A DNA stretch of 64,000 nucleotides, from positions 1 through 64,000 of IMG/VR virus record IMGVR_UViG_3300033149_002985. One strand, given 5' to 3'. The position numbers and the translations under genes were made by a program. Below the pieces are notes generated by a model. It made no database searches. It had not been told where the DNA came from and saw only the letters and a list, made by a program, of their open reading frames with translations. This DNA is from a virus. The stretch's first letter is position 1; each line of letters begins with the position of its first letter. Below, one piece after another: positions 1 through 64,000 of this stretch.

Positions 1-19
1 TTAATCTAATCATAGTTTT

Positions 20-175
20 TTATCCCTCTTCTGCATATCCTAACTGTAAAAGCGTATCATATACTTGTTTGCTTATCGGCATAATTGACACTTTACCTGA
101 TTTATAGTGAATTATCATACTCCATGTATCGAATGCTAGTTTATGCCCTGACCCCTTATAGATAATTTTATCCAT
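20..175 (-). CDS. small hypothetical protein (51 aa, MDKIIYKGSGHK...)
   Basis: Hand-translated ORF below the ORF-track cutoff; AAGGGGG purine tract upstream of the ATG. Confidence 0.55.
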   Translation of the reverse strand: MDKIIYKGSGHKLAFDTWSMIIHYKSGKVSIMPISKQVYDTLLQLGYAEEG

Positions 176-280
176 GACTTGTCCCCCTTTTGTAATTCTT
201 CTAACAATGCAATAATAGTATAGATTGACTTTGCCCGTTTTAATGCTTTTTCTAATTGTTTGCGATTTTTAGTCATAATA

Positions 281-427
281 TTATATTCTATTGCTTAGTT
301 CGTTTAATTGTTCAAGTATACGGATAATAGTATCGTTATTATATCCTGCGTCCTGCAAGTCGATCATCTTATCAATAGCGATCTCGACTTTTTTAATTGC
401 TTTTTCTTGTGTGATTGTCTTTTTCAT
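281..427 (-). CDS. small hypothetical protein (48 aa, MKKTITQEKAIKKV...)
   Basis: Hand-translated ORF downstream of a leftward promoter-like sequence at 467-494. Confidence 0.55.
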   Translation of the reverse strand: MKKTITQEKAIKKVEIAIDKMIDLQDAGYNNDTIIRILEQLNELSNRI

Positions 428-466
428 TGTCTTATTGCCTTCGTATTATTGTTATTATCTAATTAA

Positions 467-494
467 AGTATGCAATACATAAAGGAATTGTCAA
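467..494 (-). promoter_or_regulatory. sigma70-like promoter (TTGACA-N16-CATACT)
   Basis: Perfect -35 and near-consensus -10, facing the leftward small ORFs. Confidence 0.5.
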
Positions 495-521
495 GGGCAC
501 AAGATAAAATAAATTAAATCA

Positions 522-1374
522 TAACTTGTTTATTTTCAATAACTTATAAATAATTTAACTATTAAATTAAATAAAATAACACAATAATTCTCTTATCCAT
601 AACATACTGATACACAATAACTTATGAATCAATAAATAATCGGATAATCCCCGAAAATAAAAGAATAACCATTAATTAAATAATTCAGGTAGTAAAAGAG
701 ATAAAAAGTAAAGATTATTCTAATAAATACATCCAATAAGACAATAAATATAATTTAATTCATAAGTCTATTGATTGTAATAGGTTAAATAAAATACTTA
801 ATTAAATAAGCTTTAAATGGTTGTAACAAGTTCGAAAAAGACAAAGAAATTCGGCACGATTTTTTTTTATAATCCTAATATCCGCACAGCGCAAGGAATG
901 ACTGATAGTGTCATCCTATCAGACAGTTAATATGTCATAAGTCCTTTGATAGCAACAAACACCCCATAGGGTCTAATTTAGCAGATCACTGAAAAGGGGC
1001 TATATCACCCCCTACTGTTACCTTATTTCGCACCTGAAGTGCTCATTTAGGGGCTTATCCCCCCTTCGAAACGGCTTATCTCAAGCCTTTTTTACGGAAA
1101 ATGAACCCAAATAAATAAAAACGAGCATATATATTGATTGAACACCAATAATGGCAAATAAGCCCTATTGGGTCATTTCTAGGGGGTTTTAAATAAGGTT
1201 TACCATTCCTTTTTACTAGTTATTTAATAGGATCTTTTTTAAGGTATTTATCTCTTGTTTTATTTTCTTTGTAAACAATAATGGTAATTTATTTGTCGAT
1301 AAAAGTATGTATTGTTCTCGACATCGGGTTCGGTAAGGTAATATTTAGCTAATGTATTGTAGCACAAGGAGTTA
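522..1374. repeat. cluster of 25-bp quasi-palindromic IHF-like sites (TAASt-N2-TT-N7-AA-N2-aSTTA)
   Basis: Copies at 522-546, 600-624, 763-787, 938-962 and 1350-1374; WATCAR-N4-TTR match at 917-929. Confidence 0.55.
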
Positions 1375-1502
1375 TATAAAGACAACGTTTTCTCAAGGTT
1401 CAATAATGATTTGCAGGGAATTTAATTTAAAATTCATGCACTTTTTAGCCTTTTGGCAATTGGTTAACCTAAGTTAACTTAATATTAAAGGTTAACACGA
1501 CT

Positions 1503-1586
1503 GCTGAGACTTTACTCAGCCTCGCTTTAGCGAAAACGCCAAAAGAGATGACGTTACGGAAGAACGTGGCGTAAGGGCTTCGCCCC
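1503..1586. other. GC-rich multi-hairpin cluster
   Basis: GCTGAG/CTCAGC, TCGC/GCGA, ACGCCA/TGGCGT enclosing ACGTT/AACGT, and GGGC-TTC-GCCC; preceded by three GTTAAC palindromes (about 1462-1497). Confidence 0.6.
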
Positions 1587-1588
1587 AC

Positions 1589-1618
1589 TTGACATGGAGG
1601 GGTAAGATATGCTATACT
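1589..1618 (+). promoter_or_regulatory. sigma70 promoter TTGACA-N18-TATACT with extended -10 TG
   Basis: TTGACA 1589-1594, TATACT 1613-1618. Confidence 0.85.
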
Positions 1619-1624
1619 TATAAT

Positions 1625-2002
1625 ATGAAAAGAAATATTCAATTAGAAAAATATATAAAACGACATACAGGGCACAATGTTAAAGTTTTTACTGTAAAAT
1701 GGCTCAAAGGTGGTTATGGAGCTAAAATGAATACTGTAACTGGATTAAAAATTTGCGAAGAAGTTTCAACTTACAAACCTTTAATATGGCATGAAATGGG
1801 ACATTTAATAGACGAAGATATGAATTGGGTTAAAAACGAAATTAAAGCTCAGACCTGGGCATTAAAAAGACTTAAAAAATTAGGTTATAATAAAATTTAT
1901 GAAGAGTCCCTTGATTGGATAAAATCTTGGCAAAATATAAAAAATGCAAGTACTCAATACTATAAAGAGGCAAGTGAAATAATATTAAACGAAATCCGAT
2001 AA
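1625..2002 (+). CDS. HExxH zinc-metallopeptidase-like protein (ImmA/IrrE-like)
   Basis: WHEMGH followed by a downstream E (NEIKA); ATG at 1625 preferred over TTG 1589, which lies inside the promoter. Confidence 0.65.
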   Translation: MKRNIQLEKYIKRHTGHNVKVFTVKWLKGGYGAKMNTVTGLKICEEVSTYKPLIWHEMGHLIDEDMNWVKNEIKAQTWALKRLKKLGYNKIYEESLDWIKSWQNIKNASTQYYKEASEIILNEIR

Positions 2003-2035
2003 CTTGCCATCACGTAGGGTACGTACCTACTTTAT

Positions 2036-2773
2036 ATGGAAAGAAGAATTGTGAAATTAATTTTAGGTGATTGTTTAGAAAAAATGAAAGATATACCTGA
2101 TGGTTCCGTTGATATGATTTTAACTGATCCTCCTTATGGTAAAACTGCTTGTAAATGGGATTCTATTATTCCTTTAGAACCTATGTGGGAACAATTAAAT
2201 CGAATCATCAAATCTAATGGGGCGATTGTGTTAACTTCAAGACAACCTTTTACATCCAAGTTGATAATATCAAATTTGAAAATGTTCAGACAAACTTGGG
2301 TATGGGACAAAATAATTGCAACTAATTTTATGAATGCAAAGAAAATGCATACTCAAGGTTTTGAGGATATTTGTATATTTTATAAAAAATTACCAACATA
2401 TAATCCGCAAATGGAAAAAGGTAAACCGTTTAAAGATAATAGAAAGACGAACTATAGGACAAATACAGAGGCTTTGGGGAGCAGGGTCAAGTATAATAAA
2501 CAAAATAATAATGGTGAAAGATATCCTAGAGGATTATTAAAAATAAGCGGAAGAAATAACAAACCTATTCACCCAACTCAAAAACCGGTAGCTTTAATGG
2601 AATACTTAATCAAAACTTATACTAATGAAAATGAAACTGTTTTAGACTTTACTATGGGTAGCGGCACTACTGGCGTTGCTTGTAAAAATTTGAATAGAAA
2701 AATTATTGGAATAGAATTAGATGAAAATTATTTTAATATTGCCAAAGAAAGAATAGAAAACTTTAACCCTTGA
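2036..2773 (+). CDS. DNA N6-adenine/N4-cytosine methyltransferase (beta class)
   Basis: GDCLE, DPPY, HPTQKP, VLDFTMGSGTT motifs. Confidence 0.92.
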   Translation: MERRIVKLILGDCLEKMKDIPDGSVDMILTDPPYGKTACKWDSIIPLEPMWEQLNRIIKSNGAIVLTSRQPFTSKLIISNLKMFRQTWVWDKIIATNFMNAKKMHTQGFEDICIFYKKLPTYNPQMEKGKPFKDNRKTNYRTNTEALGSRVKYNKQNNNGERYPRGLLKISGRNNKPIHPTQKPVALMEYLIKTYTNENETVLDFTMGSGTTGVACKNLNRKIIGIELDENYFNIAKERIENFNP

Positions 2774-2799
2774 CACCAAGGGGTGTAATATGGTATACT
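2770..2799 (+). promoter_or_regulatory. sigma70 promoter TTGACA-N18-TATACT
   Basis: TTGACA 2770-2775, TG-G-TATACT 2794-2799. Confidence 0.85.
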
Positions 2800-2805
2800 T
2801 GTAAT

Positions 2806-3070
2806 AGATAAAAGATACCTTCTGATCGAAATGTGGAGAATGTTATTCTTCTGGTGCTGTTATATCCATACAAAGGATATAAGAAGTTGGGAGGGTTTGG
2901 CTACCAAAAACATTCTAACACCAGCACAAAATAGATCTAAATTTGCTCCTCATTTGATTCCTATCATGATAGGTTTGAATGAGGTTATATGTGCTACGCC
3001 AGTAGCCTGGCATAAGAGAGGTGGTGGCAAGATTCGCAAAGCGTTTCCCGAAATCACCCCTCAATCTATA
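2806..3070 (+). ncRNA. candidate structured ncRNA / long 5' leader
   Basis: Directly after a promoter, GC-richer than its flanks, at least six complementary stems plus a possible pseudoknot. Confidence 0.45.
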
Positions 3071-3080
3071 AGGAATTTTT

Positions 3081-3260
3081 ATGATTAAATTTTTAAGATA
3101 TTTATGTTTTATTTTTCATCTACCATTTTTAATTACAATTACTTATGAATTAGGAATGGAACCAATAGAAGGAACATTAAGAGTTTTTAGAAATAGAAAA
3201 GAATTAAAATTAGAGAAAGATTATATTTTATCTAACAATAAGGAAATACAATTACTGTGA
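3081..3260 (+). CDS. small hypothetical protein (59 aa)
   Basis: AAGGA RBS; stop overlaps the GTG of the next ORF. Confidence 0.5.
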   Translation: MIKFLRYLCFIFHLPFLITITYELGMEPIEGTLRVFRNRKELKLEKDYILSNNKEIQLL

Positions 3261-3499
3261 AAAATAAACGAGGTCGCAAAAAAGGAACTAAAAATATATC
3301 TTTAGGTGAACCTCATAATTTAAGCTTCTGGAAAATAACTTTAAAAAGACCAGAAGAAGTTCATGATTTTTTAACCAGAGGAGATTCAAGACAAAAAGAA
3401 GAGATCAAAAACATTTTATTATATTTAAAGAGAGCAGAAATAGATTTTTTTGATGATGTTAATGGCGAAGAAATATTAAGGAAATTAAATGAAAGATAA
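3257..3499 (+). CDS. hypothetical protein with basic N-terminus (KRGRKKG)
   Basis: ORF in a translationally coupled run. Confidence 0.55.
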   Translation: MKNKRGRKKGTKNISLGEPHNLSFWKITLKRPEEVHDFLTRGDSRQKEEIKNILLYLKRAEIDFFDDVNGEEILRKLNER

Positions 3500-3683
3500 T
3501 TATTCTTTAAAATGTCAAATTAAAAAAGGTTGGATGAATGCAGGTAAAGAAGGCCAATATTTTGGTGAATTTAAAATTAAAGGAAGAATTTGGGCGATTG
3601 TTTTATGGAATAACTCGGACGAACCAGATTTATATAAAATCGAATCTTTGGAGATAGAAAATGAAATCAGAACTACAAAATAA
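3489..3683 (+). CDS. hypothetical protein
   Basis: ORF overlapping both neighbours, AAGGA upstream. Confidence 0.6.
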   Translation: MKDNYSLKCQIKKGWMNAGKEGQYFGEFKIKGRIWAIVLWNNSDEPDLYKIESLEIENEIRTTK

Positions 3684-4065
3684 ATTATATCAAAAATATC
3701 CAAAAATTTTTAAACAAAAAGATTTGCCAATGAATCAGACTTGTATGTGTTGGGGTATTGATACTGGTGATGGTTGGTATTGGTTAATTGATAATCTTTG
3801 TTCTCAACTTCAATGGGATACTGATCATAATAATTATCCTCAAATCGAAACTGTACAAGTAAAAGAGAAATTTGGAACTCTAAGATTTTATGTTAATGGA
3901 TCAAATGAAAAACAAGAAGCTATAATTAGTTTTGCAGAATCATTAAGTGGTAAAATTTGTGAAACTTGTGGTAGTGTTGATGGAGTTAAACAAACAGAAG
4001 GTTGGATAAATACTCTTTGTAAAAAATGTTTAGACAAGAGTGGAAAGTTTGAAAGGTATCCCTAA
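3661..4065 (+). CDS. conserved phage hypothetical protein with C-terminal zinc finger
   Basis: GDGW, QVKEKFGTLRFY and CETCG..CKKC motifs typical of a widespread phage family. Confidence 0.75.
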   Translation: MKSELQNKLYQKYPKIFKQKDLPMNQTCMCWGIDTGDGWYWLIDNLCSQLQWDTDHNNYPQIETVQVKEKFGTLRFYVNGSNEKQEAIISFAESLSGKICETCGSVDGVKQTEGWINTLCKKCLDKSGKFERYP

Positions 4066-4099
4066 TGAAATATTATTTAGACACAGGAACTGATGTCCT

Positions 4100-4828
4100 A
4101 TGAAAACGTTTGTAATTGGCGATATACATGGAGCATATAAAGCATTGATACAATGTCTTAAACGATCTAAATTTGATTATGACAGAGATAGATTAATTTG
4201 TCTCGGAGATGTAGTAGACGGTTATCCAGAAACAAAAGAATGTATTAATGAACTCCTGAAAATTAAAAATCTTATCTATGTAATCGGAAATCATGATATG
4301 TGGGCATTAGACTGGATGGCTTCTGGTTATATTGATGCTCCTAATATTTGGGTTGGTCAAGGTGGAAGAGCAACAATGGATTCATACAGAACTAAGTGGG
4401 CTCATTTAGACGGTGTTGATGAATATTTTGTTCCAGAAGAACATATAAAACTTTTAAGAGATTCTTATGCTTATTACAAAGAGGATAATAATATTTTCGT
4501 CCATGGTGGATTTAATCCTGCAAAGCCAATAGAAAAACAAGATGTAAACGATTTAGTTTGGGATAGGGATTTATTTAAAAGTGCTCATGATAAACATTAT
4601 GGCGGAAGAAAAAATTTAAAATTTGGAAAGTATGATAATATTTTTATAGGACACACAACTACTGAAACTTATAATTCACTTGAACCTCTTCATTATTGTA
4701 ATGTTTATAATCTGGATACGGGAGCAGGATGGTCAGGAAAATTAACAATTATGAATGTCGATACGAAGCAATATTTTCAATCAGATCTCACCCCAAGTCT
4801 TTACCCCAAAATTCAGGGTAGAACTTAA
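4100..4828 (+). CDS. calcineurin-like metallophosphoesterase (lambda NinI/PrpA-type Ser/Thr phosphatase family)
   Basis: GDIHG, GDVVD, GNHD, HGG, GHT, LDTG. Confidence 0.9.
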   Translation: MKTFVIGDIHGAYKALIQCLKRSKFDYDRDRLICLGDVVDGYPETKECINELLKIKNLIYVIGNHDMWALDWMASGYIDAPNIWVGQGGRATMDSYRTKWAHLDGVDEYFVPEEHIKLLRDSYAYYKEDNNIFVHGGFNPAKPIEKQDVNDLVWDRDLFKSAHDKHYGGRKNLKFGKYDNIFIGHTTTETYNSLEPLHYCNVYNLDTGAGWSGKLTIMNVDTKQYFQSDLTPSLYPKIQGRT

Positions 4829-4858
4829 AGCGAGGGTTAACATCAGTTCCCTCGCCCA

Positions 4859-4933
4859 GAGGGAATAAGTTAACTGGCAAACTCGCTGTCTCCAAAACAG
4901 TAAATCTTAGTTCGAATCTAGGTTCCCTCGCCA
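4859..4933 (+). tRNA. trnW: tRNA-Trp(CCA)
   Basis: GAGGGAA/TTCCCTC acceptor, loop CTCCAAA, TTCGAAT T-loop, encoded CCA. Confidence 0.92.
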
Positions 4934-5009
4934 GGGTGGTTAGTTCTAATTGGTAAAACGCACGGCTGTAGACCGTCAGTTCTCTGTTCGAATCAGAGCC
5001 CACCCACCA
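4934..5009 (+). tRNA. trnY: tRNA-Tyr(GTA), short variable loop
   Basis: Loop CTGTAGA, CTCTG/CAGAG T-stem, ACCA end; mismatches at 7:66 and 27:43. Confidence 0.85.
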
Positions 5010-5084
5010 GGTGATTATAGTTTAACGGTAGAATATCTGATTGTGACTCAGATGGTTTCGGTTCAACTCCGAATAATCACACCA
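5010..5084 (+). tRNA. trnH: tRNA-His(GTG) with encoded G-1
   Basis: G + GTGATTA/TAATCAC acceptor, loop TTGTGAC, ACCA end. Confidence 0.9.
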
Positions 5085-5159
5085 CTCTCTATGGTGTAAT
5101 GAATAGCATATGAAGCTACGAACTTCATGGTAAAGGTTTGAATCCTTTTAGAGAGTCCA
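5085..5159 (+). tRNA. trnR: tRNA-Arg(ACG)
   Basis: CTCTCTA/TAGAGAG acceptor, loop CTACGAA, CCA end. Confidence 0.88.
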
Positions 5160-5235
5160 GGCGGATTAGCCCAACGGCAGAGGCAATAGTTTTAGAAACT
5201 ATTCAGTAAGTGTTCGAATCACTTATCCGCTACCA
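5160..5235 (+). tRNA. trnL: tRNA-Leu(TAG), short variable loop
   Basis: GGCGGAT/ATCCGCT acceptor, loop TTTAGAA, ACCA end. Confidence 0.88.
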
Positions 5236-5310
5236 GCTAGGATAACTCAGATGTAGAGTGCCTGTCTGAAGAACAGGAAGCCAGAGACTCAAACCCTCTT
5301 CCTAGCACCA
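5236..5310 (+). tRNA. trnF: tRNA-Phe(GAA), atypical T-loop
   Basis: GCTAGGA/TCCTAGC acceptor, loop CTGAAGA, T-loop CTCAAAC, ACCA end. Confidence 0.8.
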
Positions 5311-5388
5311 CAGAGCGTAGGCTAGTCTGGTCAAGTCACTCGGTTTGGAACCGAGAATTCGTTGGTTCGAATCCAACCGCTCTGACCA
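5311..5388 (+). tRNA. trnP: tRNA-Pro(TGG)
   Basis: CAGAGCG/CGCTCTG acceptor, loop TTTGGAA, ACCA end. Confidence 0.93.
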
Positions 5389-5463
5389 TGTTCGTTAGCT
5401 CAACGGCTAGAGCCCCGAACTGATAATTCGGTGATGATAGTTCGATTCTCGGTATCCCTACCA
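5389..5463 (+). pseudogene. chimeric tRNA-Ile(GAT) pseudogene
   Basis: D and anticodon arms intact (CCGAA-CTGATAA-TTCGG), but acceptor (TGTTCGT vs TATCCCT) and T-stem (GATAG vs CTCGG) do not pair. Confidence 0.8.
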
Positions 5464-5538
5464 AGTAGAGTAGTGTTAGCGGTAGCACGTCTGACTGTTA
5501 ATCAGAAAGGAATGGTTCGAATCCATTTTCTACTGCCA
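5464..5538 (+). tRNA. trnN: tRNA-Asn(GTT)
   Basis: AGTAGAG/TTCTACT acceptor, loop CTGTTAA, GCCA end. Confidence 0.92.
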
Positions 5539-5613
5539 AGAGGATTGGTGTAATCGATAGCACAACAGGCTTTGAACCTGTAGGTTTTGGTTTGACTCCA
5601 GAATCCTCTGCCA
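5539..5613 (+). tRNA. trnQ: tRNA-Gln(TTG)
   Basis: AGAGGAT/ATCCTCT acceptor, loop CTTTGAA, GCCA end. Confidence 0.9.
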
Positions 5614-5617
5614 GACC

Positions 5618-5647
5618 TTGACACCCCCAGGGGTGATGTGTTATACT
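5618..5647 (+). promoter_or_regulatory. sigma70 promoter TTGACA-N18-TATACT
   Basis: TTGACA 5618-5623, TATACT 5642-5647, starting 5 bp after the last tRNA. Confidence 0.85.
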
Positions 5648-5737
5648 TATAGTATAATGGTTAATTGAAAATAGTTTTTATTTTGTATTGGGAGGAGGGA
5701 TAAATAAATATCTTTCCTCCCTAAAATATTAATAATT

Positions 5738-5926
5738 ATGCCAATTTATCAATTTGAATGCCAAAATTGCGGATATCAGGATGAAGTTATGATTTCTGTT
5801 TCTAAAAGAAATGATAGTAGGATTTGTCCTAAATGTCAAAATGTTCTAACCCGTTTGATTGGAACGGTTTCTGGATTTATTCTACGTGGAAAGGGCTTTT
5901 ATTGCAACAATCATTTAGATAAATAA
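5738..5926 (+). CDS. FmdB-family zinc-ribbon protein
   Basis: MPIYQFECQNCG...CPKC...F.LRGKGFY pattern. Confidence 0.85.
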   Translation: MPIYQFECQNCGYQDEVMISVSKRNDSRICPKCQNVLTRLIGTVSGFILRGKGFYCNNHLDK

Positions 5927-6086
5927 TATACTTTTATTTTTAATAAATCCATTAAATAAACTCCAACTTCTTGTTGAAAATAAAGAACTTACAACAATCA
6001 ATTTTGGGAATTTAAATGTTTTTCATTTTTTAAGTTTTTGTAACTTTAACAGTATCAATAGTTTATATCTTAATTAATTTTATCCC

Positions 6087-6116
6087 TTGACACGCCCCCC
6101 TTTTATATGTTATACT
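6087..6116 (+). promoter_or_regulatory. sigma70 promoter TTGACA-N18-TATACT upstream of the morphogenesis operon
   Basis: TTGACA 6087-6092, TATACT 6111-6116; flanked by IHF-like sites at 6041-6065 and 6189-6213. Confidence 0.85.
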
Positions 6117-6219
6117 TATAATAGTATACTTTATAAAGGGGAATTGTAATCGAAAATTTAACTTTACATCAAAACTTTATTACTTACCTAACTTCTTTAA
6201 TATCAGAGATTTAACTTAG

Positions 6220-6245
6220 GAGCTGTTTTTACAGCTCTTTTTTTT
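6220..6245 (+). terminator. intrinsic terminator in the late-operon leader
   Basis: GAGCTGT-TTTT-ACAGCTC followed by T8. Confidence 0.7.
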
Positions 6246-6257
6246 GTGAGGATTATA

Positions 6258-6965
6258 ATGGCTTCAAAAAAAGATACTGGATTTAAACCCAAATTTTCAG
6301 GATTAACAACAAGAGAGAAAAAATGGGGATCGGTGCGCTTTAGAGATTACCAAAGCAATTATCCGCATCTACATAAGATGGGTCAATTGTTAATGCTTGA
6401 GGAATTAGTATTTACTGAGGCTCTGCACGAGAAAATAAAAGAAAAAATTGAACAACTTGTGAAATTAAAAAATGATGTAACGGGTTCTGTTGATCCGCTC
6501 CTTCCCAAAAGTATTCAAGATGCTTTAAGGGAAAGTAACGAGGCACAACTTAGACTTAAAGAACGCCTTGGTTTATTTGAAAACAAACAAAAGCTCGATG
6601 CCTTTCGTTCATTTGAGGAACTGAAGGAAGACTTTCGAGAGTACCGTCGAAAAAATCCAAACAGTTTTAAATGCACCTGCCCGTCGTGCTCTTTTATTTT
6701 CTTTTTGAAACGTAGAACTGATTGTTATGAGGAAATTGATTCACCTTGGTTTAAAGACAAAGTATTATACAATCCTCAATTATGGGATGCTTATAAATGT
6801 AAAGAAATTTCTAAGAAGCGGATCGCCGCAGTTTTAGGAACTTCTGAAGACTATATTGATTGGTTAGCCGAAAAGATTTTTGCTGTGAAGAAAAATAATG
6901 TAAGCTCTGATGAACCCTCATTAGAGACACTTTCTCTTCCTGTTGATGATTCTTCTAAGAAATAA
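6258..6965 (+). CDS. hypothetical protein, candidate terminase small subunit
   Basis: First gene of the operon; helical, with CPSC and a C-terminal HTH-like segment (IAAVLGTSEDYI); function inferred from position only. Confidence 0.4.
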   Translation: MASKKDTGFKPKFSGLTTREKKWGSVRFRDYQSNYPHLHKMGQLLMLEELVFTEALHEKIKEKIEQLVKLKNDVTGSVDPLLPKSIQDALRESNEAQLRLKERLGLFENKQKLDAFRSFEELKEDFREYRRKNPNSFKCTCPSCSFIFFLKRRTDCYEEIDSPWFKDKVLYNPQLWDAYKCKEISKKRIAAVLGTSEDYIDWLAEKIFAVKKNNVSSDEPSLETLSLPVDDSSKK

Positions 6966-7053
6966 TTAGAAGACCTTTCCTGTTGTATCTTTTCTAAATC
7001 ACAATTTAAAAATAAATAATGTTCTATAATATATTATAAAGGGGTATTTAAAA

Positions 7054-7506
7054 ATGCTTCGAGATTTAGGTTGGTTAAAAAAAGTTAAAATTTGGAATGG
7101 TACAAATACTGCTGAAGTAACTCCAGCAGGAAGATTACAAGTTGATACTGCTCTCCCTGCTCCTCCTGCGGAGGCTACTGCTGTCTCAGTCACAGAATAT
7201 GGAAATGTTGCTACTGAAAAGGATTATGATTATCTTATTCCAAATGGGGAGACTTTAATAATACAAAGATTCTCAGCAGGTGCAGAACCAGCAGGAGGTA
7301 GTAATATAGAATTATGGTATGACCCTGATGGAACGAAATTAAATATGGAAATTATAGATGTTATTTTTTCAGATGGACAATCAGATCAACATGATTTAAA
7401 TGCTGAATATATTGGAGACGAAACTAAAAGAATTATTATGCGTAGAACGGGAATAGGATCTTCTAATGCAAGACTTATTTTTGGTCGCTGGGAGGGTTAC
7501 TATTAA
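7054..7506 (+). CDS. hypothetical (putative virion) protein
   Basis: 150-aa beta-rich ORF with GGGG RBS. Confidence 0.6.
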   Translation: MLRDLGWLKKVKIWNGTNTAEVTPAGRLQVDTALPAPPAEATAVSVTEYGNVATEKDYDYLIPNGETLIIQRFSAGAEPAGGSNIELWYDPDGTKLNMEIIDVIFSDGQSDQHDLNAEYIGDETKRIIMRRTGIGSSNARLIFGRWEGYY

Positions 7507-7742
7507 TGAAATTATATTGTTCCTGGACTTCTTTAAAACAAATAAAAGAGACTTATCAATTAGATATATATTATTATGATATCACTTGTTATTATGAAAT
7601 TTTAATAATTAATGGATATACAACTTGGTATACTAAAATTTGGCAGGATTGTAGTAAATGTGCAGGTATAAATATAGAAGAAAATAATCTAAATTTATCT
7701 GATTTTATTGATAATTTTAAAACTAATGCTCAAAAATTATGA
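7506..7742 (+). CDS. hypothetical protein
   Basis: Translationally coupled ORF. Confidence 0.6.
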   Translation: MKLYCSWTSLKQIKETYQLDIYYYDITCYYEILIINGYTTWYTKIWQDCSKCAGINIEENNLNLSDFIDNFKTNAQKL

Positions 7743-8269
7743 TTAATATAGAAAATAATATTAGTTTTGAAGATGAATTTATAGTAGTAGATGAAGATGA
7801 TAATCCTGTAACTGGATTAACGCAAGGTGATTTTACTGTTCTTTTATATAATCCGTCTGGAGCCGAAGTATCAGGTTCTGTAACTACAACAATTTCAGAA
7901 ATAGGCAATGGTATTTATAAAATTTTATTTACTCCTAATAAATTAGGAAACTGGGAATTATTAATTTCTAATCCAACTTATTTTCCTTGGAGTAAATATG
8001 GGCATTATAAATCTGTTAAAGCAACAAATGATAAACTCTTTGATTATTTAGAAAGAATTGTTGGATTATCTCAAGAAAATTTTAGGATTTTTAATTCAGA
8101 ATATAATCGTGCTGGCGATTTAACACAAGGTATTATAAAAATTTATGAAAATGCAAATGATGTTGATACTGATACCAATCCAATAGCAACTTATGAAGTG
8201 ATAACCTCTTATGGAAAAGGTAAATATAATAGAAATGTTGTAGGATATAAAGTAAAGAAAACAACTTAA
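7739..8269 (+). CDS. Ig-like fold putative virion protein
   Basis: DNPVTGL...EIGNGIYKILFTP..GNW pattern. Confidence 0.55.
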   Translation: MINIENNISFEDEFIVVDEDDNPVTGLTQGDFTVLLYNPSGAEVSGSVTTTISEIGNGIYKILFTPNKLGNWELLISNPTYFPWSKYGHYKSVKATNDKLFDYLERIVGLSQENFRIFNSEYNRAGDLTQGIIKIYENANDVDTDTNPIATYEVITSYGKGKYNRNVVGYKVKKTT

Positions 8270-8277
8270 AGGTATGC

Positions 8278-9936
8278 ATGGCACAGACAAATCTGACAGA
8301 TGAAGACATCGAGTTCCTTGGGCTTTGGTATACTCCAGTTGCTTTGGTTGAGTGTTTATTCAACGACTTTAACAACTTCACAGCATATAAAAAAGGAAAA
8401 TTTGGCGATGTTAGATTATATCAGTACCCAATGCTTTCAGATGAAGCCTTGATTGATTTTGAGTTGACTGCGGAGCATCACGGAATGAATTTAAAAGAGC
8501 AATTTCAACTAAGAAAAAATGTTGGAGATTTGTATTGTTTTGGAGCTAGAAAATTCGGGAAAACAATGTGTGTTGAAGCTCTCGATTTATTAGTTCATAT
8601 GTTGACCAATGATGAAGGTGGCACAGTAGCATTTTCGTCGGTTGATTTGGCTCATTTAAAACAAGTTTTAGATCCGATTAAAAATGCTCTTGGTAATCAT
8701 AAAATTTTACAGCAATTTAAACGAAAGTTAAAAGGAGCACCAGATTTCCAGTTTGAATTAAAAAATAATGTACTTTTAAGTAGTGTGAATTTTAATTTAA
8801 ATTCCACTACGCCAGGAAGACAATGGTACGGAAAGCACGTTTTTAGATTATATATTGAAGAGGCTTCGCTGGAAACGGATGAAGTGTACGATAAACGCAA
8901 AGACGCACTTTCAGAATTTGGTGCTGTAATGAGATGTAGTGGCATGACTGATTTTACAGTTTTCTCACCACCAGGTAAGGCATTTTATAAATTACAGAAT
9001 CAAAAGTTTGTTTTGAATTTGCCACAATTTGTAAATCCTTTTTGGGATGAAAAAGAAAAGTTAGATCGCATTGAAGAGTATGGTGGCGAAGATGCAATTG
9101 GATATAAAGTTTTTGTCAAGGGCGAAGTAGTGGAAGACGGCGTTACCGCTTTAGATATGAAAAGAATTCGAGATAATTGTTATCTTCTTGACCGTAAAGG
9201 AAATTTTCTAAAGAAAATAAAAAGATTTGAAATTAGTAAAGAGAATTTTCATTTTTGGAGAAATTTAATTGTTGTTCAAAGACCCGACAACGCCGAAAAA
9301 ATTTATATTTCTGCTGATATTGGCAAAAGAGTTACAGAATTAATTATTCATTCAGAAGTTGATAAAACCTATGAATATATTTACAATATCACCCTTTACA
9401 ATTTAACACAACAAGAAGTCGAAACAATTTTCAAGCATGTTATTAAAAAAATCGGAGCAAATGTTATTGCTATTGATTGTGGAGATGGAGAAGGTCGGGG
9501 AATTTTTAGTGCATTTGAACTTGAGTTTCCAAAAGACCATTTGGTTTATTATGATGGTAGTATGAAAATAAAAGTTGGATATGAATATGAAGAAGAACAG
9601 GATGAAAATGGCGAAATAGATAAAGTAATAAAAATGGAGAATAATAAACCTGTTTATAAGTACGAGTTAATGTCAGATTTTTCTGTTCAAAGGTTAAAAC
9701 ATTTATTGTATAATGCGAGATGTAGAATCCCGAAAGATTTTAAGTTTGATCTCCAGTTTAGCAAAGTTATCGAAACAGTAATAGGCGGTAAAGTAAAATA
9801 TAAATGTTTAAGTACTCAAGGAGACCATCTTTTTGATGGTTGGAAAGTTTTTGCGATTGCACAGTTTATAAAGGACGATTTTGTAAGTTTAGAAGAAATT
9901 GAAACGGACGAACCTGGAAGCGGAGCAATATCTTAA
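8278..9936 (+). CDS. terL: terminase large subunit
   Basis: Walker A GARKFGKT, Walker B LYIEE, nuclease ADIG / IDCG / DHLFD; size and position before the portal. Confidence 0.85.
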   Translation: MAQTNLTDEDIEFLGLWYTPVALVECLFNDFNNFTAYKKGKFGDVRLYQYPMLSDEALIDFELTAEHHGMNLKEQFQLRKNVGDLYCFGARKFGKTMCVEALDLLVHMLTNDEGGTVAFSSVDLAHLKQVLDPIKNALGNHKILQQFKRKLKGAPDFQFELKNNVLLSSVNFNLNSTTPGRQWYGKHVFRLYIEEASLETDEVYDKRKDALSEFGAVMRCSGMTDFTVFSPPGKAFYKLQNQKFVLNLPQFVNPFWDEKEKLDRIEEYGGEDAIGYKVFVKGEVVEDGVTALDMKRIRDNCYLLDRKGNFLKKIKRFEISKENFHFWRNLIVVQRPDNAEKIYISADIGKRVTELIIHSEVDKTYEYIYNITLYNLTQQEVETIFKHVIKKIGANVIAIDCGDGEGRGIFSAFELEFPKDHLVYYDGSMKIKVGYEYEEEQDENGEIDKVIKMENNKPVYKYELMSDFSVQRLKHLLYNARCRIPKDFKFDLQFSKVIETVIGGKVKYKCLSTQGDHLFDGWKVFAIAQFIKDDFVSLEEIETDEPGSGAIS

Positions 9937-9947
9937 AAGGAATAAAT

Positions 9948-11741
9948 ATGGTAAATAACGATACTCAATTTTTAATAAATAATTTAATGCATTTAATGAT
10001 GCAAAAGATTTATGTACCCTCAGATTTTCATGGTAGGGTACAAGCTGTTAAAGAAATGCAAGATAATGATGTATCTGGCTTAGTAGACTCTTTAACTGAT
10101 TTTCAAGTTCAATCTGCTTCTGTAGATTTTAATATTGAAACTAGTAATGATGAGCTTACTGCCATTTATAAAAATTGGTCGGATAATATTAATCGAGACT
10201 ATGATGGAAAAATTCCTACTGGAATTAAACCATTAGCTGAAGAATATTTCAAAGAGAGATGGAAATACTCTTCTTTTCCTATATTAAATATTGCAAAATG
10301 GGAAGCAGACCCTAAAAGTAAACTTATATTACCTTCAAAAATGTTCTTTTTCGATGGCGAAAGTGTTTATGCTAAAGATAAAAACCCAGATAGTCAAGCA
10401 CTAGGAATAGACCAATACAATTATTATATTGGCCAGGAAATGAAATCTCAACATCTTTTAAAGAGCAATGTTATTTTTAGTAGAGCTAATGGTAAATGGA
10501 GCGACAAATATCCTAATCCTGTATTAATTAAAAGGGGAATATATTATAATTGGAGAATTATCGAGGCATTAAAACGAAACGAAATTGATGTGTTAGACCA
10601 AGTAATACCTTATTTATTTGTTATTAAAAAGAATACTGAACGATTAATGATTGATAAAAATCGCAAGTATTCAGATGAAAAATTACAAGAAATAATTACT
10701 AAATTTGAAGAATTGATTAATAAAAGCCAAGATGCTAAAACATCTCTTGCTGGTAAATCAACACCTATTAGGGCAACTCAAATTGACGAAGAAATTCAAC
10801 ATTTAATTCCAGATTTAGAAGCTTTATTTAAACTGGAATTATTTGCGTCTGCTGAAAAAAATATTTTATCAGGATTAGGATTTATTGATGTTATAGATTC
10901 CGCAACTTCGACAAGAAGAGAATCAATTTTAAATCCAAAACCGTTTATTCAAGAAGTTACGTCAGGAGTAGAAGGATTTAAACAAGTTATGAAAGACCTT
11001 GTTATTAAAATTAAACAAAAAAACGAGGAACATTCTAAATATATGAATGCGTCTTATGAAATTACCTCTACACCGATTAAAGGTTTTATGACTGATAAAT
11101 TTAAAGAAAGAATTCGCCAGTTATGGGATAGGGGTGTTATTTCTTCTCAAACAGCAGTTGAGATTATTGGAGAAAATATTAATCCTAAAGTTGAAATTCA
11201 AAGACGTGAAAATGAGGCAAAAACTGGTATTGACCTTGTTTTATATCCTCATTTAACAGATAATACAGAAGATAAAGGAATTGATATTGCAGGGCAACCA
11301 GAAGAAGATGATACCGATATTCCAGATGATAAAAAAGACAAAGTTGAAAAGCAAAATTTTGATAAAGCATCTTTAAATAATCCTTTAGAAGAAGAAATGG
11401 AATTAATTGGTTCTCCTTATGCTTCTATAAAAGATTTGCCAAAAAGTATTTCTGAACGAATTAGAGGTATTGACAAAAGACGAGCTTGGTTAAGAATTTT
11501 TAATAGTGCTTATAATTATTATCTAGGAAAATTTGGAAGTGCCCAAAGAGCTGAATCTTTAGCTTTTGCTACTGCAAATTCAAAAATTAAAACTGTTAAT
11601 TTGAAAGTTAAGAAGAAAAAAATAATCAAACAAAAAACTCCAGATAAAGCACAATTAGAAAAGGAAACGGTAGACAAGGAAATAAAAAACAAACAAAATT
11701 CATTATTGGACAAATTACTTGGGCGACAAAATAAGGAATAG
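9948..11741 (+). CDS. portal protein with C-terminal ChaB-like domain
   Basis: Follows TerL, 597 aa; PYASIKDLP...IFNSAY...AFATA resembles ChaB. Confidence 0.7.
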   Translation: MVNNDTQFLINNLMHLMMQKIYVPSDFHGRVQAVKEMQDNDVSGLVDSLTDFQVQSASVDFNIETSNDELTAIYKNWSDNINRDYDGKIPTGIKPLAEEYFKERWKYSSFPILNIAKWEADPKSKLILPSKMFFFDGESVYAKDKNPDSQALGIDQYNYYIGQEMKSQHLLKSNVIFSRANGKWSDKYPNPVLIKRGIYYNWRIIEALKRNEIDVLDQVIPYLFVIKKNTERLMIDKNRKYSDEKLQEIITKFEELINKSQDAKTSLAGKSTPIRATQIDEEIQHLIPDLEALFKLELFASAEKNILSGLGFIDVIDSATSTRRESILNPKPFIQEVTSGVEGFKQVMKDLVIKIKQKNEEHSKYMNASYEITSTPIKGFMTDKFKERIRQLWDRGVISSQTAVEIIGENINPKVEIQRRENEAKTGIDLVLYPHLTDNTEDKGIDIAGQPEEDDTDIPDDKKDKVEKQNFDKASLNNPLEEEMELIGSPYASIKDLPKSISERIRGIDKRRAWLRIFNSAYNYYLGKFGSAQRAESLAFATANSKIKTVNLKVKKKKIIKQKTPDKAQLEKETVDKEIKNKQNSLLDKLLGRQNKE

Positions 11742-11743
11742 AT

Positions 11744-12088
11744 ATGAAATATTTTACTAATCAAAGTTTAACTGAAGAAATTTCTGGCGATACTTTATAT
11801 TTGGGAATAGTAGATGCTGGAGACTCAAAAAAATATTCAATATGGGTATTAAATGATTATGGAACTTTGATTAAAGATTTGAAATTTGCGATAACTAAGA
11901 TTAAAATAGAAAACGGTAAAAAAATTGTAACCTCTTTACCACATCCAGAAATAAAAATAACAAAGGCTCCTGAAGCAATGCCAATAGATGATAGACAAGA
12001 AATAATTTTTACGTGGTTGCCAGAAGTAACTTTAAAAGAAGGATTATTAGTATCTTTAAATATGGTTGGCAGAGAACTTTGGGGATAA
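11744..12088 (+). CDS. hypothetical protein
   Basis: ORF with AAGGA RBS. Confidence 0.6.
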   Translation: MKYFTNQSLTEEISGDTLYLGIVDAGDSKKYSIWVLNDYGTLIKDLKFAITKIKIENGKKIVTSLPHPEIKITKAPEAMPIDDRQEIIFTWLPEVTLKEGLLVSLNMVGRELWG

Positions 12089-12101
12089 TTTAGATTTTTA
12101 T

Positions 12102-12683
12102 ATGAAAATAAGAGCACTTTCATTAATTACAAAAGGAATTTTAGCAGGTAGAAAAGCGATAAGCCTTGTAACTAAAGGTATTTTAGATAAAATTGCTTAT
12201 GGTGGAGAACCAACTACTAAACTTAGAGATATTTCTTCTAGTTTAGTTTTAATTGGTAAGAAACGATTAAATATAGATAGTTCTTTACAAATAACAGGTA
12301 AAAAATTAATTTTGATAGAATCTTCTCTTATAATAGTAGGAAAAAGAGAATTGCCTATTGAAAGATTGTTACTTATAAAAGCAATAGTTTCAAAGTCTTT
12401 AGAAGATCATTTGAATTTAACAGGTTCACGAACAATTCCTTTGAATAGTCGATTAAAATTAAAAGCTTCAAAAAGATTTGATATATCTAAAGATTTGTTG
12501 CTTCAAGGAAAGAGAATAATCCCTTTTACTGATTCAAAAAAATTAACAGGTAAAAGAACGATTTCGTTTAATAAAGAGATAAGACTTAGAGGTAAGAAAC
12601 AATTAAAGATAAATCAAAATTTAGAAGTTAAAGGCAAAAGAGGAATAACAAACATTTTGTTTGCTCTTGATTTGCTAAAATAG
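12102..12683 (+). CDS. basic 14-aa periodic repeat protein
   Basis: About ten units of xxLx(L/I)x(G/A)K(K/R)xxxxx. Confidence 0.65.
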   Translation: MKIRALSLITKGILAGRKAISLVTKGILDKIAYGGEPTTKLRDISSSLVLIGKKRLNIDSSLQITGKKLILIESSLIIVGKRELPIERLLLIKAIVSKSLEDHLNLTGSRTIPLNSRLKLKASKRFDISKDLLLQGKRIIPFTDSKKLTGKRTISFNKEIRLRGKKQLKINQNLEVKGKRGITNILFALDLLK

Positions 12684-12702
12684 GTTTTTGGAGGAAATTA
12701 TA

Positions 12703-14631
12703 ATGGCTCAACGATTAACGAACACAGGAATTCAAAGTTTTTTACAAGATTTTAAAGAGAATTCTCGTACACAAATTTATGAAAGTGGAAAACAGAAAGA
12801 CGAAATTATAGCTATTGCTAAAGCTAAAATGGGAATAGATTTAAAAAACAATAGCGATCTTGCAGGATTCAAAACAATTTATACCTTTGCTGATAAGTTT
12901 AATGGGAATGGATCTCGTTTACCAAAGCAATTATTATTAAAAGCCCTCCCTACTTTGATTGGAAAACCTGTTAATATTAACCACGTTCGGAACTACGTAG
13001 TTGGTTATTATATTGATTATTGTTATGTTGAAGCTAAAGACCAAGTGGTTGCTTATGGTCTATTTTTCAAGAGTAATTTTGGAGAAGAGTGGGCGGAAGC
13101 CAAAAATCTTTTAAAATCCAATCAATTAGGCACAAGTCATGAAGTGTGGAGTCCAGAAAAAACTAGAAAGTATTTTGCAGATGGTACATATGAATCTACT
13201 GTAATTGAATTCGCAGGTGGCGCATTAATTTATCGAGGACAGCCAGATCCTTTAATGCCTGGAAGAAAAATGCATACTGCTCATCGAGGTTGCGACGTTT
13301 TAGAATTGGCAATGCAACATATGGACAAAAAACCTGGTGATATGCTTTTCGCTTCTTTAGAAGACTCTAAGAAAATTTATAATAAAGAAGATTTAATTGT
13401 TGCTTCAGAAGCCGAAGAATTTGTGGAAAGAATTAAAGAAGATATTCAGCAACGAGTTGATTCTGGTTCTTATAAGGAAAATAATTCACCTCAACAAGTT
13501 CCTAAAGTTATTTGTGAGCATTGTAAATATGAATTTGAAACTTTAGAAGTAGGAGAAATAACTTGTCAAGAATGCAAATCTATTATTGATAGAACAGGTA
13601 AGGTTTTATTCCCTCCTCAAGTTATAGATTTTAATTTTAATGATCCCGATGACGGTTATGCAAATTGGCGTTTAATTGAAAATAGTAACGAATCTGCTAT
13701 TATTAAAAATACTGATACTGGAAAAATTTATGAATTGAATTTTAAGATGTCAGATTCTAATGATGAAATTTTAAATAAAATAAGTTTTGTTTATATTGGA
13801 AGTGCTTCTTGTCCTCAATGCGGATATACCCAATCAATTTCAACAAGTTCTAAAGATGAAAATTTTGAATTAAATTGTCCTCGTTGTGAATTAAGATTTC
13901 ATAAAAATATAAAACGAGATGGTTTAAGGAAACAAATTACGAATTACATAGATATCACAGAAGATTTTAAAAATAGAACTACAAAGAAGGTGGTTAAAGA
14001 ACAAATGACCGATCAAATAACAGAACTAGATGTGGCAAGTTTGCCAACGGAAAATAAAATGGAATTAGAAGTTGCAAGTTTAATTAAGAAGGAAGAGGTT
14101 ATTTGTAATTTAGAAGTAGCCAACCTTCAAGAAACTGAGGTTTCTCTTGACCTTGAAATAGCAAATCAAGTTTCCACAGTTGTATTAGAAACAGCCTCTT
14201 TAAATAATGTAGAGGTAACAAATGTTAATCAAATTGAAAGGTATAAATCTTTCATTAAAAAGATTGTAAACAAGGTTCGTAAATTAAGGAAAGAAGCGAA
14301 TCTTGATACTGCAAGTTTAAAGTCTGCAAATACGCTAGAAATAGCAAAGATACAAGAGAAAGCAGATACAAAGATAGAGTTTTATAAAACCAATGCTGTT
14401 GAATTAGTTAAGCGTAGAGATGTGCTTGGTGAATTCGGAAGCGAATTATCCAATGAAAAGATAATGGATGATAATGCTTATGCATTGGCAAAGTCTGAAA
14501 AAGACAATGCCCTTCTTAAAGCAAGTTTGAACAGTGGAATCGAAGTTATTGGAGATAAACCTTCAATACACGGAGACAATTCTGAGCTAAAACGCTTGAG
14601 TGATGAGATAACTAAGAAGGCATTTAAATAA
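12703..14631 (+). CDS. prohead protease/scaffold fusion with zinc ribbons
   Basis: GKPVNINH and GTSHE putative catalytic motifs, four CxxC, coiled-coil C-terminus, directly before the capsid gene; GGAGG RBS. Confidence 0.7.
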   Translation: MAQRLTNTGIQSFLQDFKENSRTQIYESGKQKDEIIAIAKAKMGIDLKNNSDLAGFKTIYTFADKFNGNGSRLPKQLLLKALPTLIGKPVNINHVRNYVVGYYIDYCYVEAKDQVVAYGLFFKSNFGEEWAEAKNLLKSNQLGTSHEVWSPEKTRKYFADGTYESTVIEFAGGALIYRGQPDPLMPGRKMHTAHRGCDVLELAMQHMDKKPGDMLFASLEDSKKIYNKEDLIVASEAEEFVERIKEDIQQRVDSGSYKENNSPQQVPKVICEHCKYEFETLEVGEITCQECKSIIDRTGKVLFPPQVIDFNFNDPDDGYANWRLIENSNESAIIKNTDTGKIYELNFKMSDSNDEILNKISFVYIGSASCPQCGYTQSISTSSKDENFELNCPRCELRFHKNIKRDGLRKQITNYIDITEDFKNRTTKKVVKEQMTDQITELDVASLPTENKMELEVASLIKKEEVICNLEVANLQETEVSLDLEIANQVSTVVLETASLNNVEVTNVNQIERYKSFIKKIVNKVRKLRKEANLDTASLKSANTLEIAKIQEKADTKIEFYKTNAVELVKRRDVLGEFGSELSNEKIMDDNAYALAKSEKDNALLKASLNSGIEVIGDKPSIHGDNSELKRLSDEITKKAFK

Positions 14632-14655
14632 AATTTTTAAGGAGAAATACAGAAA

Positions 14656-15648
14656 ATGTTAAATGAATTTGACCCAAACAGACGTTATGATTTGGAAATC
14701 GCTAAACTTATTAACGAGCCAATCAATACGCAACTTCCTTGTGCCGTCGCAATTACTGAAATTGCTGACGTGTATACTGCGGAGCCTGGCGAACACGTTT
14801 GGAGAATTAAAAATCTAGATAATACGGCTGATATTGTGTTATCCGTAGATGCTAATGGGATTCTTACCCCTGTGAAACGAACACCTTTACAGGATGTAGA
14901 ATTAGCCTTTAGTGGTTTTAACTCCAAATTAGAGTATGTTTTGCTTGAAGATGTTTTAAATAAAGTAGATACTGATGCTTTATCTCGAAGGAAAGAATCT
15001 ATTACTAGAGGAATGGATAAGAAAGAAGTTAAATTAATTCTGGATGCTATCTTGACACCTACTAATGCGGTATTTCCTCACAATAAAGTTGGAGGTTATA
15101 CGGTTTCTATTGAGTCTGGAGATGACATTTATGATGTTTATTTCAAGGCAAAACACGGCGTTGAAGATTACGGTGACAATTATAGTTCTTTAGTCGGTTC
15201 TACTGTTAAAGAAAAAATTGACACTTATGATAAGGATAATGTAACGACTTTCAATTACAACATTGTTTTAACTGATCGTCTTGCAAAAATCGGAGTTTCT
15301 GTTCGAAAGGTTTTCGGTAAAGTTTCTGTGGCATCTAACGAAGCAGAAGTAGATCTTTTGGATAAGAAAACGATGATTTTAGTTGCGAAGGATTCAACTA
15401 TTACTGACGGAAAGCCAATTCAGTTTGTGCGTCGCAAAATTAGTCCTGCGATTGCTAAATGGATGGGTGTTAATCCTGATAGTGCTCAACGAGCAATTAT
15501 AGTTGGTAATACGCCTGTTGTTATTAATACGGCCGGTGTTACTGACCAGGTACTTGGATTTAGCGTAGTTGGTTATGAGAGTTTTGTAATGTGTATTAAG
15601 AACCCTTATGCCATTGCAACGGCAGATCTTACTTCGATCCTTTCGTAA
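14656..15648 (+). CDS. major capsid protein
   Basis: 330 aa, position after protease/scaffold, strong AAGGAG RBS, downstream hairpin. Confidence 0.75.
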   Translation: MLNEFDPNRRYDLEIAKLINEPINTQLPCAVAITEIADVYTAEPGEHVWRIKNLDNTADIVLSVDANGILTPVKRTPLQDVELAFSGFNSKLEYVLLEDVLNKVDTDALSRRKESITRGMDKKEVKLILDAILTPTNAVFPHNKVGGYTVSIESGDDIYDVYFKAKHGVEDYGDNYSSLVGSTVKEKIDTYDKDNVTTFNYNIVLTDRLAKIGVSVRKVFGKVSVASNEAEVDLLDKKTMILVAKDSTITDGKPIQFVRRKISPAIAKWMGVNPDSAQRAIIVGNTPVVINTAGVTDQVLGFSVVGYESFVMCIKNPYAIATADLTSILS

Positions 15649-15667
15649 GTAATTTTTGATAGATGTA

Positions 15668-15705
15668 AAGGAGATGGGGAGTCGCCAAGCGTCTTCCCTC
15701 TCCTT
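15668..15705 (+). terminator. stem-loop after the capsid gene
   Basis: AAGGAGATGGGGA / TTCCCTCTCCTT inverted repeat. Confidence 0.55.
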
Positions 15706-15734
15706 AGTTTGATATAAATGAAGAAAGGAATCAT

Positions 15735-16166
15735 ATGATAGTTTTTAAAACTGGTGTATCCAACAAAGAAAAGAAAGAGATTATATCTATACTCGCAGAA
15801 AATGTCGATTTATTTTCAGATTTTTATATCACAAAAAATAATCTAAGATTATCTATTAAAGAAAATCTTCCTGTTTTGTTTGATTGTTTAAAAAAAGGTG
15901 ATAAAATAGCTTTTGATGAAAATGGAGTGGGTATAATTGTCGGTTATTCTGATAATGCACCAAGAAAATATTTAAAAATATTAGCTAAAAAGGATAAAGA
16001 TGTCGAAGCCTTGGTTAAGATTATTTCTTGGAATATAAAAGAAGATCTTTGGGTTAAGATTAAAAAAAATAATCCAATGAGAAAGATATTAGAAAAAAAT
16101 AATTTTAGATTTAAAGCAGGAAGAGGAGCTGAAGTGCTTTTAATTAAAAGGAAATCCAACCAATGA
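15735..16166 (+). CDS. hypothetical protein, GNAT-like C-terminal motif
   Basis: KNNPMRKILEKNNF resembles GNAT motif B. Confidence 0.4.
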   Translation: MIVFKTGVSNKEKKEIISILAENVDLFSDFYITKNNLRLSIKENLPVLFDCLKKGDKIAFDENGVGIIVGYSDNAPRKYLKILAKKDKDVEALVKIISWNIKEDLWVKIKKNNPMRKILEKNNFRFKAGRGAEVLLIKRKSNQ

Positions 16167-16735
16167 CAGATAAAATTTTAATAAAAATTCGTAGTTTGAT
16201 TGAGGATTCTTCAAAATCAGATTTTCATATTTTTACTTATACAAATTCAGATGTATTTACTTTACCAGAACCTAATGTCACATCTGTAACCTCTGTATTA
16301 ATAAATGGTAATTCTCTTCAATCTGGAGAAAGTTATTCTTTTAATTCTATTACAAAACAAGTAACTATTATAGGCGTAGATTTTTCAATAGGTGATAGTA
16401 TTGAGATTAATTATATTTTCAATGAATATAACGATACTGATTTAAAAAATTATATCATGGCTTCTCTAACTTGGTTAAGTATTTTTGGTTCTAAATGTCA
16501 AGATTTTGAATTTGAAGATGATGATATTTATCCATCGCCTGATAATAAAACTTGTGATTTAATTTCTATCATAGCATCTATTATAATCAAGCCAGATTAT
16601 CATGAGTATAAATTACCAGATTTAATAGTAAAATGTCCACAAAAGATTCCTAAAGAAGATAAAATCGAAGATTTAATCGAAAAGTTCAATAGAGGAGTAG
16701 GGGCTATTGGAGTTATAGAAATCGCTTTAGACTAA
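16163..16735 (+). CDS. putative head-tail adaptor with inserted beta domain
   Basis: Position; helical termini flanking a beta-rich insert. Confidence 0.45.
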   Translation: MTDKILIKIRSLIEDSSKSDFHIFTYTNSDVFTLPEPNVTSVTSVLINGNSLQSGESYSFNSITKQVTIIGVDFSIGDSIEINYIFNEYNDTDLKNYIMASLTWLSIFGSKCQDFEFEDDDIYPSPDNKTCDLISIIASIIIKPDYHEYKLPDLIVKCPQKIPKEDKIEDLIEKFNRGVGAIGVIEIALD

Positions 16736-16747
16736 AGGAGCAAAGAT

Positions 16748-17095
16748 ATGAGTGTATGCAAAGATTTAGTAATGTTAAGACGCTCCACAAGAGCTTTTGA
16801 ATTAATTTTTACTAAAGATAAAGTAGCAAAAGACATTACTGGTTGGACAATATATGTCACTGTAAAAACAAAGATGGAAGATAGTGATGCAAATGCAGTA
16901 ATCAATAAAGTGATTACTTCTTTAACTAATCCTACTAGTGGTAAAGCCCTGATAGAATTTACGACTGATGATACTGACCTCGACCCGAAGAATTACTGGT
17001 ATGCGATTGACTATAAAGATTCTGATAACAATGAAGGAACATTATTCTCTGGAAAATTAACAATTAGAAAATCTGTTCGAGATGAGAGGAATTAA
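16748..17095 (+). CDS. virion structural protein (BppU N-terminal-like)
   Basis: DITGWT...TSG..I.FT..DT..YWY pattern. Confidence 0.55.
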   Translation: MSVCKDLVMLRRSTRAFELIFTKDKVAKDITGWTIYVTVKTKMEDSDANAVINKVITSLTNPTSGKALIEFTTDDTDLDPKNYWYAIDYKDSDNNEGTLFSGKLTIRKSVRDERN

Positions 17096-17439
17096 TGATG
17101 GCTAATCAAGAATTTCATGTCGAACTTGTTGAAAAAGATTTAGTAAATGTTGAAATTGTAGAAAAAGAATTAGTAAATGTTAAATTAAATGTTATTGACA
17201 TTATTCATAGCATTTTTGATGATCAAATAATTGAAGATCATTTTATTTATAATGAAGAACCAATTCAACTTACTGTTACAAAATTTTTAACGAAGAAAAA
17301 TTATATCAGTGGTACTTTACGTGTATTTTTAAACGGAATTAAAGAAGCATATATTATTGAAGATAGTAATAATACATTTTCATTTGAAATTGATATAATT
17401 GGTACAGATTTTATTGAAGTTAGTTATATTACAACATAG
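17095..17439 (+). CDS. putative virion protein
   Basis: VE(L/I)VEK repeats; GTLRVFLNG beta domain similar to the C-terminus of 17504. Confidence 0.55.
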   Translation: MMANQEFHVELVEKDLVNVEIVEKELVNVKLNVIDIIHSIFDDQIIEDHFIYNEEPIQLTVTKFLTKKNYISGTLRVFLNGIKEAYIIEDSNNTFSFEIDIIGTDFIEVSYITT

Positions 17440-17503
17440 ATATAAAGATAAACACAGAAATTACTAATATTTCTGAAAAATAAACAAAAGAAGGTGAATA
17501 CAC

Positions 17504-18172
17504 ATGGCAAAACGAAATACTAGAATCAGAGGAGCGCAAATTCTTGCGGCTGTAGCTGGTGGTGGTTTAAAATTCGACGCAAGTGAAAATCTTGAGTTGG
17601 ATCTTAATGAGTTAAGTGCGGCATCTGTTGATGTTGCCGCAGATAGCGTTGCTATCGTTGACGCAACCGATAGTTCTACTAAGAAAGAGGCTATCGCTGA
17701 CATTATTACTGCTGTTGCTGGAGTTGGTTTAGTTGCTACTTCTGGAGTTATGGCTGTAGATATTAATGAAATTAGTGAAGTTGCTGTTGATGTTTCTGCT
17801 GACTTGATAGCTATTGAAGATGCTACAGATAATAGCACCAAGAAAGAATCTATAGCTGATTTAGCTACTGCTATGGCAGGTACAGGTATTACTGCTACTG
17901 ACGGAGTTTTATCTGCTGATAGCGTTTCTGATAATATCGTAGAAGGAGATATTCAGAAAGAAGACGAGTCTGCTACTTGTGATGGTAACGAAACTACCTT
18001 TACATTAAGCAATACTCCATTAGCAAATTCTGTTCAAGTTTATCTAGATGGTTTGTTACAGCAAGAAGGATCTGGAAATGACTATATCCTTTCAGGAACA
18101 ACGGTAACTTTCGCTATCGCTCCTGAATCTGGATCGCTCTTGATTGTTTATTATATAATTGATAACGCTTAA
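17504..18172 (+). CDS. capsid fibre/decoration-like protein with tandem ~53-aa repeat
   Basis: Two DATD.STKKE.IAD...AG.G..AT.GV repeats; C-terminal VQVYLDGLLQ...DY domain. Confidence 0.65.
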   Translation: MAKRNTRIRGAQILAAVAGGGLKFDASENLELDLNELSAASVDVAADSVAIVDATDSSTKKEAIADIITAVAGVGLVATSGVMAVDINEISEVAVDVSADLIAIEDATDNSTKKESIADLATAMAGTGITATDGVLSADSVSDNIVEGDIQKEDESATCDGNETTFTLSNTPLANSVQVYLDGLLQQEGSGNDYILSGTTVTFAIAPESGSLLIVYYIIDNA

Positions 18173-18200
18173 TCTTAATTGATAAGCTGTTTGTAAATTA

Positions 18201-18236
18201 GAGTAGAGGGTTCGGAATAATCTGAGCCTTCTACTC
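18201..18236 (+). terminator. stem-loop
   Basis: GAGTAGAGGGTTCGG / CTGAGCCTTCTACTC. Confidence 0.5.
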
Positions 18237-18270
18237 ACCTAAATGTTACATAATATGTAAGGAGTTTTAC

Positions 18271-18495
18271 ATGGGTAAAACAAGTAAGAAAAGAGCAGAA
18301 AAAACTTTAAAAAGAATGAAAAAAACACGACAAATTGATTCTAATAATTTAAGATTGATTATTCAACAGAAGTTAAAATGGGCTGAAATAGAAAAAGAAA
18401 AAGGATTAAAAATTATCAAAGAGAATCAAAGAGCAATTACACAATTAGACGGTATTATTTTATTCATAAAAGATTTGTTGGAACCAGAGGAATAA
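18271..18495 (+). CDS. small basic coiled-coil protein
   Basis: AAGGAG RBS. Confidence 0.6.
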   Translation: MGKTSKKRAEKTLKRMKKTRQIDSNNLRLIIQQKLKWAEIEKEKGLKIIKENQRAITQLDGIILFIKDLLEPEE

Positions 18496-18509
18496 AAAGG
18501 AGATTTTTC

Positions 18510-20231
18510 ATGTCAGTGGAGAGAAACACCAGGGTGAGATCAAGCCAAATTAAATCTATTTTACCAAATGATTTAGAAGCTACTAATGAAAGAACGGATA
18601 ATTACATTCCTTCGTATGATTTAGCAACGGAAAAGTTCCAATGGGTTCCAAATGCCGCAGGAGCCTCTAATATTGAAGATTTAGGAGATGTAAATTTTGA
18701 TAGTGGAACACCTATTGACGGTCATTCTTTAGTTTATGACAATGCGACTAGTAAATGGAAATCCGATTTTCCCACTTCTTTACAAGATTTAGACAACGAT
18801 ACAAAAATTCAAGTAGAAGAATCAGCAGATGAAGACATTATTCGTTTTGATGTTGCTGGAACACAAGAAGTCCAAATGGACGCAAATGGTTTAAAATTAA
18901 AAACAGGTGCAGATATCAATGAATTTTCCATTGACGGGCTTTTAGCTGGAAATAGTGATGATGTGATTCCAACCGAGAAGGCAGTAAAAACTTATTCTGA
19001 TGTTATTGATGATAAAACTATAAAAAATCAAGATAATATTGCTTTAGTAGCATTTAAAACAGCTATTGCTGGATCTTTTTCACAATTTAATATGATTGAT
19101 GGTATTGTAGATTATTATGTTGATGAAAGTGGTATTGATACTGTAAATTCTTTAAATGAGAATTATAATTCAACGGATGATTATTATAGTCCATCAAGAA
19201 TTTCTACTCCTTATGCACATTATAAATGTAATGACAATGCATCTAATACAACAGTTACAGATGATGGTACTGGAGCAAATAATGGTATAGGAAATGTTAA
19301 TACCTCAAATTATTCGGTAACAGGAAAAATAAATCAAGCTTTTGAATTTAACGGAACAACAGAATATATTAATTTAGATGCCTTATCAACAGATATTGCT
19401 TCTGATAATATCGGTTCTATTTCTTTTTGGATGAAACCAACCATAGGAGGACAATCTGATTCACAAAATGGTACAATATTTTCTATTTCTGATACTGATT
19501 CAGGAACTACTTTGTGGGTTCATTATACAGACGGAGTAGGACAAGATAGAGTTAAAATTAAACTTGATAAACAAGATTCAGCAGATCCTTGGTTTATCGC
19601 AACTCCATCAGGAGATGTTCCAGATGACGACTCTTGGATTCATATTGTAATTACTCATAATGGAATAGAACCAAAATTATATGTAAATGGTTCTAGTGTG
19701 ACTGTTATTTATTTAGCAGATAACGACAGAACACTATGGTTTAATGATTTAACTGGTTTGGATAATGGTAGATTTGGTTGTTTAAATTATAATAATGCAG
19801 GAAATAGTGATTTTTATGATGGTGATATTGATGATTTTCGTTATTATTCTGGAGTAGTTTTAACATCAGATGAAATAGCCTTATTATATAATTCTAATTC
19901 AGGTACAGAAAAAAGTCAACCCCTTTTAAATATGACATTAATTTCTGATATATTTACAGCAGAAGCAGAACCAGATACTGCTAGAATAGTTCTTCTTGAA
20001 GAGGATGTTAGTGCTATTTCTTTAAATACGGATTTAGAGGTTTGGGCTACAAAAGACGGTTCAAATTGGGCACAAGGCACATTATCAGATGAAGGTGATT
20101 ATGATGCTTCTAAAAGAATTTTAGTAGCTGATTTTACTTTAACAGGTTCAGGAACATCTTTAGAATATAAATTATTAACAAAAAATAATAAAGATTGTAA
20201 AATACATGCATCTTCATTAAATTGGGATTAA
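18510..20231 (+). CDS. LamG/concanavalin-A-like domain virion fibre protein
   Basis: AHYK...GKINQAFEFNG...SISFWMKP...WIHIV...LYVNG...GDIDDFRYY. Confidence 0.8.
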   Translation: MSVERNTRVRSSQIKSILPNDLEATNERTDNYIPSYDLATEKFQWVPNAAGASNIEDLGDVNFDSGTPIDGHSLVYDNATSKWKSDFPTSLQDLDNDTKIQVEESADEDIIRFDVAGTQEVQMDANGLKLKTGADINEFSIDGLLAGNSDDVIPTEKAVKTYSDVIDDKTIKNQDNIALVAFKTAIAGSFSQFNMIDGIVDYYVDESGIDTVNSLNENYNSTDDYYSPSRISTPYAHYKCNDNASNTTVTDDGTGANNGIGNVNTSNYSVTGKINQAFEFNGTTEYINLDALSTDIASDNIGSISFWMKPTIGGQSDSQNGTIFSISDTDSGTTLWVHYTDGVGQDRVKIKLDKQDSADPWFIATPSGDVPDDDSWIHIVITHNGIEPKLYVNGSSVTVIYLADNDRTLWFNDLTGLDNGRFGCLNYNNAGNSDFYDGDIDDFRYYSGVVLTSDEIALLYNSNSGTEKSQPLLNMTLISDIFTAEAEPDTARIVLLEEDVSAISLNTDLEVWATKDGSNWAQGTLSDEGDYDASKRILVADFTLTGSGTSLEYKLLTKNNKDCKIHASSLNWD

Positions 20232-20235
20232 AATT

Positions 20236-20376
20236 ATGACAGTAAAAAGACTTATAACAGAAAAACAACGTAAACAAATTAGAGAATCTAAAAAATATAA
20301 AGGTAAATCTGAATTGACTCGCCAAGAATTAGACGAATTGATTATTATTTTAGCTAAAAAAACAGGAATTCTTTAA
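20236..20376 (+). CDS. small hypothetical protein (46 aa)
   Basis: Hand-translated ORF filling the gap (MTVKRLITEKQRK...). Confidence 0.5.
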   Translation: MTVKRLITEKQRKQIRESKKYKGKSELTRQELDELIIILAKKTGIL

Positions 20377-20377
20377 T

Positions 20378-20755
20378 ATGACAGATTGCATAAAAAATTT
20401 ATTTAAAAAAAATTCAAAATGGATTAATATTTATCAAGGTATAGAAACTGTTGATGATCCTTTTGAAAAAAATACTACTGTAACTTATATTAATCCTAAA
20501 TCAATTAGAGCTCTTATAAGCGATCTTACTTTTGCTAAAATTAAGTGGTCAATGCCAGGCGTAATAACTTCTAGAGCTAAAATTATTCTGATTGAAAAAA
20601 GATATCTAACTCTTTTAGAAAATTCTCAAATGATTGAAATTAAAACTGATAATCATAGTGTAGAATCTTATGAGGGTTGGCGAGAGAACTCGAAATTACA
20701 ATATAAAATCGAAGGAGACTATATAAGAGCTTATATATATAGTAAACATATTTAA
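20378..20755 (+). CDS. putative head-closure/stopper protein
   Basis: Size and synteny in the neck module. Confidence 0.5.
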   Translation: MTDCIKNLFKKNSKWINIYQGIETVDDPFEKNTTVTYINPKSIRALISDLTFAKIKWSMPGVITSRAKIILIEKRYLTLLENSQMIEIKTDNHSVESYEGWRENSKLQYKIEGDYIRAYIYSKHI

Positions 20756-20756
20756 A

Positions 20757-21269
20757 ATGATTAAAACTACTGTACATTTTGGAAATATGTTTAAAGAAAT
20801 CAAAGAAAGTATTAATATTCACGAAAAAAATGTACGTTTAAGACTTAACAAATTAGGATCTGAAACCAAGAAAAAAATGCATGAAGTTATTCAAAGTAAT
20901 AAAGTTCGCCCACAAGCTGGCGAACCTACAAAATTGGAAGATAATATTGATGTTGAGTTTTATCCTGCTGAAGCAGGGTGGGGCGTTGGAGAAATTGATA
21001 AATTAAATAAAAATGCTAAACATTGGCGAGCCGTTAATTATGGCTCATCTCACATGGTTGGTAAACATTTACCACCTGGAATATTTGACCCAGGAACAGC
21101 GTCTCCAGACGCAGGCTCTTTCAGAGCAGGAAGATTTAAAAAGGGAATGAATAAAGATGGGAAATCTTATTCTCCTATTGTAACTAAAGAAATTTCCCCT
21201 ATGAATTACATCACGAAAACTATTAATTTTGTCCGAAGAGAAATAAACAAATTAAAATTTATTAAATAA
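20757..21269 (+). CDS. putative tail-completion (HK97 gp10-like) protein
   Basis: Basic; VNYGS and PMNYI motifs; synteny. Confidence 0.55.
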   Translation: MIKTTVHFGNMFKEIKESINIHEKNVRLRLNKLGSETKKKMHEVIQSNKVRPQAGEPTKLEDNIDVEFYPAEAGWGVGEIDKLNKNAKHWRAVNYGSSHMVGKHLPPGIFDPGTASPDAGSFRAGRFKKGMNKDGKSYSPIVTKEISPMNYITKTINFVRREINKLKFIK

Positions 21270-21280
21270 GAGGTAAAAGA

Positions 21281-21784
21281 GTGGCAACTATTTACAGAAT
21301 TTCTAGAAATCTCGAAGCCAGTGTTATTCAATACATTGAAGCAGAATTAGTTTCTGCTAATTGGACTAATATAACTGTTGCAAAATCCTTTAAAAAGATT
21401 TATGAAATTCCTATAAATACTTTTCAAAAACAAGGTGCAATTTGTGTTCGTCTAAGCGAAACAGTTCATGACAAGGTTCAAATTGGTGACGATTCAACAG
21501 TGAGGAAACCAAACATTTTAATTGATGTGTTTGCCACTTCAGATGGACAAAGACTTGATTTAAAAGACATTTTAGTTAGTATTTTTAAAGGCGGATTTCC
21601 TTATTATGAGTATGAAACTGATAAAAAAAATATTACTAAAAAAACTTTGAATGGAAGAATAAGAGTTGTAAAAATTGATGACACAGAGGTAAATTTAGGT
21701 GTAGATAAATCATTGCTCGAAGTTTATGATAGATTCAGACATCTTATTGGAATTTCTTGTAATTGTGGAAAGATTGAGGTATAA
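21281..21784 (+). CDS. putative tail terminator protein
   Basis: Synteny before the tail tube; IDVFA..DGQR motif. Confidence 0.55.
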   Translation: MATIYRISRNLEASVIQYIEAELVSANWTNITVAKSFKKIYEIPINTFQKQGAICVRLSETVHDKVQIGDDSTVRKPNILIDVFATSDGQRLDLKDILVSIFKGGFPYYEYETDKKNITKKTLNGRIRVVKIDDTEVNLGVDKSLLEVYDRFRHLIGISCNCGKIEV

Positions 21785-21787
21785 GAA

Positions 21788-22012
21788 ATGGCAAATATGC
21801 TAAGAGTTTTAATGATGGTCTTAGACAAATATGGAATGGATACTCTCCAAATAGGAATTATTCTTGGATTGTTTTGGAAATTGTTTTATAATCATTTGAA
21901 ACATATAAACATTTCATTGAAGGAAAATAATAGTGAAATAAAATGTGTTAAGACTGAGGTAATAGATTTAAAAGAAAGAGTATCTAAAGTTGAAGGTAAA
22001 TTAGATATTTAA
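21788..22012 (+). CDS. small membrane protein with coiled coil (holin/XhlA-like)
   Basis: One TM segment plus ERVSKVEG tail. Confidence 0.45.
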   Translation: MANMLRVLMMVLDKYGMDTLQIGIILGLFWKLFYNHLKHINISLKENNSEIKCVKTEVIDLKERVSKVEGKLDI

Positions 22013-22102
22013 TAAATGTAGAGTTAGAAAAGATAAAAATTAGATAGGGAGAACCCCACAAAAAGATAAGTTTTTAAAAAAAAGTCTAAGGAGGACTTAA
22101 TA

Positions 22103-23350
22103 ATGCAACATAGTTCAAAATATTGCCCTAGAATTTTTCCCGTTAATGGTGATGGAGCACCAGTAGAAATTGATAGGGTACAAAGTATTGACCCTACGGT
22201 TGATTTAAATCGTAGAAAAGTAGAGGAAGTTGGTAATCCTGATGTAGTGGGGTATGTGAAGAAGTCGCCGACTGTAACATATCGTATGACACAGTTGGAG
22301 TATGGTTCGTTGGAATTTTGGAGAAAAATTGCTAATAAAAGTGATTCAGTAAATACAATCACATTAGATGATTTTAAAACTCCTACTTTTGACATCGCCG
22401 CATTTTTAACAGACGATGTTAATGATGTTTACAAAGGAACATTGTGGTATCCTAAATTAAGAACAACAGGTTTTTCTTTTAATATCGGAGATCCAGAAGC
22501 TGATGGAGAAAGAACCTTTGATCTAGTTGGAGAAGAAGCTATTGAGTGGCAAGGAGATAACAAATATGTTATTTTTGTGGCTCATGACGCTCCTGTAGGA
22601 AATGAAACAACTGTAGACCTAAGCACTAGGGTTCCTGCAATTGACCCCGATGTTTCTGTCGGAAAAACCGACGCAGAAAAGTATATTTATAGGGTTATGA
22701 GATACAGAGGAACTACATCAACTGAATTAGATTTAAGCTCTGATGTTAGTTACGATATAGGAACAAAGGTGTTAACGATTAACAGTGTTAGCGCAGGAGA
22801 CAAGTTTAAAGTTTGGCATACGTCTGCTACTGCACCTGATACGTTATTTACACCAAATACAAGTGACCCTGCCGCATTATCAGCGGACTCTGTATCAATT
22901 TATTTATATATCCCTGGTTCTGGTAAACCAGATTCAGCAGATTATATTTATAGATTGCAAAGTGTAACAATGGATGTTTCTTTTGATCGTGAAGACCTTA
23001 AAGAAATTGGAAATAAAAGGGTTGTTCAACGAGGTATTAATGAGAAAACAGTATCCATTACTCTTGGACAAATCATGGAAGGTTTCACTATTGAAGAAGT
23101 GTTAAGAGGCGAAGTTGCTGGATACGGAAAATTAGACGTTGAAAAAATGACAGATAATGCTTCGATAATTATCAAAGTTTTTGAAGATAATACTAAATCA
23201 ACTTTGAAATACGGTTTTAAAGCGGATGGTTTATCGCCTACTAACCTTTCTAACAGTGTTGGTGTTGCCGCTTATGTTAATAAAGAAAATGCCATCGAAG
23301 GCAGTCGTTTGACTATTAGCAATGAAAATAGTGAGCTCGGTGGTCTTTAA
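22103..23350 (+). CDS. major tail tube protein
   Basis: Internal duplicated RVQS/RLQS...E(V/I)GN tube motif, strong GGAGG RBS, downstream hairpin, position before chaperones and tape measure. Confidence 0.7.
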   Translation: MQHSSKYCPRIFPVNGDGAPVEIDRVQSIDPTVDLNRRKVEEVGNPDVVGYVKKSPTVTYRMTQLEYGSLEFWRKIANKSDSVNTITLDDFKTPTFDIAAFLTDDVNDVYKGTLWYPKLRTTGFSFNIGDPEADGERTFDLVGEEAIEWQGDNKYVIFVAHDAPVGNETTVDLSTRVPAIDPDVSVGKTDAEKYIYRVMRYRGTTSTELDLSSDVSYDIGTKVLTINSVSAGDKFKVWHTSATAPDTLFTPNTSDPAALSADSVSIYLYIPGSGKPDSADYIYRLQSVTMDVSFDREDLKEIGNKRVVQRGINEKTVSITLGQIMEGFTIEEVLRGEVAGYGKLDVEKMTDNASIIIKVFEDNTKSTLKYGFKADGLSPTNLSNSVGVAAYVNKENAIEGSRLTISNENSELGGL

Positions 23351-23368
23351 GAAATAGATTAGTATTTT

Positions 23369-23394
23369 GGGGCTACCGATTTTAGAGTAGCCCC
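23369..23394 (+). terminator. stem-loop after the tail tube gene
   Basis: GGGGCTAC/GTAGCCCC. Confidence 0.55.
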
Positions 23395-23432
23395 TAGAGA
23401 ATTTTGTAAGTGATAAATGTAAGGAGTTTATT

Positions 23433-23681
23433 ATGAAAAATGAAGAATTAAAACAGTTAAAAGAATTTGTTAGTCTTAGCACAAAGCATTTAGTTGGTGT
23501 TTTGATGAAACGACTAGAAATTTTAGCCGAAGAAAATAAAGGCTTAACTGTTAATCAATATCAAAATATATTAAAAAGTGAAATTAAAGAACGTATTTAT
23601 GAAAATGGCAGAGAACTTGAAGTAGTTTTTAATGCTTTTGATAAAGGCGTAAAATTCACAATAGCACCTCGGACTAAATAA
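23433..23681 (+). CDS. hypothetical protein
   Basis: AAGGAG RBS; followed by a CACCTC/GAGGTG + T6 terminator-like element (23665-23706). Confidence 0.6.
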   Translation: MKNEELKQLKEFVSLSTKHLVGVLMKRLEILAEENKGLTVNQYQNILKSEIKERIYENGRELEVVFNAFDKGVKFTIAPRTK

Positions 23682-23723
23682 CAGTTTATGTTCAGAGGTG
23701 TTTTTTATTTAAAGGAGAAACGT

Positions 23724-24371
23724 ATGGAAAACAAAATAGATAAAGTAAAATTATTACAAAATGCTAATAATGCTCTTAATGAACTTGAAAAAATTAAAGA
23801 TATAGAAGAAATGATTCAAGATAACATGATTGAATTTGGGTTTGAAGAAGAAATTTATAGAGTTAGAAAATTGACTCGTCGAGAACGTCACGAAATTCAA
23901 AGAATTACTAGTAAAGAAAAATATCGTTTATTGAATGAAAAGGATAATGTTACTGAAGAAGAATTAATACAGACTTATTTAAATAGGAAGAATCCTATAA
24001 ATATTTCAGCAATGCGCCAACAAATTAGAGATATTCAATATAAAATAGAAAAATTAGCTATTATTGTAACAAAATCTTCCATTGATAGCACAAAGAAAGA
24101 ATTAGAAACTAAATGCGATGATTTAAAATTAGAACAACTTGAGATAATGTATAAAATTGATGATTGTCTTAATATTTCTATTGAACAGCAATTAAAAAGC
24201 TTTGTTCAAGAATATATGATTTATTTATGTCTTGAAAAAATGGTTGGAGAAGATTGGAAGCGTCGTTATGAAACTTATGATGTTTTTATGGATACCAACG
24301 GCGAAAAAGAAGATAAATTGGTTTATATGGCAACATATTATTTTAACGAACTAATAAATAAAAATGAATAA
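23724..24371 (+). CDS. putative tail assembly chaperone
   Basis: AAGGAG RBS before ATG 23724; YRVRKLT motif; synteny. Confidence 0.55.
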   Translation: MENKIDKVKLLQNANNALNELEKIKDIEEMIQDNMIEFGFEEEIYRVRKLTRRERHEIQRITSKEKYRLLNEKDNVTEEELIQTYLNRKNPINISAMRQQIRDIQYKIEKLAIIVTKSSIDSTKKELETKCDDLKLEQLEIMYKIDDCLNISIEQQLKSFVQEYMIYLCLEKMVGEDWKRRYETYDVFMDTNGEKEDKLVYMATYYFNELINKNE

Positions 24372-24726
24372 GCGAAAATCTGACCCTCTTAGAAAGTTAG
24401 CTAGAACCATAAAATATCAAAGCCTTTATAATGCAACTAAAGAAATACCAAATATTCAGTTATTTCAAAATGTAAAAGACATTTCTAAGATACAATTAAA
24501 CTTTCTTTATTGGCTGGCTATTTATAATAGACTTTATTGCGACCTTGTATCTTGTGATAACAAATATTTAACTAAAAAAGTTATTGAAGATGATTTTTTA
24601 TGTGATTGTTATCTTATTTGGGAAAGAAAAAAGAGAGATAAAACTGATAAAGTAAATAACAATAAAAAAGGAATAAACAGAAATTCAAAAGTACCTTCTG
24701 TTGTTTTTACAAGAGGTAAAAAATAA
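24364..24726 (+). CDS. putative second tail assembly chaperone
   Basis: Directly upstream of the tape measure gene. Confidence 0.45.
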   Translation: MNKRKSDPLRKLARTIKYQSLYNATKEIPNIQLFQNVKDISKIQLNFLYWLAIYNRLYCDLVSCDNKYLTKKVIEDDFLCDCYLIWERKKRDKTDKVNNNKKGINRNSKVPSVVFTRGKK

Positions 24727-24728
24727 TT

Positions 24729-27700
24729 ATGGATGAACATAAAAGATTTATAATCGATACTATTTATAATGCACGTGGATTAAAAACTTATACCCAAGAT
24801 ATGAATAGGGCGAGAAGAGTCGCAAAAGTTTTTGGTATAGGTTTAAGCAAACAAGCAAAAATTTTAGAAAAAACCACTTCTCAGTCTTATAATAAACAAG
24901 GCGATGCAGTTAGAAGAACAACAACTATTATGGAAGATCAAGGAAAAAAGGTTCGAACCGTTTATGATCAAATAGGTAAAAAGGTTAAAATTGTAAATGG
25001 AACTTTTACGAAATCCCAAGGTGCATTATCAAAAACAGGAAATGAACTAAAAAAATTAGTAACTAGAGCAGGATTAGTTATCCCTGTTTGGTTACTTTTG
25101 CGTGGTGCTATGATGGCTACTCTCCGAGTTATTAAAGAGAGTATTAAATTTATGGTAGAATGGGAATATCAGCTTGCGCAAATTCGCCTTGTCGGCGATT
25201 CTACCGAAGCACAGATTAATAATTTATCTAGTTCTTTGTTACGCTTATCTACTTCTCTTGGAATTTCTAATGGATTATTGGGCGAGGGCGCAAAGTTATT
25301 TATTCAGCAAGGTAGAGCAATTGAAGAAATTGTTCCTTTAATGGAATCTACTGCAAAACTTTCGCTTTTAACAGGACGAACAATTGTTCAGTCAGTCGAA
25401 GACCTTACCGCTGTTTTAAAAGCTTATAAACTAGAAGCCTCAGATGCAAGTTCTATTGTTGACTTAATTACTGCTACGATGCTGAAGCATGCTATAACCG
25501 CCTCAGATTTAGCTTCTGCTTACAAAGCGACTGCTTCAACTGCTGAAGCATTAGGGGTTTCTTTAGCTTCCTTAACAGGATTTGTTACTGCTATTAAAGT
25601 AGTTACTAGGGATACTGGTACAAAGGTTGGTACTGCTCTTAGAACAATGTTTTCTAGAATTTCTACGAGTTCAGCGGAATCTCTTCAAAAATTAACACAA
25701 GTTCCTTTTTATTTAGATAAGATGGGGAAAACCACTTCTAAAGTCACCCCAAGAATGAGAAACATGTCTACTATTATTTCTGAAATGGCTTTAGTTTTTG
25801 GCACTTTAGAAAACGCTCAACAATCTCAAATTGCTAAATTAATTGGTGGTATACGAAGACAGAATCAAGTTTTTGCCCTTTTTAATAATTTTACAGAAGC
25901 AGTAGAGGCTCAAACAGATGCTTTGTTGGGATTAGGTAAAGCCGATGAAGCGATTGCAAAATTAACAGATACAACAAAAATAGGAATAGAACAATTAAAA
26001 GGTGCTTGGGGTGAATGGGTTGATGTGGTTGGAGATACTCAAATTTTTAAATCTAGTTTAGATTTTATAAAGAATCAAATACTAGGTGCCATTACACTTT
26101 TAGACCCTGCTAGGGCTTTTGCTATTGGATTTGGACAAGAGCTTAGAAAACAAGGTGAGTTGTTTGTTCAAGAAGGGAAATTTGTTGAGGGTATTGAAGA
26201 AATACAGAAAGAACTTTTAGAAATGCAAGAAATTGCTTCTAGAACTACAGATGTATTTCAATTAGAGCAATTAGCTCAAAGAACTAGAGTTTATGCTAAA
26301 GCATTCTATGAAGCTTTTGCGGAGCATGGTATTGAGGTTCCAATTAATCCAAAATTAGAAGATTGGAAAAAATTGTCTAAAATCATAGAGCAAACAATGC
26401 CAGAATTATTTGAATTAGATGTGAAGGCTAAAGTAGATTTAGACACTTTAAATTTAAAACAACAACTTTTAGATTTAAGTGAAACTCTTAGATATACTTT
26501 CCAAGAGAAAGAAATACAGAATATGAATAAGGCTGTTTATAGTCTTAATCCTGCGTTAAAAGTTCTTCAAAAAACAGTCAAAGGCATTGAATTTATAGGT
26601 GCTAGAAAGTCATTAGAAAAACTTGCCAAAGGAATGAATTTATCAAAAAAAGAATTTAAAGAATTGGAAAAAGCAGGTCAAAAAGTATTTAAAGATAATG
26701 AGTTAGAAGGATTTTTAAATCTTCTAAAAAAAGTAGATTCTATATCTTCAGACATAGTTGATGTTGACCAAAGAAGAATTGATAAGATTAAGGAATTAAC
26801 AACCAAAGCAGAAAATCATAAAAAAATTCAAATTTTAGAAGCAGAAATTAAAAGGAAATTAAATTCTTTTGATAGGGAAGCTATTAAATTAAATTTAGAT
26901 AGATTAACAATTGTAAATGGCATGCTTAAAATTTTAGAAAATATTGATAATGTAACGGGTTCTAATCAAGATAATCAAATTGAAAGTTTAAAAACTGAAA
27001 AATATAAATTAGAAGTTTTAAAAGATAGAAATAAATTACAAGCAAAACAGGATATTCTTTTAAATAAATTAAAAGTTTCAGGAGCATCAAAGCTTCAAAT
27101 TTTAATTCAAGAATTAGCTTATCTAGAACAAATAAATGCCCATGAAGATAAAAGACTTGAAAAACAGAAACAAATTGCTATAGAACGTCAAAATTTAGAA
27201 GTTACTACTTTAAATACTATTTTACAAGGACAATTGGGTATTCTTAAAGCTCAAGGAGCAAGTGAAATACAGATTATTAAAACTCGAATTGAGATGGAAA
27301 AGAAGTTAGGAATTGAGAAAAAAGGGTTAGCTTATTTAAAACAACAGTTTGAAATTCAACAAGCAATTACAAAAGAAACTAAAAGAACTCGCCAAGAAAG
27401 ACAAGCAGACCTTAAAGCGGCTATTATTAAAAAACGTAAAGAAGAGTTTGAAGCTGATCCATTTAGACAAGCAGAATTTAAAACTCAAGAACGTCGCATG
27501 GAAAGCCAAGCCAAAGAAGCAGGTCTAACACAAGAAGAAATAGATGCGATTCTTAGACCAACTGAGGATTTAGAAGCAGATTTACCACAATCAATGCAAG
27601 ATCTAGTGATTGAAAACGGAGTGTTATCAGATTCTATGTTTACTTTGCAGGGAGCCATTGAAAATTTAACAAATACAATTCTTGGTAAGCCAGTAGAATT

Positions 27701-28049
27701 TCAGGGGGATTTAGGATTACCTAGTGTAACTCCTTTAGGTGAAAAAGGATTTACTCCAACACAAGAACAATATGAATTGCAACAATTAGAAAAATATAAA
27801 ATACCAGAAGATGTTTTAAGGGCTAGGCAAGAAATGAAAGTTACACCTAAAGAACCGTCAAAATTTGTTATTACTATTGGTGAAACTGTTTTTCATATAG
27901 AGGGTGGTACTTCAGAGGAAGTGTTAGAACAAATAGACAAAAAAATAGGATCGTTTAAGACAGAACTTCCTGCGATACTTGCGAAAAAAATAAAAGACGC
28001 CAATGATCCTATGGGTAAAGCGGTAGGAGAAAGAATTGTTGGTGATTAG
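24729..28049 (+). CDS. tape measure protein (TP901-like core)
   Basis: 1106 aa, helical; Ala/Leu/Thr-rich core with GTALRTMFSRI and IGG.RQ. Confidence 0.88.
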   Translation: MDEHKRFIIDTIYNARGLKTYTQDMNRARRVAKVFGIGLSKQAKILEKTTSQSYNKQGDAVRRTTTIMEDQGKKVRTVYDQIGKKVKIVNGTFTKSQGALSKTGNELKKLVTRAGLVIPVWLLLRGAMMATLRVIKESIKFMVEWEYQLAQIRLVGDSTEAQINNLSSSLLRLSTSLGISNGLLGEGAKLFIQQGRAIEEIVPLMESTAKLSLLTGRTIVQSVEDLTAVLKAYKLEASDASSIVDLITATMLKHAITASDLASAYKATASTAEALGVSLASLTGFVTAIKVVTRDTGTKVGTALRTMFSRISTSSAESLQKLTQVPFYLDKMGKTTSKVTPRMRNMSTIISEMALVFGTLENAQQSQIAKLIGGIRRQNQVFALFNNFTEAVEAQTDALLGLGKADEAIAKLTDTTKIGIEQLKGAWGEWVDVVGDTQIFKSSLDFIKNQILGAITLLDPARAFAIGFGQELRKQGELFVQEGKFVEGIEEIQKELLEMQEIASRTTDVFQLEQLAQRTRVYAKAFYEAFAEHGIEVPINPKLEDWKKLSKIIEQTMPELFELDVKAKVDLDTLNLKQQLLDLSETLRYTFQEKEIQNMNKAVYSLNPALKVLQKTVKGIEFIGARKSLEKLAKGMNLSKKEFKELEKAGQKVFKDNELEGFLNLLKKVDSISSDIVDVDQRRIDKIKELTTKAENHKKIQILEAEIKRKLNSFDREAIKLNLDRLTIVNGMLKILENIDNVTGSNQDNQIESLKTEKYKLEVLKDRNKLQAKQDILLNKLKVSGASKLQILIQELAYLEQINAHEDKRLEKQKQIAIERQNLEVTTLNTILQGQLGILKAQGASEIQIIKTRIEMEKKLGIEKKGLAYLKQQFEIQQAITKETKRTRQERQADLKAAIIKKRKEEFEADPFRQAEFKTQERRMESQAKEAGLTQEEIDAILRPTEDLEADLPQSMQDLVIENGVLSDSMFTLQGAIENLTNTILGKPVEFQGDLGLPSVTPLGEKGFTPTQEQYELQQLEKYKIPEDVLRARQEMKVTPKEPSKFVITIGETVFHIEGGTSEEVLEQIDKKIGSFKTELPAILAKKIKDANDPMGKAVGERIVGD

Positions 28050-28062
28050 GAGGAGATAAATT

Positions 28063-28476
28063 ATGACATGGACTCCAAAATTTTCACTGTGGAATGATAC
28101 AGGGGTTACTAAACTTTATCAATTTTACGCCGTCAACTATACAAATGCTCCGCAATCTGTTAAAAAAAACATTAGAGTTTCTAATTTAAGAGGTAAGGGA
28201 GAAATTATTATTGACGGAGGTACAGCTCCTTGGGAATTAGAAATACGTTTCGCCTTAGTTGGCGAAGATTATACAGAAGTAGCTTCTTTAGTTGATACTT
28301 TGGAAAGTACAATTTTATTAAACACTCCGTATATATTTTTAATGGATAAATCAGTTTCAACTTTTTATCAATATCAGATTAAAAGGATTCTTCCTTTTGT
28401 TTATACAGATGTTGAAAGAAATTTAAGAAATAATTACCAAAAAGTAACAGCAAAATTTTCAGTAAATGCCTGGTAA
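28063..28476 (+). CDS. putative distal tail protein
   Basis: Immediately follows the tape measure gene. Confidence 0.5.
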   Translation: MTWTPKFSLWNDTGVTKLYQFYAVNYTNAPQSVKKNIRVSNLRGKGEIIIDGGTAPWELEIRFALVGEDYTEVASLVDTLESTILLNTPYIFLMDKSVSTFYQYQIKRILPFVYTDVERNLRNNYQKVTAKFSVNAW

Positions 28477-28490
28477 AGGAGGAATAAATT

Positions 28491-29123
28491 ATGAGTACAG
28501 CTTTAAATATTCACGTTAATATGGATACACAAGATGAAGCTCTTGGAGCAAGTGCTGTTGAATGGACTGAAATTAGTCCAAGTAATGATGACATAATAAT
28601 GTCAAATGGGAGCCTTATTGTTGCCGATGGACAATCGATTCCATCATCTTTTGAATTGAGTCAAGCAGGAATTCTTCTTGACGGAACAGAACAAATTGTG
28701 GATAAATATTTTTTAGCAGATTTAAGTGCAAATGAGTTAAAAGAAATTCACAATATGGGAAATCAGAATAAGAGATATGTTTTGGCTTTTGATTTTGACG
28801 GTGTTACGACTTCAGAACCAGTATTAGAAGCTTGGGATAATATTAGTATGAATACGATTAATGCAATTGTTCTCGGAAGCGGAACACCTTCTAGCAGTTT
28901 TCTAAGAGGAATAACAACCACTGATGCACTTCCTGGTGTAGATTGGGTTGGTAGTAGACTTGCTGGTTCAAGTGCTGGTAATTTTCTTTATTTAAATGCT
29001 GGTAATGGAGCATTAAGTGGAGCAAAAACTTTATATGCTCAAATAAAATTGATATTTCCATCTTCTCAAACAGAGGGAGGAGCAGAAGTCCCTATTTTGA
29101 TATGTAAGTACACCACATTATGA
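28491..29123 (+). CDS. putative tail/baseplate protein
   Basis: GGAGG RBS, beta-rich, synteny. Confidence 0.5.
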   Translation: MSTALNIHVNMDTQDEALGASAVEWTEISPSNDDIIMSNGSLIVADGQSIPSSFELSQAGILLDGTEQIVDKYFLADLSANELKEIHNMGNQNKRYVLAFDFDGVTTSEPVLEAWDNISMNTINAIVLGSGTPSSSFLRGITTTDALPGVDWVGSRLAGSSAGNFLYLNAGNGALSGAKTLYAQIKLIFPSSQTEGGAEVPILICKYTTL

Positions 29124-29140
29124 TTTAATAGGAGATATTT

Positions 29141-29950
29141 ATGAGAATTTGTATAGATTGCAGAAATCCTTTAGGACAAGGATCAAACAAGACAGGTAGA
29201 TGTTGGCAATGTTATGTCAATCATCAAAAGAAATATGCAAAAAAATCTTATTGTATTGATTGTGATAAAGAAACTGTTAGAGGAGCAAAACACTGTAAAT
29301 CTTGCGAAATGATTAGAATTAAAAAAGTTTATTTTTGTTATGATTGTAAAAAAACAGTCAGAAATAAAAATGTAAAACGATGTTGGGAATGCCATAAAAA
29401 ACGTATTTATAAAGTAAAAAATAAATGCGTAGATTGTGAAAAAGAATTAAGTTTAAGAAATTGTACTCGATGTGTAAAATGCAATGGTATTTTTCATGCA
29501 AAAAATATTACAGGAAAAAAACATACAGAAGAACATAAAAAGAAAATAGGTAAAGCTTCTAAAAAACGATGGGCAGAAGAAAATTTTAGAAATAAAATTT
29601 TAAAAGCGCAAAGAGCAGGTATGTTTATAGCTCCAAATCGCCCAGAAACTAATTTAAATTCTTTATTAAATATTTTATTTTCTCAAGAATATAAATTTGT
29701 AGGTGATGGAAAAGTAATAATAGATGGCTTCAATCCTGATTTCATAAATTGTAATGGTCAAAAGAAAATAATCGAACTTTACGGAGATTATTGGCATAAT
29801 CTTCCTGGATATAAAGAAAGAGATATTAGAAGATTAAAATCTTATAAAAAATATGGCTATCAAACTCTGATTATTTGGGAACACGAATTAAAGAATTTAA
29901 ATCGAATAAAGGAAAAAATAAAGAATTTTCATTATGACTTTAAATTTTAG
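29141..29950 (+). mobile_element. free-standing homing endonuclease: 8 CxxC + NUMOD3 + Vsr/DUF559-like nuclease
   Basis: GKKHTEEHKKKIG (NUMOD3); PDF...IELYGDYWH...IWEHE. Confidence 0.8.
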
Positions 29951-30542
29951 AAATTATAATTTTGATAAAAATCAAGTAACTGCTCTTGCCACAGATACTG
30001 TAAATGGAGAATTTTTGTGGATTGCTTTTGCTAAAGATGCGACAACAGGAAAATGTACTCTACGAAAAGTTAGTGCACATAATCCTAATCAAGTTTTTTA
30101 TAATATCAATCTTTCTGTAGATAGTATTGTTAGATTAAAAATAAAAAGCAATTCGATTTATGTTGCAGTAGAACATTCTACTATTATGGGCTATAAAATA
30201 TTAACTACAAATCCTTTGACATCACAAGTTCCTATTAATAGACCTATAAGTATAGTAGAAAATCCTATTGATATTGCCGTTGGTGCAACTTACGTATATT
30301 ATTTGTTTCCTGGTGATACCAGTGGAGAAAATACTAAAATCGTACAAGTAGATACTGATGGAGTTATAGAAGAAACGATTGATTTATATCAAAGTGCGGA
30401 AATAGTTATAAATGCAAGAAGTATCACTTATGAAAATTCTAATCTTTGGGTTATAACTTATACTGATCCTGTTGATTTAATTAGAGTATATCAAAACAGT
30501 GGAGGAATTTGGACTTTTTCTGTTACTAGTATAGGGACATAA
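29934..30542 (+). CDS. beta-propeller-like tail protein
   Basis: Repeated beta-strand units; tail module. Confidence 0.45.
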   Translation: MTLNFRNYNFDKNQVTALATDTVNGEFLWIAFAKDATTGKCTLRKVSAHNPNQVFYNINLSVDSIVRLKIKSNSIYVAVEHSTIMGYKILTTNPLTSQVPINRPISIVENPIDIAVGATYVYYLFPGDTSGENTKIVQVDTDGVIEETIDLYQSAEIVINARSITYENSNLWVITYTDPVDLIRVYQNSGGIWTFSVTSIGT

Positions 30543-30566
30543 ATATAATAAAAGGAGAAGAAAATA

Positions 30567-31040
30567 ATGTCAAAAAAGAAAACAATACAAGCAGGAACTT
30601 TTATTACAAAAGAGAATTGGGTAATAAAAACTGTTAATAATGAAACTGGTAATGTTTTGAGTTATGAAGAAAAAAATCTCATTGTTAATGATGGATTAAC
30701 TCTTCTACGTAATTTGCTTGCTGGGGATGCTGTCGCTAATCCACAAGCAATAGGTATTGGAACTGGAACTACTTCACCTGTAAATGCGGATACAACATTA
30801 GAAACTGAATTAACACGAGCTTTAGCAATAATTACGAAACCAGCTAGTTACCAAGTTAAATATAGTAAAACTTTTACTTTTGGATCTGGAGTATCAGAAA
30901 ATATTACAGAAGCAGGACTTTTTGATAGTGATACAGTATCAGGATCAATTATGTTAGCAAGAACAACTTTTTCTGCAAAACCAGTAAGTGCAGTTGTTGA
31001 TTTAATTGTACAAGCAATAATTACAATTTCAAGAGTATAA
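30567..31040 (+). CDS. tail fibre-base/collar-like protein
   Basis: NLIVNDG...IGIGTGT...DTTLETEL...ITEAGLF...MLAR motif. Confidence 0.7.
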   Translation: MSKKKTIQAGTFITKENWVIKTVNNETGNVLSYEEKNLIVNDGLTLLRNLLAGDAVANPQAIGIGTGTTSPVNADTTLETELTRALAIITKPASYQVKYSKTFTFGSGVSENITEAGLFDSDTVSGSIMLARTTFSAKPVSAVVDLIVQAIITISRV

Positions 31041-31058
31041 TTAAGGAGATAATTTATT

Positions 31059-34000
31059 ATGGCTTTTAAAGCAGGATGGTCTTATAGAAAAAAATTAACT
31101 ATAGATTCTACTAAAATAGATTCAGTTTTAACAGATTTTCCAATTTTAGTAAAATTAACTAGTTCTAATTTCGATTTCAGTAAAGCAGAATCAGATGGTA
31201 TAGATGTTTGTTTTACCACTGATGACGGTACAACTTTATTAAAATTTGAAAGAGAAGACCATAATATAGATACTCAATATAATGTTGATTTAACAAGTCC
31301 GAGCACTATAGTAATTAAAGATACTGAAACAGGAGGCGAAGAAGCAACTAAAGCTTGGGATAATGGTGCTTCTAGTTTTTGGGGATCTTCTACTGGAGCT
31401 TTCCCTCATTATATTGGAGTAGATTTTGGAGTTGGTAATTCGGAAATTATTAATCAATATACTATTAGTGCAAGAACTGATGGTGGATATATTGAAACTC
31501 CTTATGATTGGAAATTACAAGGAAGTAATACTGGTGCATGGGGCGGAGAAGAAGTTGATTTAGATATTCGTACAAGTGAAGTTTTCGCACAAAGTCAAAA
31601 AAGAACTTTTAATAATTTTTCTGAAGGTCAAAATTCTACTGCTTATAGATATTATCGAATCCGTATTACTGATAATCAACCATCAGCAACCAATACAAAA
31701 GCCTCTATTGCTGAAGTAGAATTAATGGATATCTCTACAGAAGGCGAAGGTTTTTATTGGGTGAAGATTCCCTCAGTTTCTTCATCTATCGATACTGAAT
31801 TTTATGTTTATTATGACAATACAGGAGCCTTGGATGGAGAAGATTCGCCAAACGTGTGGGATTCTGACTTCAAAGGAGTTTGGCATTTAAAAGAACTTGA
31901 AGGAGCAAGTGGAGGAACAGATTATTTAGATTCTACTTCAAATAATAATGATGGTATTGGTAACTTAGAACCAATTAGAACCAAAGCAAAAATATCTTAT
32001 GGAGAATTATTTAATGGAACTAGTAAAAAATTAGAAATTCCAGATTCTGCCAATTTAGAACTCGGTACAAGTGATTTCACAATTAACGCTACAATTAGTT
32101 TTTCAACTACAGTAGGAAATCAAGCTATTTTAGGAAGATTTGCAAACAGTGGAAGTTATTTTTATTTTGCTTGGGAGTCTGGAGCCATACGATTTCGAGA
32201 TTATGGAGGGAGTATTGATTTTTGGAGATTATGGTCACCTTCTGCTGGAGTTTATTATGATATTGAAGTTACAAGAAATGGTAATGATTTTAAAATCTTT
32301 GTTGATGGTGCTCAATTAGGAGCTACATATACTTCTGGTGCTTCTTTAGTTGACCGACCAGAAGATTGGAATATAGGTTCTTTCGGAACAAATTATTATT
32401 TTAACGGTTTAATTGATGAAGTTAGAATTACTGTTGGAACAGATCGAGGACAAGATTATCGAGATGCTAATATTGATTCTTTAAATGATAGTTTATTAAG
32501 TTTTGGAAATGAAGAAGCTGGAGAAACTGCATTAATTCCAGATACTATTGAAGTAGCCGATGATTGGACTATTCTTACTAATCCTGACTTGGTTGATTTG
32601 ATTGAAGATGTTAATATTAATGACGATTGGTCTATTATTTCAAATCCAGAATCGGCAGAGATTTTAGATTCTGTTTTATTATCTGATAGTTGGACTATCG
32701 AAAGTTTTGGTACAGCGTCTTATGCTACGAAAATTATAAGTTATAATCCTCTAGTTTTTATTACCGATACTACTCCTATGAGAATAGTTAAAGTAGATAT
32801 TAGTGATCGGGAAAATCCTACTTGGGATGTTTATGAAATATCAGGTCTAAGTGGAGCAACAGATATCATATATAATGATTTGTTTGGTCTTATTTATGTT
32901 TCTACAGCAGACGGAAAAATTCTGGAAATAGACGCTTCTGATTTTACAATTACAACGATACGAGATACAGGAGACACAGATGATTTATTACAAATTGCTT
33001 CTTTAGATAGTTTTCATAATATTTATGTAGGTACAGAAGATTTAGATGGAGAAGTTATAATGATGGACAAATCTGAGATAGAATCTTTGGGTTTAGATAT
33101 TAGATTTCTTCAAGAAGTTCAAACATCAATAGGTTTATCTATTAATAGTATAAATGGAGTGTCTATTGGTACAGATATTAGATTTTTAGGAGAAAATACC
33201 CAAACTATTGGTATGGATATCAGATTCCATCCCCAAACAAATCATCCTTTTGATCCTCAAACAAATAATCCTTTTCCTACATCTGGAGCTCCAGCAGAGC
33301 CTATTAAAAGAGAAGATTTTCACATTTATATTAATTCGGTAGAAATCGATGATGCGAAATTAGATTCTATTTTAATTTACCATACTATTGATAATAAAAG
33401 TACAGCTTCATTTATTTTAAATAGAAAACATGACCAGTTAGATTTTTATTTAGATGGTACTCCATCTCAAATTACAAACCAAAATGAAGTAAAAATTTAT
33501 ATTCAAAGTGTTTTAGAATTTATTGGAAACATAGAAACTATTGATTGTCAAAGTGATACTGAGACTGTTAAAATAGAAGCTATTGGAGATTTTAAACAAG
33601 ACGATAGGAAAACTGTTACGCTATCATTACCAACTATAGATGAACAATTACATTTATATCATGCTTTAATTCATAATCCAGTTATATATACTCCAATAAT
33701 TGATGAAGATGAAGAAAATCCTAAATTAGCCAAAGGGATTAAAGTTAATCTAGGTAAAATTACAGAACAAAGTATCTATCGTAATATACAATTTGATAGT
33801 GCTCCTGGAGTTGTAGGAGGAAATAGAGCAGAACAAATTATGGAAGGAACATTTCAACCTACTCAAAATTATACCTATTTTTGGGGAAGTATAAATGCAG
33901 ATAATTTTTTCACAGGTCAAACTATTAGTGTTCCTTATGTTGGAACAAGTCTAGCAGGATTTACAACAGATCTATGGTTTTTAAATTCAGTTGCTTATAG

Positions 34001-34628
34001 AAAACAACGAGAACGTGATGATATAATTACTGATAGATTTACATTAAACAATGCTTCTCCAGGAAGTACTGAACAAATTGAATTAGAAGATGGTACTTAT
34101 GAAACTTATTATTTAATTGGGGAAACTCCTTATGAAGAAATAAATGTTAGAAGTGGTAAACTTATTACAAAAAATAAATGGGTAGATAAACCTAATGGGT
34201 TATATAGAGAAAAAGATGCTGGATATGATTTTTTAAATTATGCAAAACAGGTTGCTGACTTAGAATATGATAAATTAAAAAATATTAATGGAGATATTTT
34301 TCCAAAATCTTCAGCAGAGATTGGAATTTTTATAGATGGATACTATTATTATGGACTATCATTGTTGACAAGAATAAATATTGATAATACTACTACTGCA
34401 TCTATTTATAATTCCAATAACGGTTTTCCTGTAAGTGTTAAAGGAATAGAAATCAATTCTTCTACTATGAGAGTAACGCTACGAACAGATAATTCCTTTT
34501 CAGATTTAGAGCTATTAGAAATAGATGAACAAATGCCAGATGAAGATTCAGACGAATTTAATTTTGAAGCGGAATCTGCTTTACAATTTGCAAAATATGA
34601 TCCTGCTAAAAATTCTTTTCCAGAGTAA
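31059..34628 (+). CDS. large modular tail-tip protein (DUF2341 + discoidin-like + LamG + hub-like region)
   Basis: W.YRKKLTID..LTDFPILV (DUF2341), WKLQGSN..YRYYRI (F5/8-like), FNGLIDEVRI (LamG). Confidence 0.78.
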   Translation: MAFKAGWSYRKKLTIDSTKIDSVLTDFPILVKLTSSNFDFSKAESDGIDVCFTTDDGTTLLKFEREDHNIDTQYNVDLTSPSTIVIKDTETGGEEATKAWDNGASSFWGSSTGAFPHYIGVDFGVGNSEIINQYTISARTDGGYIETPYDWKLQGSNTGAWGGEEVDLDIRTSEVFAQSQKRTFNNFSEGQNSTAYRYYRIRITDNQPSATNTKASIAEVELMDISTEGEGFYWVKIPSVSSSIDTEFYVYYDNTGALDGEDSPNVWDSDFKGVWHLKELEGASGGTDYLDSTSNNNDGIGNLEPIRTKAKISYGELFNGTSKKLEIPDSANLELGTSDFTINATISFSTTVGNQAILGRFANSGSYFYFAWESGAIRFRDYGGSIDFWRLWSPSAGVYYDIEVTRNGNDFKIFVDGAQLGATYTSGASLVDRPEDWNIGSFGTNYYFNGLIDEVRITVGTDRGQDYRDANIDSLNDSLLSFGNEEAGETALIPDTIEVADDWTILTNPDLVDLIEDVNINDDWSIISNPESAEILDSVLLSDSWTIESFGTASYATKIISYNPLVFITDTTPMRIVKVDISDRENPTWDVYEISGLSGATDIIYNDLFGLIYVSTADGKILEIDASDFTITTIRDTGDTDDLLQIASLDSFHNIYVGTEDLDGEVIMMDKSEIESLGLDIRFLQEVQTSIGLSINSINGVSIGTDIRFLGENTQTIGMDIRFHPQTNHPFDPQTNNPFPTSGAPAEPIKREDFHIYINSVEIDDAKLDSILIYHTIDNKSTASFILNRKHDQLDFYLDGTPSQITNQNEVKIYIQSVLEFIGNIETIDCQSDTETVKIEAIGDFKQDDRKTVTLSLPTIDEQLHLYHALIHNPVIYTPIIDEDEENPKLAKGIKVNLGKITEQSIYRNIQFDSAPGVVGGNRAEQIMEGTFQPTQNYTYFWGSINADNFFTGQTISVPYVGTSLAGFTTDLWFLNSVAYRKQRERDDIITDRFTLNNASPGSTEQIELEDGTYETYYLIGETPYEEINVRSGKLITKNKWVDKPNGLYREKDAGYDFLNYAKQVADLEYDKLKNINGDIFPKSSAEIGIFIDGYYYYGLSLLTRINIDNTTTASIYNSNNGFPVSVKGIEINSSTMRVTLRTDNSFSDLELLEIDEQMPDEDSDEFNFEAESALQFAKYDPAKNSFPE

Positions 34629-34639
34629 GAGGTCATAAA

Positions 34640-35290
34640 ATGTTTCAGTCTTTTAAAAATAATAAATATAAATTAAATAAATTATGGAATCAAACTACAG
34701 AAAACGAAGTTAATTCTGATAGAATTAATAAAGAAGAAATAAATGTTCATCCAGTTACTATTATTAAAAAAACAAGAGAATTAATTTTAGATTTTGATAC
34801 TATGTATTATGACCTATATGATTTTTTAGGAATAACTTACCAAGGAGGAGGTTCCTCTCCTCAACCCGAATCCGCATATATAGAAGATCGTCCTAATCAT
34901 TGGTATTTTAAATACCCATCTCATAGCTTCAAAGTTCCTCAAGGAGAAAAGCCTGAAGACATTACAGGAACTTCGGCAGAAGATTGGAATTATGTTAAAA
35001 CTATAGGAAGTATTAAACAAACCTATCATTTTGAATTGTTTCCAGATTGGGCTATTCCATATATAAAAATTAAAACTTATATTTATTCTATAGATGATAT
35101 AGGAATTCCTGTCGAGATAGAGGATTTATCTACTTTTCATAGATGGATTAAAAAGGAACCAGGGTATGATTTTGAATTTCATGGATTTTTTACATTACCA
35201 GAAGAACAAGAATTATTGCTTCAAGTAAGTCTAGTTGGATTAAATAAGGGAGTTATGAATGCAATACAAGGAAACCAAATACAAAGTTAA
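34640..35290 (+). CDS. putative tail-tip protein
   Basis: End of tail module; N-terminus similar to the next two ORFs. Confidence 0.55.
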   Translation: MFQSFKNNKYKLNKLWNQTTENEVNSDRINKEEINVHPVTIIKKTRELILDFDTMYYDLYDFLGITYQGGGSSPQPESAYIEDRPNHWYFKYPSHSFKVPQGEKPEDITGTSAEDWNYVKTIGSIKQTYHFELFPDWAIPYIKIKTYIYSIDDIGIPVEIEDLSTFHRWIKKEPGYDFEFHGFFTLPEEQELLLQVSLVGLNKGVMNAIQGNQIQS

Positions 35291-36521
35291 TACAATAAAA
35301 TCAAGACAAAATAATACTGAACAAGTTCTTATTCAGAAAGATCAGAAAAGTTTAGATTCTAGAGATGCTAGAAAAGTTATAAAAAAACCTGTATTGTTAT
35401 ATGATTCTGACTGGATACTTGCAGAAAAAGAAGATATCTCAAGTGCTATATCTCAAGAAGAAGGTACTCTTTTACCTGAACGAGCTCTTTATGATTTTGA
35501 AACTACTTTAAATGTACCAGAGAAATTTCTCCAAGATTTAAAAATAGAAGTATTAACTAGATCAGAACCAGAAGCCAATATACAAGGAGTATTTCCTTAT
35601 ATTGGTAGTGCCAAAAGAGAACTATCTTTTCAATTATATGATTGGCATGGTATTACATATACCAATACTATTGTTATTTGGTTATTTGAAACTTATTGGG
35701 AAAATGGTATTTTAATTATTACAGATATTTTAAGTCCTCAATATTTTGGATGTTTGGAACCTCCTCAACCAGTAGATGCCTATGATTTTGAGTATACTAT
35801 TAATTATTACGGAGAAGAATATGATGAACATTATGTATGGACTTTTAAATATCCTATTACAGATTTTCCAGTTCCAATAGGACAAGATCCAACATATCAT
35901 CTTCCTGTTGCAGAAGAATATGTGTATCCAAATGTATTAGAATATACTAGATGTGGTGATCCTGCTCCAGATAGTTATTGGACACAAGGCGCAACTAAAC
36001 AATTTTATGAAGTTGTTGCTATTTATGGATTACAAGAAGCTAAAGATCTTTTAAATGAATCTTATAATAATATTACTTATTCTGACGAATCTGATAGTTT
36101 TAAAGGAGAAGTTCCAAATAAAGAATCTCTCCCATTAACTGGAAATGAAAGAGGAGATTATTATATTTCTACAGATATTTCTGTTTATTATGTTTGGTCT
36201 ATTGATGAACCAGATGGAACGATAGATGATTGGGTATCTGCTGGTGCATCTATTTATAAAGCTTATGAGACAATTTTTACACCTGAAGTTGCTACTTCTA
36301 ATCAAATTAAAAAAATTACAAAGTTGTCTGGAACTAGTGCAATTTTAAATGTTTCTGGAGATGTTTTACTTATCTCTCCTGCGAATACAGAAACTATATA
36401 TTCTGATCCTTTATTTCCTACTTATCAAGCAACAACTGGAGGAGATGTAGAAATTCGTTTAAAAGTTTATATCGATAATCCAAATTATTTTACAGAAACA
36501 AAAGGTTATAGTCGTGTCTAA
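35259..36521 (+). CDS. putative tail-tip/receptor-binding protein
   Basis: Tyr/Trp-rich; contains LPLTGNERGDYY...W fibre motif. Confidence 0.55.
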   Translation: MQYKETKYKVNTIKSRQNNTEQVLIQKDQKSLDSRDARKVIKKPVLLYDSDWILAEKEDISSAISQEEGTLLPERALYDFETTLNVPEKFLQDLKIEVLTRSEPEANIQGVFPYIGSAKRELSFQLYDWHGITYTNTIVIWLFETYWENGILIITDILSPQYFGCLEPPQPVDAYDFEYTINYYGEEYDEHYVWTFKYPITDFPVPIGQDPTYHLPVAEEYVYPNVLEYTRCGDPAPDSYWTQGATKQFYEVVAIYGLQEAKDLLNESYNNITYSDESDSFKGEVPNKESLPLTGNERGDYYISTDISVYYVWSIDEPDGTIDDWVSAGASIYKAYETIFTPEVATSNQIKKITKLSGTSAILNVSGDVLLISPANTETIYSDPLFPTYQATTGGDVEIRLKVYIDNPNYFTETKGYSRV

Positions 36522-37032
36522 TCCTATTTATAAATATATTATTAAACGTCTTTGGGAACAAGATGAAGCTAATAGGCTAGAAACTTTATCTACAAATGAT
36601 ATTGCTGTAAAGAATGTAGAATTGCGAAAACAAGCTCAAGTTTTACTTTCTGTATTTAAAAAACTTAGAGATCTTTCTTCTGATTGGGAATATATGGATA
36701 GTTTAATTGTAAATGAAGAAACAAAATATTTATATAAACAATGGGAGATAGAGATTGTCTCGGTAAGTTTTGTTCAATTAGAATATGTTACCCATATATT
36801 ATTACCACTTATAAGTTATAATATTATATATGATGAACCTATTACCAATGATTTAGATTTTTATAACACTGGATTGGAATTAAAAAATAATTTCTTTTAT
36901 GATATGAAAGGAGAAACTTTGATATTAAAAGCTTCTGTTTTGATAGAAAAGGTATATGGAACTGAGGAATTAGTAGTTCCACAAGTAAAACTATTAGTTG
37001 ATATTGATAGTTCTTTTTTAGAATTACATTAA
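36514..37032 (+). CDS. putative tail-tip protein (last + strand gene)
   Basis: Overlaps the convergent ORF at 37029. Confidence 0.55.
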   Translation: MSNPIYKYIIKRLWEQDEANRLETLSTNDIAVKNVELRKQAQVLLSVFKKLRDLSSDWEYMDSLIVNEETKYLYKQWEIEIVSVSFVQLEYVTHILLPLISYNIIYDEPITNDLDFYNTGLELKNNFFYDMKGETLILKASVLIEKVYGTEELVVPQVKLLVDIDSSFLELH

Positions 37033-37430
37033 TTTTTAGGTTTCATTTTAGGAGTAATATTTTTATCCCATTTTCCCTTATGCCAACTTCCGTCTTTCTG
37101 TCCTTGATTTTCCTCGCCATAGTTTACTAGTTTAGTATAAACTTTTCCTTCCTGAAAATCATAAACAGTCTGATATACGTTATTTTTCCATTTTCCCATA
37201 ATAATGACATAAGGAATAGTTTTAAACCCTATATTTACCCCATCAACCCTGGCTACAATGTGCCCATATGCTTCAAATCCTTCTAATACGAGGACTTTTT
37301 TAGTTAAACTATACTCAATCCTAATAATTGGTTTATCAGGCATTTTATCCCATTTACTGTCTGAATAATGTCCTCCTTGCCACTCTGTTCCATCTTCAAA
37401 AAATACTAAATATGAAGTGTTATTTAACAT
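37029..37430 (-). CDS. hypothetical protein
   Basis: AAGGA RBS, 133 aa. Confidence 0.65.
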   Translation of the reverse strand: MLNNTSYLVFFEDGTEWQGGHYSDSKWDKMPDKPIIRIEYSLTKKVLVLEGFEAYGHIVARVDGVNIGFKTIPYVIIMGKWKNNVYQTVYDFQEGKVYTKLVNYGEENQGQKDGSWHKGKWDKNITPKMKPKN

Positions 37431-37617
37431 AATTTTCCTTTTTTATAGAATAATAAATATGTCCTAATTTTTCAAATTGAGTATCTGAAATTCCAAGATG
37501 AAAATCTTCATCCAGAATAGATCGAATTTTGTTAAAGGTATCTAATCCGTTTGGATTTATATCTAATTTGAGTTTATGTAACAATCTAGCTATTTTTAAA
37601 TGTCTTTCTAATTTCAT
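37420..37617 (-). CDS. hypothetical protein
   Basis: AAAGGA RBS. Confidence 0.55.
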   Translation of the reverse strand: MKLERHLKIARLLHKLKLDINPNGLDTFNKIRSILDEDFHLGISDTQFEKLGHIYYSIKKENYVK

Positions 37618-37631
37618 ATTATCCTTTCCTA

Positions 37632-37701
37632 CTAGCCTTCGGCTAGGGGGGCTCTGCCCCCTTGGTTAACCCCCGTTCTTAGGGAGCGAAGCTCCTTTTT
37701 T
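37632..37701. terminator. triple hairpin cluster ending in a + strand intrinsic terminator
   Basis: CTAGCC-TTC-GGCTAG, GGGGGC-TCT-GCCCCC, GGTTAACC, GGAGC-GAA-GCTCC-T6. Confidence 0.65.
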
Positions 37702-39528
37702 AAATATCCCTAAATTCTTGAGTTTCTATACAATAAATTTTTTTAGCTTTTTTCCCATATGGAGTTTCATCATATCTATCTTTAATATATTTTTGTCTCT
37801 TACGACTATAATAAGAAGTATAATGTAAATATTCCCATTCTACAACAATCCATGTCTTATTTGCGTATTTTTCAAGATGTTCTTGTGCCAGTTGTCTGGC
37901 GACTTTATAAACTTCTTCTGTTATGCCCATTTCTTTTAATTGATCTTCACTTAGTTTAATCATTTAATACCTCCTTTAATGTGCCGTATTTAGCCCCTGT
38001 GGGACGTTTATGGCTTTTGCCACCATCTTCCCTTAATATGGGCGAAATCGCCTGTTTTCGGTCATGGATAAAACTGTGAAATAACAGCATTATGATGTAT
38101 TCCATATTTGGTTATTAAAGCGTTAAAATCCCTCTCCTTATAAATGGGAGGAAGTTTTGATGCTGTTCTTCTTAAATTTTCTGCCTTCATAGCTTCCATT
38201 TCAATTAGAGCACAGGCTACTTGAGCGTTTACATATGCGACGGTTTGTTCATCTGTCATTTTTTCCTCTCTTTTTTTAAGTCATCTAAAAAAGCTGAAAT
38301 ATCATTTAAACATTCATTATTCCAAATTGTTCCCGTTTCTGGAAAGAAGGTATATTGTCTCCATCTTGGAAACCATTTAATAATGGCTAAACGATCCCCA
38401 TGTAATTTAGAGTATACAGCGTAAACTTGCGTTTTTGGTTTGTTTTCTATTATTTTAAATGTAAGATATTTAGAGTCCATATTTAATTTATCCATTAAAT
38501 TTATGAATTAGACAAACTTTTCTTCCACCCATTGTTCCACAAAGACATCTTTCTCTTTGTTCTTTGAGTTCATATTCTTTAATAATTTCTGCAACTTTAT
38601 CAGGATCAATTTCGTTTAAATAATCAAAAACTGCTCTTTCCAATGGATTGCTTTTTATTTCTTGTATTTCCCACCAGGCATTCATAATTTCTAAACCTTC
38701 ATTATAAACTTTATCTTCTTGGCTTTGTTGGAATCCATCGAAATGAGTCGAAGGATCATGGATTCTTTTCTTCGGTTTTTCAATCATTAATACAATCTCC
38801 TTATCTTTGTATCGTCCAATAACTTATTCCAGTACAAACTATTCCAATGGAACCCATGATTTTTCCTATTAAAGGAAAGGTTGTCCATGCGCCTATGAGT
38901 CCTACAGTCATGAGAACAAACCCTGCTATCAATAAATATAAGAATATAGTAAAATAAGTTAAGATTGTCATTATTTATCTTCTCTAATTAATTTTGCAAT
39001 CGTTTTCCAATAATTTATTTTCTTTTTAAGTATAGGTGCAATTTTTATGGTTTTTCCATCTCGTATCACAAATCCAGCACATAAATAAGAAGTAGTTACT
39101 TGATATAACCCATCTTTCATTATTATCCTTTTTGATTTTTAACTTGAATATAAAGTTTTTTATGTTTTAATGCATCATCAGCCATACTTTTTAATTCATC
39201 AACCAAGCCTTTCATTTGTTTTGCAGATTTTGGATTATAACAATCATAATTCCAAGCTACTGCTGAAATATTAAATAATACATCTCTATAATATTTTGCG
39301 GAACCAGGTTTGTAAAGATTACATTTCGTCATTTTCTTAGTCATACTTCTCCTTTTGTAACTCTTCATATATAGACCAAAATATGGAAGTTCGTTTATAA
39401 AGATCATTATCATATTTTTGGTAAAATTTAATTCTATTATACATATAATTAGTTAAAGTTTGTGTCTTATTACATCCCATACAAAGACATAAAATAACAA
39501 TTAAGATTAAATATGATATTTTATTCAT
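37700..39528 (-). CDS. run of small hypothetical proteins (37700-37963, 38062-38259, 38256-38495, 38488-38787, 39123-39344, 39337-39528)
   Basis: Tightly packed, often overlapping ORFs with GGAG-type RBSs; no recognisable family. Confidence 0.55.
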
Positions 39529-40025
39529 TTTTCATCTCTCATATAAACATTTAAAATTTTTCGATAAACAAGCATATTGGGTAAGTAATGATCAAAATAA
39601 TATTGATCTGTTTTATTATAAATTAAAGATAAAGCTCCTGCTACTCCTGCACTTCTTGAAATACCTGCTTCACAATGAACAACAATTAAATCAACTTCCC
39701 ATTCATATGTTTGAACAAATTCTAAAATATCTTTCGCTTGTTTTTCAGTAAACAGTTTAACTTCAAATTGATCAGTACAAGCATAACAATGACCATTATT
39801 AATATTAATATATTCTTGTCTAATACCTGTTCCATTACAATCCTTACAGTCTTTTCTATTAACTAAAGATTTAGCAATATCATGAAATTGAAGAGAAAGA
39901 ATATCTAAATAAGTCTTACTTGGTTTTACTTTTTCAGAATTAGGATCTGTAATAGATATTACTATATAAGGTTCGTCACTTATAAATTTTTCGAAGGATT
40001 CTCTGCTTAATACCTTGATTTTCAT
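39525..40025 (-). CDS. protein tyrosine/dual-specificity phosphatase-like protein
   Basis: VHCEAGISRS (CX5R); ISITDP; inserted CKDCNGTG..CYAC zinc finger. Confidence 0.85.
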   Translation of the reverse strand: MKIKVLSRESFEKFISDEPYIVISITDPNSEKVKPSKTYLDILSLQFHDIAKSLVNRKDCKDCNGTGIRQEYININNGHCYACTDQFEVKLFTEKQAKDILEFVQTYEWEVDLIVVHCEAGISRSAGVAGALSLIYNKTDQYYFDHYLPNMLVYRKILNVYMRDEK

Positions 40026-40188
40026 GATTTCTTTACCAATCTATTTGAATACAAAAATTTAAGATAGTTAATGATATTCCACAAAAAACCGTATCCAAAC
40101 TCCATTCAATTTGAAAAAGAATGAAAGTTCCTGATGTGATACCATCAATAATGTTTGTCCAACCTTGGTAAAATGAAATACGCATTAT

Positions 40189-40452
40189 TTATTTTTCCTT
40201 TTCATATTCCTTAACTAATTTAATTAAAATATCTCCATGACAGAGTTTCGGAGCACACCAACATCCAAGTACCTTTCCTTTTAATTCATGTAAATCTTTT
40301 AAAAGATTTGGATTATTTCTAATCCATTGTTCATATTTTTTGATAACATCTACTCTTGTACCATCTTTGCCAATAGAAAAAGGATTTCCCCATTTATTTG
40401 GGCGACCAATATAAATATCATATGACTCTTTTTTACAATGAACTATTTTCAT
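40189..40452 (-). CDS. DUF4326 protein
   Basis: YIGRP.KWGNPF...LKGKVLGCWCAPKLCHGDIL. Confidence 0.85.
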   Translation of the reverse strand: MKIVHCKKESYDIYIGRPNKWGNPFSIGKDGTRVDVIKKYEQWIRNNPNLLKDLHELKGKVLGCWCAPKLCHGDILIKLVKEYEKEK

Positions 40453-40455
40453 AAT

Positions 40456-40716
40456 TTATATTCTTTGTGTCAAAGCACGATTATTAGCAACCTTGAAAGC
40501 TTTACTATTTTTCGGATTTTTACGTACTTTAGATACAGCAGAGGATACTCTTTTATTTATTCTTCTTGCTTTGAATTGAATAAATGCTCTCCCAATTGAA
40601 TCTTTAATTAATCTAAAATCTAAAGCATGAACTAATCCACAATCACAGCACTTCATATAATAATTTTTTCGCCTTGGTTGTATCCATTCACCATCTTTTA
40701 CGTTATGATATCTCAT
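40456..40716 (-). CDS. hypothetical protein (CCDCGLVH motif)
   Basis: Recurrent phage motif. Confidence 0.6.
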   Translation of the reverse strand: MRYHNVKDGEWIQPRRKNYYMKCCDCGLVHALDFRLIKDSIGRAFIQFKARRINKRVSSAVSKVRKNPKNSKAFKVANNRALTQRI

Positions 40717-40731
40717 TTATTATTCCTTTGC

Positions 40732-40758
40732 AAAAGAAAAGGGAGACTAATGTCTCCC
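40732..40758 (-). terminator. intrinsic terminator
   Basis: GGGAGAC/GTCTCCC followed by a T-rich tail on the - strand. Confidence 0.7.
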
Positions 40759-40772
40759 TAAATCTTTATTCT

Positions 40773-41051
40773 TTAACTGTTTTCATCTTTTTTATCATCA
40801 GGCGGTGGTGTATTTTCAGGGGCCTTGTCTTCTTTTGGTGCAAGTTTATCTAGTAATGCCTTTAACGCTTGAAAAGCTCCTACTTTTTTGAGAAGTTCTT
40901 CATCTACGTTTCGAAGTTGTGCGCCTAATTGTTGTTTCTGTTGAACAAGACCTTTATATTGAATATTTAAATCCTGTATTTCTTTTTCAATTGTTTGTCT
41001 TTCACTGGAAGTCTCTTTTCCAAGATCCTTATTTTTCTCATCTTTGTCCAC
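40773..41051 (-). CDS. small coiled-coil protein
   Basis: GAAGGTG RBS, GTG start. Confidence 0.6.
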   Translation of the reverse strand: MDKDEKNKDLGKETSSERQTIEKEIQDLNIQYKGLVQQKQQLGAQLRNVDEELLKKVGAFQALKALLDKLAPKEDKAPENTPPPDDKKDENS

Positions 41052-41067
41052 GTAATCACCTTCCTTT

Positions 41068-41559
41068 CTATTTAATATTATCTATCCAATTTTCATCATT
41101 CCAAATTTTATTGAATTCCTCTTTCATCACAAACGCTAGCCAGAGTTGTTCCATTGACCATCCAAATTTCCAAAAGTCAATATTTTTATTTAACCATAAT
41201 GAAAAATATGTTGCTAATCCTGCCTTATCTCTATGTTTTGGTAACTCAATCATCTTCTGCAATCGGTCTTGTCGAGGAAGCCAAATATAAGATAAGTATT
41301 CTGGAGTTCTTTCATTATAAAAAGCATGAAAAGTACATGTATCTGCATCTCTTACTAATTTAGCATAAGGCTCATAAACATTTGTTAAATCCCTTTTATT
41401 TATCGAATCCATATCATAATCATGAATATGATAAATAGTCGAATGATCTCCACAAGCATTACAAGCACAAAAATATCTATCGCCAATAGCAGGTTTATGA
41501 AGTCTTTGTATTTCAATAGCTTTTCTACATTGTAAAATATATTCTTTTAAGTTATTCAT
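41068..41559 (-). CDS. hypothetical protein
   Basis: WLPRQD.LQ..SMEQLWLAFVM motif seen in phage proteins. Confidence 0.65.
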   Translation of the reverse strand: MNNLKEYILQCRKAIEIQRLHKPAIGDRYFCACNACGDHSTIYHIHDYDMDSINKRDLTNVYEPYAKLVRDADTCTFHAFYNERTPEYLSYIWLPRQDRLQKMIELPKHRDKAGLATYFSLWLNKNIDFWKFGWSMEQLWLAFVMKEEFNKIWNDENWIDNIK

Positions 41560-41561
41560 TA

Positions 41562-42212
41562 TTAAACCTTTGTTGTTTTATATTTGGCTCTAATGTTTTT
41601 AAATTTCCAAATAAATCCACCACAAGAATTAACTTTATTAAGACAACATGAACTAATATTTCCTTGAAATAATTTTAATTTTTTAGATGCTTCTGTAGCA
41701 CTTTTCCATTCTTTTATAAAAACACCATTTAAATCAAATTGTAATACAGATTTAATATTACTTTCTTTATTTGATTTAATTATATTTTTCTTTAACTCTA
41801 TAAATCTACAATTTGAAAATTCATAATGTTGATTACTATTTTTTCTATCAATACTAGGTTGTTTCATGAGATAAGCCTTATCTCTATACCAAAGAAATTT
41901 AATATTTTCTAAACTAAGATGATTTTTAATTCCTTTTCCACCGTAATATTTATATGAAATGTGATTTGGATTTACACAACGATTATGAATATTATGCCAT
42001 ATTATTTTCCAAGGACATTTTTCTTTATATTCTTTTTGGTATTTTGTTATTTTTTCTTTGTTTTGATTATAATATTCCACTTGATGTTTATTGTGACAAA
42101 TGATACAATCATTTCTATATTTTCCAGAATCCTTCCGAAAATTGAAAAATTCTTCCGTTTCTGGTTTTTCTTGTTCACAAAGAATACAGATTTTATTTAG
42201 AGATTTTTTCAT
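41562..42212 (-). mobile_element. HNH-type homing endonuclease with NUMOD1 DNA-binding domain
   Basis: RC.NPN..YKYYGGKGI...SIDRK...NCRF; VLQFDLNG.FIKEWKSATEAS...GFIW. Confidence 0.82.
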
Positions 42213-42408
42213 ATGAATATTTACCTTTTATGTGACTAAAAAAATATTTACCAAGACTTTTACTTTCTATAAAATCCATCCAAACTTTCCTAGGAACATC
42301 TTTATATTCATAAGTTCCACCAGATTTGAACTCTACTCTCAATTTCATTTTTAATTCATTGTATCCAACTGCTTTTATGTTGGAAGATTTAACTGGAATT
42401 AGTTTCAT
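42193..42408 (-). CDS. KTSC domain protein
   Basis: PVKSSNIKAVGY...VEFKSGGTYEY.DVP...SLGKYF. Confidence 0.92.
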   Translation of the reverse strand: MKLIPVKSSNIKAVGYNELKMKLRVEFKSGGTYEYKDVPRKVWMDFIESKSLGKYFFSHIKGKYSYEKISK

Positions 42409-42725
42409 TTTAATATCTCCTTTAAAATTTTAGCAAATATAGTTAAATTTTTAAATACATCATGAATAGTAGCCAAAGGATGATCATTAATTATTAATTC
42501 TGCTCCATCAAAAACATTATTTTTATTACGATGGATTTGACACCAAATAACATATGGAGATTCTTTAAAAGTTATTCTAATCTCTTCAATATTATCTACT
42601 TCGACATAATCTTCTAAACGTCCCTCCTCGAATCTTTCTAACCAATCTATAATTTCTTTAAGAGATATCGCTTTTCTGTAACTTCGAAATTGTTTTTGCC
42701 ATCTATATCTATATTCAATTATCAT
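42405..42725 (-). CDS. hypothetical protein
   Basis: Coupled ORF. Confidence 0.55.
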   Translation of the reverse strand: MIIEYRYRWQKQFRSYRKAISLKEIIDWLERFEEGRLEDYVEVDNIEEIRITFKESPYVIWCQIHRNKNNVFDGAELIINDHPLATIHDVFKNLTIFAKILKEILK

Positions 42726-42729
42726 AATA

Positions 42730-43512
42730 TTACCTCTTATATTTTTTTGGAATAAAAGTTAATTCTTCTCTAATTTCTTCTCTTAATTTATTTTGATCAT
42801 AAGTTTGTTTATTTAATTTATTAAAAAATGTAGAATAATTTATCTTTTCAAATGTAGGGATTTTTGAGTTAGGTGAAACATTCCAAATTTTCACATTATT
42901 TTCATTTTTATAAACTCCATATTCATGTTCTGCTCTTGAGATTCTTTTATTGTTTTCTAACTGAGTAGCTTGATACCAATTAACTTTTCCTATACCTCTA
43001 TGCTTTAATGTTAAAGGCTTACCAGTATAACGACTTATTATATTTCCGTATTGATAAAAATGAGTTAAAGCTCTACCTTGAGAATCGTGAACTAAACTAT
43101 CCTTATCTTCACCTTTTTGACTTGAATTATCAAATCCTAATAAAAATATTTCCCCTTCATCTAAAATATAAATAGCTAAACTCAATGCAAATAATCCTGT
43201 CAAAGTAGCAGAATAAACGCCATGATGACAATCTCTGACATATTTAGAAGCCGTAATTAATTCAATATTGTTAGGTTTTGTAGGAACATTAGTATGTAAT
43301 CTTCCAACTGTTAATGGAAGTTTTTCTAAGTATTTTATTTCGTTTAAATAATAAGTATCATCTACATACATCCAACAAGTGCTATCCACAAAATGATGCG
43401 AATAATTTAATCCAATTATAAATTTATCTTTAAGTTTAGAAAATAAATCTTTATCGATTCCTTCTAATACGGAGCAACCACCGCCCAAGATTATTGCTTG
43501 TTTAGCTAACAT
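42730..43512 (-). CDS. MptE/DUF115 (Maf/sialyltransferase-like) Rossmann-fold transferase
   Basis: IILGGGCS, IGLN, IFLLGFD, HFY, NVSPNS motifs. Confidence 0.7.
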   Translation of the reverse strand: MLAKQAIILGGGCSVLEGIDKDLFSKLKDKFIIGLNYSHHFVDSTCWMYVDDTYYLNEIKYLEKLPLTVGRLHTNVPTKPNNIELITASKYVRDCHHGVYSATLTGLFALSLAIYILDEGEIFLLGFDNSSQKGEDKDSLVHDSQGRALTHFYQYGNIISRYTGKPLTLKHRGIGKVNWYQATQLENNKRISRAEHEYGVYKNENNVKIWNVSPNSKIPTFEKINYSTFFNKLNKQTYDQNKLREEIREELTFIPKKYKR

Positions 43513-44060
43513 TATAATATCCTATCAGGATTGATTCTTTTTAATAATTCATGATATATTAAAAAGGTATTTTTAGCATCATCTTTTGCATTATGTTTTT
43601 TACCATCAAATCGCATGCCTAAACGGATTAATGATTTTGCTAATCCCGACCGATGGCTTTCTCCTTTAGAAAACATATAAGATATAAAAAGAGTTTTTAC
43701 ATCTATCCAACGGCGACCAAATAAAAAAATTTCATCATCTAAGTCTAATGCCTTCCGCAAATCTTGACTATCTCCTCCACCCCAAGTTAAAGGATTACGA
43801 AAACATTTATAATGAGCATGAAGAGCCTTTAAATCTTCATAAATTTCAGGAAAAGAAATTCCATGATCTATATCTCTTTGTTTAATTCCAGTTAATTTTT
43901 TAATATATTCTGATAATAGAAGAGTTACTTTAACATGTTCGCAATATTCTTCTAAAATCTTCCCCGATTTTAAATTGCCTATAACAACCCCTATTTGAAT
44001 AATAGTTTGGCAAGGTTGTTCATATTCCATGTCTAAAGAAACAATATTAATATCTTTCAT
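43512..44060 (-). CDS. DEDDh 3'-5' exonuclease
   Basis: SLDME, IIQIG, LTGI, HNAKDDA. Confidence 0.88.
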   Translation of the reverse strand: MKDINIVSLDMEYEQPCQTIIQIGVVIGNLKSGKILEEYCEHVKVTLLLSEYIKKLTGIKQRDIDHGISFPEIYEDLKALHAHYKCFRNPLTWGGGDSQDLRKALDLDDEIFLFGRRWIDVKTLFISYMFSKGESHRSGLAKSLIRLGMRFDGKKHNAKDDAKNTFLIYHELLKRINPDRIL

Positions 44061-44062
44061 TT

Positions 44063-44386
44063 TTATTCTGGAAAGAATTTATTTTCCCATCCTCTTATAA
44101 AATTAATACCATACTCTAAAATACCATAACAATCATTCATTATTTCATTATATATTTCTTCTGCTTCTTTTAAAGCTTCTATTTCAGTTTCGAATATTTT
44201 ACATTCTCCAAAATAATCTTTTAATACTTTAGGATTTATTTCATTGCGTTTTTCATGTTTAGGTAAATGACCTCCACAATGTTGACATTGATGTTGTCCA
44301 TTACTAATACATTTAGGTATTGGATTATTACAACAAGTAAAAATTTCCCACCAATAGAGATTATCAATAGCTTGTGCATGAGTCAC
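44063..44386 (-). CDS. hypothetical Cys-rich protein
   Basis: CCNN..CQHCG. Confidence 0.55.
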   Translation of the reverse strand: MTHAQAIDNLYWWEIFTCCNNPIPKCISNGQHQCQHCGGHLPKHEKRNEINPKVLKDYFGECKIFETEIEALKEAEEIYNEIMNDCYGILEYGINFIRGWENKFFPE

Positions 44387-44556
44387 TCTAAAACCATCTA
44401 AAGACTGTAAAATGTAGATCCCGTTGTCTGAACTGATCTCTACTGCCCTCCTTTATACTTTTTTAACACTTCCAGGTCTTACTCTGCCTTTCTTATCATC
44501 AAGAGCATCATAAACCTTTTGTTTCCTTAATAGTCTATTTACTTTATTTCTATGTT

Positions 44557-44892
44557 TCATTTGAGTCCCTCTTTGAGTTGAGCTATACGCTCTATTACAG
44601 AACTAGCACAGTTGAAACAATCGTTATGCAATTCTAACTCCTCTATCCTCGCCTTGATTGTCTCTTTCTTATGATGAAGAGATTGCTCGTTAATACATTC
44701 CTTTTGTGTGTTAATTAATTCTAAATCTTCTTCGGCATTTCTTTCATACATTTTCTCTTGTTTTTCCAATGCAGAACGTAGAAAGAATTTAACTTCCTCA
44801 CCACAACTCACCCAACCATCTTCGCACTTCTTATCTAAGCCATGTGGAAACTTCTCATCGAATTCTTTCATCTTCTGGTCTATATATTCATT
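44557..44892 (-). CDS. hypothetical protein
   Basis: AGGGG RBS before MNEYID. Confidence 0.55.
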   Translation of the reverse strand, partial: NEYIDQKMKEFDEKFPHGLDKKCEDGWVSCGEEVKFFLRSALEKQEKMYERNAEEDLELINTQKECINEQSLHHKKETIKARIEELELHNDCFNCASSVIERIAQLKEGLK

Positions 44893-45278
44893 CATTATAC
44901 CCCTTTGCATATAGCGCATCTACTATTAAATATTCAACCCCATACATAATATCCCCAACTTCTTCTCTTGCATTTTCATTTGTAAAAGAAACCTGTTTGT
45001 GAAGATGTTGTTGTATGCAATCACATACAATATCTGCTATTTTTTCTTTATCCATTATTTTTTACTCCTTCCACATCCATAACATAAAATAGAAACTAAA
45101 TATAAATAGCCATCCACTTATAAATGTTCCAAGAATAATTTTAAGAAATTCCATTATTGTTTATTTCCTTTTTTATTATTAGAAAGAGCTTTAACATATG
45201 ACCATTCATTATATGTTTTTTGAGGAAATCCATTTTCTTTTAATTCTTTAGCTATTGCTAAATCTACTGTATATTCTT

Positions 45279-46007
45279 TCATGATTGTCCTTTTGGTTTT
45301 TCATCGTTCAAAATTGTTTTTTTATATAAATGACCAGAAGCTGTGTGATAGATACAAATTCCCTCCGCATTCATAAAACCTGGAACAGCTTTACTTCCTT
45401 CCATTTTTAAACGCATTAAAATAGTATCAATTGTAATAGTATTAAACATCCCTTCATATAAAATAGGAACAACTTTACAGCATTTTGGAGCGGGGGAAGT
45501 ATATTTTTCTTCTTTTGTTTTAGAGTTAATACTAATTAATCTTTTCTCTTTATTATGTTGATGCCATTTTTTAACATTAAATAATGCAAGTCTTTTTTCG
45601 TCTAATCCATAATTTCTATTTATTCCTTTACCGTAAAATTCTCCAAAATGCCTCCCTTTTCCTAGTTTGAGAAGTTCTTCTGCGTTTTCTTTAACCCATC
45701 GAGCAAAACCATGATTATCACAATTTTTTCCGCTATCTACCGAAAGCCATCTTGTACGAGAACCAGCAAACATATATAAAATATCATTTTCATCCGTCAT
45801 TGCGAGTGTTTTATAAAGACAATATTTATCAATAAATTCTTTCATAGCTTCATCTGTGCCTACTCCTTGATTCCATTCAGTAAAAAATGAATTATGTAAA
45901 TCTTGTCTACGCATAATAACAATTTGTCCATTAGTTCCATCAATTTTTTCGCTGATTACTATATCTCTACTTAATCGAGGTATTTTATTAAATTTTTGGA
46001 ATTCCAT
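45279..46007 (-). CDS. RNA ligase (Rnl2-like nucleotidyltransferase domain)
   Basis: SEKIDGTN (motif I), GSR, GEFYG (III), LFNV (IIIa), EGI (IV), YKK (V). Confidence 0.82.
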   Translation of the reverse strand: MEFQKFNKIPRLSRDIVISEKIDGTNGQIVIMRRQDLHNSFFTEWNQGVGTDEAMKEFIDKYCLYKTLAMTDENDILYMFAGSRTRWLSVDSGKNCDNHGFARWVKENAEELLKLGKGRHFGEFYGKGINRNYGLDEKRLALFNVKKWHQHNKEKRLISINSKTKEEKYTSPAPKCCKVVPILYEGMFNTITIDTILMRLKMEGSKAVPGFMNAEGICIYHTASGHLYKKTILNDEKPKGQS

Positions 46008-46308
46008 TTTTACTCCTTATAAAATAAAAAATACTTGTTAAAATGATTCCTATAAATAATAATGCAATAACAGCAATAGCTGTAATTTCTCCTAAAAATT
46101 CTGAAGTTATGACATTCATAAAACCTTTAATAAAATTAGTCGTTTTTGTTCCTTGTATAATAATACCTGAAAATATCATCCAAAAACCTAAATTAAAAAA
46201 ATTTTGTAAAGTTAAATATTCAACACATCCTTCTTTATATTTTATACTTTTAACATAAGTGAAATACATAATAATTCCACCTAATACAATTATTATATTA
46301 AATAACAT
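45988..46308 (-). CDS. membrane protein (3 predicted TM segments)
   Basis: Hydrophobic segments. Confidence 0.55.
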   Translation of the reverse strand: MLFNIIIVLGGIIMYFTYVKSIKYKEGCVEYLTLQNFFNLGFWMIFSGIIIQGTKTTNFIKGFMNVITSEFLGEITAIAVIALLFIGIILTSIFYFIRSKNGIPKI

Positions 46309-46598
46309 TAATTATTTCCTTCTTCACAAACAAATTTAAAATCTAATAAATTATATAAAATTGAACTAAGCATAAAACCATTAAAAATATGTATCCAATG
46401 TATATCAAAAAATTTAGCAGAGAAATTAGCAATGAAAGTGTATAAAATAATTCCTATTAAATGTATTTTTTGTGCTTGAGTCATTCCAATATTCTCTTTT
46501 TAATATCTTTCCTAATATTCCAAAAACCTGCAAGAGAAATGAGTATTAAAATAGATGCAATTATTTGATAGATATTCATGATCTTTCTTCCCTATATA

Positions 46599-46628
46599 AG
46601 TATAACATACGCTTTAGAAGGCTGTCAA
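46599..46628 (-). promoter_or_regulatory. sigma70 promoter TTGACA-N18-TATACT
   Basis: TGTCAA 46623-46628 and AGTATA 46599-46604 on the + strand. Confidence 0.85.
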
Positions 46629-46822
46629 GAGCTCAACCTGATAATAATATGAGTAGGAAAAGCATAGTCATTTAAGAACACTTTTATACAATTATCATCT
46701 TCATCATGCAAAAGTCTCCAAACATTACTACCTCCAGATTCTTCATAACCCTCTGCAATTAAACCATTTACAGTAGCTCGTAATAATTTTTTATAAAATT
46801 CTAAATTCTCAAGAACGTCCAT
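46625..46822 (-). CDS. hypothetical protein
   Basis: AGGAG RBS. Confidence 0.55.
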   Translation of the reverse strand: MDVLENLEFYKKLLRATVNGLIAEGYEESGGSNVWRLLHDEDDNCIKVFLNDYAFPTHIIIRLSS

Positions 46823-47421
46823 TAAGATCTCCTATTTTTAAATTCCCTACTTTTCTGCCAATGTATAATTACAGGCTCTTTAATGTAATTAGGAACTTCT
46901 TTTTTCATATTTATCACAACACAATAGCTGGCTGGTAATTTATAAATATTCAAATCAACTTGTTTTTCGATTATTCGTTCCAAAATTTTTTGTTCCCAAA
47001 CATTAGGAGCTTCTTTACAATCTCTAATACATTGTTCGAAAATTTTAATCATTTTTTCATTATATTTTATAAACATTGTGCCAGATAATAGATGGAAATT
47101 ATCCCCCCCTGTTTGATTCCTCCAATTTAAATACCAATCTAGCCAATGAGCTCCAAAATCTGTTTCTTTTGGCAAATCAAAAAGTAATTGGGGATAAGAT
47201 TCTATTATTGCATCTGCATCTAAGAATACGACATCTTCTTTAAATTTATTCATTGTATTCAATATAAAAGTAGGTTTATATGATGTATTTGCATTCCAGT
47301 TTTGAAGATCAATAACTTTTTCAATATGATAATCTAACTTCCACTTTTTTAAAGAAGGTAATAAATAAGTATTCATTACATTTTCATAATTTCCTGGAGT
47401 GTAATATGAAATAAATTTCAC
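46822..47421 (-). CDS. GT-A nucleotide-diphospho-sugar transferase (GT77/GT34-like)
   Basis: YKP.FIL, VFLDADA (DxD), SGTMF, EQ, IIHWQ. Confidence 0.8.
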   Translation of the reverse strand: MKFISYYTPGNYENVMNTYLLPSLKKWKLDYHIEKVIDLQNWNANTSYKPTFILNTMNKFKEDVVFLDADAIIESYPQLLFDLPKETDFGAHWLDWYLNWRNQTGGDNFHLLSGTMFIKYNEKMIKIFEQCIRDCKEAPNVWEQKILERIIEKQVDLNIYKLPASYCVVINMKKEVPNYIKEPVIIHWQKSREFKNRRS

Positions 47422-47575
47422 TTTTTAACCTCAACTAATTTATATATTTTTCCATTTTTAAGTATTATTTTAGCATCTTTGGCTTCTTCTAAAGTTAAAG
47501 AACCGCCTATTAATTCTCTCCCATCAGATAATCTAATATATCCTTCAGCTAATACACCAATTACATATTGATTTT

Positions 47576-48454
47576 TCATAATCCTACCTCCTTTAATTTT
47601 TTAAATAATTCTTGAATCCTAATACTAATATCGTGGTCTTGATAACATATTTTTTGAGTTTGTTTTCCAATATATCCTAAATATTCATATTGTAATAAAA
47701 AAATTAATTTTTTAATCATAGAAAACGAATCATCGTAAAAAAATATTTCTTCATTTTCTTTAAATAACATACGAGTATCTTCTCTATTATATGTTAATAC
47801 AGGAGTGCCACAGGCACTACTTTCAAAAATCCGATGAGCCAAAGCAGAAGTATCATTTGTAATATCTAAAACAATATGGGTTTTATTAATTTCTTCTATT
47901 AATTGTTCTCCTTCTATAAATCCGTGAGTATCTTCGTTTTTGTCCCACTCATGACCAAAAACTTTTACATTAAATCCTAATTCTCGTAGTTTATTAACTA
48001 CTTCATTTCGATTAGGAATAAAGCTATGTTTGCCAACTCCAATTACTAATATATCTGTTTCTTTTTTTAAATGGAGATTTTTATGATAGCGTTTATCACA
48101 AGAAGTTGGATTATAAATAACTAATTTTTTATTTTTTAAATCATTGTATAATCTCCAATCATTAGTAACATAAATATCACAATTTTCCATATGTTCTTCA
48201 GAATAAAGATTAGGATCAGATAATCCAAATGCTATTACAGGTATTTTGATTTTTTCGAATTCTTCTTCTGTAATTTTAGTTCCTGCACCTACAAGCCAAA
48301 CTTGATCATATTTATTGTAATCTATTTTAGGATTTTGATTTTTATTAAATAAATCTACTTTATGTCCAAGAATTTGCAAATATTCATAAGTTGCTCTTGT
48401 TGTAGGAAAGCTATTCCAATTATAGAAAAATGGTATTACCATACAAATTTTCAT
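47576..48454 (-). CDS. GT-B glycosyltransferase (CgeB/Glyco_trans_1_2-like)
   Basis: RIFESSACGTPVLT...LFKENEEI...DH....RI. Confidence 0.85.
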   Translation of the reverse strand: MKICMVIPFFYNWNSFPTTRATYEYLQILGHKVDLFNKNQNPKIDYNKYDQVWLVGAGTKITEEEFEKIKIPVIAFGLSDPNLYSEEHMENCDIYVTNDWRLYNDLKNKKLVIYNPTSCDKRYHKNLHLKKETDILVIGVGKHSFIPNRNEVVNKLRELGFNVKVFGHEWDKNEDTHGFIEGEQLIEEINKTHIVLDITNDTSALAHRIFESSACGTPVLTYNREDTRMLFKENEEIFFYDDSFSMIKKLIFLLQYEYLGYIGKQTQKICYQDHDISIRIQELFKKLKEVGL

Positions 48455-48457
48455 CTT

Positions 48458-49735
48458 TTATCCTTTATTATAATTAGTTTGTTTGATTACTCGTTCCATT
48501 TCTCCAACCACCCATTTTTGTTCTTCCATTGTAAGAAATTTGTTATGAATAAGAGGAGTATACTCTCTTTTTTTAGCTTCTTCGCCTATTTTTTGGTAAA
48601 AATCTTTATTATATTGTCGAAAATTTTTACTAAGTATTTCACAATTAAAAGAATCAGGATCATTAAAGATCGGAGTTCCAGGAAGAGGAATAAAAGTACT
48701 AAGCGTAGCATAATCTATTGGGAAAACTTTTAATAAAGTTTCATTAATAAGAGGCGAATCTAGTCGTTCGCCAGGCACACCTGCCATAAAAAGACCTCTA
48801 ACCTTTAATCCTGCTCTTTGAGCATTAATACAACCCTTAAACATTTTTTCAACTGTTGTATTCTTATGTAAGAAATCCAATACTCTCTGATCTAAATTTT
48901 CAATACCAGGAGACATTTCTCTTGCTCCTGAATCATACATTGCGTTAGCAATTTCTTCTGTTACAGATTCGGCTCTAATACTACATCTCCAAAGTATTTT
49001 CAACGGTTTAACTTTCTTACAAAATTCTAAACATCTCTTAGAATTAGAAGTTAAATTATCATCGGCTAATCTAAATTGATTGATGTTATACTTCTTTTTA
49101 AGTAATTCCATTTCTTCTATAATACTATCAATGGAGCGATAGCGAACTTTCCGTGTCCACATAGCTTGAGAAGCACAGAAACTACAATTAAAAGGACATC
49201 CTCTGCTAGTTAAAAAATTGATACTATCTCCTTCTTTTTTATCAAAGAAAATTCCTTTACCTAATTTAGTTTCAACTAAATCATAGTTTATAAAAGGAAG
49301 AGAATCCAAATCTTTTACGTATTCTTTCATAAAATAAACAGGTTTTAATTGATTTTTTTCAACATCGTTTATCATTTCAAGAATTAAATTTTCCCCTTCT
49401 CCTACGCAAATAGCGTCAAATAGTTTGGTTTCGTTAACTTCTTTAAACATAGATGAAACATGAACTCCACCTATAAAAATCTTTGTCTTAGGAAAATGTT
49501 TCCTAATTAATTTAGCACAATCCTCGTTCATAGGATATTCCAAGGTAGTACCTCCCAAGCAAATAATGTCATAATCGGGATAATTTAACAATTCTTTTTT
49601 AAGCATGGGTCGAATAAATTTAACTTCATGTCCTGCGTTTTGGGCAATAGTGGCTACCATTAGTAGTCCCACAGGAATCTGTACGTGTTGGCGCACGAGA
49701 TATGGTGCTGGAGACTCTAGAAAAAGAATTCTCAT
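48458..49735 (-). CDS. cobalamin-binding radical SAM enzyme (class B)
   Basis: P.GLL.VA, IGGVH, GEGE B12 domain; TSRGCPFNCSFC; GVPGE; PLPGTP. Confidence 0.92.
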   Translation of the reverse strand: MRILFLESPAPYLVRQHVQIPVGLLMVATIAQNAGHEVKFIRPMLKKELLNYPDYDIICLGGTTLEYPMNEDCAKLIRKHFPKTKIFIGGVHVSSMFKEVNETKLFDAICVGEGENLILEMINDVEKNQLKPVYFMKEYVKDLDSLPFINYDLVETKLGKGIFFDKKEGDSINFLTSRGCPFNCSFCASQAMWTRKVRYRSIDSIIEEMELLKKKYNINQFRLADDNLTSNSKRCLEFCKKVKPLKILWRCSIRAESVTEEIANAMYDSGAREMSPGIENLDQRVLDFLHKNTTVEKMFKGCINAQRAGLKVRGLFMAGVPGERLDSPLINETLLKVFPIDYATLSTFIPLPGTPIFNDPDSFNCEILSKNFRQYNKDFYQKIGEEAKKREYTPLIHNKFLTMEEQKWVVGEMERVIKQTNYNKG

Positions 49736-50217
49736 GAAATATCTCCTTTTAACCAATTTAACCAATTTGCTTTATAATTTTTCTGAAAATGAACAATACC
49801 AAATTGAAAACCCATAGGTGGAAATTCTTTTGGAGTATTAATTAATAAAATTTCTTTAATATCAAAACCATGATTTTGCATATCTCGAACTCTTGCTTTT
49901 GTCCAAATATGATTAATTGTGATTAAAAAAACAATATTTTGTGAAATTTCAAAAGAATGAATTAAAAATTTTCGCATTTTGGAATAAGGTGGATTTGTAA
50001 TAATCCAATCAACTTTTTTATTATAATTAAAAAAATCTTTTCCTTCTTCTATTTCACACCAATCTGCTTTCATATATTTTAAAAAATTACCAGTTCCTTT
50101 ACATGGTTCAAGAATTTTACCAGAAGGTTTAAAATGTTCAACAATAGCTTTACACAAATAATCTGGAGTCATTATAACATCATTACTTGAATAATTTCTA
50201 TTTGGTTGATTTTTCAT
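49732..50217 (-). CDS. DNA N6-adenine methyltransferase (minimal, gamma-like)
   Basis: MTP, ILEPCKGTGNF, IITNPPYS. Confidence 0.85.
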   Translation of the reverse strand: MKNQPNRNYSSNDVIMTPDYLCKAIVEHFKPSGKILEPCKGTGNFLKYMKADWCEIEEGKDFFNYNKKVDWIITNPPYSKMRKFLIHSFEISQNIVFLITINHIWTKARVRDMQNHGFDIKEILLINTPKEFPPMGFQFGIVHFQKNYKANWLNWLKGDIS

Positions 50218-50377
50218 TTTTCCACCTTTTCTTTACATGGATCAACTTCTGCTAATAATTTACCATCTAATGCCCAATATTGAGTTATTCTTCTAGCAAC
50301 TCCACCATTATTTTGTTCTTGTTGACTTGCTCCACGAACTTCGATATCTGTTACTATAACCTGTATTAATTTCGCAC

Positions 50378-51154
50378 TCATGATTTCTCCTTTGGTTTGA
50401 AAGGACAAGCATCCCATAGAGGATTCAAATTTATTTCTGATTTATTATATTGTTTGAATTTTTGATCAATTAATAAAAAATTAGTTTCCTTATTTATTAT
50501 TAAAGGAATATCGTCTTTACGATTTACAGAAGTAAAATAATCTCGAAATTTAAATCCTTTACCTAGAACTTTTTCAGATAATCGAACCCAAATATTAGGA
50601 ATTCCGTATGCATCTGCTATTATTAACCCATGCAAAGCAGAACTCATAACTTGTTCACTTGCACAAATTTCATCTATAAATTGATAGAGATCTCCTGTAA
50701 TATCAATAAAATGAATATTTTTAAATCGTTTTTTAAGAATAGGAATTAATTCTCTATCTATATGGTGTGGAATAATAGATAAGGCATATTTTTTATCCAT
50801 CCTTGGCTTATAAAATCTTGACATTAATAATGCTGGATCACCATAAATTTTTGGACAGTCATAACCTCTTTTAATTAATTCTTCTCTAGTTAATTTACCC
50901 CTTACTGCACAAATTTTTTTAGGTTTTTCTTGAAACATTGTATTATCTGTTTCAGACATTTTACCAGTGCCCCAAATTATAGTATTTTTATCAGCCCATC
51001 CAATCACACTTCCAATTGCCATATAAATTGTTTCGTTTTCTGGATTCAGAAAACTATTATTAACAATAGTTGGAGCATGTCCAGTAATTAGACGAATTAA
51101 TTCGCTATTTAAAGTATCACCAAAATTTCTTAATTTACAAGCTCTAAGTAACAT
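50378..51154 (-). CDS. polysaccharide pyruvyltransferase (ExoV-like)
   Basis: NFGD, IGS, WGTG, AVRG.LT, GDPALL, IPH, SSALHGLIIADAYGIP, FKF.DY. Confidence 0.9.
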   Translation of the reverse strand: MLLRACKLRNFGDTLNSELIRLITGHAPTIVNNSFLNPENETIYMAIGSVIGWADKNTIIWGTGKMSETDNTMFQEKPKKICAVRGKLTREELIKRGYDCPKIYGDPALLMSRFYKPRMDKKYALSIIPHHIDRELIPILKKRFKNIHFIDITGDLYQFIDEICASEQVMSSALHGLIIADAYGIPNIWVRLSEKVLGKGFKFRDYFTSVNRKDDIPLIINKETNFLLIDQKFKQYNKSEINLNPLWDACPFKPKEKS

Positions 51155-51170
51155 TTTTTAAAATCCTCTA

Positions 51171-51656
51171 TTATTTTTGTGCGTATTTTCTTAAATCCAC
51201 AAATTTAATTTTTCTTTGTTTACTTTTGGGTTTAAAAATAATAATAGCAGAAGCAAATGGAGCAGTTGTTTTTTTACCTCCAAACTTTACTTTGCCTCTC
51301 ATAAACCAGATTTCATCTGCATTATTGCAAATAATATCATGCCAATAGGTTCTATCTGTAGCGGAAACAATTAAAAATACTACAGTAGCATTATTATTTT
51401 CTGATTCTGCATATCCTTTTTCTAACCATTCTCTAGTATGTCCACCATAGGGAGGATTAACGAAAACAATCTCATCTTTCCAAGATTTAATTAATCCATT
51501 ATCTTTTATAGTATAATGTTTTTTACATTTTGTATTTTCATGAGTACAACAAGGATCAAGGGTAAAATTAAATATAGAATCTAAATAATTAAATAAATTT
51601 AAAGGAGTAGCCCATTCGTTACTTTTAGATGAAACCATCGCCTTTTGTAATGACAT
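51171..51656 (-). CDS. phage Dam-like N6-adenine methyltransferase
   Basis: EWATP, FTLDPC, VFVNPPYG, TD..YWH, APF.SAI. Confidence 0.9.
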   Translation of the reverse strand: MSLQKAMVSSKSNEWATPLNLFNYLDSIFNFTLDPCCTHENTKCKKHYTIKDNGLIKSWKDEIVFVNPPYGGHTREWLEKGYAESENNNATVVFLIVSATDRTYWHDIICNNADEIWFMRGKVKFGGKKTTAPFASAIIIFKPKSKQRKIKFVDLRKYAQK

Positions 51657-51668
51657 AATTATACTCCT

Positions 51669-52268
51669 TTATTTAGCATTAGCTTTTATTCTCCAAAAAT
51701 AATAACCTTTTCCTTTTTCCTTTTTAATACTTATAATATGATATTGTTTAAATAATTCTTTAATTTCTTTAGGGGAATATTCTATCAAAGGTTCGGGTTT
51801 TTTACAATACCTTTTTTGAGTTCCTATCCTAAATAAAATATCAATTTCCCCCTCAGGGGTTAAAACTCTTCTAAAAAAATCTAAATATTGTTTACAAAGT
51901 TTAGGAGAAATATGTTGAAAAACATGCCTAGCATAAACAAAATCTATAGGTAATAATATTTTCTTTTCATAATGTTCTGCAAGAACTAATTTAACCTTAT
52001 ATATATCTCCGTGCATTTTGATAAAATCAAAAGCTTCATTTAATATCTTAGATGACACTTCAATCCCATAAACTTTTTTAGCGTATTTAGAAAAATAATA
52101 TGTTTCCCTGCCATACCCACAGCCAATATCAACAATAACTTTATCCTTAATCTTTTCAATAATTTCTGAATCTTCAAGTGCTAATTGAAAATTTTTATAT
52201 TGTTTATGATTGGCAAAATAATCATTTTGCTGAAGTTTTTTCCAAACACGTAAGTTGTGGTCGATCAT
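51669..52268 (-). CDS. class I SAM-dependent methyltransferase (small-molecule/sugar type)
   Basis: VDIGCGYGR, VFQHI, VLTPEG. Confidence 0.88.
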   Translation of the reverse strand: MIDHNLRVWKKLQQNDYFANHKQYKNFQLALEDSEIIEKIKDKVIVDIGCGYGRETYYFSKYAKKVYGIEVSSKILNEAFDFIKMHGDIYKVKLVLAEHYEKKILLPIDFVYARHVFQHISPKLCKQYLDFFRRVLTPEGEIDILFRIGTQKRYCKKPEPLIEYSPKEIKELFKQYHIISIKKEKGKGYYFWRIKANAK

Positions 52269-52428
52269 TTATTTCCTTTTTCTTAAATCGTATTTGCTCT
52301 CAATTAAAGATAACAAATCTCCTCTAGCATCTTCCATCTCTCCGTTTAACATATCAGCAAAATAGTCAAGATAATATTCTGACCAACATGATAAAATATC
52401 TTCTTTGGTTATTTTATAATCACTATTT

Positions 52429-53100
52429 CTATCCATTATACTCTCTTTTATATTTTTCTATGACTTCTTTATATGATAAATGTTCAATATCTTTTAAATT
52501 GTATTTTCCGCCCCATTCTTTATCTATTTTTCTCTTCCAAGAACCAATTCTATTACTATGGAAATCAATACTATATAAAACTTTATTAACATCAGTTGTA
52601 GGATAAACTTTCTCCATTACTTCTCGCCATTTTGCGTCTTCTGCACCAAAATTCATATTTTCTGGAAAACGAATAGTTTTATTTACTGGAAAGAGCAAGG
52701 TAGCAAAACCCCTAGTTGTACCAGGTTTCTTAGTTTTTAAATTTTCCCATGTACAATAAACCATTTTATCTTCTGTCATTTCTTTTAATTGTAGTTCAAT
52801 TCTTTCAGGATGAGAAACGTCGTCAGAATCCATCCACATAGCGTATTTTGTATTGCATAAATCTAATAAACGATTCCTAGCATGACCTACACCCCAATTT
52901 TCATCCCAATAATAATATTTAATTCTATTATCTTGTTGACTTAACTTTTCAACAATTTGTTTAGTATTATCTGTTGATCCGTCATCATAAATAATCAATT
53001 CAAAATTTGTATATGTTTGATTGAGAATACTTTGAATAGATCGCTCTATAAAATCTTCTCTATTATAAACTGGCATTAATACACTTATTTTTTCATTCAT
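52429..53100 (-). CDS. GT2 glycosyltransferase
   Basis: ISVLMPVYN, DDGSTD, ARN, MDSDD, AED. Confidence 0.93.
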   Translation of the reverse strand: MNEKISVLMPVYNREDFIERSIQSILNQTYTNFELIIYDDGSTDNTKQIVEKLSQQDNRIKYYYWDENWGVGHARNRLLDLCNTKYAMWMDSDDVSHPERIELQLKEMTEDKMVYCTWENLKTKKPGTTRGFATLLFPVNKTIRFPENMNFGAEDAKWREVMEKVYPTTDVNKVLYSIDFHSNRIGSWKRKIDKEWGGKYNLKDIEHLSYKEVIEKYKREYNG

Positions 53101-53344
53101 AATAAACTCCTTTAAATTTATTCCCTTTTAAATAATTACGAACTTGTGTAGCTTTAATTAAAATCTCTTCATATTGACATCTAATACAAGAATTACACTC
53201 ATCTATACAATCACCATGATGCTCATTTTGCGATTCTTTAATAAATTGAGCCCATGTTCTTAATGTTTCACATCTATCAGGTTTTTTATCCATATAAATA
53301 CAATAAACTAAATAAGTAATATCTCTTAATAATAATTTTTTCAT
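53093..53344 (-). CDS. hypothetical protein
   Basis: HHGDC..C.RC. Confidence 0.55.
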   Translation of the reverse strand: MKKLLLRDITYLVYCIYMDKKPDRCETLRTWAQFIKESQNEHHGDCIDECNSCIRCQYEEILIKATQVRNYLKGNKFKGVYYE

Positions 53345-53931
53345 ATTAATTTATCCTCTCTTGGTATCCCTTCATAAACAATCTCGAATTTTTCAGGATG
53401 TGCAATAACATATTTATATAAAGACCAAGTTGTGAGTTCACTATGAGTTTTTGCACCAAAGGTTTCGCTAAGTGATTTTTTTGCCCAGTATGCAATACGA
53501 TTAATACATATATCTTGATTAGGTAATTGCATGTATCTAGCAAATAATTTTATCCCTGTCAACCAAGTTAAGAGATTTCCAAAACAATTAAGAATATCGT
53601 ATCCTTCATCTAAATCTTCCATTGTTATTTTACATAAATAACTTCTTTCAATGCTACTCATTCCTTTTATTCTAAAAATAAAAAGATTATTATTGGTATT
53701 CAAAAGTTTTGTTGAAGAATTAATTTGCACTTTACTTTGTTGTTCAATAATAGAATCTTTATTTAAAAACATTAAAGCATGATAGTGCAGAGGTTTTTCC
53801 AATTTTCCAACTATCATTCTAAAAAAATCATGCCAAATTGTCGGGCTTCGCATTAAATATTTAACAAATTTAGGACAAATTTTTTTACTATCTACTAATG
53901 CGAAATCGCCTGGTAAAATATTAATTTTCAT
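53341..53931 (-). CDS. permuted papain-like NlpC/P60 (YaeF/YiiX-like) enzyme
   Basis: LPGD...HYHA...GYD...DIC with His before Cys; GGAGG RBS before ATG 53931. Confidence 0.6.
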   Translation of the reverse strand: MKINILPGDFALVDSKKICPKFVKYLMRSPTIWHDFFRMIVGKLEKPLHYHALMFLNKDSIIEQQSKVQINSSTKLLNTNNNLFIFRIKGMSSIERSYLCKITMEDLDEGYDILNCFGNLLTWLTGIKLFARYMQLPNQDICINRIAYWAKKSLSETFGAKTHSELTTWSLYKYVIAHPEKFEIVYEGIPREDKLI

Positions 53932-54403
53932 TTTTATACCTCCAAATAAAATTACCTGCGTTTGGTTTATTACTTTTACAACATTGACATATATTAGAAT
54001 GATTAATTTTAAGGGTTTTACTTGCAAATATAAGACTTTCCCATTCATTAATAAATTTCCCATTTAAATCATATTGTAAAATTGGTATACTGGAAACTCT
54101 TTTATTTCTTTCTGCACTATTTAATCTTTTTTCAATATATCTGCAATTTTTAAAAGTATAATTATTATCATTTTTTATTCTATCAATAGTGGGTTGTTTC
54201 ATTTCGTAAGCTTTATCAAAATACCATAACTCCCTTAATTGATTTTCTGTTATTAGACATTTAATCCCTCTACCTCCATAATCTTTATAGGACTTATTAT
54301 TGGGATTGGTACATCGTTGTTTAATAACAACTAATGTTTTTCGCCAAGGAAATCTCTTGTAATAATTTAAAATATCTTTATTTATTTTATCTTGATTTTT
54401 CAT
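53921..54403 (-). mobile_element. HNH-type homing endonuclease with NUMOD1 (paralog of 41562-42212)
   Basis: RCTNPN..YKDYGGRGI...TIDRI...NCRY; ILQYDLNG.FINEWES. Confidence 0.82.
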
Positions 54404-54405
54404 AA

Positions 54406-54921
54406 TTAAATCAGCATTAATAAATAACCAGTAAATATAAATCCATAGTTTATTAAATCACTAACTAATAAATTATTTCCAAATACTTTAATTTCTCCCC
54501 ATCCTCGATAACTAAATATTGTTTGTCCTATAATTATGAACAAGCATCCTATAATATAGAACAGCCAATTTGCTTTTAAAATAGGACATACTAAACCTAT
54601 TAAACACATTCCTAATCCAATTGTACCACGCACAAAAATATCAGTTAAACGATGGTTCTGATTTAAAATCTTATACCAAAATCTTCCAAGAGTAGAACCT
54701 GCATCTGTCGCATCAGGAATACCATATCCCATGCTGACCCATATCCCAAATGTACCTAAAAGAATACCTAACCATGATTGTAAAGAGATAACTCCTATTG
54801 TTGCTAAAATAATGGGTAATATTACTCTTCTCCATTCTTTAACTCCTTGACCTCCTAAAGCTCCTAAATAGGCTCCGATAAGGGGCAATAGATATTTTAA
54901 TTGTTTAAAAAATTTGAACAT
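54406..54921 (-). CDS. multi-pass membrane protein
   Basis: About five hydrophobic Gly-rich segments, GGAG RBS. Confidence 0.65.
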   Translation of the reverse strand: MFKFFKQLKYLLPLIGAYLGALGGQGVKEWRRVILPIILATIGVISLQSWLGILLGTFGIWVSMGYGIPDATDAGSTLGRFWYKILNQNHRLTDIFVRGTIGLGMCLIGLVCPILKANWLFYIIGCLFIIIGQTIFSYRGWGEIKVFGNNLLVSDLINYGFIFTGYLLMLI

Positions 54922-55236
54922 TCGTTTATCTCCTCTAATTCATTTTCTGTTATTGAAATACAAACCTCGTTGTCTGGACTTAAATAAGGATTATAACCTT
55001 GTCTACAAAGCGAAACAATTAATTGATCTGCATAATCTTCATTTAGAATTTCTATTTTAAATTCATATTTTTTCATTTATGAGTCTCCCAATCAAATTTT
55101 AAAATATCTTTCTTTTTTGGTGGTTTATCAAATCTAATAGTATTATCCCCTGTATATTCCCAGGGATTTAAAAAATCAGGAACTCTAATAGTAAATGTCC
55201 ATTTAAAAATTTTTATAATTCTATACATTTCTACTT

Positions 55237-55899
55237 TCATTTTAAAATTTCCTCTATATCTTTGTATTCAATAAATTTATTTAATCGACTTGTTTTTGAA
55301 CAACTAATAATTTTAATATCTGGGCGTTCTTTATTAAGTTTTTTTAAGACTTCTGCAAAATGAGGGTAATAATTACTCAAATTTTTATTGAATTTTTCAA
55401 CACTACGTCCATATCCTCCATGATAATGAGTTTCTTCTGTTGAACACATATCCATCCCAAGCAGGTAGATCTTTTTGAATTTTTTAATAATGGTATACTG
55501 GAATGCACAGAAGCCACTATTATAACCACTGTGGAAGTTATCGAAATTATATCCTACGTCTTTTGCTGAACGGCAAATAATAATCTGGTTAAAATCTGTC
55601 AGATTGTACGTTAAATTATAACGAGTATCAGTAATTTTTCCATTTTTAAGTTGCATAAAGGAAGCAATGAGATTCACGACAAATATCTTCTTGGACGGCG
55701 TTAGCTTCCAGCGATTGTAAAGGTTATACTTTTTCAAATAATTCAAAAAAGTGATATCCGTCGTAATAAAAAAGTTTGCGTTCGGGACATCCAAAAATGA
55801 TTTATTACTAACTATAGTAATTTTGTCTTTCAATTTGTTAAAATCGAATTCTTTTAAACTCGACCCCCCTGCCACAATAAATATAGAATTGTTATTCAT
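55237..55899 (-). CDS. second MptE/DUF115-like transferase
   Basis: IVAGGSSL, NSG..A, IYLLGMD, HYHGGY, ISCS..SRL. Confidence 0.72.
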   Translation of the reverse strand: MNNNSIFIVAGGSSLKEFDFNKLKDKITIVSNKSFLDVPNANFFITTDITFLNYLKKYNLYNRWKLTPSKKIFVVNLIASFMQLKNGKITDTRYNLTYNLTDFNQIIICRSAKDVGYNFDNFHSGYNSGFCAFQYTIIKKFKKIYLLGMDMCSTEETHYHGGYGRSVEKFNKNLSNYYPHFAEVLKKLNKERPDIKIISCSKTSRLNKFIEYKDIEEILK

Positions 55900-56605
55900 A
55901 TTTGTCCGATTTTCTTAAATTATCTTCAGCCCACATCGGTTGAAGATTAGTATAATTAAAACATTTTAATTGCTCTTCTGGCTTGCTTAAATCAAACAAG
56001 ACACATGGTTTAATATGGTCTATAACCCACTCTTTTTTACCATTCCAACCTCCACCATAATTATCCCAATTCATACCTTCTACAAATTGTTCTTCTAAAT
56101 GTTGTTTTAATTGTTCTATAGAACAACCTAATAGCTCGATTGTTCTTTTACTTTTTGAGTTTATTTTCAACGCCTGTCCGATGCGCCTTCTTAAATTGTT
56201 TGTAATTCTAAAATTAATATCTGTTTTTCTTCTATTTCTTTGATACTTACTTGTTTGTTTATTAATTTTTTCTTTGTTTTTATCTTGGTATTCTTTATTG
56301 TATTTCGCAAACCTTTCTCTATTTTTTCCTTGATAGTCTTTTTGATATTTTGCAACTTTTGCTTTATTTTTATCTCTATACTCTTTTGCGTATTTTAATG
56401 ATTTCTTTTTGTTTTCTGGCTTGGCAAGGTATTTTTTATTTCGTTTAGCGATTTTATCCTTATTATTGTCGTTGTATTTTTTTACACATTCTTTACATTC
56501 AGGTCGTAATCCGTCTTTCATGCTTTTATTCTTACTAAATGCACTCAGAGGTTTTACGGGTTGTTTACAGTTTTTGTTATTACAAATTTTAGTTTCTTTA
56601 TCCAT
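55892..56605 (-). mobile_element. HNH homing endonuclease with KY-rich helical repeats
   Basis: N-terminal zinc finger; WVIDHIKP...CFNYTNLQPMWAEDNLRK. Confidence 0.85.
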
Positions 56606-57003
56606 TACAAATCCAGTAAGCCTTTTATTTTTAAAATATCAATAGTATATTCTTTTCCATCGATTATTTTACCACCTAAACTTTTTCTATTAATATCATT
56701 GGGATCGATTTTTCCTTCTTCAACATAAGCCATTTCAATCATTACTGTATCTGTGTCAGCAACAAAACGATGTTTGGTTGGACATCTGACTACCCAACTT
56801 TCATTTTCCATTAATGATGCGCTTCCAAATTCTGTTTCAATTCTGACGTTTCCTGAAATAACAATAAATTTATTAATTTTATTTTTATGTGTATGGGTTG
56901 AACAAAATGTGTTAGCTTTTAAATATAGCAAATCAACTTCATTTTTATCATCTAAATGTATTCTTCTTCGTGTTCCCCAAATCTTATTTATATTTTCGCT
57001 CAT
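56605..57003 (-). CDS. cupin protein (sugar isomerase-like)
   Basis: KIWG, CSTHTHKNK...F.VISG...HRF...E; AAGGAG RBS before ATG 57003. Confidence 0.78.
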   Translation of the reverse strand: MSENINKIWGTRRRIHLDDKNEVDLLYLKANTFCSTHTHKNKINKFIVISGNVRIETEFGSASLMENESWVVRCPTKHRFVADTDTVMIEMAYVEEGKIDPNDINRKSLGGKIIDGKEYTIDILKIKGLLDL

Positions 57004-57137
57004 TATTCTCCTTTTTGGAATGATATTTTGGATTACACCAAATACAACCATTTTTTGTAAAAAATTTATCACTAGGTAATATTCTAAAACAAGTCTTACA
57101 TTCTAATTCATTTTCAAACCAAGGGCGTGTAAAAATA

Positions 57138-57824
57138 TCATTTTTCATAATACAAAGTATTAACTCCCTTTATTTTTTCTAATTTTAAAGTTTGTATTTG
57201 TCCATTTCTTATCCATTGCGAAATTGAGCATATTGCATTCTTATCTGTTCTATAATGATGATTGATTTTAATAATGGCATCTTTTAATTTAATACCAGGT
57301 TCTTGTTTCACTAATTCTTCTAATTGTCTCAAAGTGTTTTTATAAGGTGTATATCTTTCTCCATAAGAATTTCCAGCTTTTGCAAAATTTTTTTGATGTT
57401 CATTTAATCTATCCTTTAAAATTTCTAATGGATCATTACATTCTTTAGGTGAAGTACGCTCCTTAATTATAAATTCTTCTTTATAATTATGTTTTCTAAC
57501 AGTAAGAACCCCTATCCCTAATAAACTTGCAATTCGTTCTCTAAAAAGATTGGTATATTTACAAGGAATGCCAATAGACACATAATGTGCATAATCTATC
57601 CAACCATCAGCTTGAGCTAAAACTTTAAATCCAAAATTTAATTTTGTTTCTATTACCCAAATTTTATCATTTTTAACAGCAACTATATCTGCTATACTAT
57701 CATAAGACCTTATTTGTACTTCTTGATAAACTTCCCATCCTTTGGATTTTAACCAAGTTACAATCTGTTCTGCTAATTGCTCTTCATTACTAAATTTAAA
57801 AGATATCAAAATTTTCCTCCACAT
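57138..57824 (-). CDS. PD-(D/E)xK nuclease-like protein
   Basis: VYQEV...ADIVA...IETK. Confidence 0.7.
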   Translation of the reverse strand: MWRKILISFKFSNEEQLAEQIVTWLKSKGWEVYQEVQIRSYDSIADIVAVKNDKIWVIETKLNFGFKVLAQADGWIDYAHYVSIGIPCKYTNLFRERIASLLGIGVLTVRKHNYKEEFIIKERTSPKECNDPLEILKDRLNEHQKNFAKAGNSYGERYTPYKNTLRQLEELVKQEPGIKLKDAIIKINHHYRTDKNAICSISQWIRNGQIQTLKLEKIKGVNTLYYEK

Positions 57825-58056
57825 TTAATTCCTATATATTGTCCATTGATATCAAATTCAGGATAACATTTTATTATATCACATCCACTTAATAATAATC
57901 CTGTAATTATTCCAATAATAATTAAAAATCCTATAGTTTTCCACATATCAGTTTCATTCATATACATATTATTTTTCCTCTTTATTTAAATCAATAATCT
58001 TTTACATTTAGAAAATTCTTTACATGTTGATTTTCTTAAACAAGTATCGTATTTAT

Positions 58057-58320
58057 TCATACTTTCTTTTTTATCTGAATACTTTTTTTCCATTTTTTAA
58101 AATCTTTTTGATTAAAATTTGCCATCAAACATTCTTTACCTTCTAACTCTCTTGCCCAACTCAAAATTGTTTCTAGAACACTTATTGCATATCTCCTTTC
58201 AATTTCATCAAGTAAACGCATTCTCTCAGTATCTTCCATATTAGGACATGTTCTGTGCATTTCTAATTCTTCTTCAATTATTTTAACAAACCTTTTATAA
58301 ATTTTTCTATAATTTAACAT
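58057..58320 (-). CDS. hypothetical protein
   Basis: Coupled ORF. Confidence 0.55.
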   Translation of the reverse strand: MLNYRKIYKRFVKIIEEELEMHRTCPNMEDTERMRLLDEIERRYAISVLETILSWARELEGKECLMANFNQKDFKKWKKSIQIKKKV

Positions 58321-58976
58321 TATTCTATATCCTTTTTTTTGACCTTTTTAAGCTGTATAGCTTTATCTGCACAATTTTTATAAATACTATTGTGAGTAAC
58401 CATAATAATTTGTCTATTGAATTTTTGACTAATTTCTTTTAAAAACTGTCCTGCTTTTTGGTCATAAATTTCATCCTCTTCTTCTTCACCAGAAAGTCCA
58501 GTAAAAGGTTCGTCAAGTAAAAGAAATCCTTCGTTTTTTGGTAAAAAAGTTTCAAGTAAAACTAATCGCAAAGCGAAAGAAACAATACTAATAACTCCAC
58601 CTGAATCAGTATCAATAATATCTGCTTTCTCTTGTAGTTCTGGAGTCTTAATATTAAAATCTAAAGTCCCTAATGAACCTCTTCTATCAAATTCTAAAGC
58701 AAACTCAAATCCATCTTCTTCAAATACATATTGCATAGCATAAGTAACTAACTTTTCAAACTGTTGTTTAGTCTTTTCACGTGTAACTCGTTGAACTAAA
58801 TTTAAAAGTTCAACAGCCTTACTTTCTCGCTCTTTTTGTTCCTTTAATTCAATAATAGTAAGTTCAGCATTTTCAATAGTATTAGAAATAGCAATATGCT
58901 GACCGTTTAAGTTGCCTAATTTAATATTAATATCATTAAAAGTTTGGTCTAAATTTTGTAAAGTAATATTATCCAT
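58320..58976 (-). CDS. sbcC: SbcC/Rad50-like ATPase, C-terminal half
   Basis: Coiled coil, signature DSGG, Walker B LLLDEP, H-loop VTHN; no Walker A. Confidence 0.85.
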   Translation of the reverse strand: MDNITLQNLDQTFNDINIKLGNLNGQHIAISNTIENAELTIIELKEQKERESKAVELLNLVQRVTREKTKQQFEKLVTYAMQYVFEEDGFEFALEFDRRGSLGTLDFNIKTPELQEKADIIDTDSGGVISIVSFALRLVLLETFLPKNEGFLLLDEPFTGLSGEEEEDEIYDQKAGQFLKEISQKFNRQIIMVTHNSIYKNCADKAIQLKKVKKKDIE

Positions 58977-59128
58977 TTTTTAAAATCTCTTTCAAATCTA
59001 AGCCTATAGTTAAAGATTTTGCTTCTTGTTCCATTTCTTTTTCACATACAGAACAGTTACATAAAGGATCATGAATAAGACCCTTTTCAATCTTATTAAG
59101 ATGCTCTAACATTTCTTTTATTGTTATT

Positions 59129-59362
59129 TTATCCATTAACCAATCCATTTATTTTTGTTAACTCTTCTTCGATTTCTTTAGTAGATTCCCCAATAATTTT
59201 CTTTAGTTCTTCTGGTTTAACTTCTAAAGGAATTAACTCTTCAACAAGTTTCACCCTATGTTCTTCTGTAGATTTAAGTTGTTGCTCAAAACGGATTTTA
59301 TCTTCCTTATTTTTTTGGGCTTTTTCTTTTAAATCTTTAAGCTGTTTAACATAATTACTCAT
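59129..59362 (-). CDS. small coiled-coil protein (possible SbcC middle segment)
   Basis: Heptad-rich 77 aa, AAGGAG RBS. Confidence 0.6.
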   Translation of the reverse strand: MSNYVKQLKDLKEKAQKNKEDKIRFEQQLKSTEEHRVKLVEELIPLEVKPEELKKIIGESTKEIEEELTKINGLVNG

Positions 59363-59583
59363 TTCTTTTTCTCCTTAATTATAAATATTGCTTCTCCGTA
59401 TGGGTTCCAAAAAATATGTTTACGAGTATGCCATAAACAAACATTTGTTCCATCTATTCTCTGTAAAGAAACTTCGCATTTATTAGATGGATGTGGTCTT
59501 TGTTCTTTTACTTCTGGAATATCTTCCCATTCTTTAGGAGCAGGTGCTGAACTTGTTCTATAAATATTTATTCCTCTATCCAT
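59359..59583 (-). CDS. hypothetical protein
   Basis: Coupled ORF. Confidence 0.5.
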   Translation of the reverse strand: MDRGINIYRTSSAPAPKEWEDIPEVKEQRPHPSNKCEVSLQRIDGTNVCLWHTRKHIFWNPYGEAIFIIKEKKK

Positions 59584-60502
59584 TTTCTAATTCTCCTATT
59601 TTATCCATTATACAATCCACTACCGCTTTTTCTATATTATTCTCATTCGCTACCATTTGAATAGCATTCATAGTATCCATCTGTTGAAATTTAACATCAT
59701 TAATCATATCAACAAAATTATCTATACTCTGATTAAATTCTTTCTTTTCTTCATGTTTTTCTATATCAAATAATTCTGAACCATTTTTAGCAACTTTTAT
59801 TTTTTCAATTCTAATAGGTTTTCCTGTTTCATAAATTAAATAAGAAGGTTCAATAACAGATTCGTCAATTTTTCTTCTCCCCAAACATCCGACGTTGATA
59901 TATTTTGTACCATCAATTTCTTTAGTTTTCCATGCCTTGTGATTGTGTGCAATTAATAAATAATCGTAATTAGTTTTAAATTTTCCCACAACACAATGAG
60001 GAATATGTTTAAAAAAAGGTTTTTCTGTAATTAAGGCATGAACAATGCCTATTTTAATTTTTGTAGAAGTATTACACATTAACCCATTTTCATTAATATC
60101 GTTTTCAATTCCAAAATAATAATCATGCCCGTTTATAGTTTCGTCCTCCGTTTCTATTCCTGTTAAAATTTCAATGTTTTTTGACCGTCTAAACATATGA
60201 GCAAGAGAAGCAGTAGAAGAATTTTCTACACTCGCACCAATTTCACAATGATTCCCATAAAGCAGTTTCATTTTAATATTATATTTTTCAAGCAAGTCCA
60301 AAAATTTATCTATCAATCCATAACTTACAATAGGAATTTCAAAAAGATCACCGCCATCAATCCAACAATCGCATTTTTCTTTTTGATAAATTTGACAAAC
60401 TTCTTCTAATTTAGCCATTACAGAATCACAATAATTATCAATACGATTAGTAGGATTCTTTCTTTTTAAATGAATGTCTTGAGTATATATAAACTTAATC
60501 AT
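59576..60502 (-). CDS. sbcD: SbcD/Mre11-like nuclease
   Basis: DIH, GGDLF, GNH, H, AHNH; flanked by the two SbcC halves. Confidence 0.85.
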   Translation of the reverse strand: MIKFIYTQDIHLKRKNPTNRIDNYCDSVMAKLEEVCQIYQKEKCDCWIDGGDLFEIPIVSYGLIDKFLDLLEKYNIKMKLLYGNHCEIGASVENSSTASLAHMFRRSKNIEILTGIETEDETINGHDYYFGIENDINENGLMCNTSTKIKIGIVHALITEKPFFKHIPHCVVGKFKTNYDYLLIAHNHKAWKTKEIDGTKYINVGCLGRRKIDESVIEPSYLIYETGKPIRIEKIKVAKNGSELFDIEKHEEKKEFNQSIDNFVDMINDVKFQQMDTMNAIQMVANENNIEKAVVDCIMDKIGELENG

Positions 60503-60521
60503 TATAAATATTTCTTCAAAT

Positions 60522-60722
60522 TTATATTGAATGTGTTATATCCATTTCTTTTAAATCTCGCCATCTATACAATTTCTTACAAACAGGACATAATAATTTT
60601 TCATTCGGAAAATCTTTATTCCGTAATCCTTGGGGAAAACTGATGAAAATTCTCATTTTACATGAAGGTGTAGCATCTATTGGACATCTGTATTTTTTAA
60701 TTGAAATAAATTTATCTGTCAT
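60522..60722 (-). CDS. small zinc-finger protein
   Basis: CP.....C / CPVC. Confidence 0.55.
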   Translation of the reverse strand: MTDKFISIKKYRCPIDATPSCKMRIFISFPQGLRNKDFPNEKLLCPVCKKLYRWRDLKEMDITHSI

Positions 60723-61849
60723 AATTTAATCCTTTCCAAACATTCTTCCGTAATTGGATTGTTGCAAGTTGGGCAAATTTTCGATTCTTCTAATAATCGT
60801 TTATATTCAGTTTCTTGTCCTTCAAATTCTATCTCAACTTCCTCTAATGCTATTTCTGTTTCTTTTTTTGTCTGACTTAGAGCATTATTATCCTTAATCC
60901 ACGATTTTAAGGTGTTTAACCTCTCTATTTTAGCTTGTAATGGGATAAAATCAACCTCAGTTAAGCGAATTTCGCCTATTTTAGCCCGTATATCCTTTAT
61001 TTCCTTTTCATTGCTTACAAGCGATTCTCGCAAGGATTCTAGTTTCTCTAATTTCTTTGCTTTTTGTATTGCTTGGTTAAAAATTTCAACATTAACAGTC
61101 TTAATACTTTTCAACTGTTCTTTGGCAATTTCTATTTCTTCTTCATTAATTTCTAACTCTTCTTGAATTTTGGTTAATTTATCCAATCTTTCTTTTAATT
61201 TCTTAACCCTTTCATAATGAATCTTAAAACTATCAACAATCTTTTGGTAATTGTTCCTTTCTTTTTCTATCTCAATCAAATCGTCTTTAGATTTTTCTAC
61301 TATTTCATCTTGAGATTTAACTGAACGCCCTACATTTAATAAACTCTTATTGAAAGCCCCTAATAATTTATCTTGTAATTCATTTCCTGTTAATAAATTA
61401 AATAACTTCATCCTAAAAGAACCAGGCTTATCCAACAAAAAGGGTAACGTAATTTGCTCTGCTATGTTTAAATTTATAGATTCTTTATCGATTTCTATAG
61501 GGTTTAAATTAATAACATCTTTAATTTCTTGAGGAATTTCTTTACCTATAGAATTAAATTCGGATTCTTTTCCATTAACAGTTAAAATATACCTATTTAT
61601 TGATGAAGAACGTACTTTCTCTAAAATAATGTTATCAGAGAAAAATATTTTAACGGAGGTTTTTTTAGTGCCTTCTTTACGCACAGCATCAATCTTCTTA
61701 TTGTTGACTACCCAATCAATTGAACGGCGTAAACAAGATTTTCCTGTGCGACTAGCACCACAAATTACGTTGACCCCTTTAACAAAGTCAATGTTTAGTT
61801 TAGAATGTTTTTGAAAATTAATTATTTCCAAGCGATCAATGGTTTGCAT
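60719..61849 (-). CDS. sbcC: SbcC/Rad50-like ATPase, N-terminal half ending at the zinc hook
   Basis: INFQKH, Walker A GASRTGKS, Q-loop AEQ, coiled coil, terminal CPTC. Confidence 0.88.
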   Translation of the reverse strand: MQTIDRLEIINFQKHSKLNIDFVKGVNVICGASRTGKSCLRRSIDWVVNNKKIDAVRKEGTKKTSVKIFFSDNIILEKVRSSSINRYILTVNGKESEFNSIGKEIPQEIKDVINLNPIEIDKESINLNIAEQITLPFLLDKPGSFRMKLFNLLTGNELQDKLLGAFNKSLLNVGRSVKSQDEIVEKSKDDLIEIEKERNNYQKIVDSFKIHYERVKKLKERLDKLTKIQEELEINEEEIEIAKEQLKSIKTVNVEIFNQAIQKAKKLEKLESLRESLVSNEKEIKDIRAKIGEIRLTEVDFIPLQAKIERLNTLKSWIKDNNALSQTKKETEIALEEVEIEFEGQETEYKRLLEESKICPTCNNPITEECLERIKL

Positions 61850-62335
61850 TTATTTTCCTTCTTCTGTTTTCACATTTGCTTTATCATTGATTTCTTTAGC
61901 CTTTTCAACTATTTCTTCATCTGTTAATCCTTCAACAACGGGTTTTTCAGTTTTATCTTCTTCTTTAGGTACAACCACAGTTGCTGTCTTAGCAGATTCT
62001 TTTAATTCTTCTTGTGTTAAGGGTCGTCCTGCGGTTACTTCTTTTTCAACAACAGGGTCTTCGACCTTTGTTTCTTCCTTCGGTTTTTCCTCAACTTTAA
62101 CATCTTCTTTTTTTGGTTCCTCCTTCTTAACTTCTTCTTTCTTTTCAACAGAAAAATCAAATGCTATTTGTGAAGCCTTGCCTTCTTCTTTATTAGGAAC
62201 TAAATAAAGATTAACTTCGACATTAGCATCTGTTTCTCTAACCTTTTCAAGTTTTTCTGCTAATTCTTTTAACCTACGAGCAGAAATTTCTACCTTTCCT
62301 ACTTTTTTAACATCGGTTGATTTAAATTCTACCAT
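61850..62335 (-). CDS. Glu/Lys-rich low-complexity protein
   Basis: AAGGAG RBS; KKEE/VEE repeats. Confidence 0.7.
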   Translation of the reverse strand: MVEFKSTDVKKVGKVEISARRLKELAEKLEKVRETDANVEVNLYLVPNKEEGKASQIAFDFSVEKKEEVKKEEPKKEDVKVEEKPKEETKVEDPVVEKEVTAGRPLTQEELKESAKTATVVVPKEEDKTEKPVVEGLTDEEIVEKAKEINDKANVKTEEGK

Positions 62336-62355
62336 TGTTTTATTCTCCTTTTTCT

Positions 62356-62538
62356 TTAAATAATCTGATTTTGTTCTAAAATTAAGGTTATGTCATTTTC
62401 GTTGTTTTCATCACAAAGATTCCCAAAATCAATTCCTTCTTTAGTTATTCGATAATTAACATCTTCAATTTGTCTTTGACCATTTCGGAATACTTCTTTG
62501 ACCTTTTGATTATTATTTAATCTAATAATTTTACTCAT
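62356..62538 (-). CDS. hypothetical protein
   Basis: AAGGAG RBS. Confidence 0.55.
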   Translation of the reverse strand: MSKIIRLNNNQKVKEVFRNGQRQIEDVNYRITKEGIDFGNLCDENNENDITLILEQNQII

Positions 62539-62551
62539 ACGTTTTCTCCTT

Positions 62552-62752
62552 TTAAACTACTCTTTTTCCATTAATATAAAGTTCCATTTTTTTATTTACA
62601 TGAAGATAATTTTTACCCAACCAAAAACTAATATTATCTGGATTAAGAACTTGTGTAATATAATTTTTTAATTTTCCCGGAATTACAACAATTTTTGTAA
62701 ATGTCCCTATTGGTTTATTCTTTACTTTTTTCCCATTCAATTGATAAATCAT
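62552..62752 (-). CDS. hypothetical protein
   Basis: AAGGAG RBS before MIYQLNG. Confidence 0.55.
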   Translation of the reverse strand: MIYQLNGKKVKNKPIGTFTKIVVIPGKLKNYITQVLNPDNISFWLGKNYLHVNKKMELYINGKRVV

Positions 62753-62772
62753 CTTATTTCTCCTTTTTATTA

Positions 62773-62801
62773 AGTATACCACATTTCAATGAGTTTAGCA
62801 A
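62773..62801 (-). promoter_or_regulatory. sigma70-like promoter TTGCTA-N17-TATACT with TG
   Basis: Intergenic; same -10 as the promoter family. Confidence 0.6.
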
Positions 62802-62813
62802 ATATTATTACCT

Positions 62814-64000
62814 TTACACTACGTTAGACATTATCCTTTTCTTTTTTGCTTTGTTTAAGCTTTTGGCGTTATAAGCTTCTAATTCTTTAACAATATCATA
62901 TCCTTTAATACCTTCAGTAACTTGTAAATCGACTTTTATGGAATCCCTAGTACCATTTTGGTAAAAAATATGTAGATTTTGACTTGCTCTGCTTTCTAAT
63001 TGTAAAGCACTATCACTAAAAGCATTTGCTCCAACTAAAGATGAACCTCTAGCATAAACATCACCAATCCTAGCCGAATGAAGATGTCCACTTATTACAA
63101 AATCCACATTTATTTTTTGTGATGTGTATTTACCCTTTATTTTTTGAATTGACTGTTCCATACTATTTGATTTTAATTGGTTCCCATGTAACAATAAAAG
63201 ATTTTGACCAGATACTTCTATTATCTGTTCTAATAAATTACCATTTAATAATTTAATATTTGAATTCCTAAAAATTAATTTAAGAATGTTATAAATGGTA
63301 AAATCATAGTTATCAGAAGCCATCATTTCTGTCCAGCCAATATCTTTAGCTATTCTGCTTTCATTCCCAACAACATTAGCAACCGTTACTTGAAAATCTT
63401 TAGAAATATCTAAAATAAACTGTTCTAATATATTAACGGCTAAAAAAGTGGCTTTACTTCTATTAGTGGCTTCGCTTAATAATTCATCTAACCTACGATC
63501 ACTGTTCAAAAGATCGCCAGTCATTGCAATAAGAATTTTTTTAATTCCTAAAGGCTTAAAATATTGTTTCGTTTTAGTTGCAAATAATTGTAACCTTTGC
63601 GAAGCAATAGGAAAATCATATTTATTATGAACTAAGTTCACTAGCTCATTAAAATGGGTATCTGTAATATGAATAATGCCCGTAGCTCCTTTAGATAAAC
63701 TTTTACTCTTCTTAACTGCAAAAGCAGGTAATTTATAATTAGAAAAAACATCAATTAAATTTTTATTATATTCAATTAAAGCATTGTCTAATTTAATTTT
63801 TTCCCTTAATTGTTTTCTTCCTATTCGGGTCAAATCTTTATAACGCTGATTAGAAGCTATTAACTGTGTATTTTGTTTAGTGATTTCAAAATCTTCGTCA
63901 TAATCAACTGAACCTTTTAATCTTAAATTTGTTAAATGGGAATATACAGTTCGTTCTCCACAATCAAGAACATAGGCAATTTCTGTTGCGGATTTGCCTT
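62814..64000 (-). CDS. HTH + calcineurin-like phosphoesterase (5' end runs off the window)
   Basis: Frame open to the window edge (GKSATEIAYVLDCGERTVY HTH); DTH, GD, GNE, HG, GHLH motifs. Confidence 0.78.
   Translation of the reverse strand, partial: GKSATEIAYVLDCGERTVYSHLTNLRLKGSVDYDEDFEITKQNTQLIASNQRYKDLTRIGRKQLREKIKLDNALIEYNKNLIDVFSNYKLPAFAVKKSKSLSKGATGIIHITDTHFNELVNLVHNKYDFPIASQRLQLFATKTKQYFKPLGIKKILIAMTGDLLNSDRRLDELLSEATNRSKATFLAVNILEQFILDISKDFQVTVANVVGNESRIAKDIGWTEMMASDNYDFTIYNILKLIFRNSNIKLLNGNLLEQIIEVSGQNLLLLHGNQLKSNSMEQSIQKIKGKYTSQKINVDFVISGHLHSARIGDVYARGSSLVGANAFSDSALQLESRASQNLHIFYQNGTRDSIKVDLQVTEGIKGYDIVKELEAYNAKSLNKAKKKRIMSNVV

Follow-up and report, generated by a model that had tools for sequence, protein, structure and literature searches.

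The window analysed here is the first 64 kb (64,000 nt) of a 92,965-bp IMG/VR virus record that is rated 99% complete, and its base composition is AT-rich (~30% G+C). It raises the question of what the 275 nt between positions 2806 and 3080 on the + strand are for. This stretch has a DNA methylase gene on its 5' side (2036-2773, +; Pfam N6_N4_Mtase, E 8e-35). On its other side follows a run of small same-strand genes, which includes a metallophosphatase gene (4100-4828, +) and leads to a tRNA array (4859-5613, +; detected by ARAGORN and Rfam). The distance from the element to the array is 1.8 kb, with six genes in between. The stretch could act as RNA, as a gene for a small protein or as DNA. 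The explanation we put first, and hold tentatively, is that 2806-3080 is a cis-acting, structured and non-coding 5' leader, belonging to the operon in which the tRNA array comes last. In the array itself, the Rfam tRNA model finds two additional tRNA-like units that ARAGORN does not report, 5236-5307 (57.3 bits) and 5396-5450 (29.4 bits, a truncated match), and the array holds ten units when both are counted.

A sequence-only reading of the window had placed a strong promoter at 2770-2799 (+). This promoter is genuine and is shared across the phage family. It has the form TTGACA-18-TATACT, with the -35 element at 2770-75, the -10 element at 2794-99 and an upstream TG at 2791-92, and reaches 11 of 12 consensus matches in a consensus scan. 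It is one of seven near-identical promoters in the 93-kb genome, which follow the pattern cccTTGACAC-N13-TATG(G/T)TATACT and continue into TATAAT/TATAGT-like bases. The others lie at 1589-1618, 5618-5647 and 6087-6116 on the + strand and at 46628-46599 on the - strand, and beyond the window at genome positions 86237-86208 and 85423-85394 (-). The same motif is found in many related phage loci from metagenomes (L082-L148). From the conserved promoter spacing, transcription is predicted to start at A2806, after a conserved 6-nt discriminator. For the promoter at 1589, the start predicted from the same spacing coincides with the first base of the ATG at 1625 (1613-1627), so that the mRNA of the first rightward gene would be leaderless.

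The first clearly translatable gene downstream of A2806 encodes 59 aa and is preceded by the Shine-Dalgarno sequence AAGGA at 3070-74, with its ATG at 3081 (3070-3083, +). The element occupies the space between the predicted start and this first Shine-Dalgarno sequence of the unit, which is the position of an operon leader. Between 2800 and the array we detect nothing that resembles a terminator, and this argues for the head of a long transcript and against a terminated small RNA. We propose that a second rightward transcription unit would start near A2806 behind the promoter at 2770, run through six small genes including the metallophosphatase and reach the tRNA array at 4859-5613, and that the ribosome would meet its first binding site only at 3070.

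The candidate structured leader RNA begins at the predicted start and stops just short of the ATG of the next gene (2806-3080, +, 275 nt). It folds with a minimum free energy (MFE) of -79.7 kcal/mol, compared to -61.7 +/- 4.6 kcal/mol for 200 dinucleotide shuffles (z -3.88). None of the 200 shuffles folded as well, and the proposal that this stretch is unusually structured withstood the comparison with shuffled controls. Flanking coding stretches of 275 nt give z values of 0.0 and -0.9, and for a GC-rich island at 880-1110, taken as a non-coding control, z is -1.2. Three sub-domains fold beyond their shuffles independently, with z -4.14 for 2835-2930, -3.20 for 2944-2990 and -3.07 for 2990-3066, and their MFE structures represent 32-58% of the respective ensembles. 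Among 146 sliding windows of 275 nt in the first 36 kb, the window of the element ranks 5th, within the top 3%, and is not unique. The four better-ranked windows are the tRNA array, one that overlaps the end of ORF 14656-15648 and two coding windows, and the lower scores of the latter two count against a leader. A z of about -3.9 is attained by only ~2% of coding windows, which in turn speaks against a purely coding stretch. Lower z values are seen for the windows 15501-15775, 14001-14275 and 10001-10275 (about -6.4, -5.4 and -5.1, with 15 shuffles each). The first of these overlaps the end of ORF 14656-15648 and may contain a stabilising or terminating hairpin.

The opposite strand of the element also folds better than its shuffles (z -3.46), as is expected of DNA palindromes. 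Over 2806-3080 the + strand is favoured by 6.6 kcal/mol. The preference is clear in domain A, with -30.5 kcal/mol on the + strand vs -21.0 kcal/mol on the - strand, and in domain B, with -15.1 vs -11.7 kcal/mol; in both domains G-U pairs lengthen the helices on the + strand. Domain C has the better fold on the - strand, a point against a leader and in favour of an element that acts as DNA. On the transcribed strand, the whole stretch and all three domains fold beyond their base composition; this strand is the better one overall and in domains A and B, and not in C. The first 29 nt of the RNA are predicted to be largely unpaired. The loops are not of the GNRA or UNCG types that are common in stable RNAs, which again weighs against a leader.

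All stems that had been listed from the sequence alone are present at their stated coordinates, both on reading the sequence and as inverted repeats I1, I2, I4, I7 and I8, including a stem GAGG(T)GGTG / CACCCCTC on the + strand. Domain A (2835-2930, +) contains the stems AGAATGTT (2837-44) / AACATTCT (2909-16), an 8-bp helix, TTATATCC (2860-67) / GGATATAA (2875-82) and TTTGG (2896-2900) / CCAAA (2904-08). The segment TGGTG (2852-56) is complementary to CACCA (2919-23) and had been proposed to form a pseudoknot. The MFE structure, which makes up 32% of the ensemble of this domain, is a different one. It begins with a local hairpin at 2835-51, followed by a three-way junction that is closed by GUGCUG (2854-59) and CAGCAC (2922-27) and that contains a hairpin at 2860-82 and an arm at 2886-2919. 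The nested closing helix and the local hairpin together replace the 8-bp helix. When the 8-bp helix is forced, the cost is only 2.3 kcal/mol, and the alternative conformation then combines 2837-44/2909-16 with the pseudoknot pairing 2852-56/2919-23. The geometry of the pseudoknot is thus possible on paper, while the MFE structure uses the nested alternative 2.3 kcal/mol away. In these predictions the pseudoknot and the nested topology of domain A compete, and neither is established.

Domain B is a hairpin at 2948-2984 (+) with 10 + 5 bp, an internal loop and two G-U pairs, in which CCTCATT (2948-54) and AATGAGG (2978-84) enclose CCTATC/GATAGG. It corresponds to inverted repeats I7 and I8, and its MFE structure represents 58% of the ensemble. 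On the - strand only 7 + 5 bp can form. The core of domain B is a perfect 14-bp DNA palindrome (2960-2973, CCTATCATGATAGG) at the centre of an imperfect palindrome of 37 bp. Besides forming an RNA hairpin, this palindrome might be bound by a protein. Domain C consists of two parts. C1 (2988-3014, +) can form two overlapping and mutually exclusive hairpins, either GCUAC/GUAGC or GCCAG/CUGGC. C2 (3016-3062, +) is a G-rich hairpin, GAGAGGUGGUG ... CACCCCUC, with a Shine-Dalgarno-like 5' arm, and 8 nt separate its end from the real Shine-Dalgarno sequence.

Leaders of ~85-230 nt before the first ribosome-binding site are found behind four of the seven conserved promoters, with the present one not counted. 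The leader behind the promoter at 5618 (5654-5737, 84 nt) has a z of -3.8. The leader behind the - strand promoter at 86237 (225 nt, genome about 86202-85978, -) has a z of -3.9 and contains repeated ATTCACTAC-type hairpins. In all three structured leaders, including 2806-3080, the last element is a G-rich hairpin a short distance ahead of the unit's first gene, and in two of them, 2806-3080 and the leader at 86237, this hairpin stands just before a canonical Shine-Dalgarno sequence. Long leaders are habitual in this phage, two of the others are as structured as the element, and this tipped the balance towards interpreting 2806-3080 as a leader.

A relative with 48% terminase identity (L084) shows a comparable arrangement at 2080-3620. 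An ORF-free divergent region of 1.5 kb is followed by a promoter, a leader of ~210 nt and an array of seven tRNAs, which places the array directly behind an early promoter. The analogous leader before this array is unstructured (z +0.6) and unrelated to the element, and as such it is an argument against a structured leader.

The main alternative is a protein-coding one. An ORF of 85 aa (2831-3088, +; TAA stop at 3086-88) overlaps the element, and the sequence-only reading had set it aside because it lacks a ribosome-binding site. The observation itself is correct. No AGGA, GGAG or GAGG is found 5-15 nt before any of the in-frame ATG codons at 2831, 2840 and 2966, in a phage in which 58 of 88 large ORFs carry an AGGAG-type site. 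What had been overlooked is that the frame is open far beyond chance. It is stop-free over 99 codons (2789-3085) and spans the whole gap, while the other two frames contain 8 and 5 stops. In 5000 dinucleotide shuffles, a frame as open as this occurs with P = 0.0012 on the + strand and P = 0.008 on either strand. In addition, the stop codon of the ORF overlaps the ATG of the next gene at 3081 by 8 nt, as is seen for coupled phage genes, and the ATG at 2831 is mostly unpaired, with a predicted unpaired probability of 0.7-0.9. All three features count against a non-coding leader.

Two trivial origins of the open frame were considered and rejected. The frame is the same as that of the methylase, but read-through is blocked by the stops TGA 2771 and TAA 2786, the promoter lies in between, and a phmmer search finds no methylase relative with a matching C-terminal extension. 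An antisense shadow does not apply, as the opposite strand is free of genes here. Such shadow frames of at least 80 codons (up to 162) are found opposite real genes about 40 times in the 93 kb, so that the length of an ORF alone is a poor criterion for a gene in this phage.

The codon usage of the ORF points away from a gene. Its codon score, the mean codon log-probability under the usage of the phage itself, is -5.91, close to random stop-free sequence of equal composition (-6.07 +/- 0.17) and indistinguishable from it. Real genes score -5.26 +/- 0.20, which leaves the ORF 3.3 sd below them, and no real chunk of 85 codons scores so low. The GC content at codon positions 1/2/3 is flat (.36/.44/.36) compared to.42/.31/.17 in genes, and the third-position AT bias of the phage is missing. 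The ORF has the third lowest codon score of the 42 open frames with 80-130 codons that are unshadowed, and the two frames below it look spurious. In the predicted peptide W, C, H, P and R are frequent, and D and E are scarce. On the other side of the balance, the codon log-ratio is positive in the frame of the ORF only (+0.18 vs -0.16 and -0.20), and a few other small ORFs of the phage have atypical codon usage as well.

No relatives of the ORF protein are detected in a word-indexed search of 5.8 billion clusters or with phmmer run in full against 1.84 billion representatives. These searches return only the protein itself, which three contigs (the longest of 94,653 bp) carry in identical form, and a tandem-repeat artefact; this other match was rejected as a spurious tandem-repeat translation. 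A Pfam search with the 85-aa ORF gives no match, and the ESM Atlas model of the protein is of low confidence (pLDDT 0.43, pTM 0.23). The missing homologues are weak evidence against a gene, since a neighbouring real-looking gene of 80 aa is also without relatives in IMG/VR. Taken by codon usage, ribosome-binding site, homology and predicted fold, ORF 2831-3088 does not look like the genes of this phage.

A serious rival, somewhat less probable than the leader, is that the ORF is a real orphan gene for a basic protein of 85 aa that is translationally coupled to the next gene. Such a gene might have been acquired recently from a GC-richer source and would be translated from a 25-nt leader independently of a Shine-Dalgarno sequence; the RNA structure would then be incidental or a feature of the mRNA. 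As a rough estimate, the stop-free frame favours a gene by about one to two orders of magnitude. By an equally rough estimate, codon usage, missing ribosome-binding site and fold, taken together, weigh about as heavily or somewhat more heavily towards a non-coding RNA. With the genuine family-wide promoter and the other long leaders added, a non-coding 5' leader is the reading that we tentatively favour.

If the stretch is non-coding, it could still be a free-standing RNA of a new class that is excised from the head of the tRNA-array transcript. Such an RNA might act in trans on host or tRNA-related factors, cleave itself as a ribozyme, or work as a switch that senses a ligand or a tRNA. The sequence-only reading had gone in this direction and suggested an undescribed phage non-coding RNA, ribozyme or riboswitch-like leader. 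Its statement that signatures of tmRNA, RNase P, SRP and hammerhead are missing is borne out. The Infernal search that it had proposed was carried out over the whole window with the 4227 models of Rfam 15 at gathering thresholds, among them RNase P, tmRNA, SRP, 6S, T-box, riboswitches, self-cleaving ribozymes and ROOL/GOLLD/HEARO, and only tRNAs reach the threshold. The element thus matches no described RNA family. With permissive filters (E up to 10), the sole match in 2700-3200 is rli43 with 9.6 bits and E = 9, on the opposite strand. ARAGORN detects no tRNA or tmRNA in the element and places such genes only at 4859-5613. A segment GGUGGUGG resembles a T-box motif, and we rejected this assignment as the Rfam search gives no T-box match.

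The more specific part of that proposal does not hold. An expression platform as required for a riboswitch is not found, as 2800-3100 contains no terminator-like site and the Shine-Dalgarno sequence is not robustly sequestered. Only if the RNA is cut at 3080 is this sequence (3070-74) predicted to pair with the 5' end of the RNA. With 40 nt of additional downstream sequence, it pairs downstream instead. This dependence of sequestration on how much downstream sequence is included also takes away from a regulatory role of the leader. Rfam detects no ribozyme core in the element. What stands is an unusually structured stretch behind a genuine promoter that belongs to no described family, and a ribozyme or riboswitch is unsupported. 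To name the element a novel non-coding RNA with a pseudoknot, a ribozyme or a riboswitch exceeds the evidence.

Homologues of the element were searched in ~155 related or neighbouring loci with nhmmer --max and with two single-sequence covariance models, R1 for domain A and R2 for domains B and C. The loci comprise 80 beside methylase relatives, 4 + 49 + 2 around terminase relatives (from IMG/VR, metagenomes and genomes), 19 around relatives of a 134-aa protein and one around a relative of a 125-aa protein. No homologue is found in these loci; the best values are E 0.69 and 1.8, and both matches lie inside unrelated genes. Three exact scans of IMG/VR with 18-20-mers likewise give no homologue. 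Their one k-mer match is a chance match, inside a gene of a GC-rich phage and with flanks that show no similarity. The genome of the phage itself contains no paralogue. Synteny of the early region upstream is lost even in the closest relatives, with 69% terminase identity. With no homologue in the data searched, there is no covariation support for the fold.

These results bear directly on a free-standing RNA, which we regard as unlikely. Its multi-domain architecture with well-defined sub-folds, the competing pairings in domain A (with the possible pseudoknot) and in C1, and the failure to match any known family would suit a new class of RNA, and the stable RNAs of phage T4 would offer a precedent by analogy. 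Against it are the missing 3' terminator, the distance of six genes from the tRNA array, the missing expression platform and ribozyme core, and the lack of a paralogue in the genome and of a homologue even in relatives with a terminase that is 69% identical.

Slightly less probable still, and improbable overall, is that the stretch has no function or acts as DNA, with its inverted repeats as operator or replication protein-binding sites: the loopless palindrome is typical of sites for dimeric DNA-binding proteins and fits with the folding of the - strand, but the pairings over 58-62 nt and the G-U-dependent helices favour + strand RNA for domains A and B, direct repeats or iterons are not found, and the AT-rich divergent region at 430-1590 is the likelier control or origin region. 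This divergent region itself has no match in Rfam, shows no family similarity and has a fold z of -1.2.

Under the favoured explanation of a cis-acting 5' leader, the RNA would fold co-transcriptionally into three independent domains, and the ORF that spans it would remain untranslated. The leader might influence, in cis, how the tRNA-array unit is stabilised, processed or translated. Its stable 5' domains and long hairpins could protect the transcript or be processed, similar to 5' stabilisers and RNase III sites, respectively, and a change between the competing pairings of domains A and C1 could adjust the expression of downstream genes.

Several known systems can be compared to such a leader. 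In phage T7, a long untranslated and hairpin-rich stretch with the RNase III site R0.3 leads from the strong early promoters to the first gene. Similar to T7, the element would be a long untranslated stretch at the head of a polycistronic transcript, and it contains long irregular hairpins of the RNase III type. The two share no sequence similarity, and cleavage by RNase III is known for T7, whereas the element is described from its sequence. Stem-loops that act as 5' stabilisers are found in Gram-positive and phage mRNAs, as in the ermC, aprE and SP82 leaders. Like these, the element would place stable structure near the 5' end of a transcript, and the TRTG -16 motif of the promoter together with the AGGAG sites is in line with a Gram-positive-like host. 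In contrast to the element with its three domains and 275 nt, the ermC, aprE and SP82 stabilisers measure tens of nt and consist of one hairpin or of a ribosome-binding decoy, and the largely unpaired first 29 nt of the element are a further difference.

The put RNAs of phage HK022 are cis-acting antitermination RNAs of ~70 nt with two stem-loops behind early promoters. They resemble the element in that structured RNA follows immediately on an early promoter and forms part of a long transcript. They differ from it in size, with two stem-loops in ~70 nt as opposed to 275 nt, and no terminators that would need read-through were found in the unit of the element. Phage T4 produces two stable RNAs of unknown function, C and D, from its tRNA gene cluster. 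The likeness is that of a phage-encoded structured RNA on the transcript of a tRNA array. RNAs C and D are encoded within the tRNA cluster itself and are set free when the tRNAs are processed, while the element is located 1.8 kb upstream of the array.

The phage that carries the element is without a relative among 50,697 deposited phage records, in which neither the element nor the terminase is matched. Relatives of its terminase are up to 55% identical in IMG/VR; in metagenomes and in MAG contigs that are probably mis-binned the figure is 69%. Two contigs with such relatives, L156 and L157, are binned in MAGs labelled Planctomycetales and Woesearchaeota; these labels probably reflect mis-binning and are no evidence of the host. 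A Gram-positive-like host is suggested by the TRTG -16 element of the promoters and by the strong AGGAG sites. The lineage is deep-branching and uncultured; its other members come from metagenome contigs, of which one is from marine sediment.

If real, the element would add an orphan structured leader of 275 nt to this deep-branching uncultured phage lineage. Being known from a single sequence, it is a candidate to revisit as related genomes appear. The strongly folded leaders behind several copies of one promoter hint at control on the RNA level, which would involve the early genes of the phage and its supply of tRNAs.

Follow-up and report, generated by a model that had tools for sequence, protein, structure and literature searches.

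Phage-encoded glycan assembly has been described in mycobacteriophages such as Che8, Corndog and Myrna, whose capsid and tail-tube subunits are reportedly decorated (Freeman et al. 2023). The cassette studied here, which runs from a conserved head enzyme to a conserved tail enzyme (the two anchors), has in common with those clusters phage-encoded, soluble glycosyltransferases and methyltransferases of the cytoplasm. The mycobacteriophage clusters differ in being small (a few genes) and in belonging to actinophages, and neither a head enzyme of the WaaZ/GT42 type nor pyruvylation or radical SAM chemistry is known from them. Giant viruses (A64R of PBCV-1, the Mimivirus clusters, the predicted Kdo pathway of CroV) also make complex methylated or pyruvylated glycans in the cytoplasm, with multidomain transferases, and MptE-like folds are present in ChoanoV1 and Pyramimonas orientalis virus. 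However, these are eukaryotic viruses with another overall gene set, and the likeness is at the level of the fold (~14% identity), not of the family.

Bacterial LPS and LOS loci (E. coli waa with WaaZ, Campylobacter LOS with CstII) resemble the cassette in several ways: its head enzyme is homologous to WaaZ and CstII, the transferases are soluble, the donors are CMP-ulosonic acids (probably so in the cassette), and conserved genes enclose a gene set that varies. The cassette is unlike them in being almost exclusively viral, in having no bona fide heptosyltransferase in a search for the GT9 family, and in lacking an O-antigen ligase and any other protein with many membrane passes. To our knowledge, neither a GT-A partner nor a fusion of the anchors is a feature of waa or LOS loci. 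The cyanophage "LPS / cell-wall" clusters of P-SSM2, S-SCSM1 and S-SCSM2R likewise give virulent phages many glycosyltransferases and epimerases along with kdsA/kdsB. They are not known as cassettes whose end genes are fixed, and neither anchor enzyme was found in any cyanophage record by tblastn. DNA sugar-hypermodification clusters (Pyle et al. 2023/2024; Lee et al. 2026) resemble the cassette in combining GT-A, GT-B and sugar-activating genes in metagenomic phages and in their A64R-resembling secondary transferases, and one cassette lineage has a ThyA homologue nearby. In contrast, what defines them is a base-priming enzyme encoded nearby, and this is missing here and in most complete relatives. 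A sequence-only reading of the locus had called it an undescribed system; this is fair for the specific cassette, but the general kind is known from cyanophages, mycobacteriophages and the clusters of Pyle et al.

The window, a stretch of 64,000 nucleotides, belongs to the genome of an uncultured phage (92,965 bp, 99% complete), in which the glycan cluster lies at 42.7–57.1 kb on the minus strand. The genes are co-oriented and mostly coupled, as that reading had stated: all are on the minus strand, and most junctions overlap or are shorter than 20 bp. The gap-free core of the cluster spans 46625–57072. A conserved 65-aa ORF (46625–46822) comes after the tail enzyme, directly after which its 50% identical counterpart also lies in the closest relative (L003). 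Of the promoter-like sites in the region, the best (46628–46599, minus strand) follows this ORF and marks the end of the gap-free block. Family scans confirmed the GT2, CgeB-like GT-B, DxD GT-A, pyruvyltransferase, B12 radical SAM, methyltransferase and cupin calls, and both proposed MptE-like proteins were recovered, one by phrog_4603 (55237–55899) and one by hhalign to the family profile (42730–43512). The enzyme set is real, but the cluster is not pure, as interleaved methylases, an RNA ligase, an exonuclease and homing endonucleases had been omitted. A real and conserved cytoplasmic multi-enzyme pathway for glycan building, with pyruvyl and methyl decoration, is supported.

The head anchor (55237–55899, 220 aa) is a minimal MptE-like/WaaZ/GT42-type transferase (phrog_4603, 6e-20); its match to PF01973 falls below the family cut-off. 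Some of its 81 homologues carry PF01973, PF06002 or PF27901, and the Pfam family WaaZ_KDO_III is present in homologues at 35–40% identity. The family profile aligns with E. coli WaaZ over its full length (hhalign 96%, E 2.5e-9) and with the CstII sequence (3e-5). The predicted model (pLDDT 90.7) gave Z scores of 14.8 against the Maf structure 5mu5, 12.1 against Cst-I and 11.6 against CstII. Profiles and predicted model indicate homology of the head enzyme to the Kdo transferase WaaZ and to CstII/Cst-I, and a Maf-like fold. The donor is probably a CMP-activated ulosonic acid of the Kdo or sialic-acid type. The second MptE-like transferase (42730–43512, 260 aa; phrog_4603, 1.1e-6) is a satellite copy, encoded approximately 3 kb past the core and translationally coupled to the exonuclease gene. 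It matches the family profile in its N-terminal half only, GGxS loop included (hhalign 90.8%, E 1.2e-6), and a 31% identical counterpart heads the L003 cassette. Around 23 loci hold such paralogues, with two to four in each.

The tail anchor (46822–47421, 199 aa) is a small, A64R-like DxD GT-A of the retaining type (PF03407, 2.9e-5). Residues D68 and D70 are invariant, the LSGT, WDQK and HxQxSR motifs are conserved, and the family has a basic C-terminal tail. The top PDB match of the enzyme, for which a model was predicted with a pLDDT of 90, is PBCV-1 A64R (E 4e-10, TM 0.70). Of 80 viral loci, 40 have it, spread over at least five lineages, and there it is invariably on the same strand as the MptE-like gene and downstream of it. 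The two are adjacent or fused in approximately 18 loci, and 4.6–9 kb apart in the remaining ones. In at least 14 loci they form one protein, and fusion ORFs of approximately 510 aa were confirmed. The distances of the two enzymes are correlated (Mantel r 0.76), a value that shared ancestry alone could produce. The two anchors are inherited together, in many cases as a single fused protein.

Between the anchors lie enzymes that would elaborate the glycan. The GT2 (52429–53100, 223 aa, soluble; PF00535, 3e-38) has homologues near the anchor in 18 of the 80 loci, the L003 counterpart being 63% identical. The polysaccharide pyruvyltransferase (50378–51154, 258 aa; PF04230, 9.7e-11), of a type that places a pyruvate ketal on a sugar, recurs in eight of the 80 at 42–49% identity. 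The B12-binding radical SAM enzyme (48458–49765, 435 aa; PF02310 and PF04055) is class B and methylase-like; its nearest NCBIfam models, HpnJ, BchE and PhpK, each score far under cut-off. It is found in five loci; its L003 orthologue, interrupted by an intein-like insert, shows 76–79% identity. The GT-B (47576–48454, 292 aa) is a CgeB-like Glyco_trans_1_2 protein (PF13524, 5.2e-22) with 62% identity in L003 and 33% in L019. The class I SAM methyltransferase (51669–52268, 199 aa; Methyltransf_25/11/12, 1e-10 to 1e-8) probably acts on a sugar. It has no orthologue in L003, where a different class I methyltransferase-like ORF lies between GT-B and GT-A; FkbM and class I methyltransferases occur in other cassettes. 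At the cassette head, the cupin (56605–57072, 155 aa) is of the mannose-6-phosphate isomerase C-terminal type (PF01050, 2.2e-7; C-terminal part of TIGR01479, 1.8e-6), and a PDB sequence search gave no match. A homologue in L003 (44% identity) is also directly upstream of the MptE-like gene, and another is found in L007. These family matches point to a probable isomerase or epimerase of a sugar or nucleotide sugar.

Several genes of the region are interlopers outside the pathway: the membrane protein, two Dam-type methylases, the RNA ligase (45279–46007), the RNase T-type exonuclease (43512–44060) and two homing endonucleases. The Dam methylase (51171–51656; PF05869, 4.5e-28) and the NPPY-motif methylase (49732–50217; weak N6_Mtase match, 9e-4) have no counterparts in the L003 cassette. 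Also absent from it are the interlopers of 53341–56605, namely the HNH-like gene (55892–56605, recognized by eye from a C-terminal motif), small ORFs, the membrane protein (54406–54921, 171 aa), the NUMOD1 homing-endonuclease-like gene (53921–54403; 6.8e-7) and the ORF at 53341–54063. A homologue of the NUMOD1-like gene is present elsewhere on the L003 contig. The MptE-like gene beside the interlopers has a tract of raised GC3, which fits homing co-conversion. Two parts that had been assigned to the pathway were not confirmed. The "permuted papain-like" call for 53341–54063 is unsupported, with no match in Pfam, PHROG, NCBIfam or the PDB and no L003 counterpart; the "multi-pass" membrane protein has approximately three hydrophobic segments and is not conserved.

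The region is one copy of a modular, horizontally exchanged viral cassette with fixed end enzymes and a swappable interior. Rather than being scattered in relatives, the cupin, MptE-like, GT2, pyruvyltransferase, radical SAM, GT-B and GT-A genes keep the same order in L003, at 44–76% identity, and the architecture recurs in 40 of 80 loci. Across 208 intra-cassette junctions, the median gap is −4 bp and 76% overlap. Interiors draw on GT2, GT4, GT10, GT11, GT25, GT32, GT64 and GT-D transferases, GDP-mannose dehydratase, UDP-GlcNAc 2-epimerase, DegT, SIS, FkbM, radical SAM-SPASM and E1 alpha/beta proteins. These gene sets differ widely from phage to phage and swap between backbones, and cassette content is decoupled from the relatedness of the tail proteins. 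The nine-gene cassettes of L012 and L023 are orthologous and show better conservation than the tail genes of the two. The cassette of L035 contains NeuB and a CMP-sugar synthetase, those of the fusion group have KdsB/NeuA-type genes, and a GT29-type sialyltransferase homologue lies before the fusion enzyme. None of the 558 cassette proteins has more than three hydrophobic segments and, judged from sequence, all look soluble.

The anchor pair is almost exclusively viral, with approximately three true pairs among 185,579 species genomes scanned and atlas clusters that are 88–100% viral. A Flavobacteriales chromosome holds a copy with no phage genes within approximately 9 kb; this island may be phage-derived, because its GC is below that of its flanks. 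GT-A homologues also occur in Chlamydiota and Hyphomicrobiales chromosomes. In three lineages, the last tail gene and the first gene of the cassette are coupled, with −8 to +19 bp between them, and in several the cassette adjoins SbcCD-type genes at or near the boundary of the tail module. In this phage, L003 and the fusion group, it lies among DNA-metabolism genes, not tail genes. Its position may mean little functionally, since such junctions often house accessory genes. A tyrosine integrase is missing from five of six complete genomes.

In the pathway we propose, the head enzyme would transfer a CMP-activated ulosonic acid, with the donor supplied in this phage by the host, and the A64R-like GT-A would add a hexose, which gives a constant foundation. 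The GT2, the CgeB-like GT-B and the second MptE-like enzyme may then extend it in this phage, while decoration with a pyruvate ketal and with methyl groups would fall to the pyruvyltransferase, the B12 radical SAM enzyme and the class I methyltransferase. The cupin would reshape a sugar precursor. All steps are predicted to be cytoplasmic, and export machinery is not encoded. As the acceptor we favour, tentatively and at less than even confidence, the phage's own virion proteins, either tail or capsid. The coupling to the last tail gene, the rarity of tyrosine integrases and the viral confinement of the anchor pair argue for this, as do the same fold in giant viruses of protists, hosts without LPS, and the fact that the nearest solved structure to the GT-A is a capsid-glycan transferase. 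Against it count the named sequence relatives of the head enzyme (WaaZ, CstII, Cst-I), which all act on LPS or LOS and not on protein, the setting amid DNA-metabolism genes and the Flavobacteriales copy. The A64R match is also shared with reported secondary DNA-glycan transferases, and hypervariability is equally well or better explained by receptor competition or restriction systems.

Remodelling of the host envelope, although itself rather unlikely, is nearly as likely as virion glycosylation because LPS/LOS is the substrate of the head enzyme's named relatives and a bacterial chromosome holds a copy. The cassette would then build an alternative branch on the LPS/LOS inner core at the cytoplasmic face of the inner membrane, in which a Kdo or sialyl residue, transferred in the manner of WaaZ, comes first and a hexose and variable sugars come next; host MsbA/Lpt would export the product. 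The altered surface would block superinfection or keep progeny off infected cells and debris. Besides full-length homology to WaaZ, WaaZ_KDO_III in homologues at 35–40% identity and homology to LOS sialyltransferases (CstII, Cst-I and a P. multocida enzyme), the GT29-type neighbour and the chromosomal GT-A homologues suit this reading. The contents (GT25, GT10/11, GT4, GT2, Kdo/NulO activation, SIS, GDP-sugar dehydratase) are like those of LOS/LPS loci, and a soluble-only enzyme set is compatible with core assembly. LOS loci have a hypervariable interior between conserved ends, as the cassette does, and a location beside receptor-binding tail genes resembles that in seroconverting phages. However, the pair is overwhelmingly viral, the chromosomal island is itself maybe of phage origin, and related folds occur in giant viruses with LPS-free hosts. 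A bona fide GT9 heptosyltransferase, an O-antigen ligase, a flippase and a Gtr-type membrane protein were all searched for and not found, and there is the coupling to late tail genes. The absence of membrane partners, together with five of six complete genomes lacking a tyrosine integrase, weakens classic lysogenic conversion.

It is improbable that the product is an oligosaccharide carried by a modified base in the phage's DNA as a protection from restriction, as in the 5hmC/5hoC glycan pathways. There are precedents: phage GT-A/GT-B clusters place mono- to trisaccharides, Kdo-like ulosonic acid included, on 5hmC, and poly-arabinosyl-5hoC is another DNA glycan. The interleaved Dam-type methylases amid DNA-metabolism genes and the basic tail of the GT-A family are in line with this. 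So is a divergent ThyA homologue approximately 10 kb upstream on the same strand in every fusion-group record with enough upstream sequence, though it scores 58–86 bits against equivalog cut-offs near 327. The sequence-only reading had seen no hydroxymethylase, TET, flippase or polymerase, which was borne out for the whole 99%-complete genome, and the search for base-priming enzymes that it suggested found none: ThyA-like, ThyX, TET/JBP, C5-methylase, TGT/DpdA, PurZ and dUTPase are absent from all six frames. The ThyA homologue is missing from four of five other near-complete cassette-bearing genomes, and TET/JBP from all 46 records, a weak negative with a silent control. DNA modification is thus weakened by a genome with no priming enzyme and by gene-for-gene orthologous cassettes with (L023) and without (L012) a ThyA homologue. 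Cassettes with 8–12 transferases plus sugar-tailoring enzymes go beyond any known DNA glycan. We know of no WaaZ/GT42-type enzyme that modifies DNA, which also counts against this acceptor. A side-by-side set of independent morons with no common product is very improbable and already largely refuted by synteny and fusion data, for although the cluster is broken by a pair of methylases, a pair of homing endonucleases and single genes for a membrane protein, an RNA ligase and an exonuclease, and several members occur in few other loci, order and content are shared with L003, junctions overlap, head-to-tail polarity holds in 40 loci, anchors are fused in at least 14, and the L012/L023 cassette outlasts the tail genes in conservation.

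This kind of cassette is widespread and almost unstudied. If virion proteins are its acceptor, the progeny would be coated with a variable glycan, as mycobacteriophages and giant viruses are.

The core of the glycan cassette runs without gaps from 46625 to 57072 on the minus strand, and its content largely agrees with the sequence-only reading. Family scans identified the GT2 (3e-38), the GT-B (Glyco_trans_1_2, 5e-22), the polysaccharide pyruvyltransferase (1e-10), the B12-binding radical SAM enzyme, the class I methyltransferase, and the cupin, which is of the mannose-6-phosphate-isomerase C-terminal type. The proposed DxD GT-A belongs to PF03407, and its DxD motif is invariant. Both MptE-like proteins were recovered as well. 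The product of 55237-55899 (the head enzyme, 220 aa) matches phrog_4603 (6e-20), and that of 42730-43512 (the satellite copy) matches the family profile in the N-terminal half (hhalign 90.8%). The ORF described as permuted papain-like has neither family support nor a counterpart in L003, the closest related locus, and that description was not borne out. The multi-pass membrane protein lacks both as well; the gene is present, but its place in the pathway is not sustained. No PDB sequence matched the cupin, the GT-B, or the "papain-like" ORF. The gene content supports the proposed coherent cytoplasmic pathway to a multi-sugar, pyruvylated, and methylated glycan.

Several unrelated genes, which had gone unmentioned, are interleaved with the cassette: a Dam methylase, an NPPY-motif methylase, an RNA ligase, an RNase T-type exonuclease, a NUMOD1 homing-endonuclease-like gene, and an HNH-like gene. 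L003 was the sole true relative when all phage proteins were compared with 80 loci by tblastn. The gene order in L003 is identical (cupin, MptE-like, GT2, pyruvyltransferase, radical SAM, GT-B, GT-A, and a 65-aa ORF), with 44–76% identity, and a second MptE-like gene is also present at the cassette head. The L003 cassette is compact (approximately 9 kb) and is devoid of the homing endonucleases, the two methylases, and the membrane protein, which we therefore regard as insertions in the phage. The two adenine-methylase-type genes lie less than 2 kb apart inside the cluster (NPPY-motif, 49732-50217, minus strand; Dam-family, 51171-51656, minus strand), and the L003 cassette has no equivalent of either. 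In L003, the B12 radical SAM gene (12878-14986, plus strand) carries an intein-like insert of approximately 266 aa exactly at the CxxxCxxC iron–sulfur motif. The insert starts with C-LRGDTLIE, ends with VLVHN-C, and has an HNH-like motif within; the parts flanking it are 76–79% identical to the uninterrupted enzyme of the phage.

The MptE-like gene 55237-55899 (minus strand) has a GC3 of 0.27–0.50 over the first ~150 codons and of 0.07–0.18 over the last 70, and the neighboring genes are at about 0.1–0.2. The raised tract abuts the HNH-like gene 55892-56605, which fits a homing co-conversion remnant from a donor of higher GC content. The best promoter-like site of the region is directly after the core, and such sites are no commoner than chance; scans of the region for promoters and terminators did not rise above chance.

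The phage record is a single contig of 92,965 bp that is 99% complete, with the window as its first 64 kb and a GC content of about 29%. An alternative genetic code was rejected, because code 11 (standard bacterial) already yields dense coding. Genes on the plus strand at 2–37 kb encode, among others, a tape measure protein and tail proteins. From 37 kb on, genes for replication and recombination and accessory genes are found on the minus strand (two RecA, PrimPol, RuvB, RtcB, an integrase-family protein, and a 5'-3' exonuclease). The cassette is surrounded by DNA-metabolism genes. Divergence among the structural proteins is very high, and PHROGs leave the majority of them unassigned. Neither megablast with the region nor tblastn with a 552-aa structural protein (50,697 deposited phage records) gave a GenBank phage match. 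A scan of viral contigs with the GT-B protein alone also gave no match.

There are 81 homologues of the MptE-like protein in a large protein collection and at least 378 tblastn-confirmed places in IMG/VR, the best 80 of which are the basis of the locus comparisons. The small GT-A is present in 40 of these 80 loci, always on the same strand and downstream of the MptE-like gene, either adjacent to it (12–230 bp) or 4.6–9 kb away. The two form one ORF of approximately 500–520 aa in at least 14 loci, and a protein atlas independently contains viral clusters of ~503–508 aa that combine the MptE-like fold with PF03407. Other fusions join an MptE-like domain to a GT2-like domain. In L074, around 10001-11212, the matches to both anchors apparently lie within a single 1,280-aa ORF, which would be a multidomain fusion of larger size; a homologue of the HNH-like protein of 55892-56605 is encoded just upstream. 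Five loci (L027, L028, L036, L037, and L039) have a lone MptE-like gene with a divergent PurB (adenylosuccinate-lyase)-like neighbor (e.g., L037:1656-3086, minus strand). The same PurB-like family adjoins a GT-A homologue in Chlamydiota chromosomes.

The interior of the cassettes is variable. It draws on transferases (GT2, GT4, GT10, GT11, GT25, GT32, GT64, and GT-D), sugar enzymes (GDP-mannose 4,6-dehydratase-type, UDP-GlcNAc 2-epimerase, DegT aminotransferase, and SIS isomerase), and tailoring enzymes (FkbM and class I methyltransferases, radical SAM-SPASM and B12 radical SAM enzymes, pyruvyltransferases, and TPP-dependent E1 alpha/beta pairs). In L007:12272-13267 and L016:17168-18232, the E1 alpha/beta (transketolase-like) pair is beside a GDP-sugar dehydratase, which suggests that a sugar with a branched chain or a two-carbon extension is made. 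The junctions are operon-like, with a median gap of −4 bp and 76% of 208 overlapping.

Cassette content is decoupled from the phage backbone. The tail proteins of L019 and L046 are 66% identical, yet only the two anchors are common to them among 20 cassette families. Those of L012 and L023 are 44% identical, and these two loci share the same eight cassette families gene for gene at 51–68% identity. Five or more lineages of phage backbone are represented: myovirus-like contigs, in which a baseplate wedge gene lies upstream, a siphovirus-like group with a tape measure and a phrog_1101 tail protein, a second siphovirus-like group with a J-like central fiber, the fusion group (contigs with the MptE–GT-A fusion) in DNA-metabolism surroundings, and the phage with L003. 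In several lineages the cassette adjoins SbcCD-type genes at or near the boundary of the tail module, the typical position of accessory islands. From locus to locus, the distances of one anchor domain track those of the other (Mantel r 0.76, 0 of 2000 permutations). This agrees with co-inheritance; shared ancestry alone can yield the same result.

The anchor pair is overwhelmingly viral. Cultured phages are nearly without it, as only 10 of 50,697 records have the head enzyme and one has the GT-A. Chromosomes of Chlamydiota and Hyphomicrobiales have GT-A homologues without the partner; "DUF115" matches that coincide with the GT-A in cellular loci are an artefact of the GT-A half of the fusion queries. 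A 5.9-Mb Flavobacteriales chromosome (OY769938.1, L088:9201-17681) has a cassette of approximately 11 genes, including an MptE-like gene, a GT-A, and shared interior families. It is flanked by ordinary genes: PBP, DJ-1, and a TIR-domain protein are encoded to one side of it and DinB and GDPD to the other. Its GC content is 36–43%, below the 46–50% of the flanks, and for this reason it looks horizontally acquired. A 179-kb Asgard-binned contig (L093, JAHQJS010000001.1) encodes the GT-A, other cassette families, and a homologue of the 424-aa HTH protein of the phage (62814-64088), and one MptE-like homologue (P0028) is labelled Heimdallarchaeaceae. A virus binned in error, or one that infects archaea, may account for this.

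The model of the head enzyme (pLDDT 90.7) has the catalytic-domain fold of the MptE-like/GT42/Maf/WaaZ superfamily. The best match is the catalytic core of the flagellin glycosyltransferase Maf (5mu5; Z 14.8, rmsd 3.2, 178 residues aligned), followed by the sialyltransferases Cst-I (Z 12.1) and CstII (Z 11.6) and the archaeal MptE kinase HPPK (8sd5; Z 10.5). The family is also homologous in sequence to characterized members of the superfamily. Its profile aligns with WaaZ of E. coli K-12 over 211 columns (hhalign 96.2%, E 2.5e-9), with CstII over the full length (3e-5), and with Cst-I (6e-4). The P. multocida LOS sialyltransferase was also matched, and the match to the Maf sequence is weak (0.18). 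Neither MptE-like protein of the phage reaches the PF01973 gathering score of 34.6 bits (55237-55899 scores 19.9 bits and 42730-43512 has no match). Homologues of the head enzyme have precomputed PF01973, PF06002, or PF27901 assignments, and those at 35–40% identity carry the last of these, which the atlas calls WaaZ_KDO_III. An N-terminal GGxS loop is invariant in the family, and an HYH triad (158–160) is nearly so.

Genes that could supply a donor are present in some cassettes. In the complete genome to which L035 belongs, the cassette includes NeuB and a CMP-sugar synthetase, beside a second MptE-like paralogue; this is the only true NeuB/NeuA set. The last genes of several fusion-group cassettes are of the KdsB/NeuA type and SIS, and a homologue of GT29-type sialyltransferases is immediately upstream of the fusion enzyme. 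A nonulosonate pathway beside the anchor in L007 and L016 was considered and rejected, as the genes are GT64, E1 alpha/beta, and others. From the homology and fold of the head enzyme together with these donor-supply genes, we infer that it probably uses a CMP-ulosonic-acid donor. The phage encodes no such pathway, and therefore the host would have to supply the donor.

The tail enzyme (46822-47421, 199 aa) scores 24.6 bits against PF03407, for which the cut-off is 22. It has a GT-A fold with a DxD metal/nucleotide-sugar site, and D68 and D70 do not vary among 21 sequences. The closest structure to its model (pLDDT 90) found by Foldseek is A64R, the capsid-glycan transferase of PBCV-1 (2p72; E 4e-10, TM 0.70). 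The next matches are alpha-3-GalT, glycogenin, LARGE1, and Skp1 AgtA (retaining GT6, GT8, and GT77-type enzymes).

We tentatively place the glycan on virion proteins, a possibility that we rate somewhat below an even chance. In three lineages the first cassette gene is −8 to +19 bp from the last tail gene. This overlap or near-abutment implies late co-expression, in phages that look virulent. Virion proteins are glycosylated in mycobacteriophages and giant viruses. Indirect support for a system of this kind comes from the coupling of cassette and tail genes and from A64R as the nearest structure to the GT-A. Against this reading, the phage itself has its cassette in DNA-metabolism surroundings, and the place beside SbcCD-type genes near the tail-module boundary is one where accessory islands are typical.

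Host LPS or LOS would be a somewhat less likely acceptor than virion proteins. The named sequence relatives of the head enzyme all act on it, and assembly of its core requires soluble transferases only. The cassette in the Flavobacteriales chromosome and the lone chromosomal GT-A homologues also speak for it. Against it are the overwhelmingly viral distribution of the anchor pair, the related folds in giant viruses that infect LPS-free protists, and the lack of a bona fide heptosyltransferase. A search for GT9 gave only marginal partial matches (24–28 bits, ~60 model positions) in five records and none in the phage. Compared on GT9 and on multi-pass membrane proteins, the cassettes differ from the LPS inner-core (waa) pathway, whose core-specific enzymes are GT9, GT30 WaaA, and O-antigen ligase. 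They encode no flippase, polymerase, ligase, or Gtr-type partner, and three is the most hydrophobic segments seen in any of the 558 cassette proteins. A tyrosine integrase was found in one of 47 records, that of the phage itself. Classic lysogenic conversion is unlikely, because the cassettes are soluble-only and the integrase is so rare; Gtr/Wzy/O-acetylase serotype-conversion modules, in contrast, have a membrane-embedded partner. Some acceptor other than virion proteins, LPS/LOS, or DNA has an outside chance of being the right one.

DNA is slightly less probable still. Known DNA glycans range from mono- to trisaccharides, even a Kdo-like acid, on 5hmC to poly-arabinose on 5hoC, and the priming of the base always falls to a ThyA homologue or to a C5-methylase together with a TET-type dioxygenase. 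The sequence-only reading had seen no base hydroxymethylase or TET/JBP, and the rest of the genome agrees. The 99%-complete genome was negative in six frames for PF00303, PF12851, PF00145, PF02511, PF01702, PF00709, and PF00692; it has no ThyA homologue, C5-methylase, TET, ThyX, TGT/DpdA, PurZ, or dUTPase. The TET negative is weak, as the control was silent in nearly all control genomes. The phage thus differs from those with DNA sugar-hypermodification clusters. A ThyA-family match is present in 13 of 46 related records, namely 10 of the 11 searched fusion-group records, L023 and L047 (siphovirus-like), and one provirus that has canonical ThyA only. The fusion-group homologue is divergent (58–86 bits against equivalog cut-offs near 327) and lies ~10 kb upstream on the same strand. 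Divergent thymidylate-synthase homologues, as in L083:982-1863 (plus strand), L084:628-1569 (minus strand), and records G021-G034, may be base hydroxymethylases or 5hoC-synthase-type enzymes. Four of five near-complete cassette-bearing relatives have no ThyA homologue, and L012, without one, and L023, with one, carry orthologous cassettes. For the fusion lineage a DNA target may hold; in general, and for the phage, it explains the cassette poorly. That the cassette is a loose collection of accessory genes without a joint product is very unlikely.

The cassette belongs to the known virus-encoded glycan gene clusters, and what is new is a widespread modular form with fixed anchors, of which the searchable literature holds no description. 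Our broader proposal, which we regard as somewhat doubtful, is that many tailed phages, as a class not recognized before, coat their virions, or else remodel the LPS core of the host in lytic infection, by a plug-and-play cassette founded by a fused WaaZ/CstII-like ulosonic-acid transferase and A64R-like GT-A, with interiors swapped between unrelated phages. If true, this would be a viral "glycan serotype" system whose interiors are exchanged like O-antigen loci. It would also imply a virus-specific priming chemistry, such as a Kdo or sialic-type acid directly on a virion protein, for which we know of no phage precedent.

Phage glycan clusters commonly receive the label "LPS genes" or "DNA glycosylation" with no evidence for either. 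According to Pyle et al., ~65% of some 25,000 viral contigs that bear glycosyltransferases have no base-modifying neighbor. A part of this dark matter is now searchable by a WaaZ/CstII-like head, an A64R-like GT-A tail (often fused), and a swappable interior. The cassettes are also a source of unusual sugar-tailoring enzymes, including B12 radical SAM enzymes, TPP-dependent E1 pairs, and pyruvyltransferases. Whatever the acceptor, the cassette bears on host range, superinfection exclusion, defense evasion, and virion surface chemistry, and the two anchor enzymes make the question of what virulent phages glycosylate, and why so variably, directly testable.
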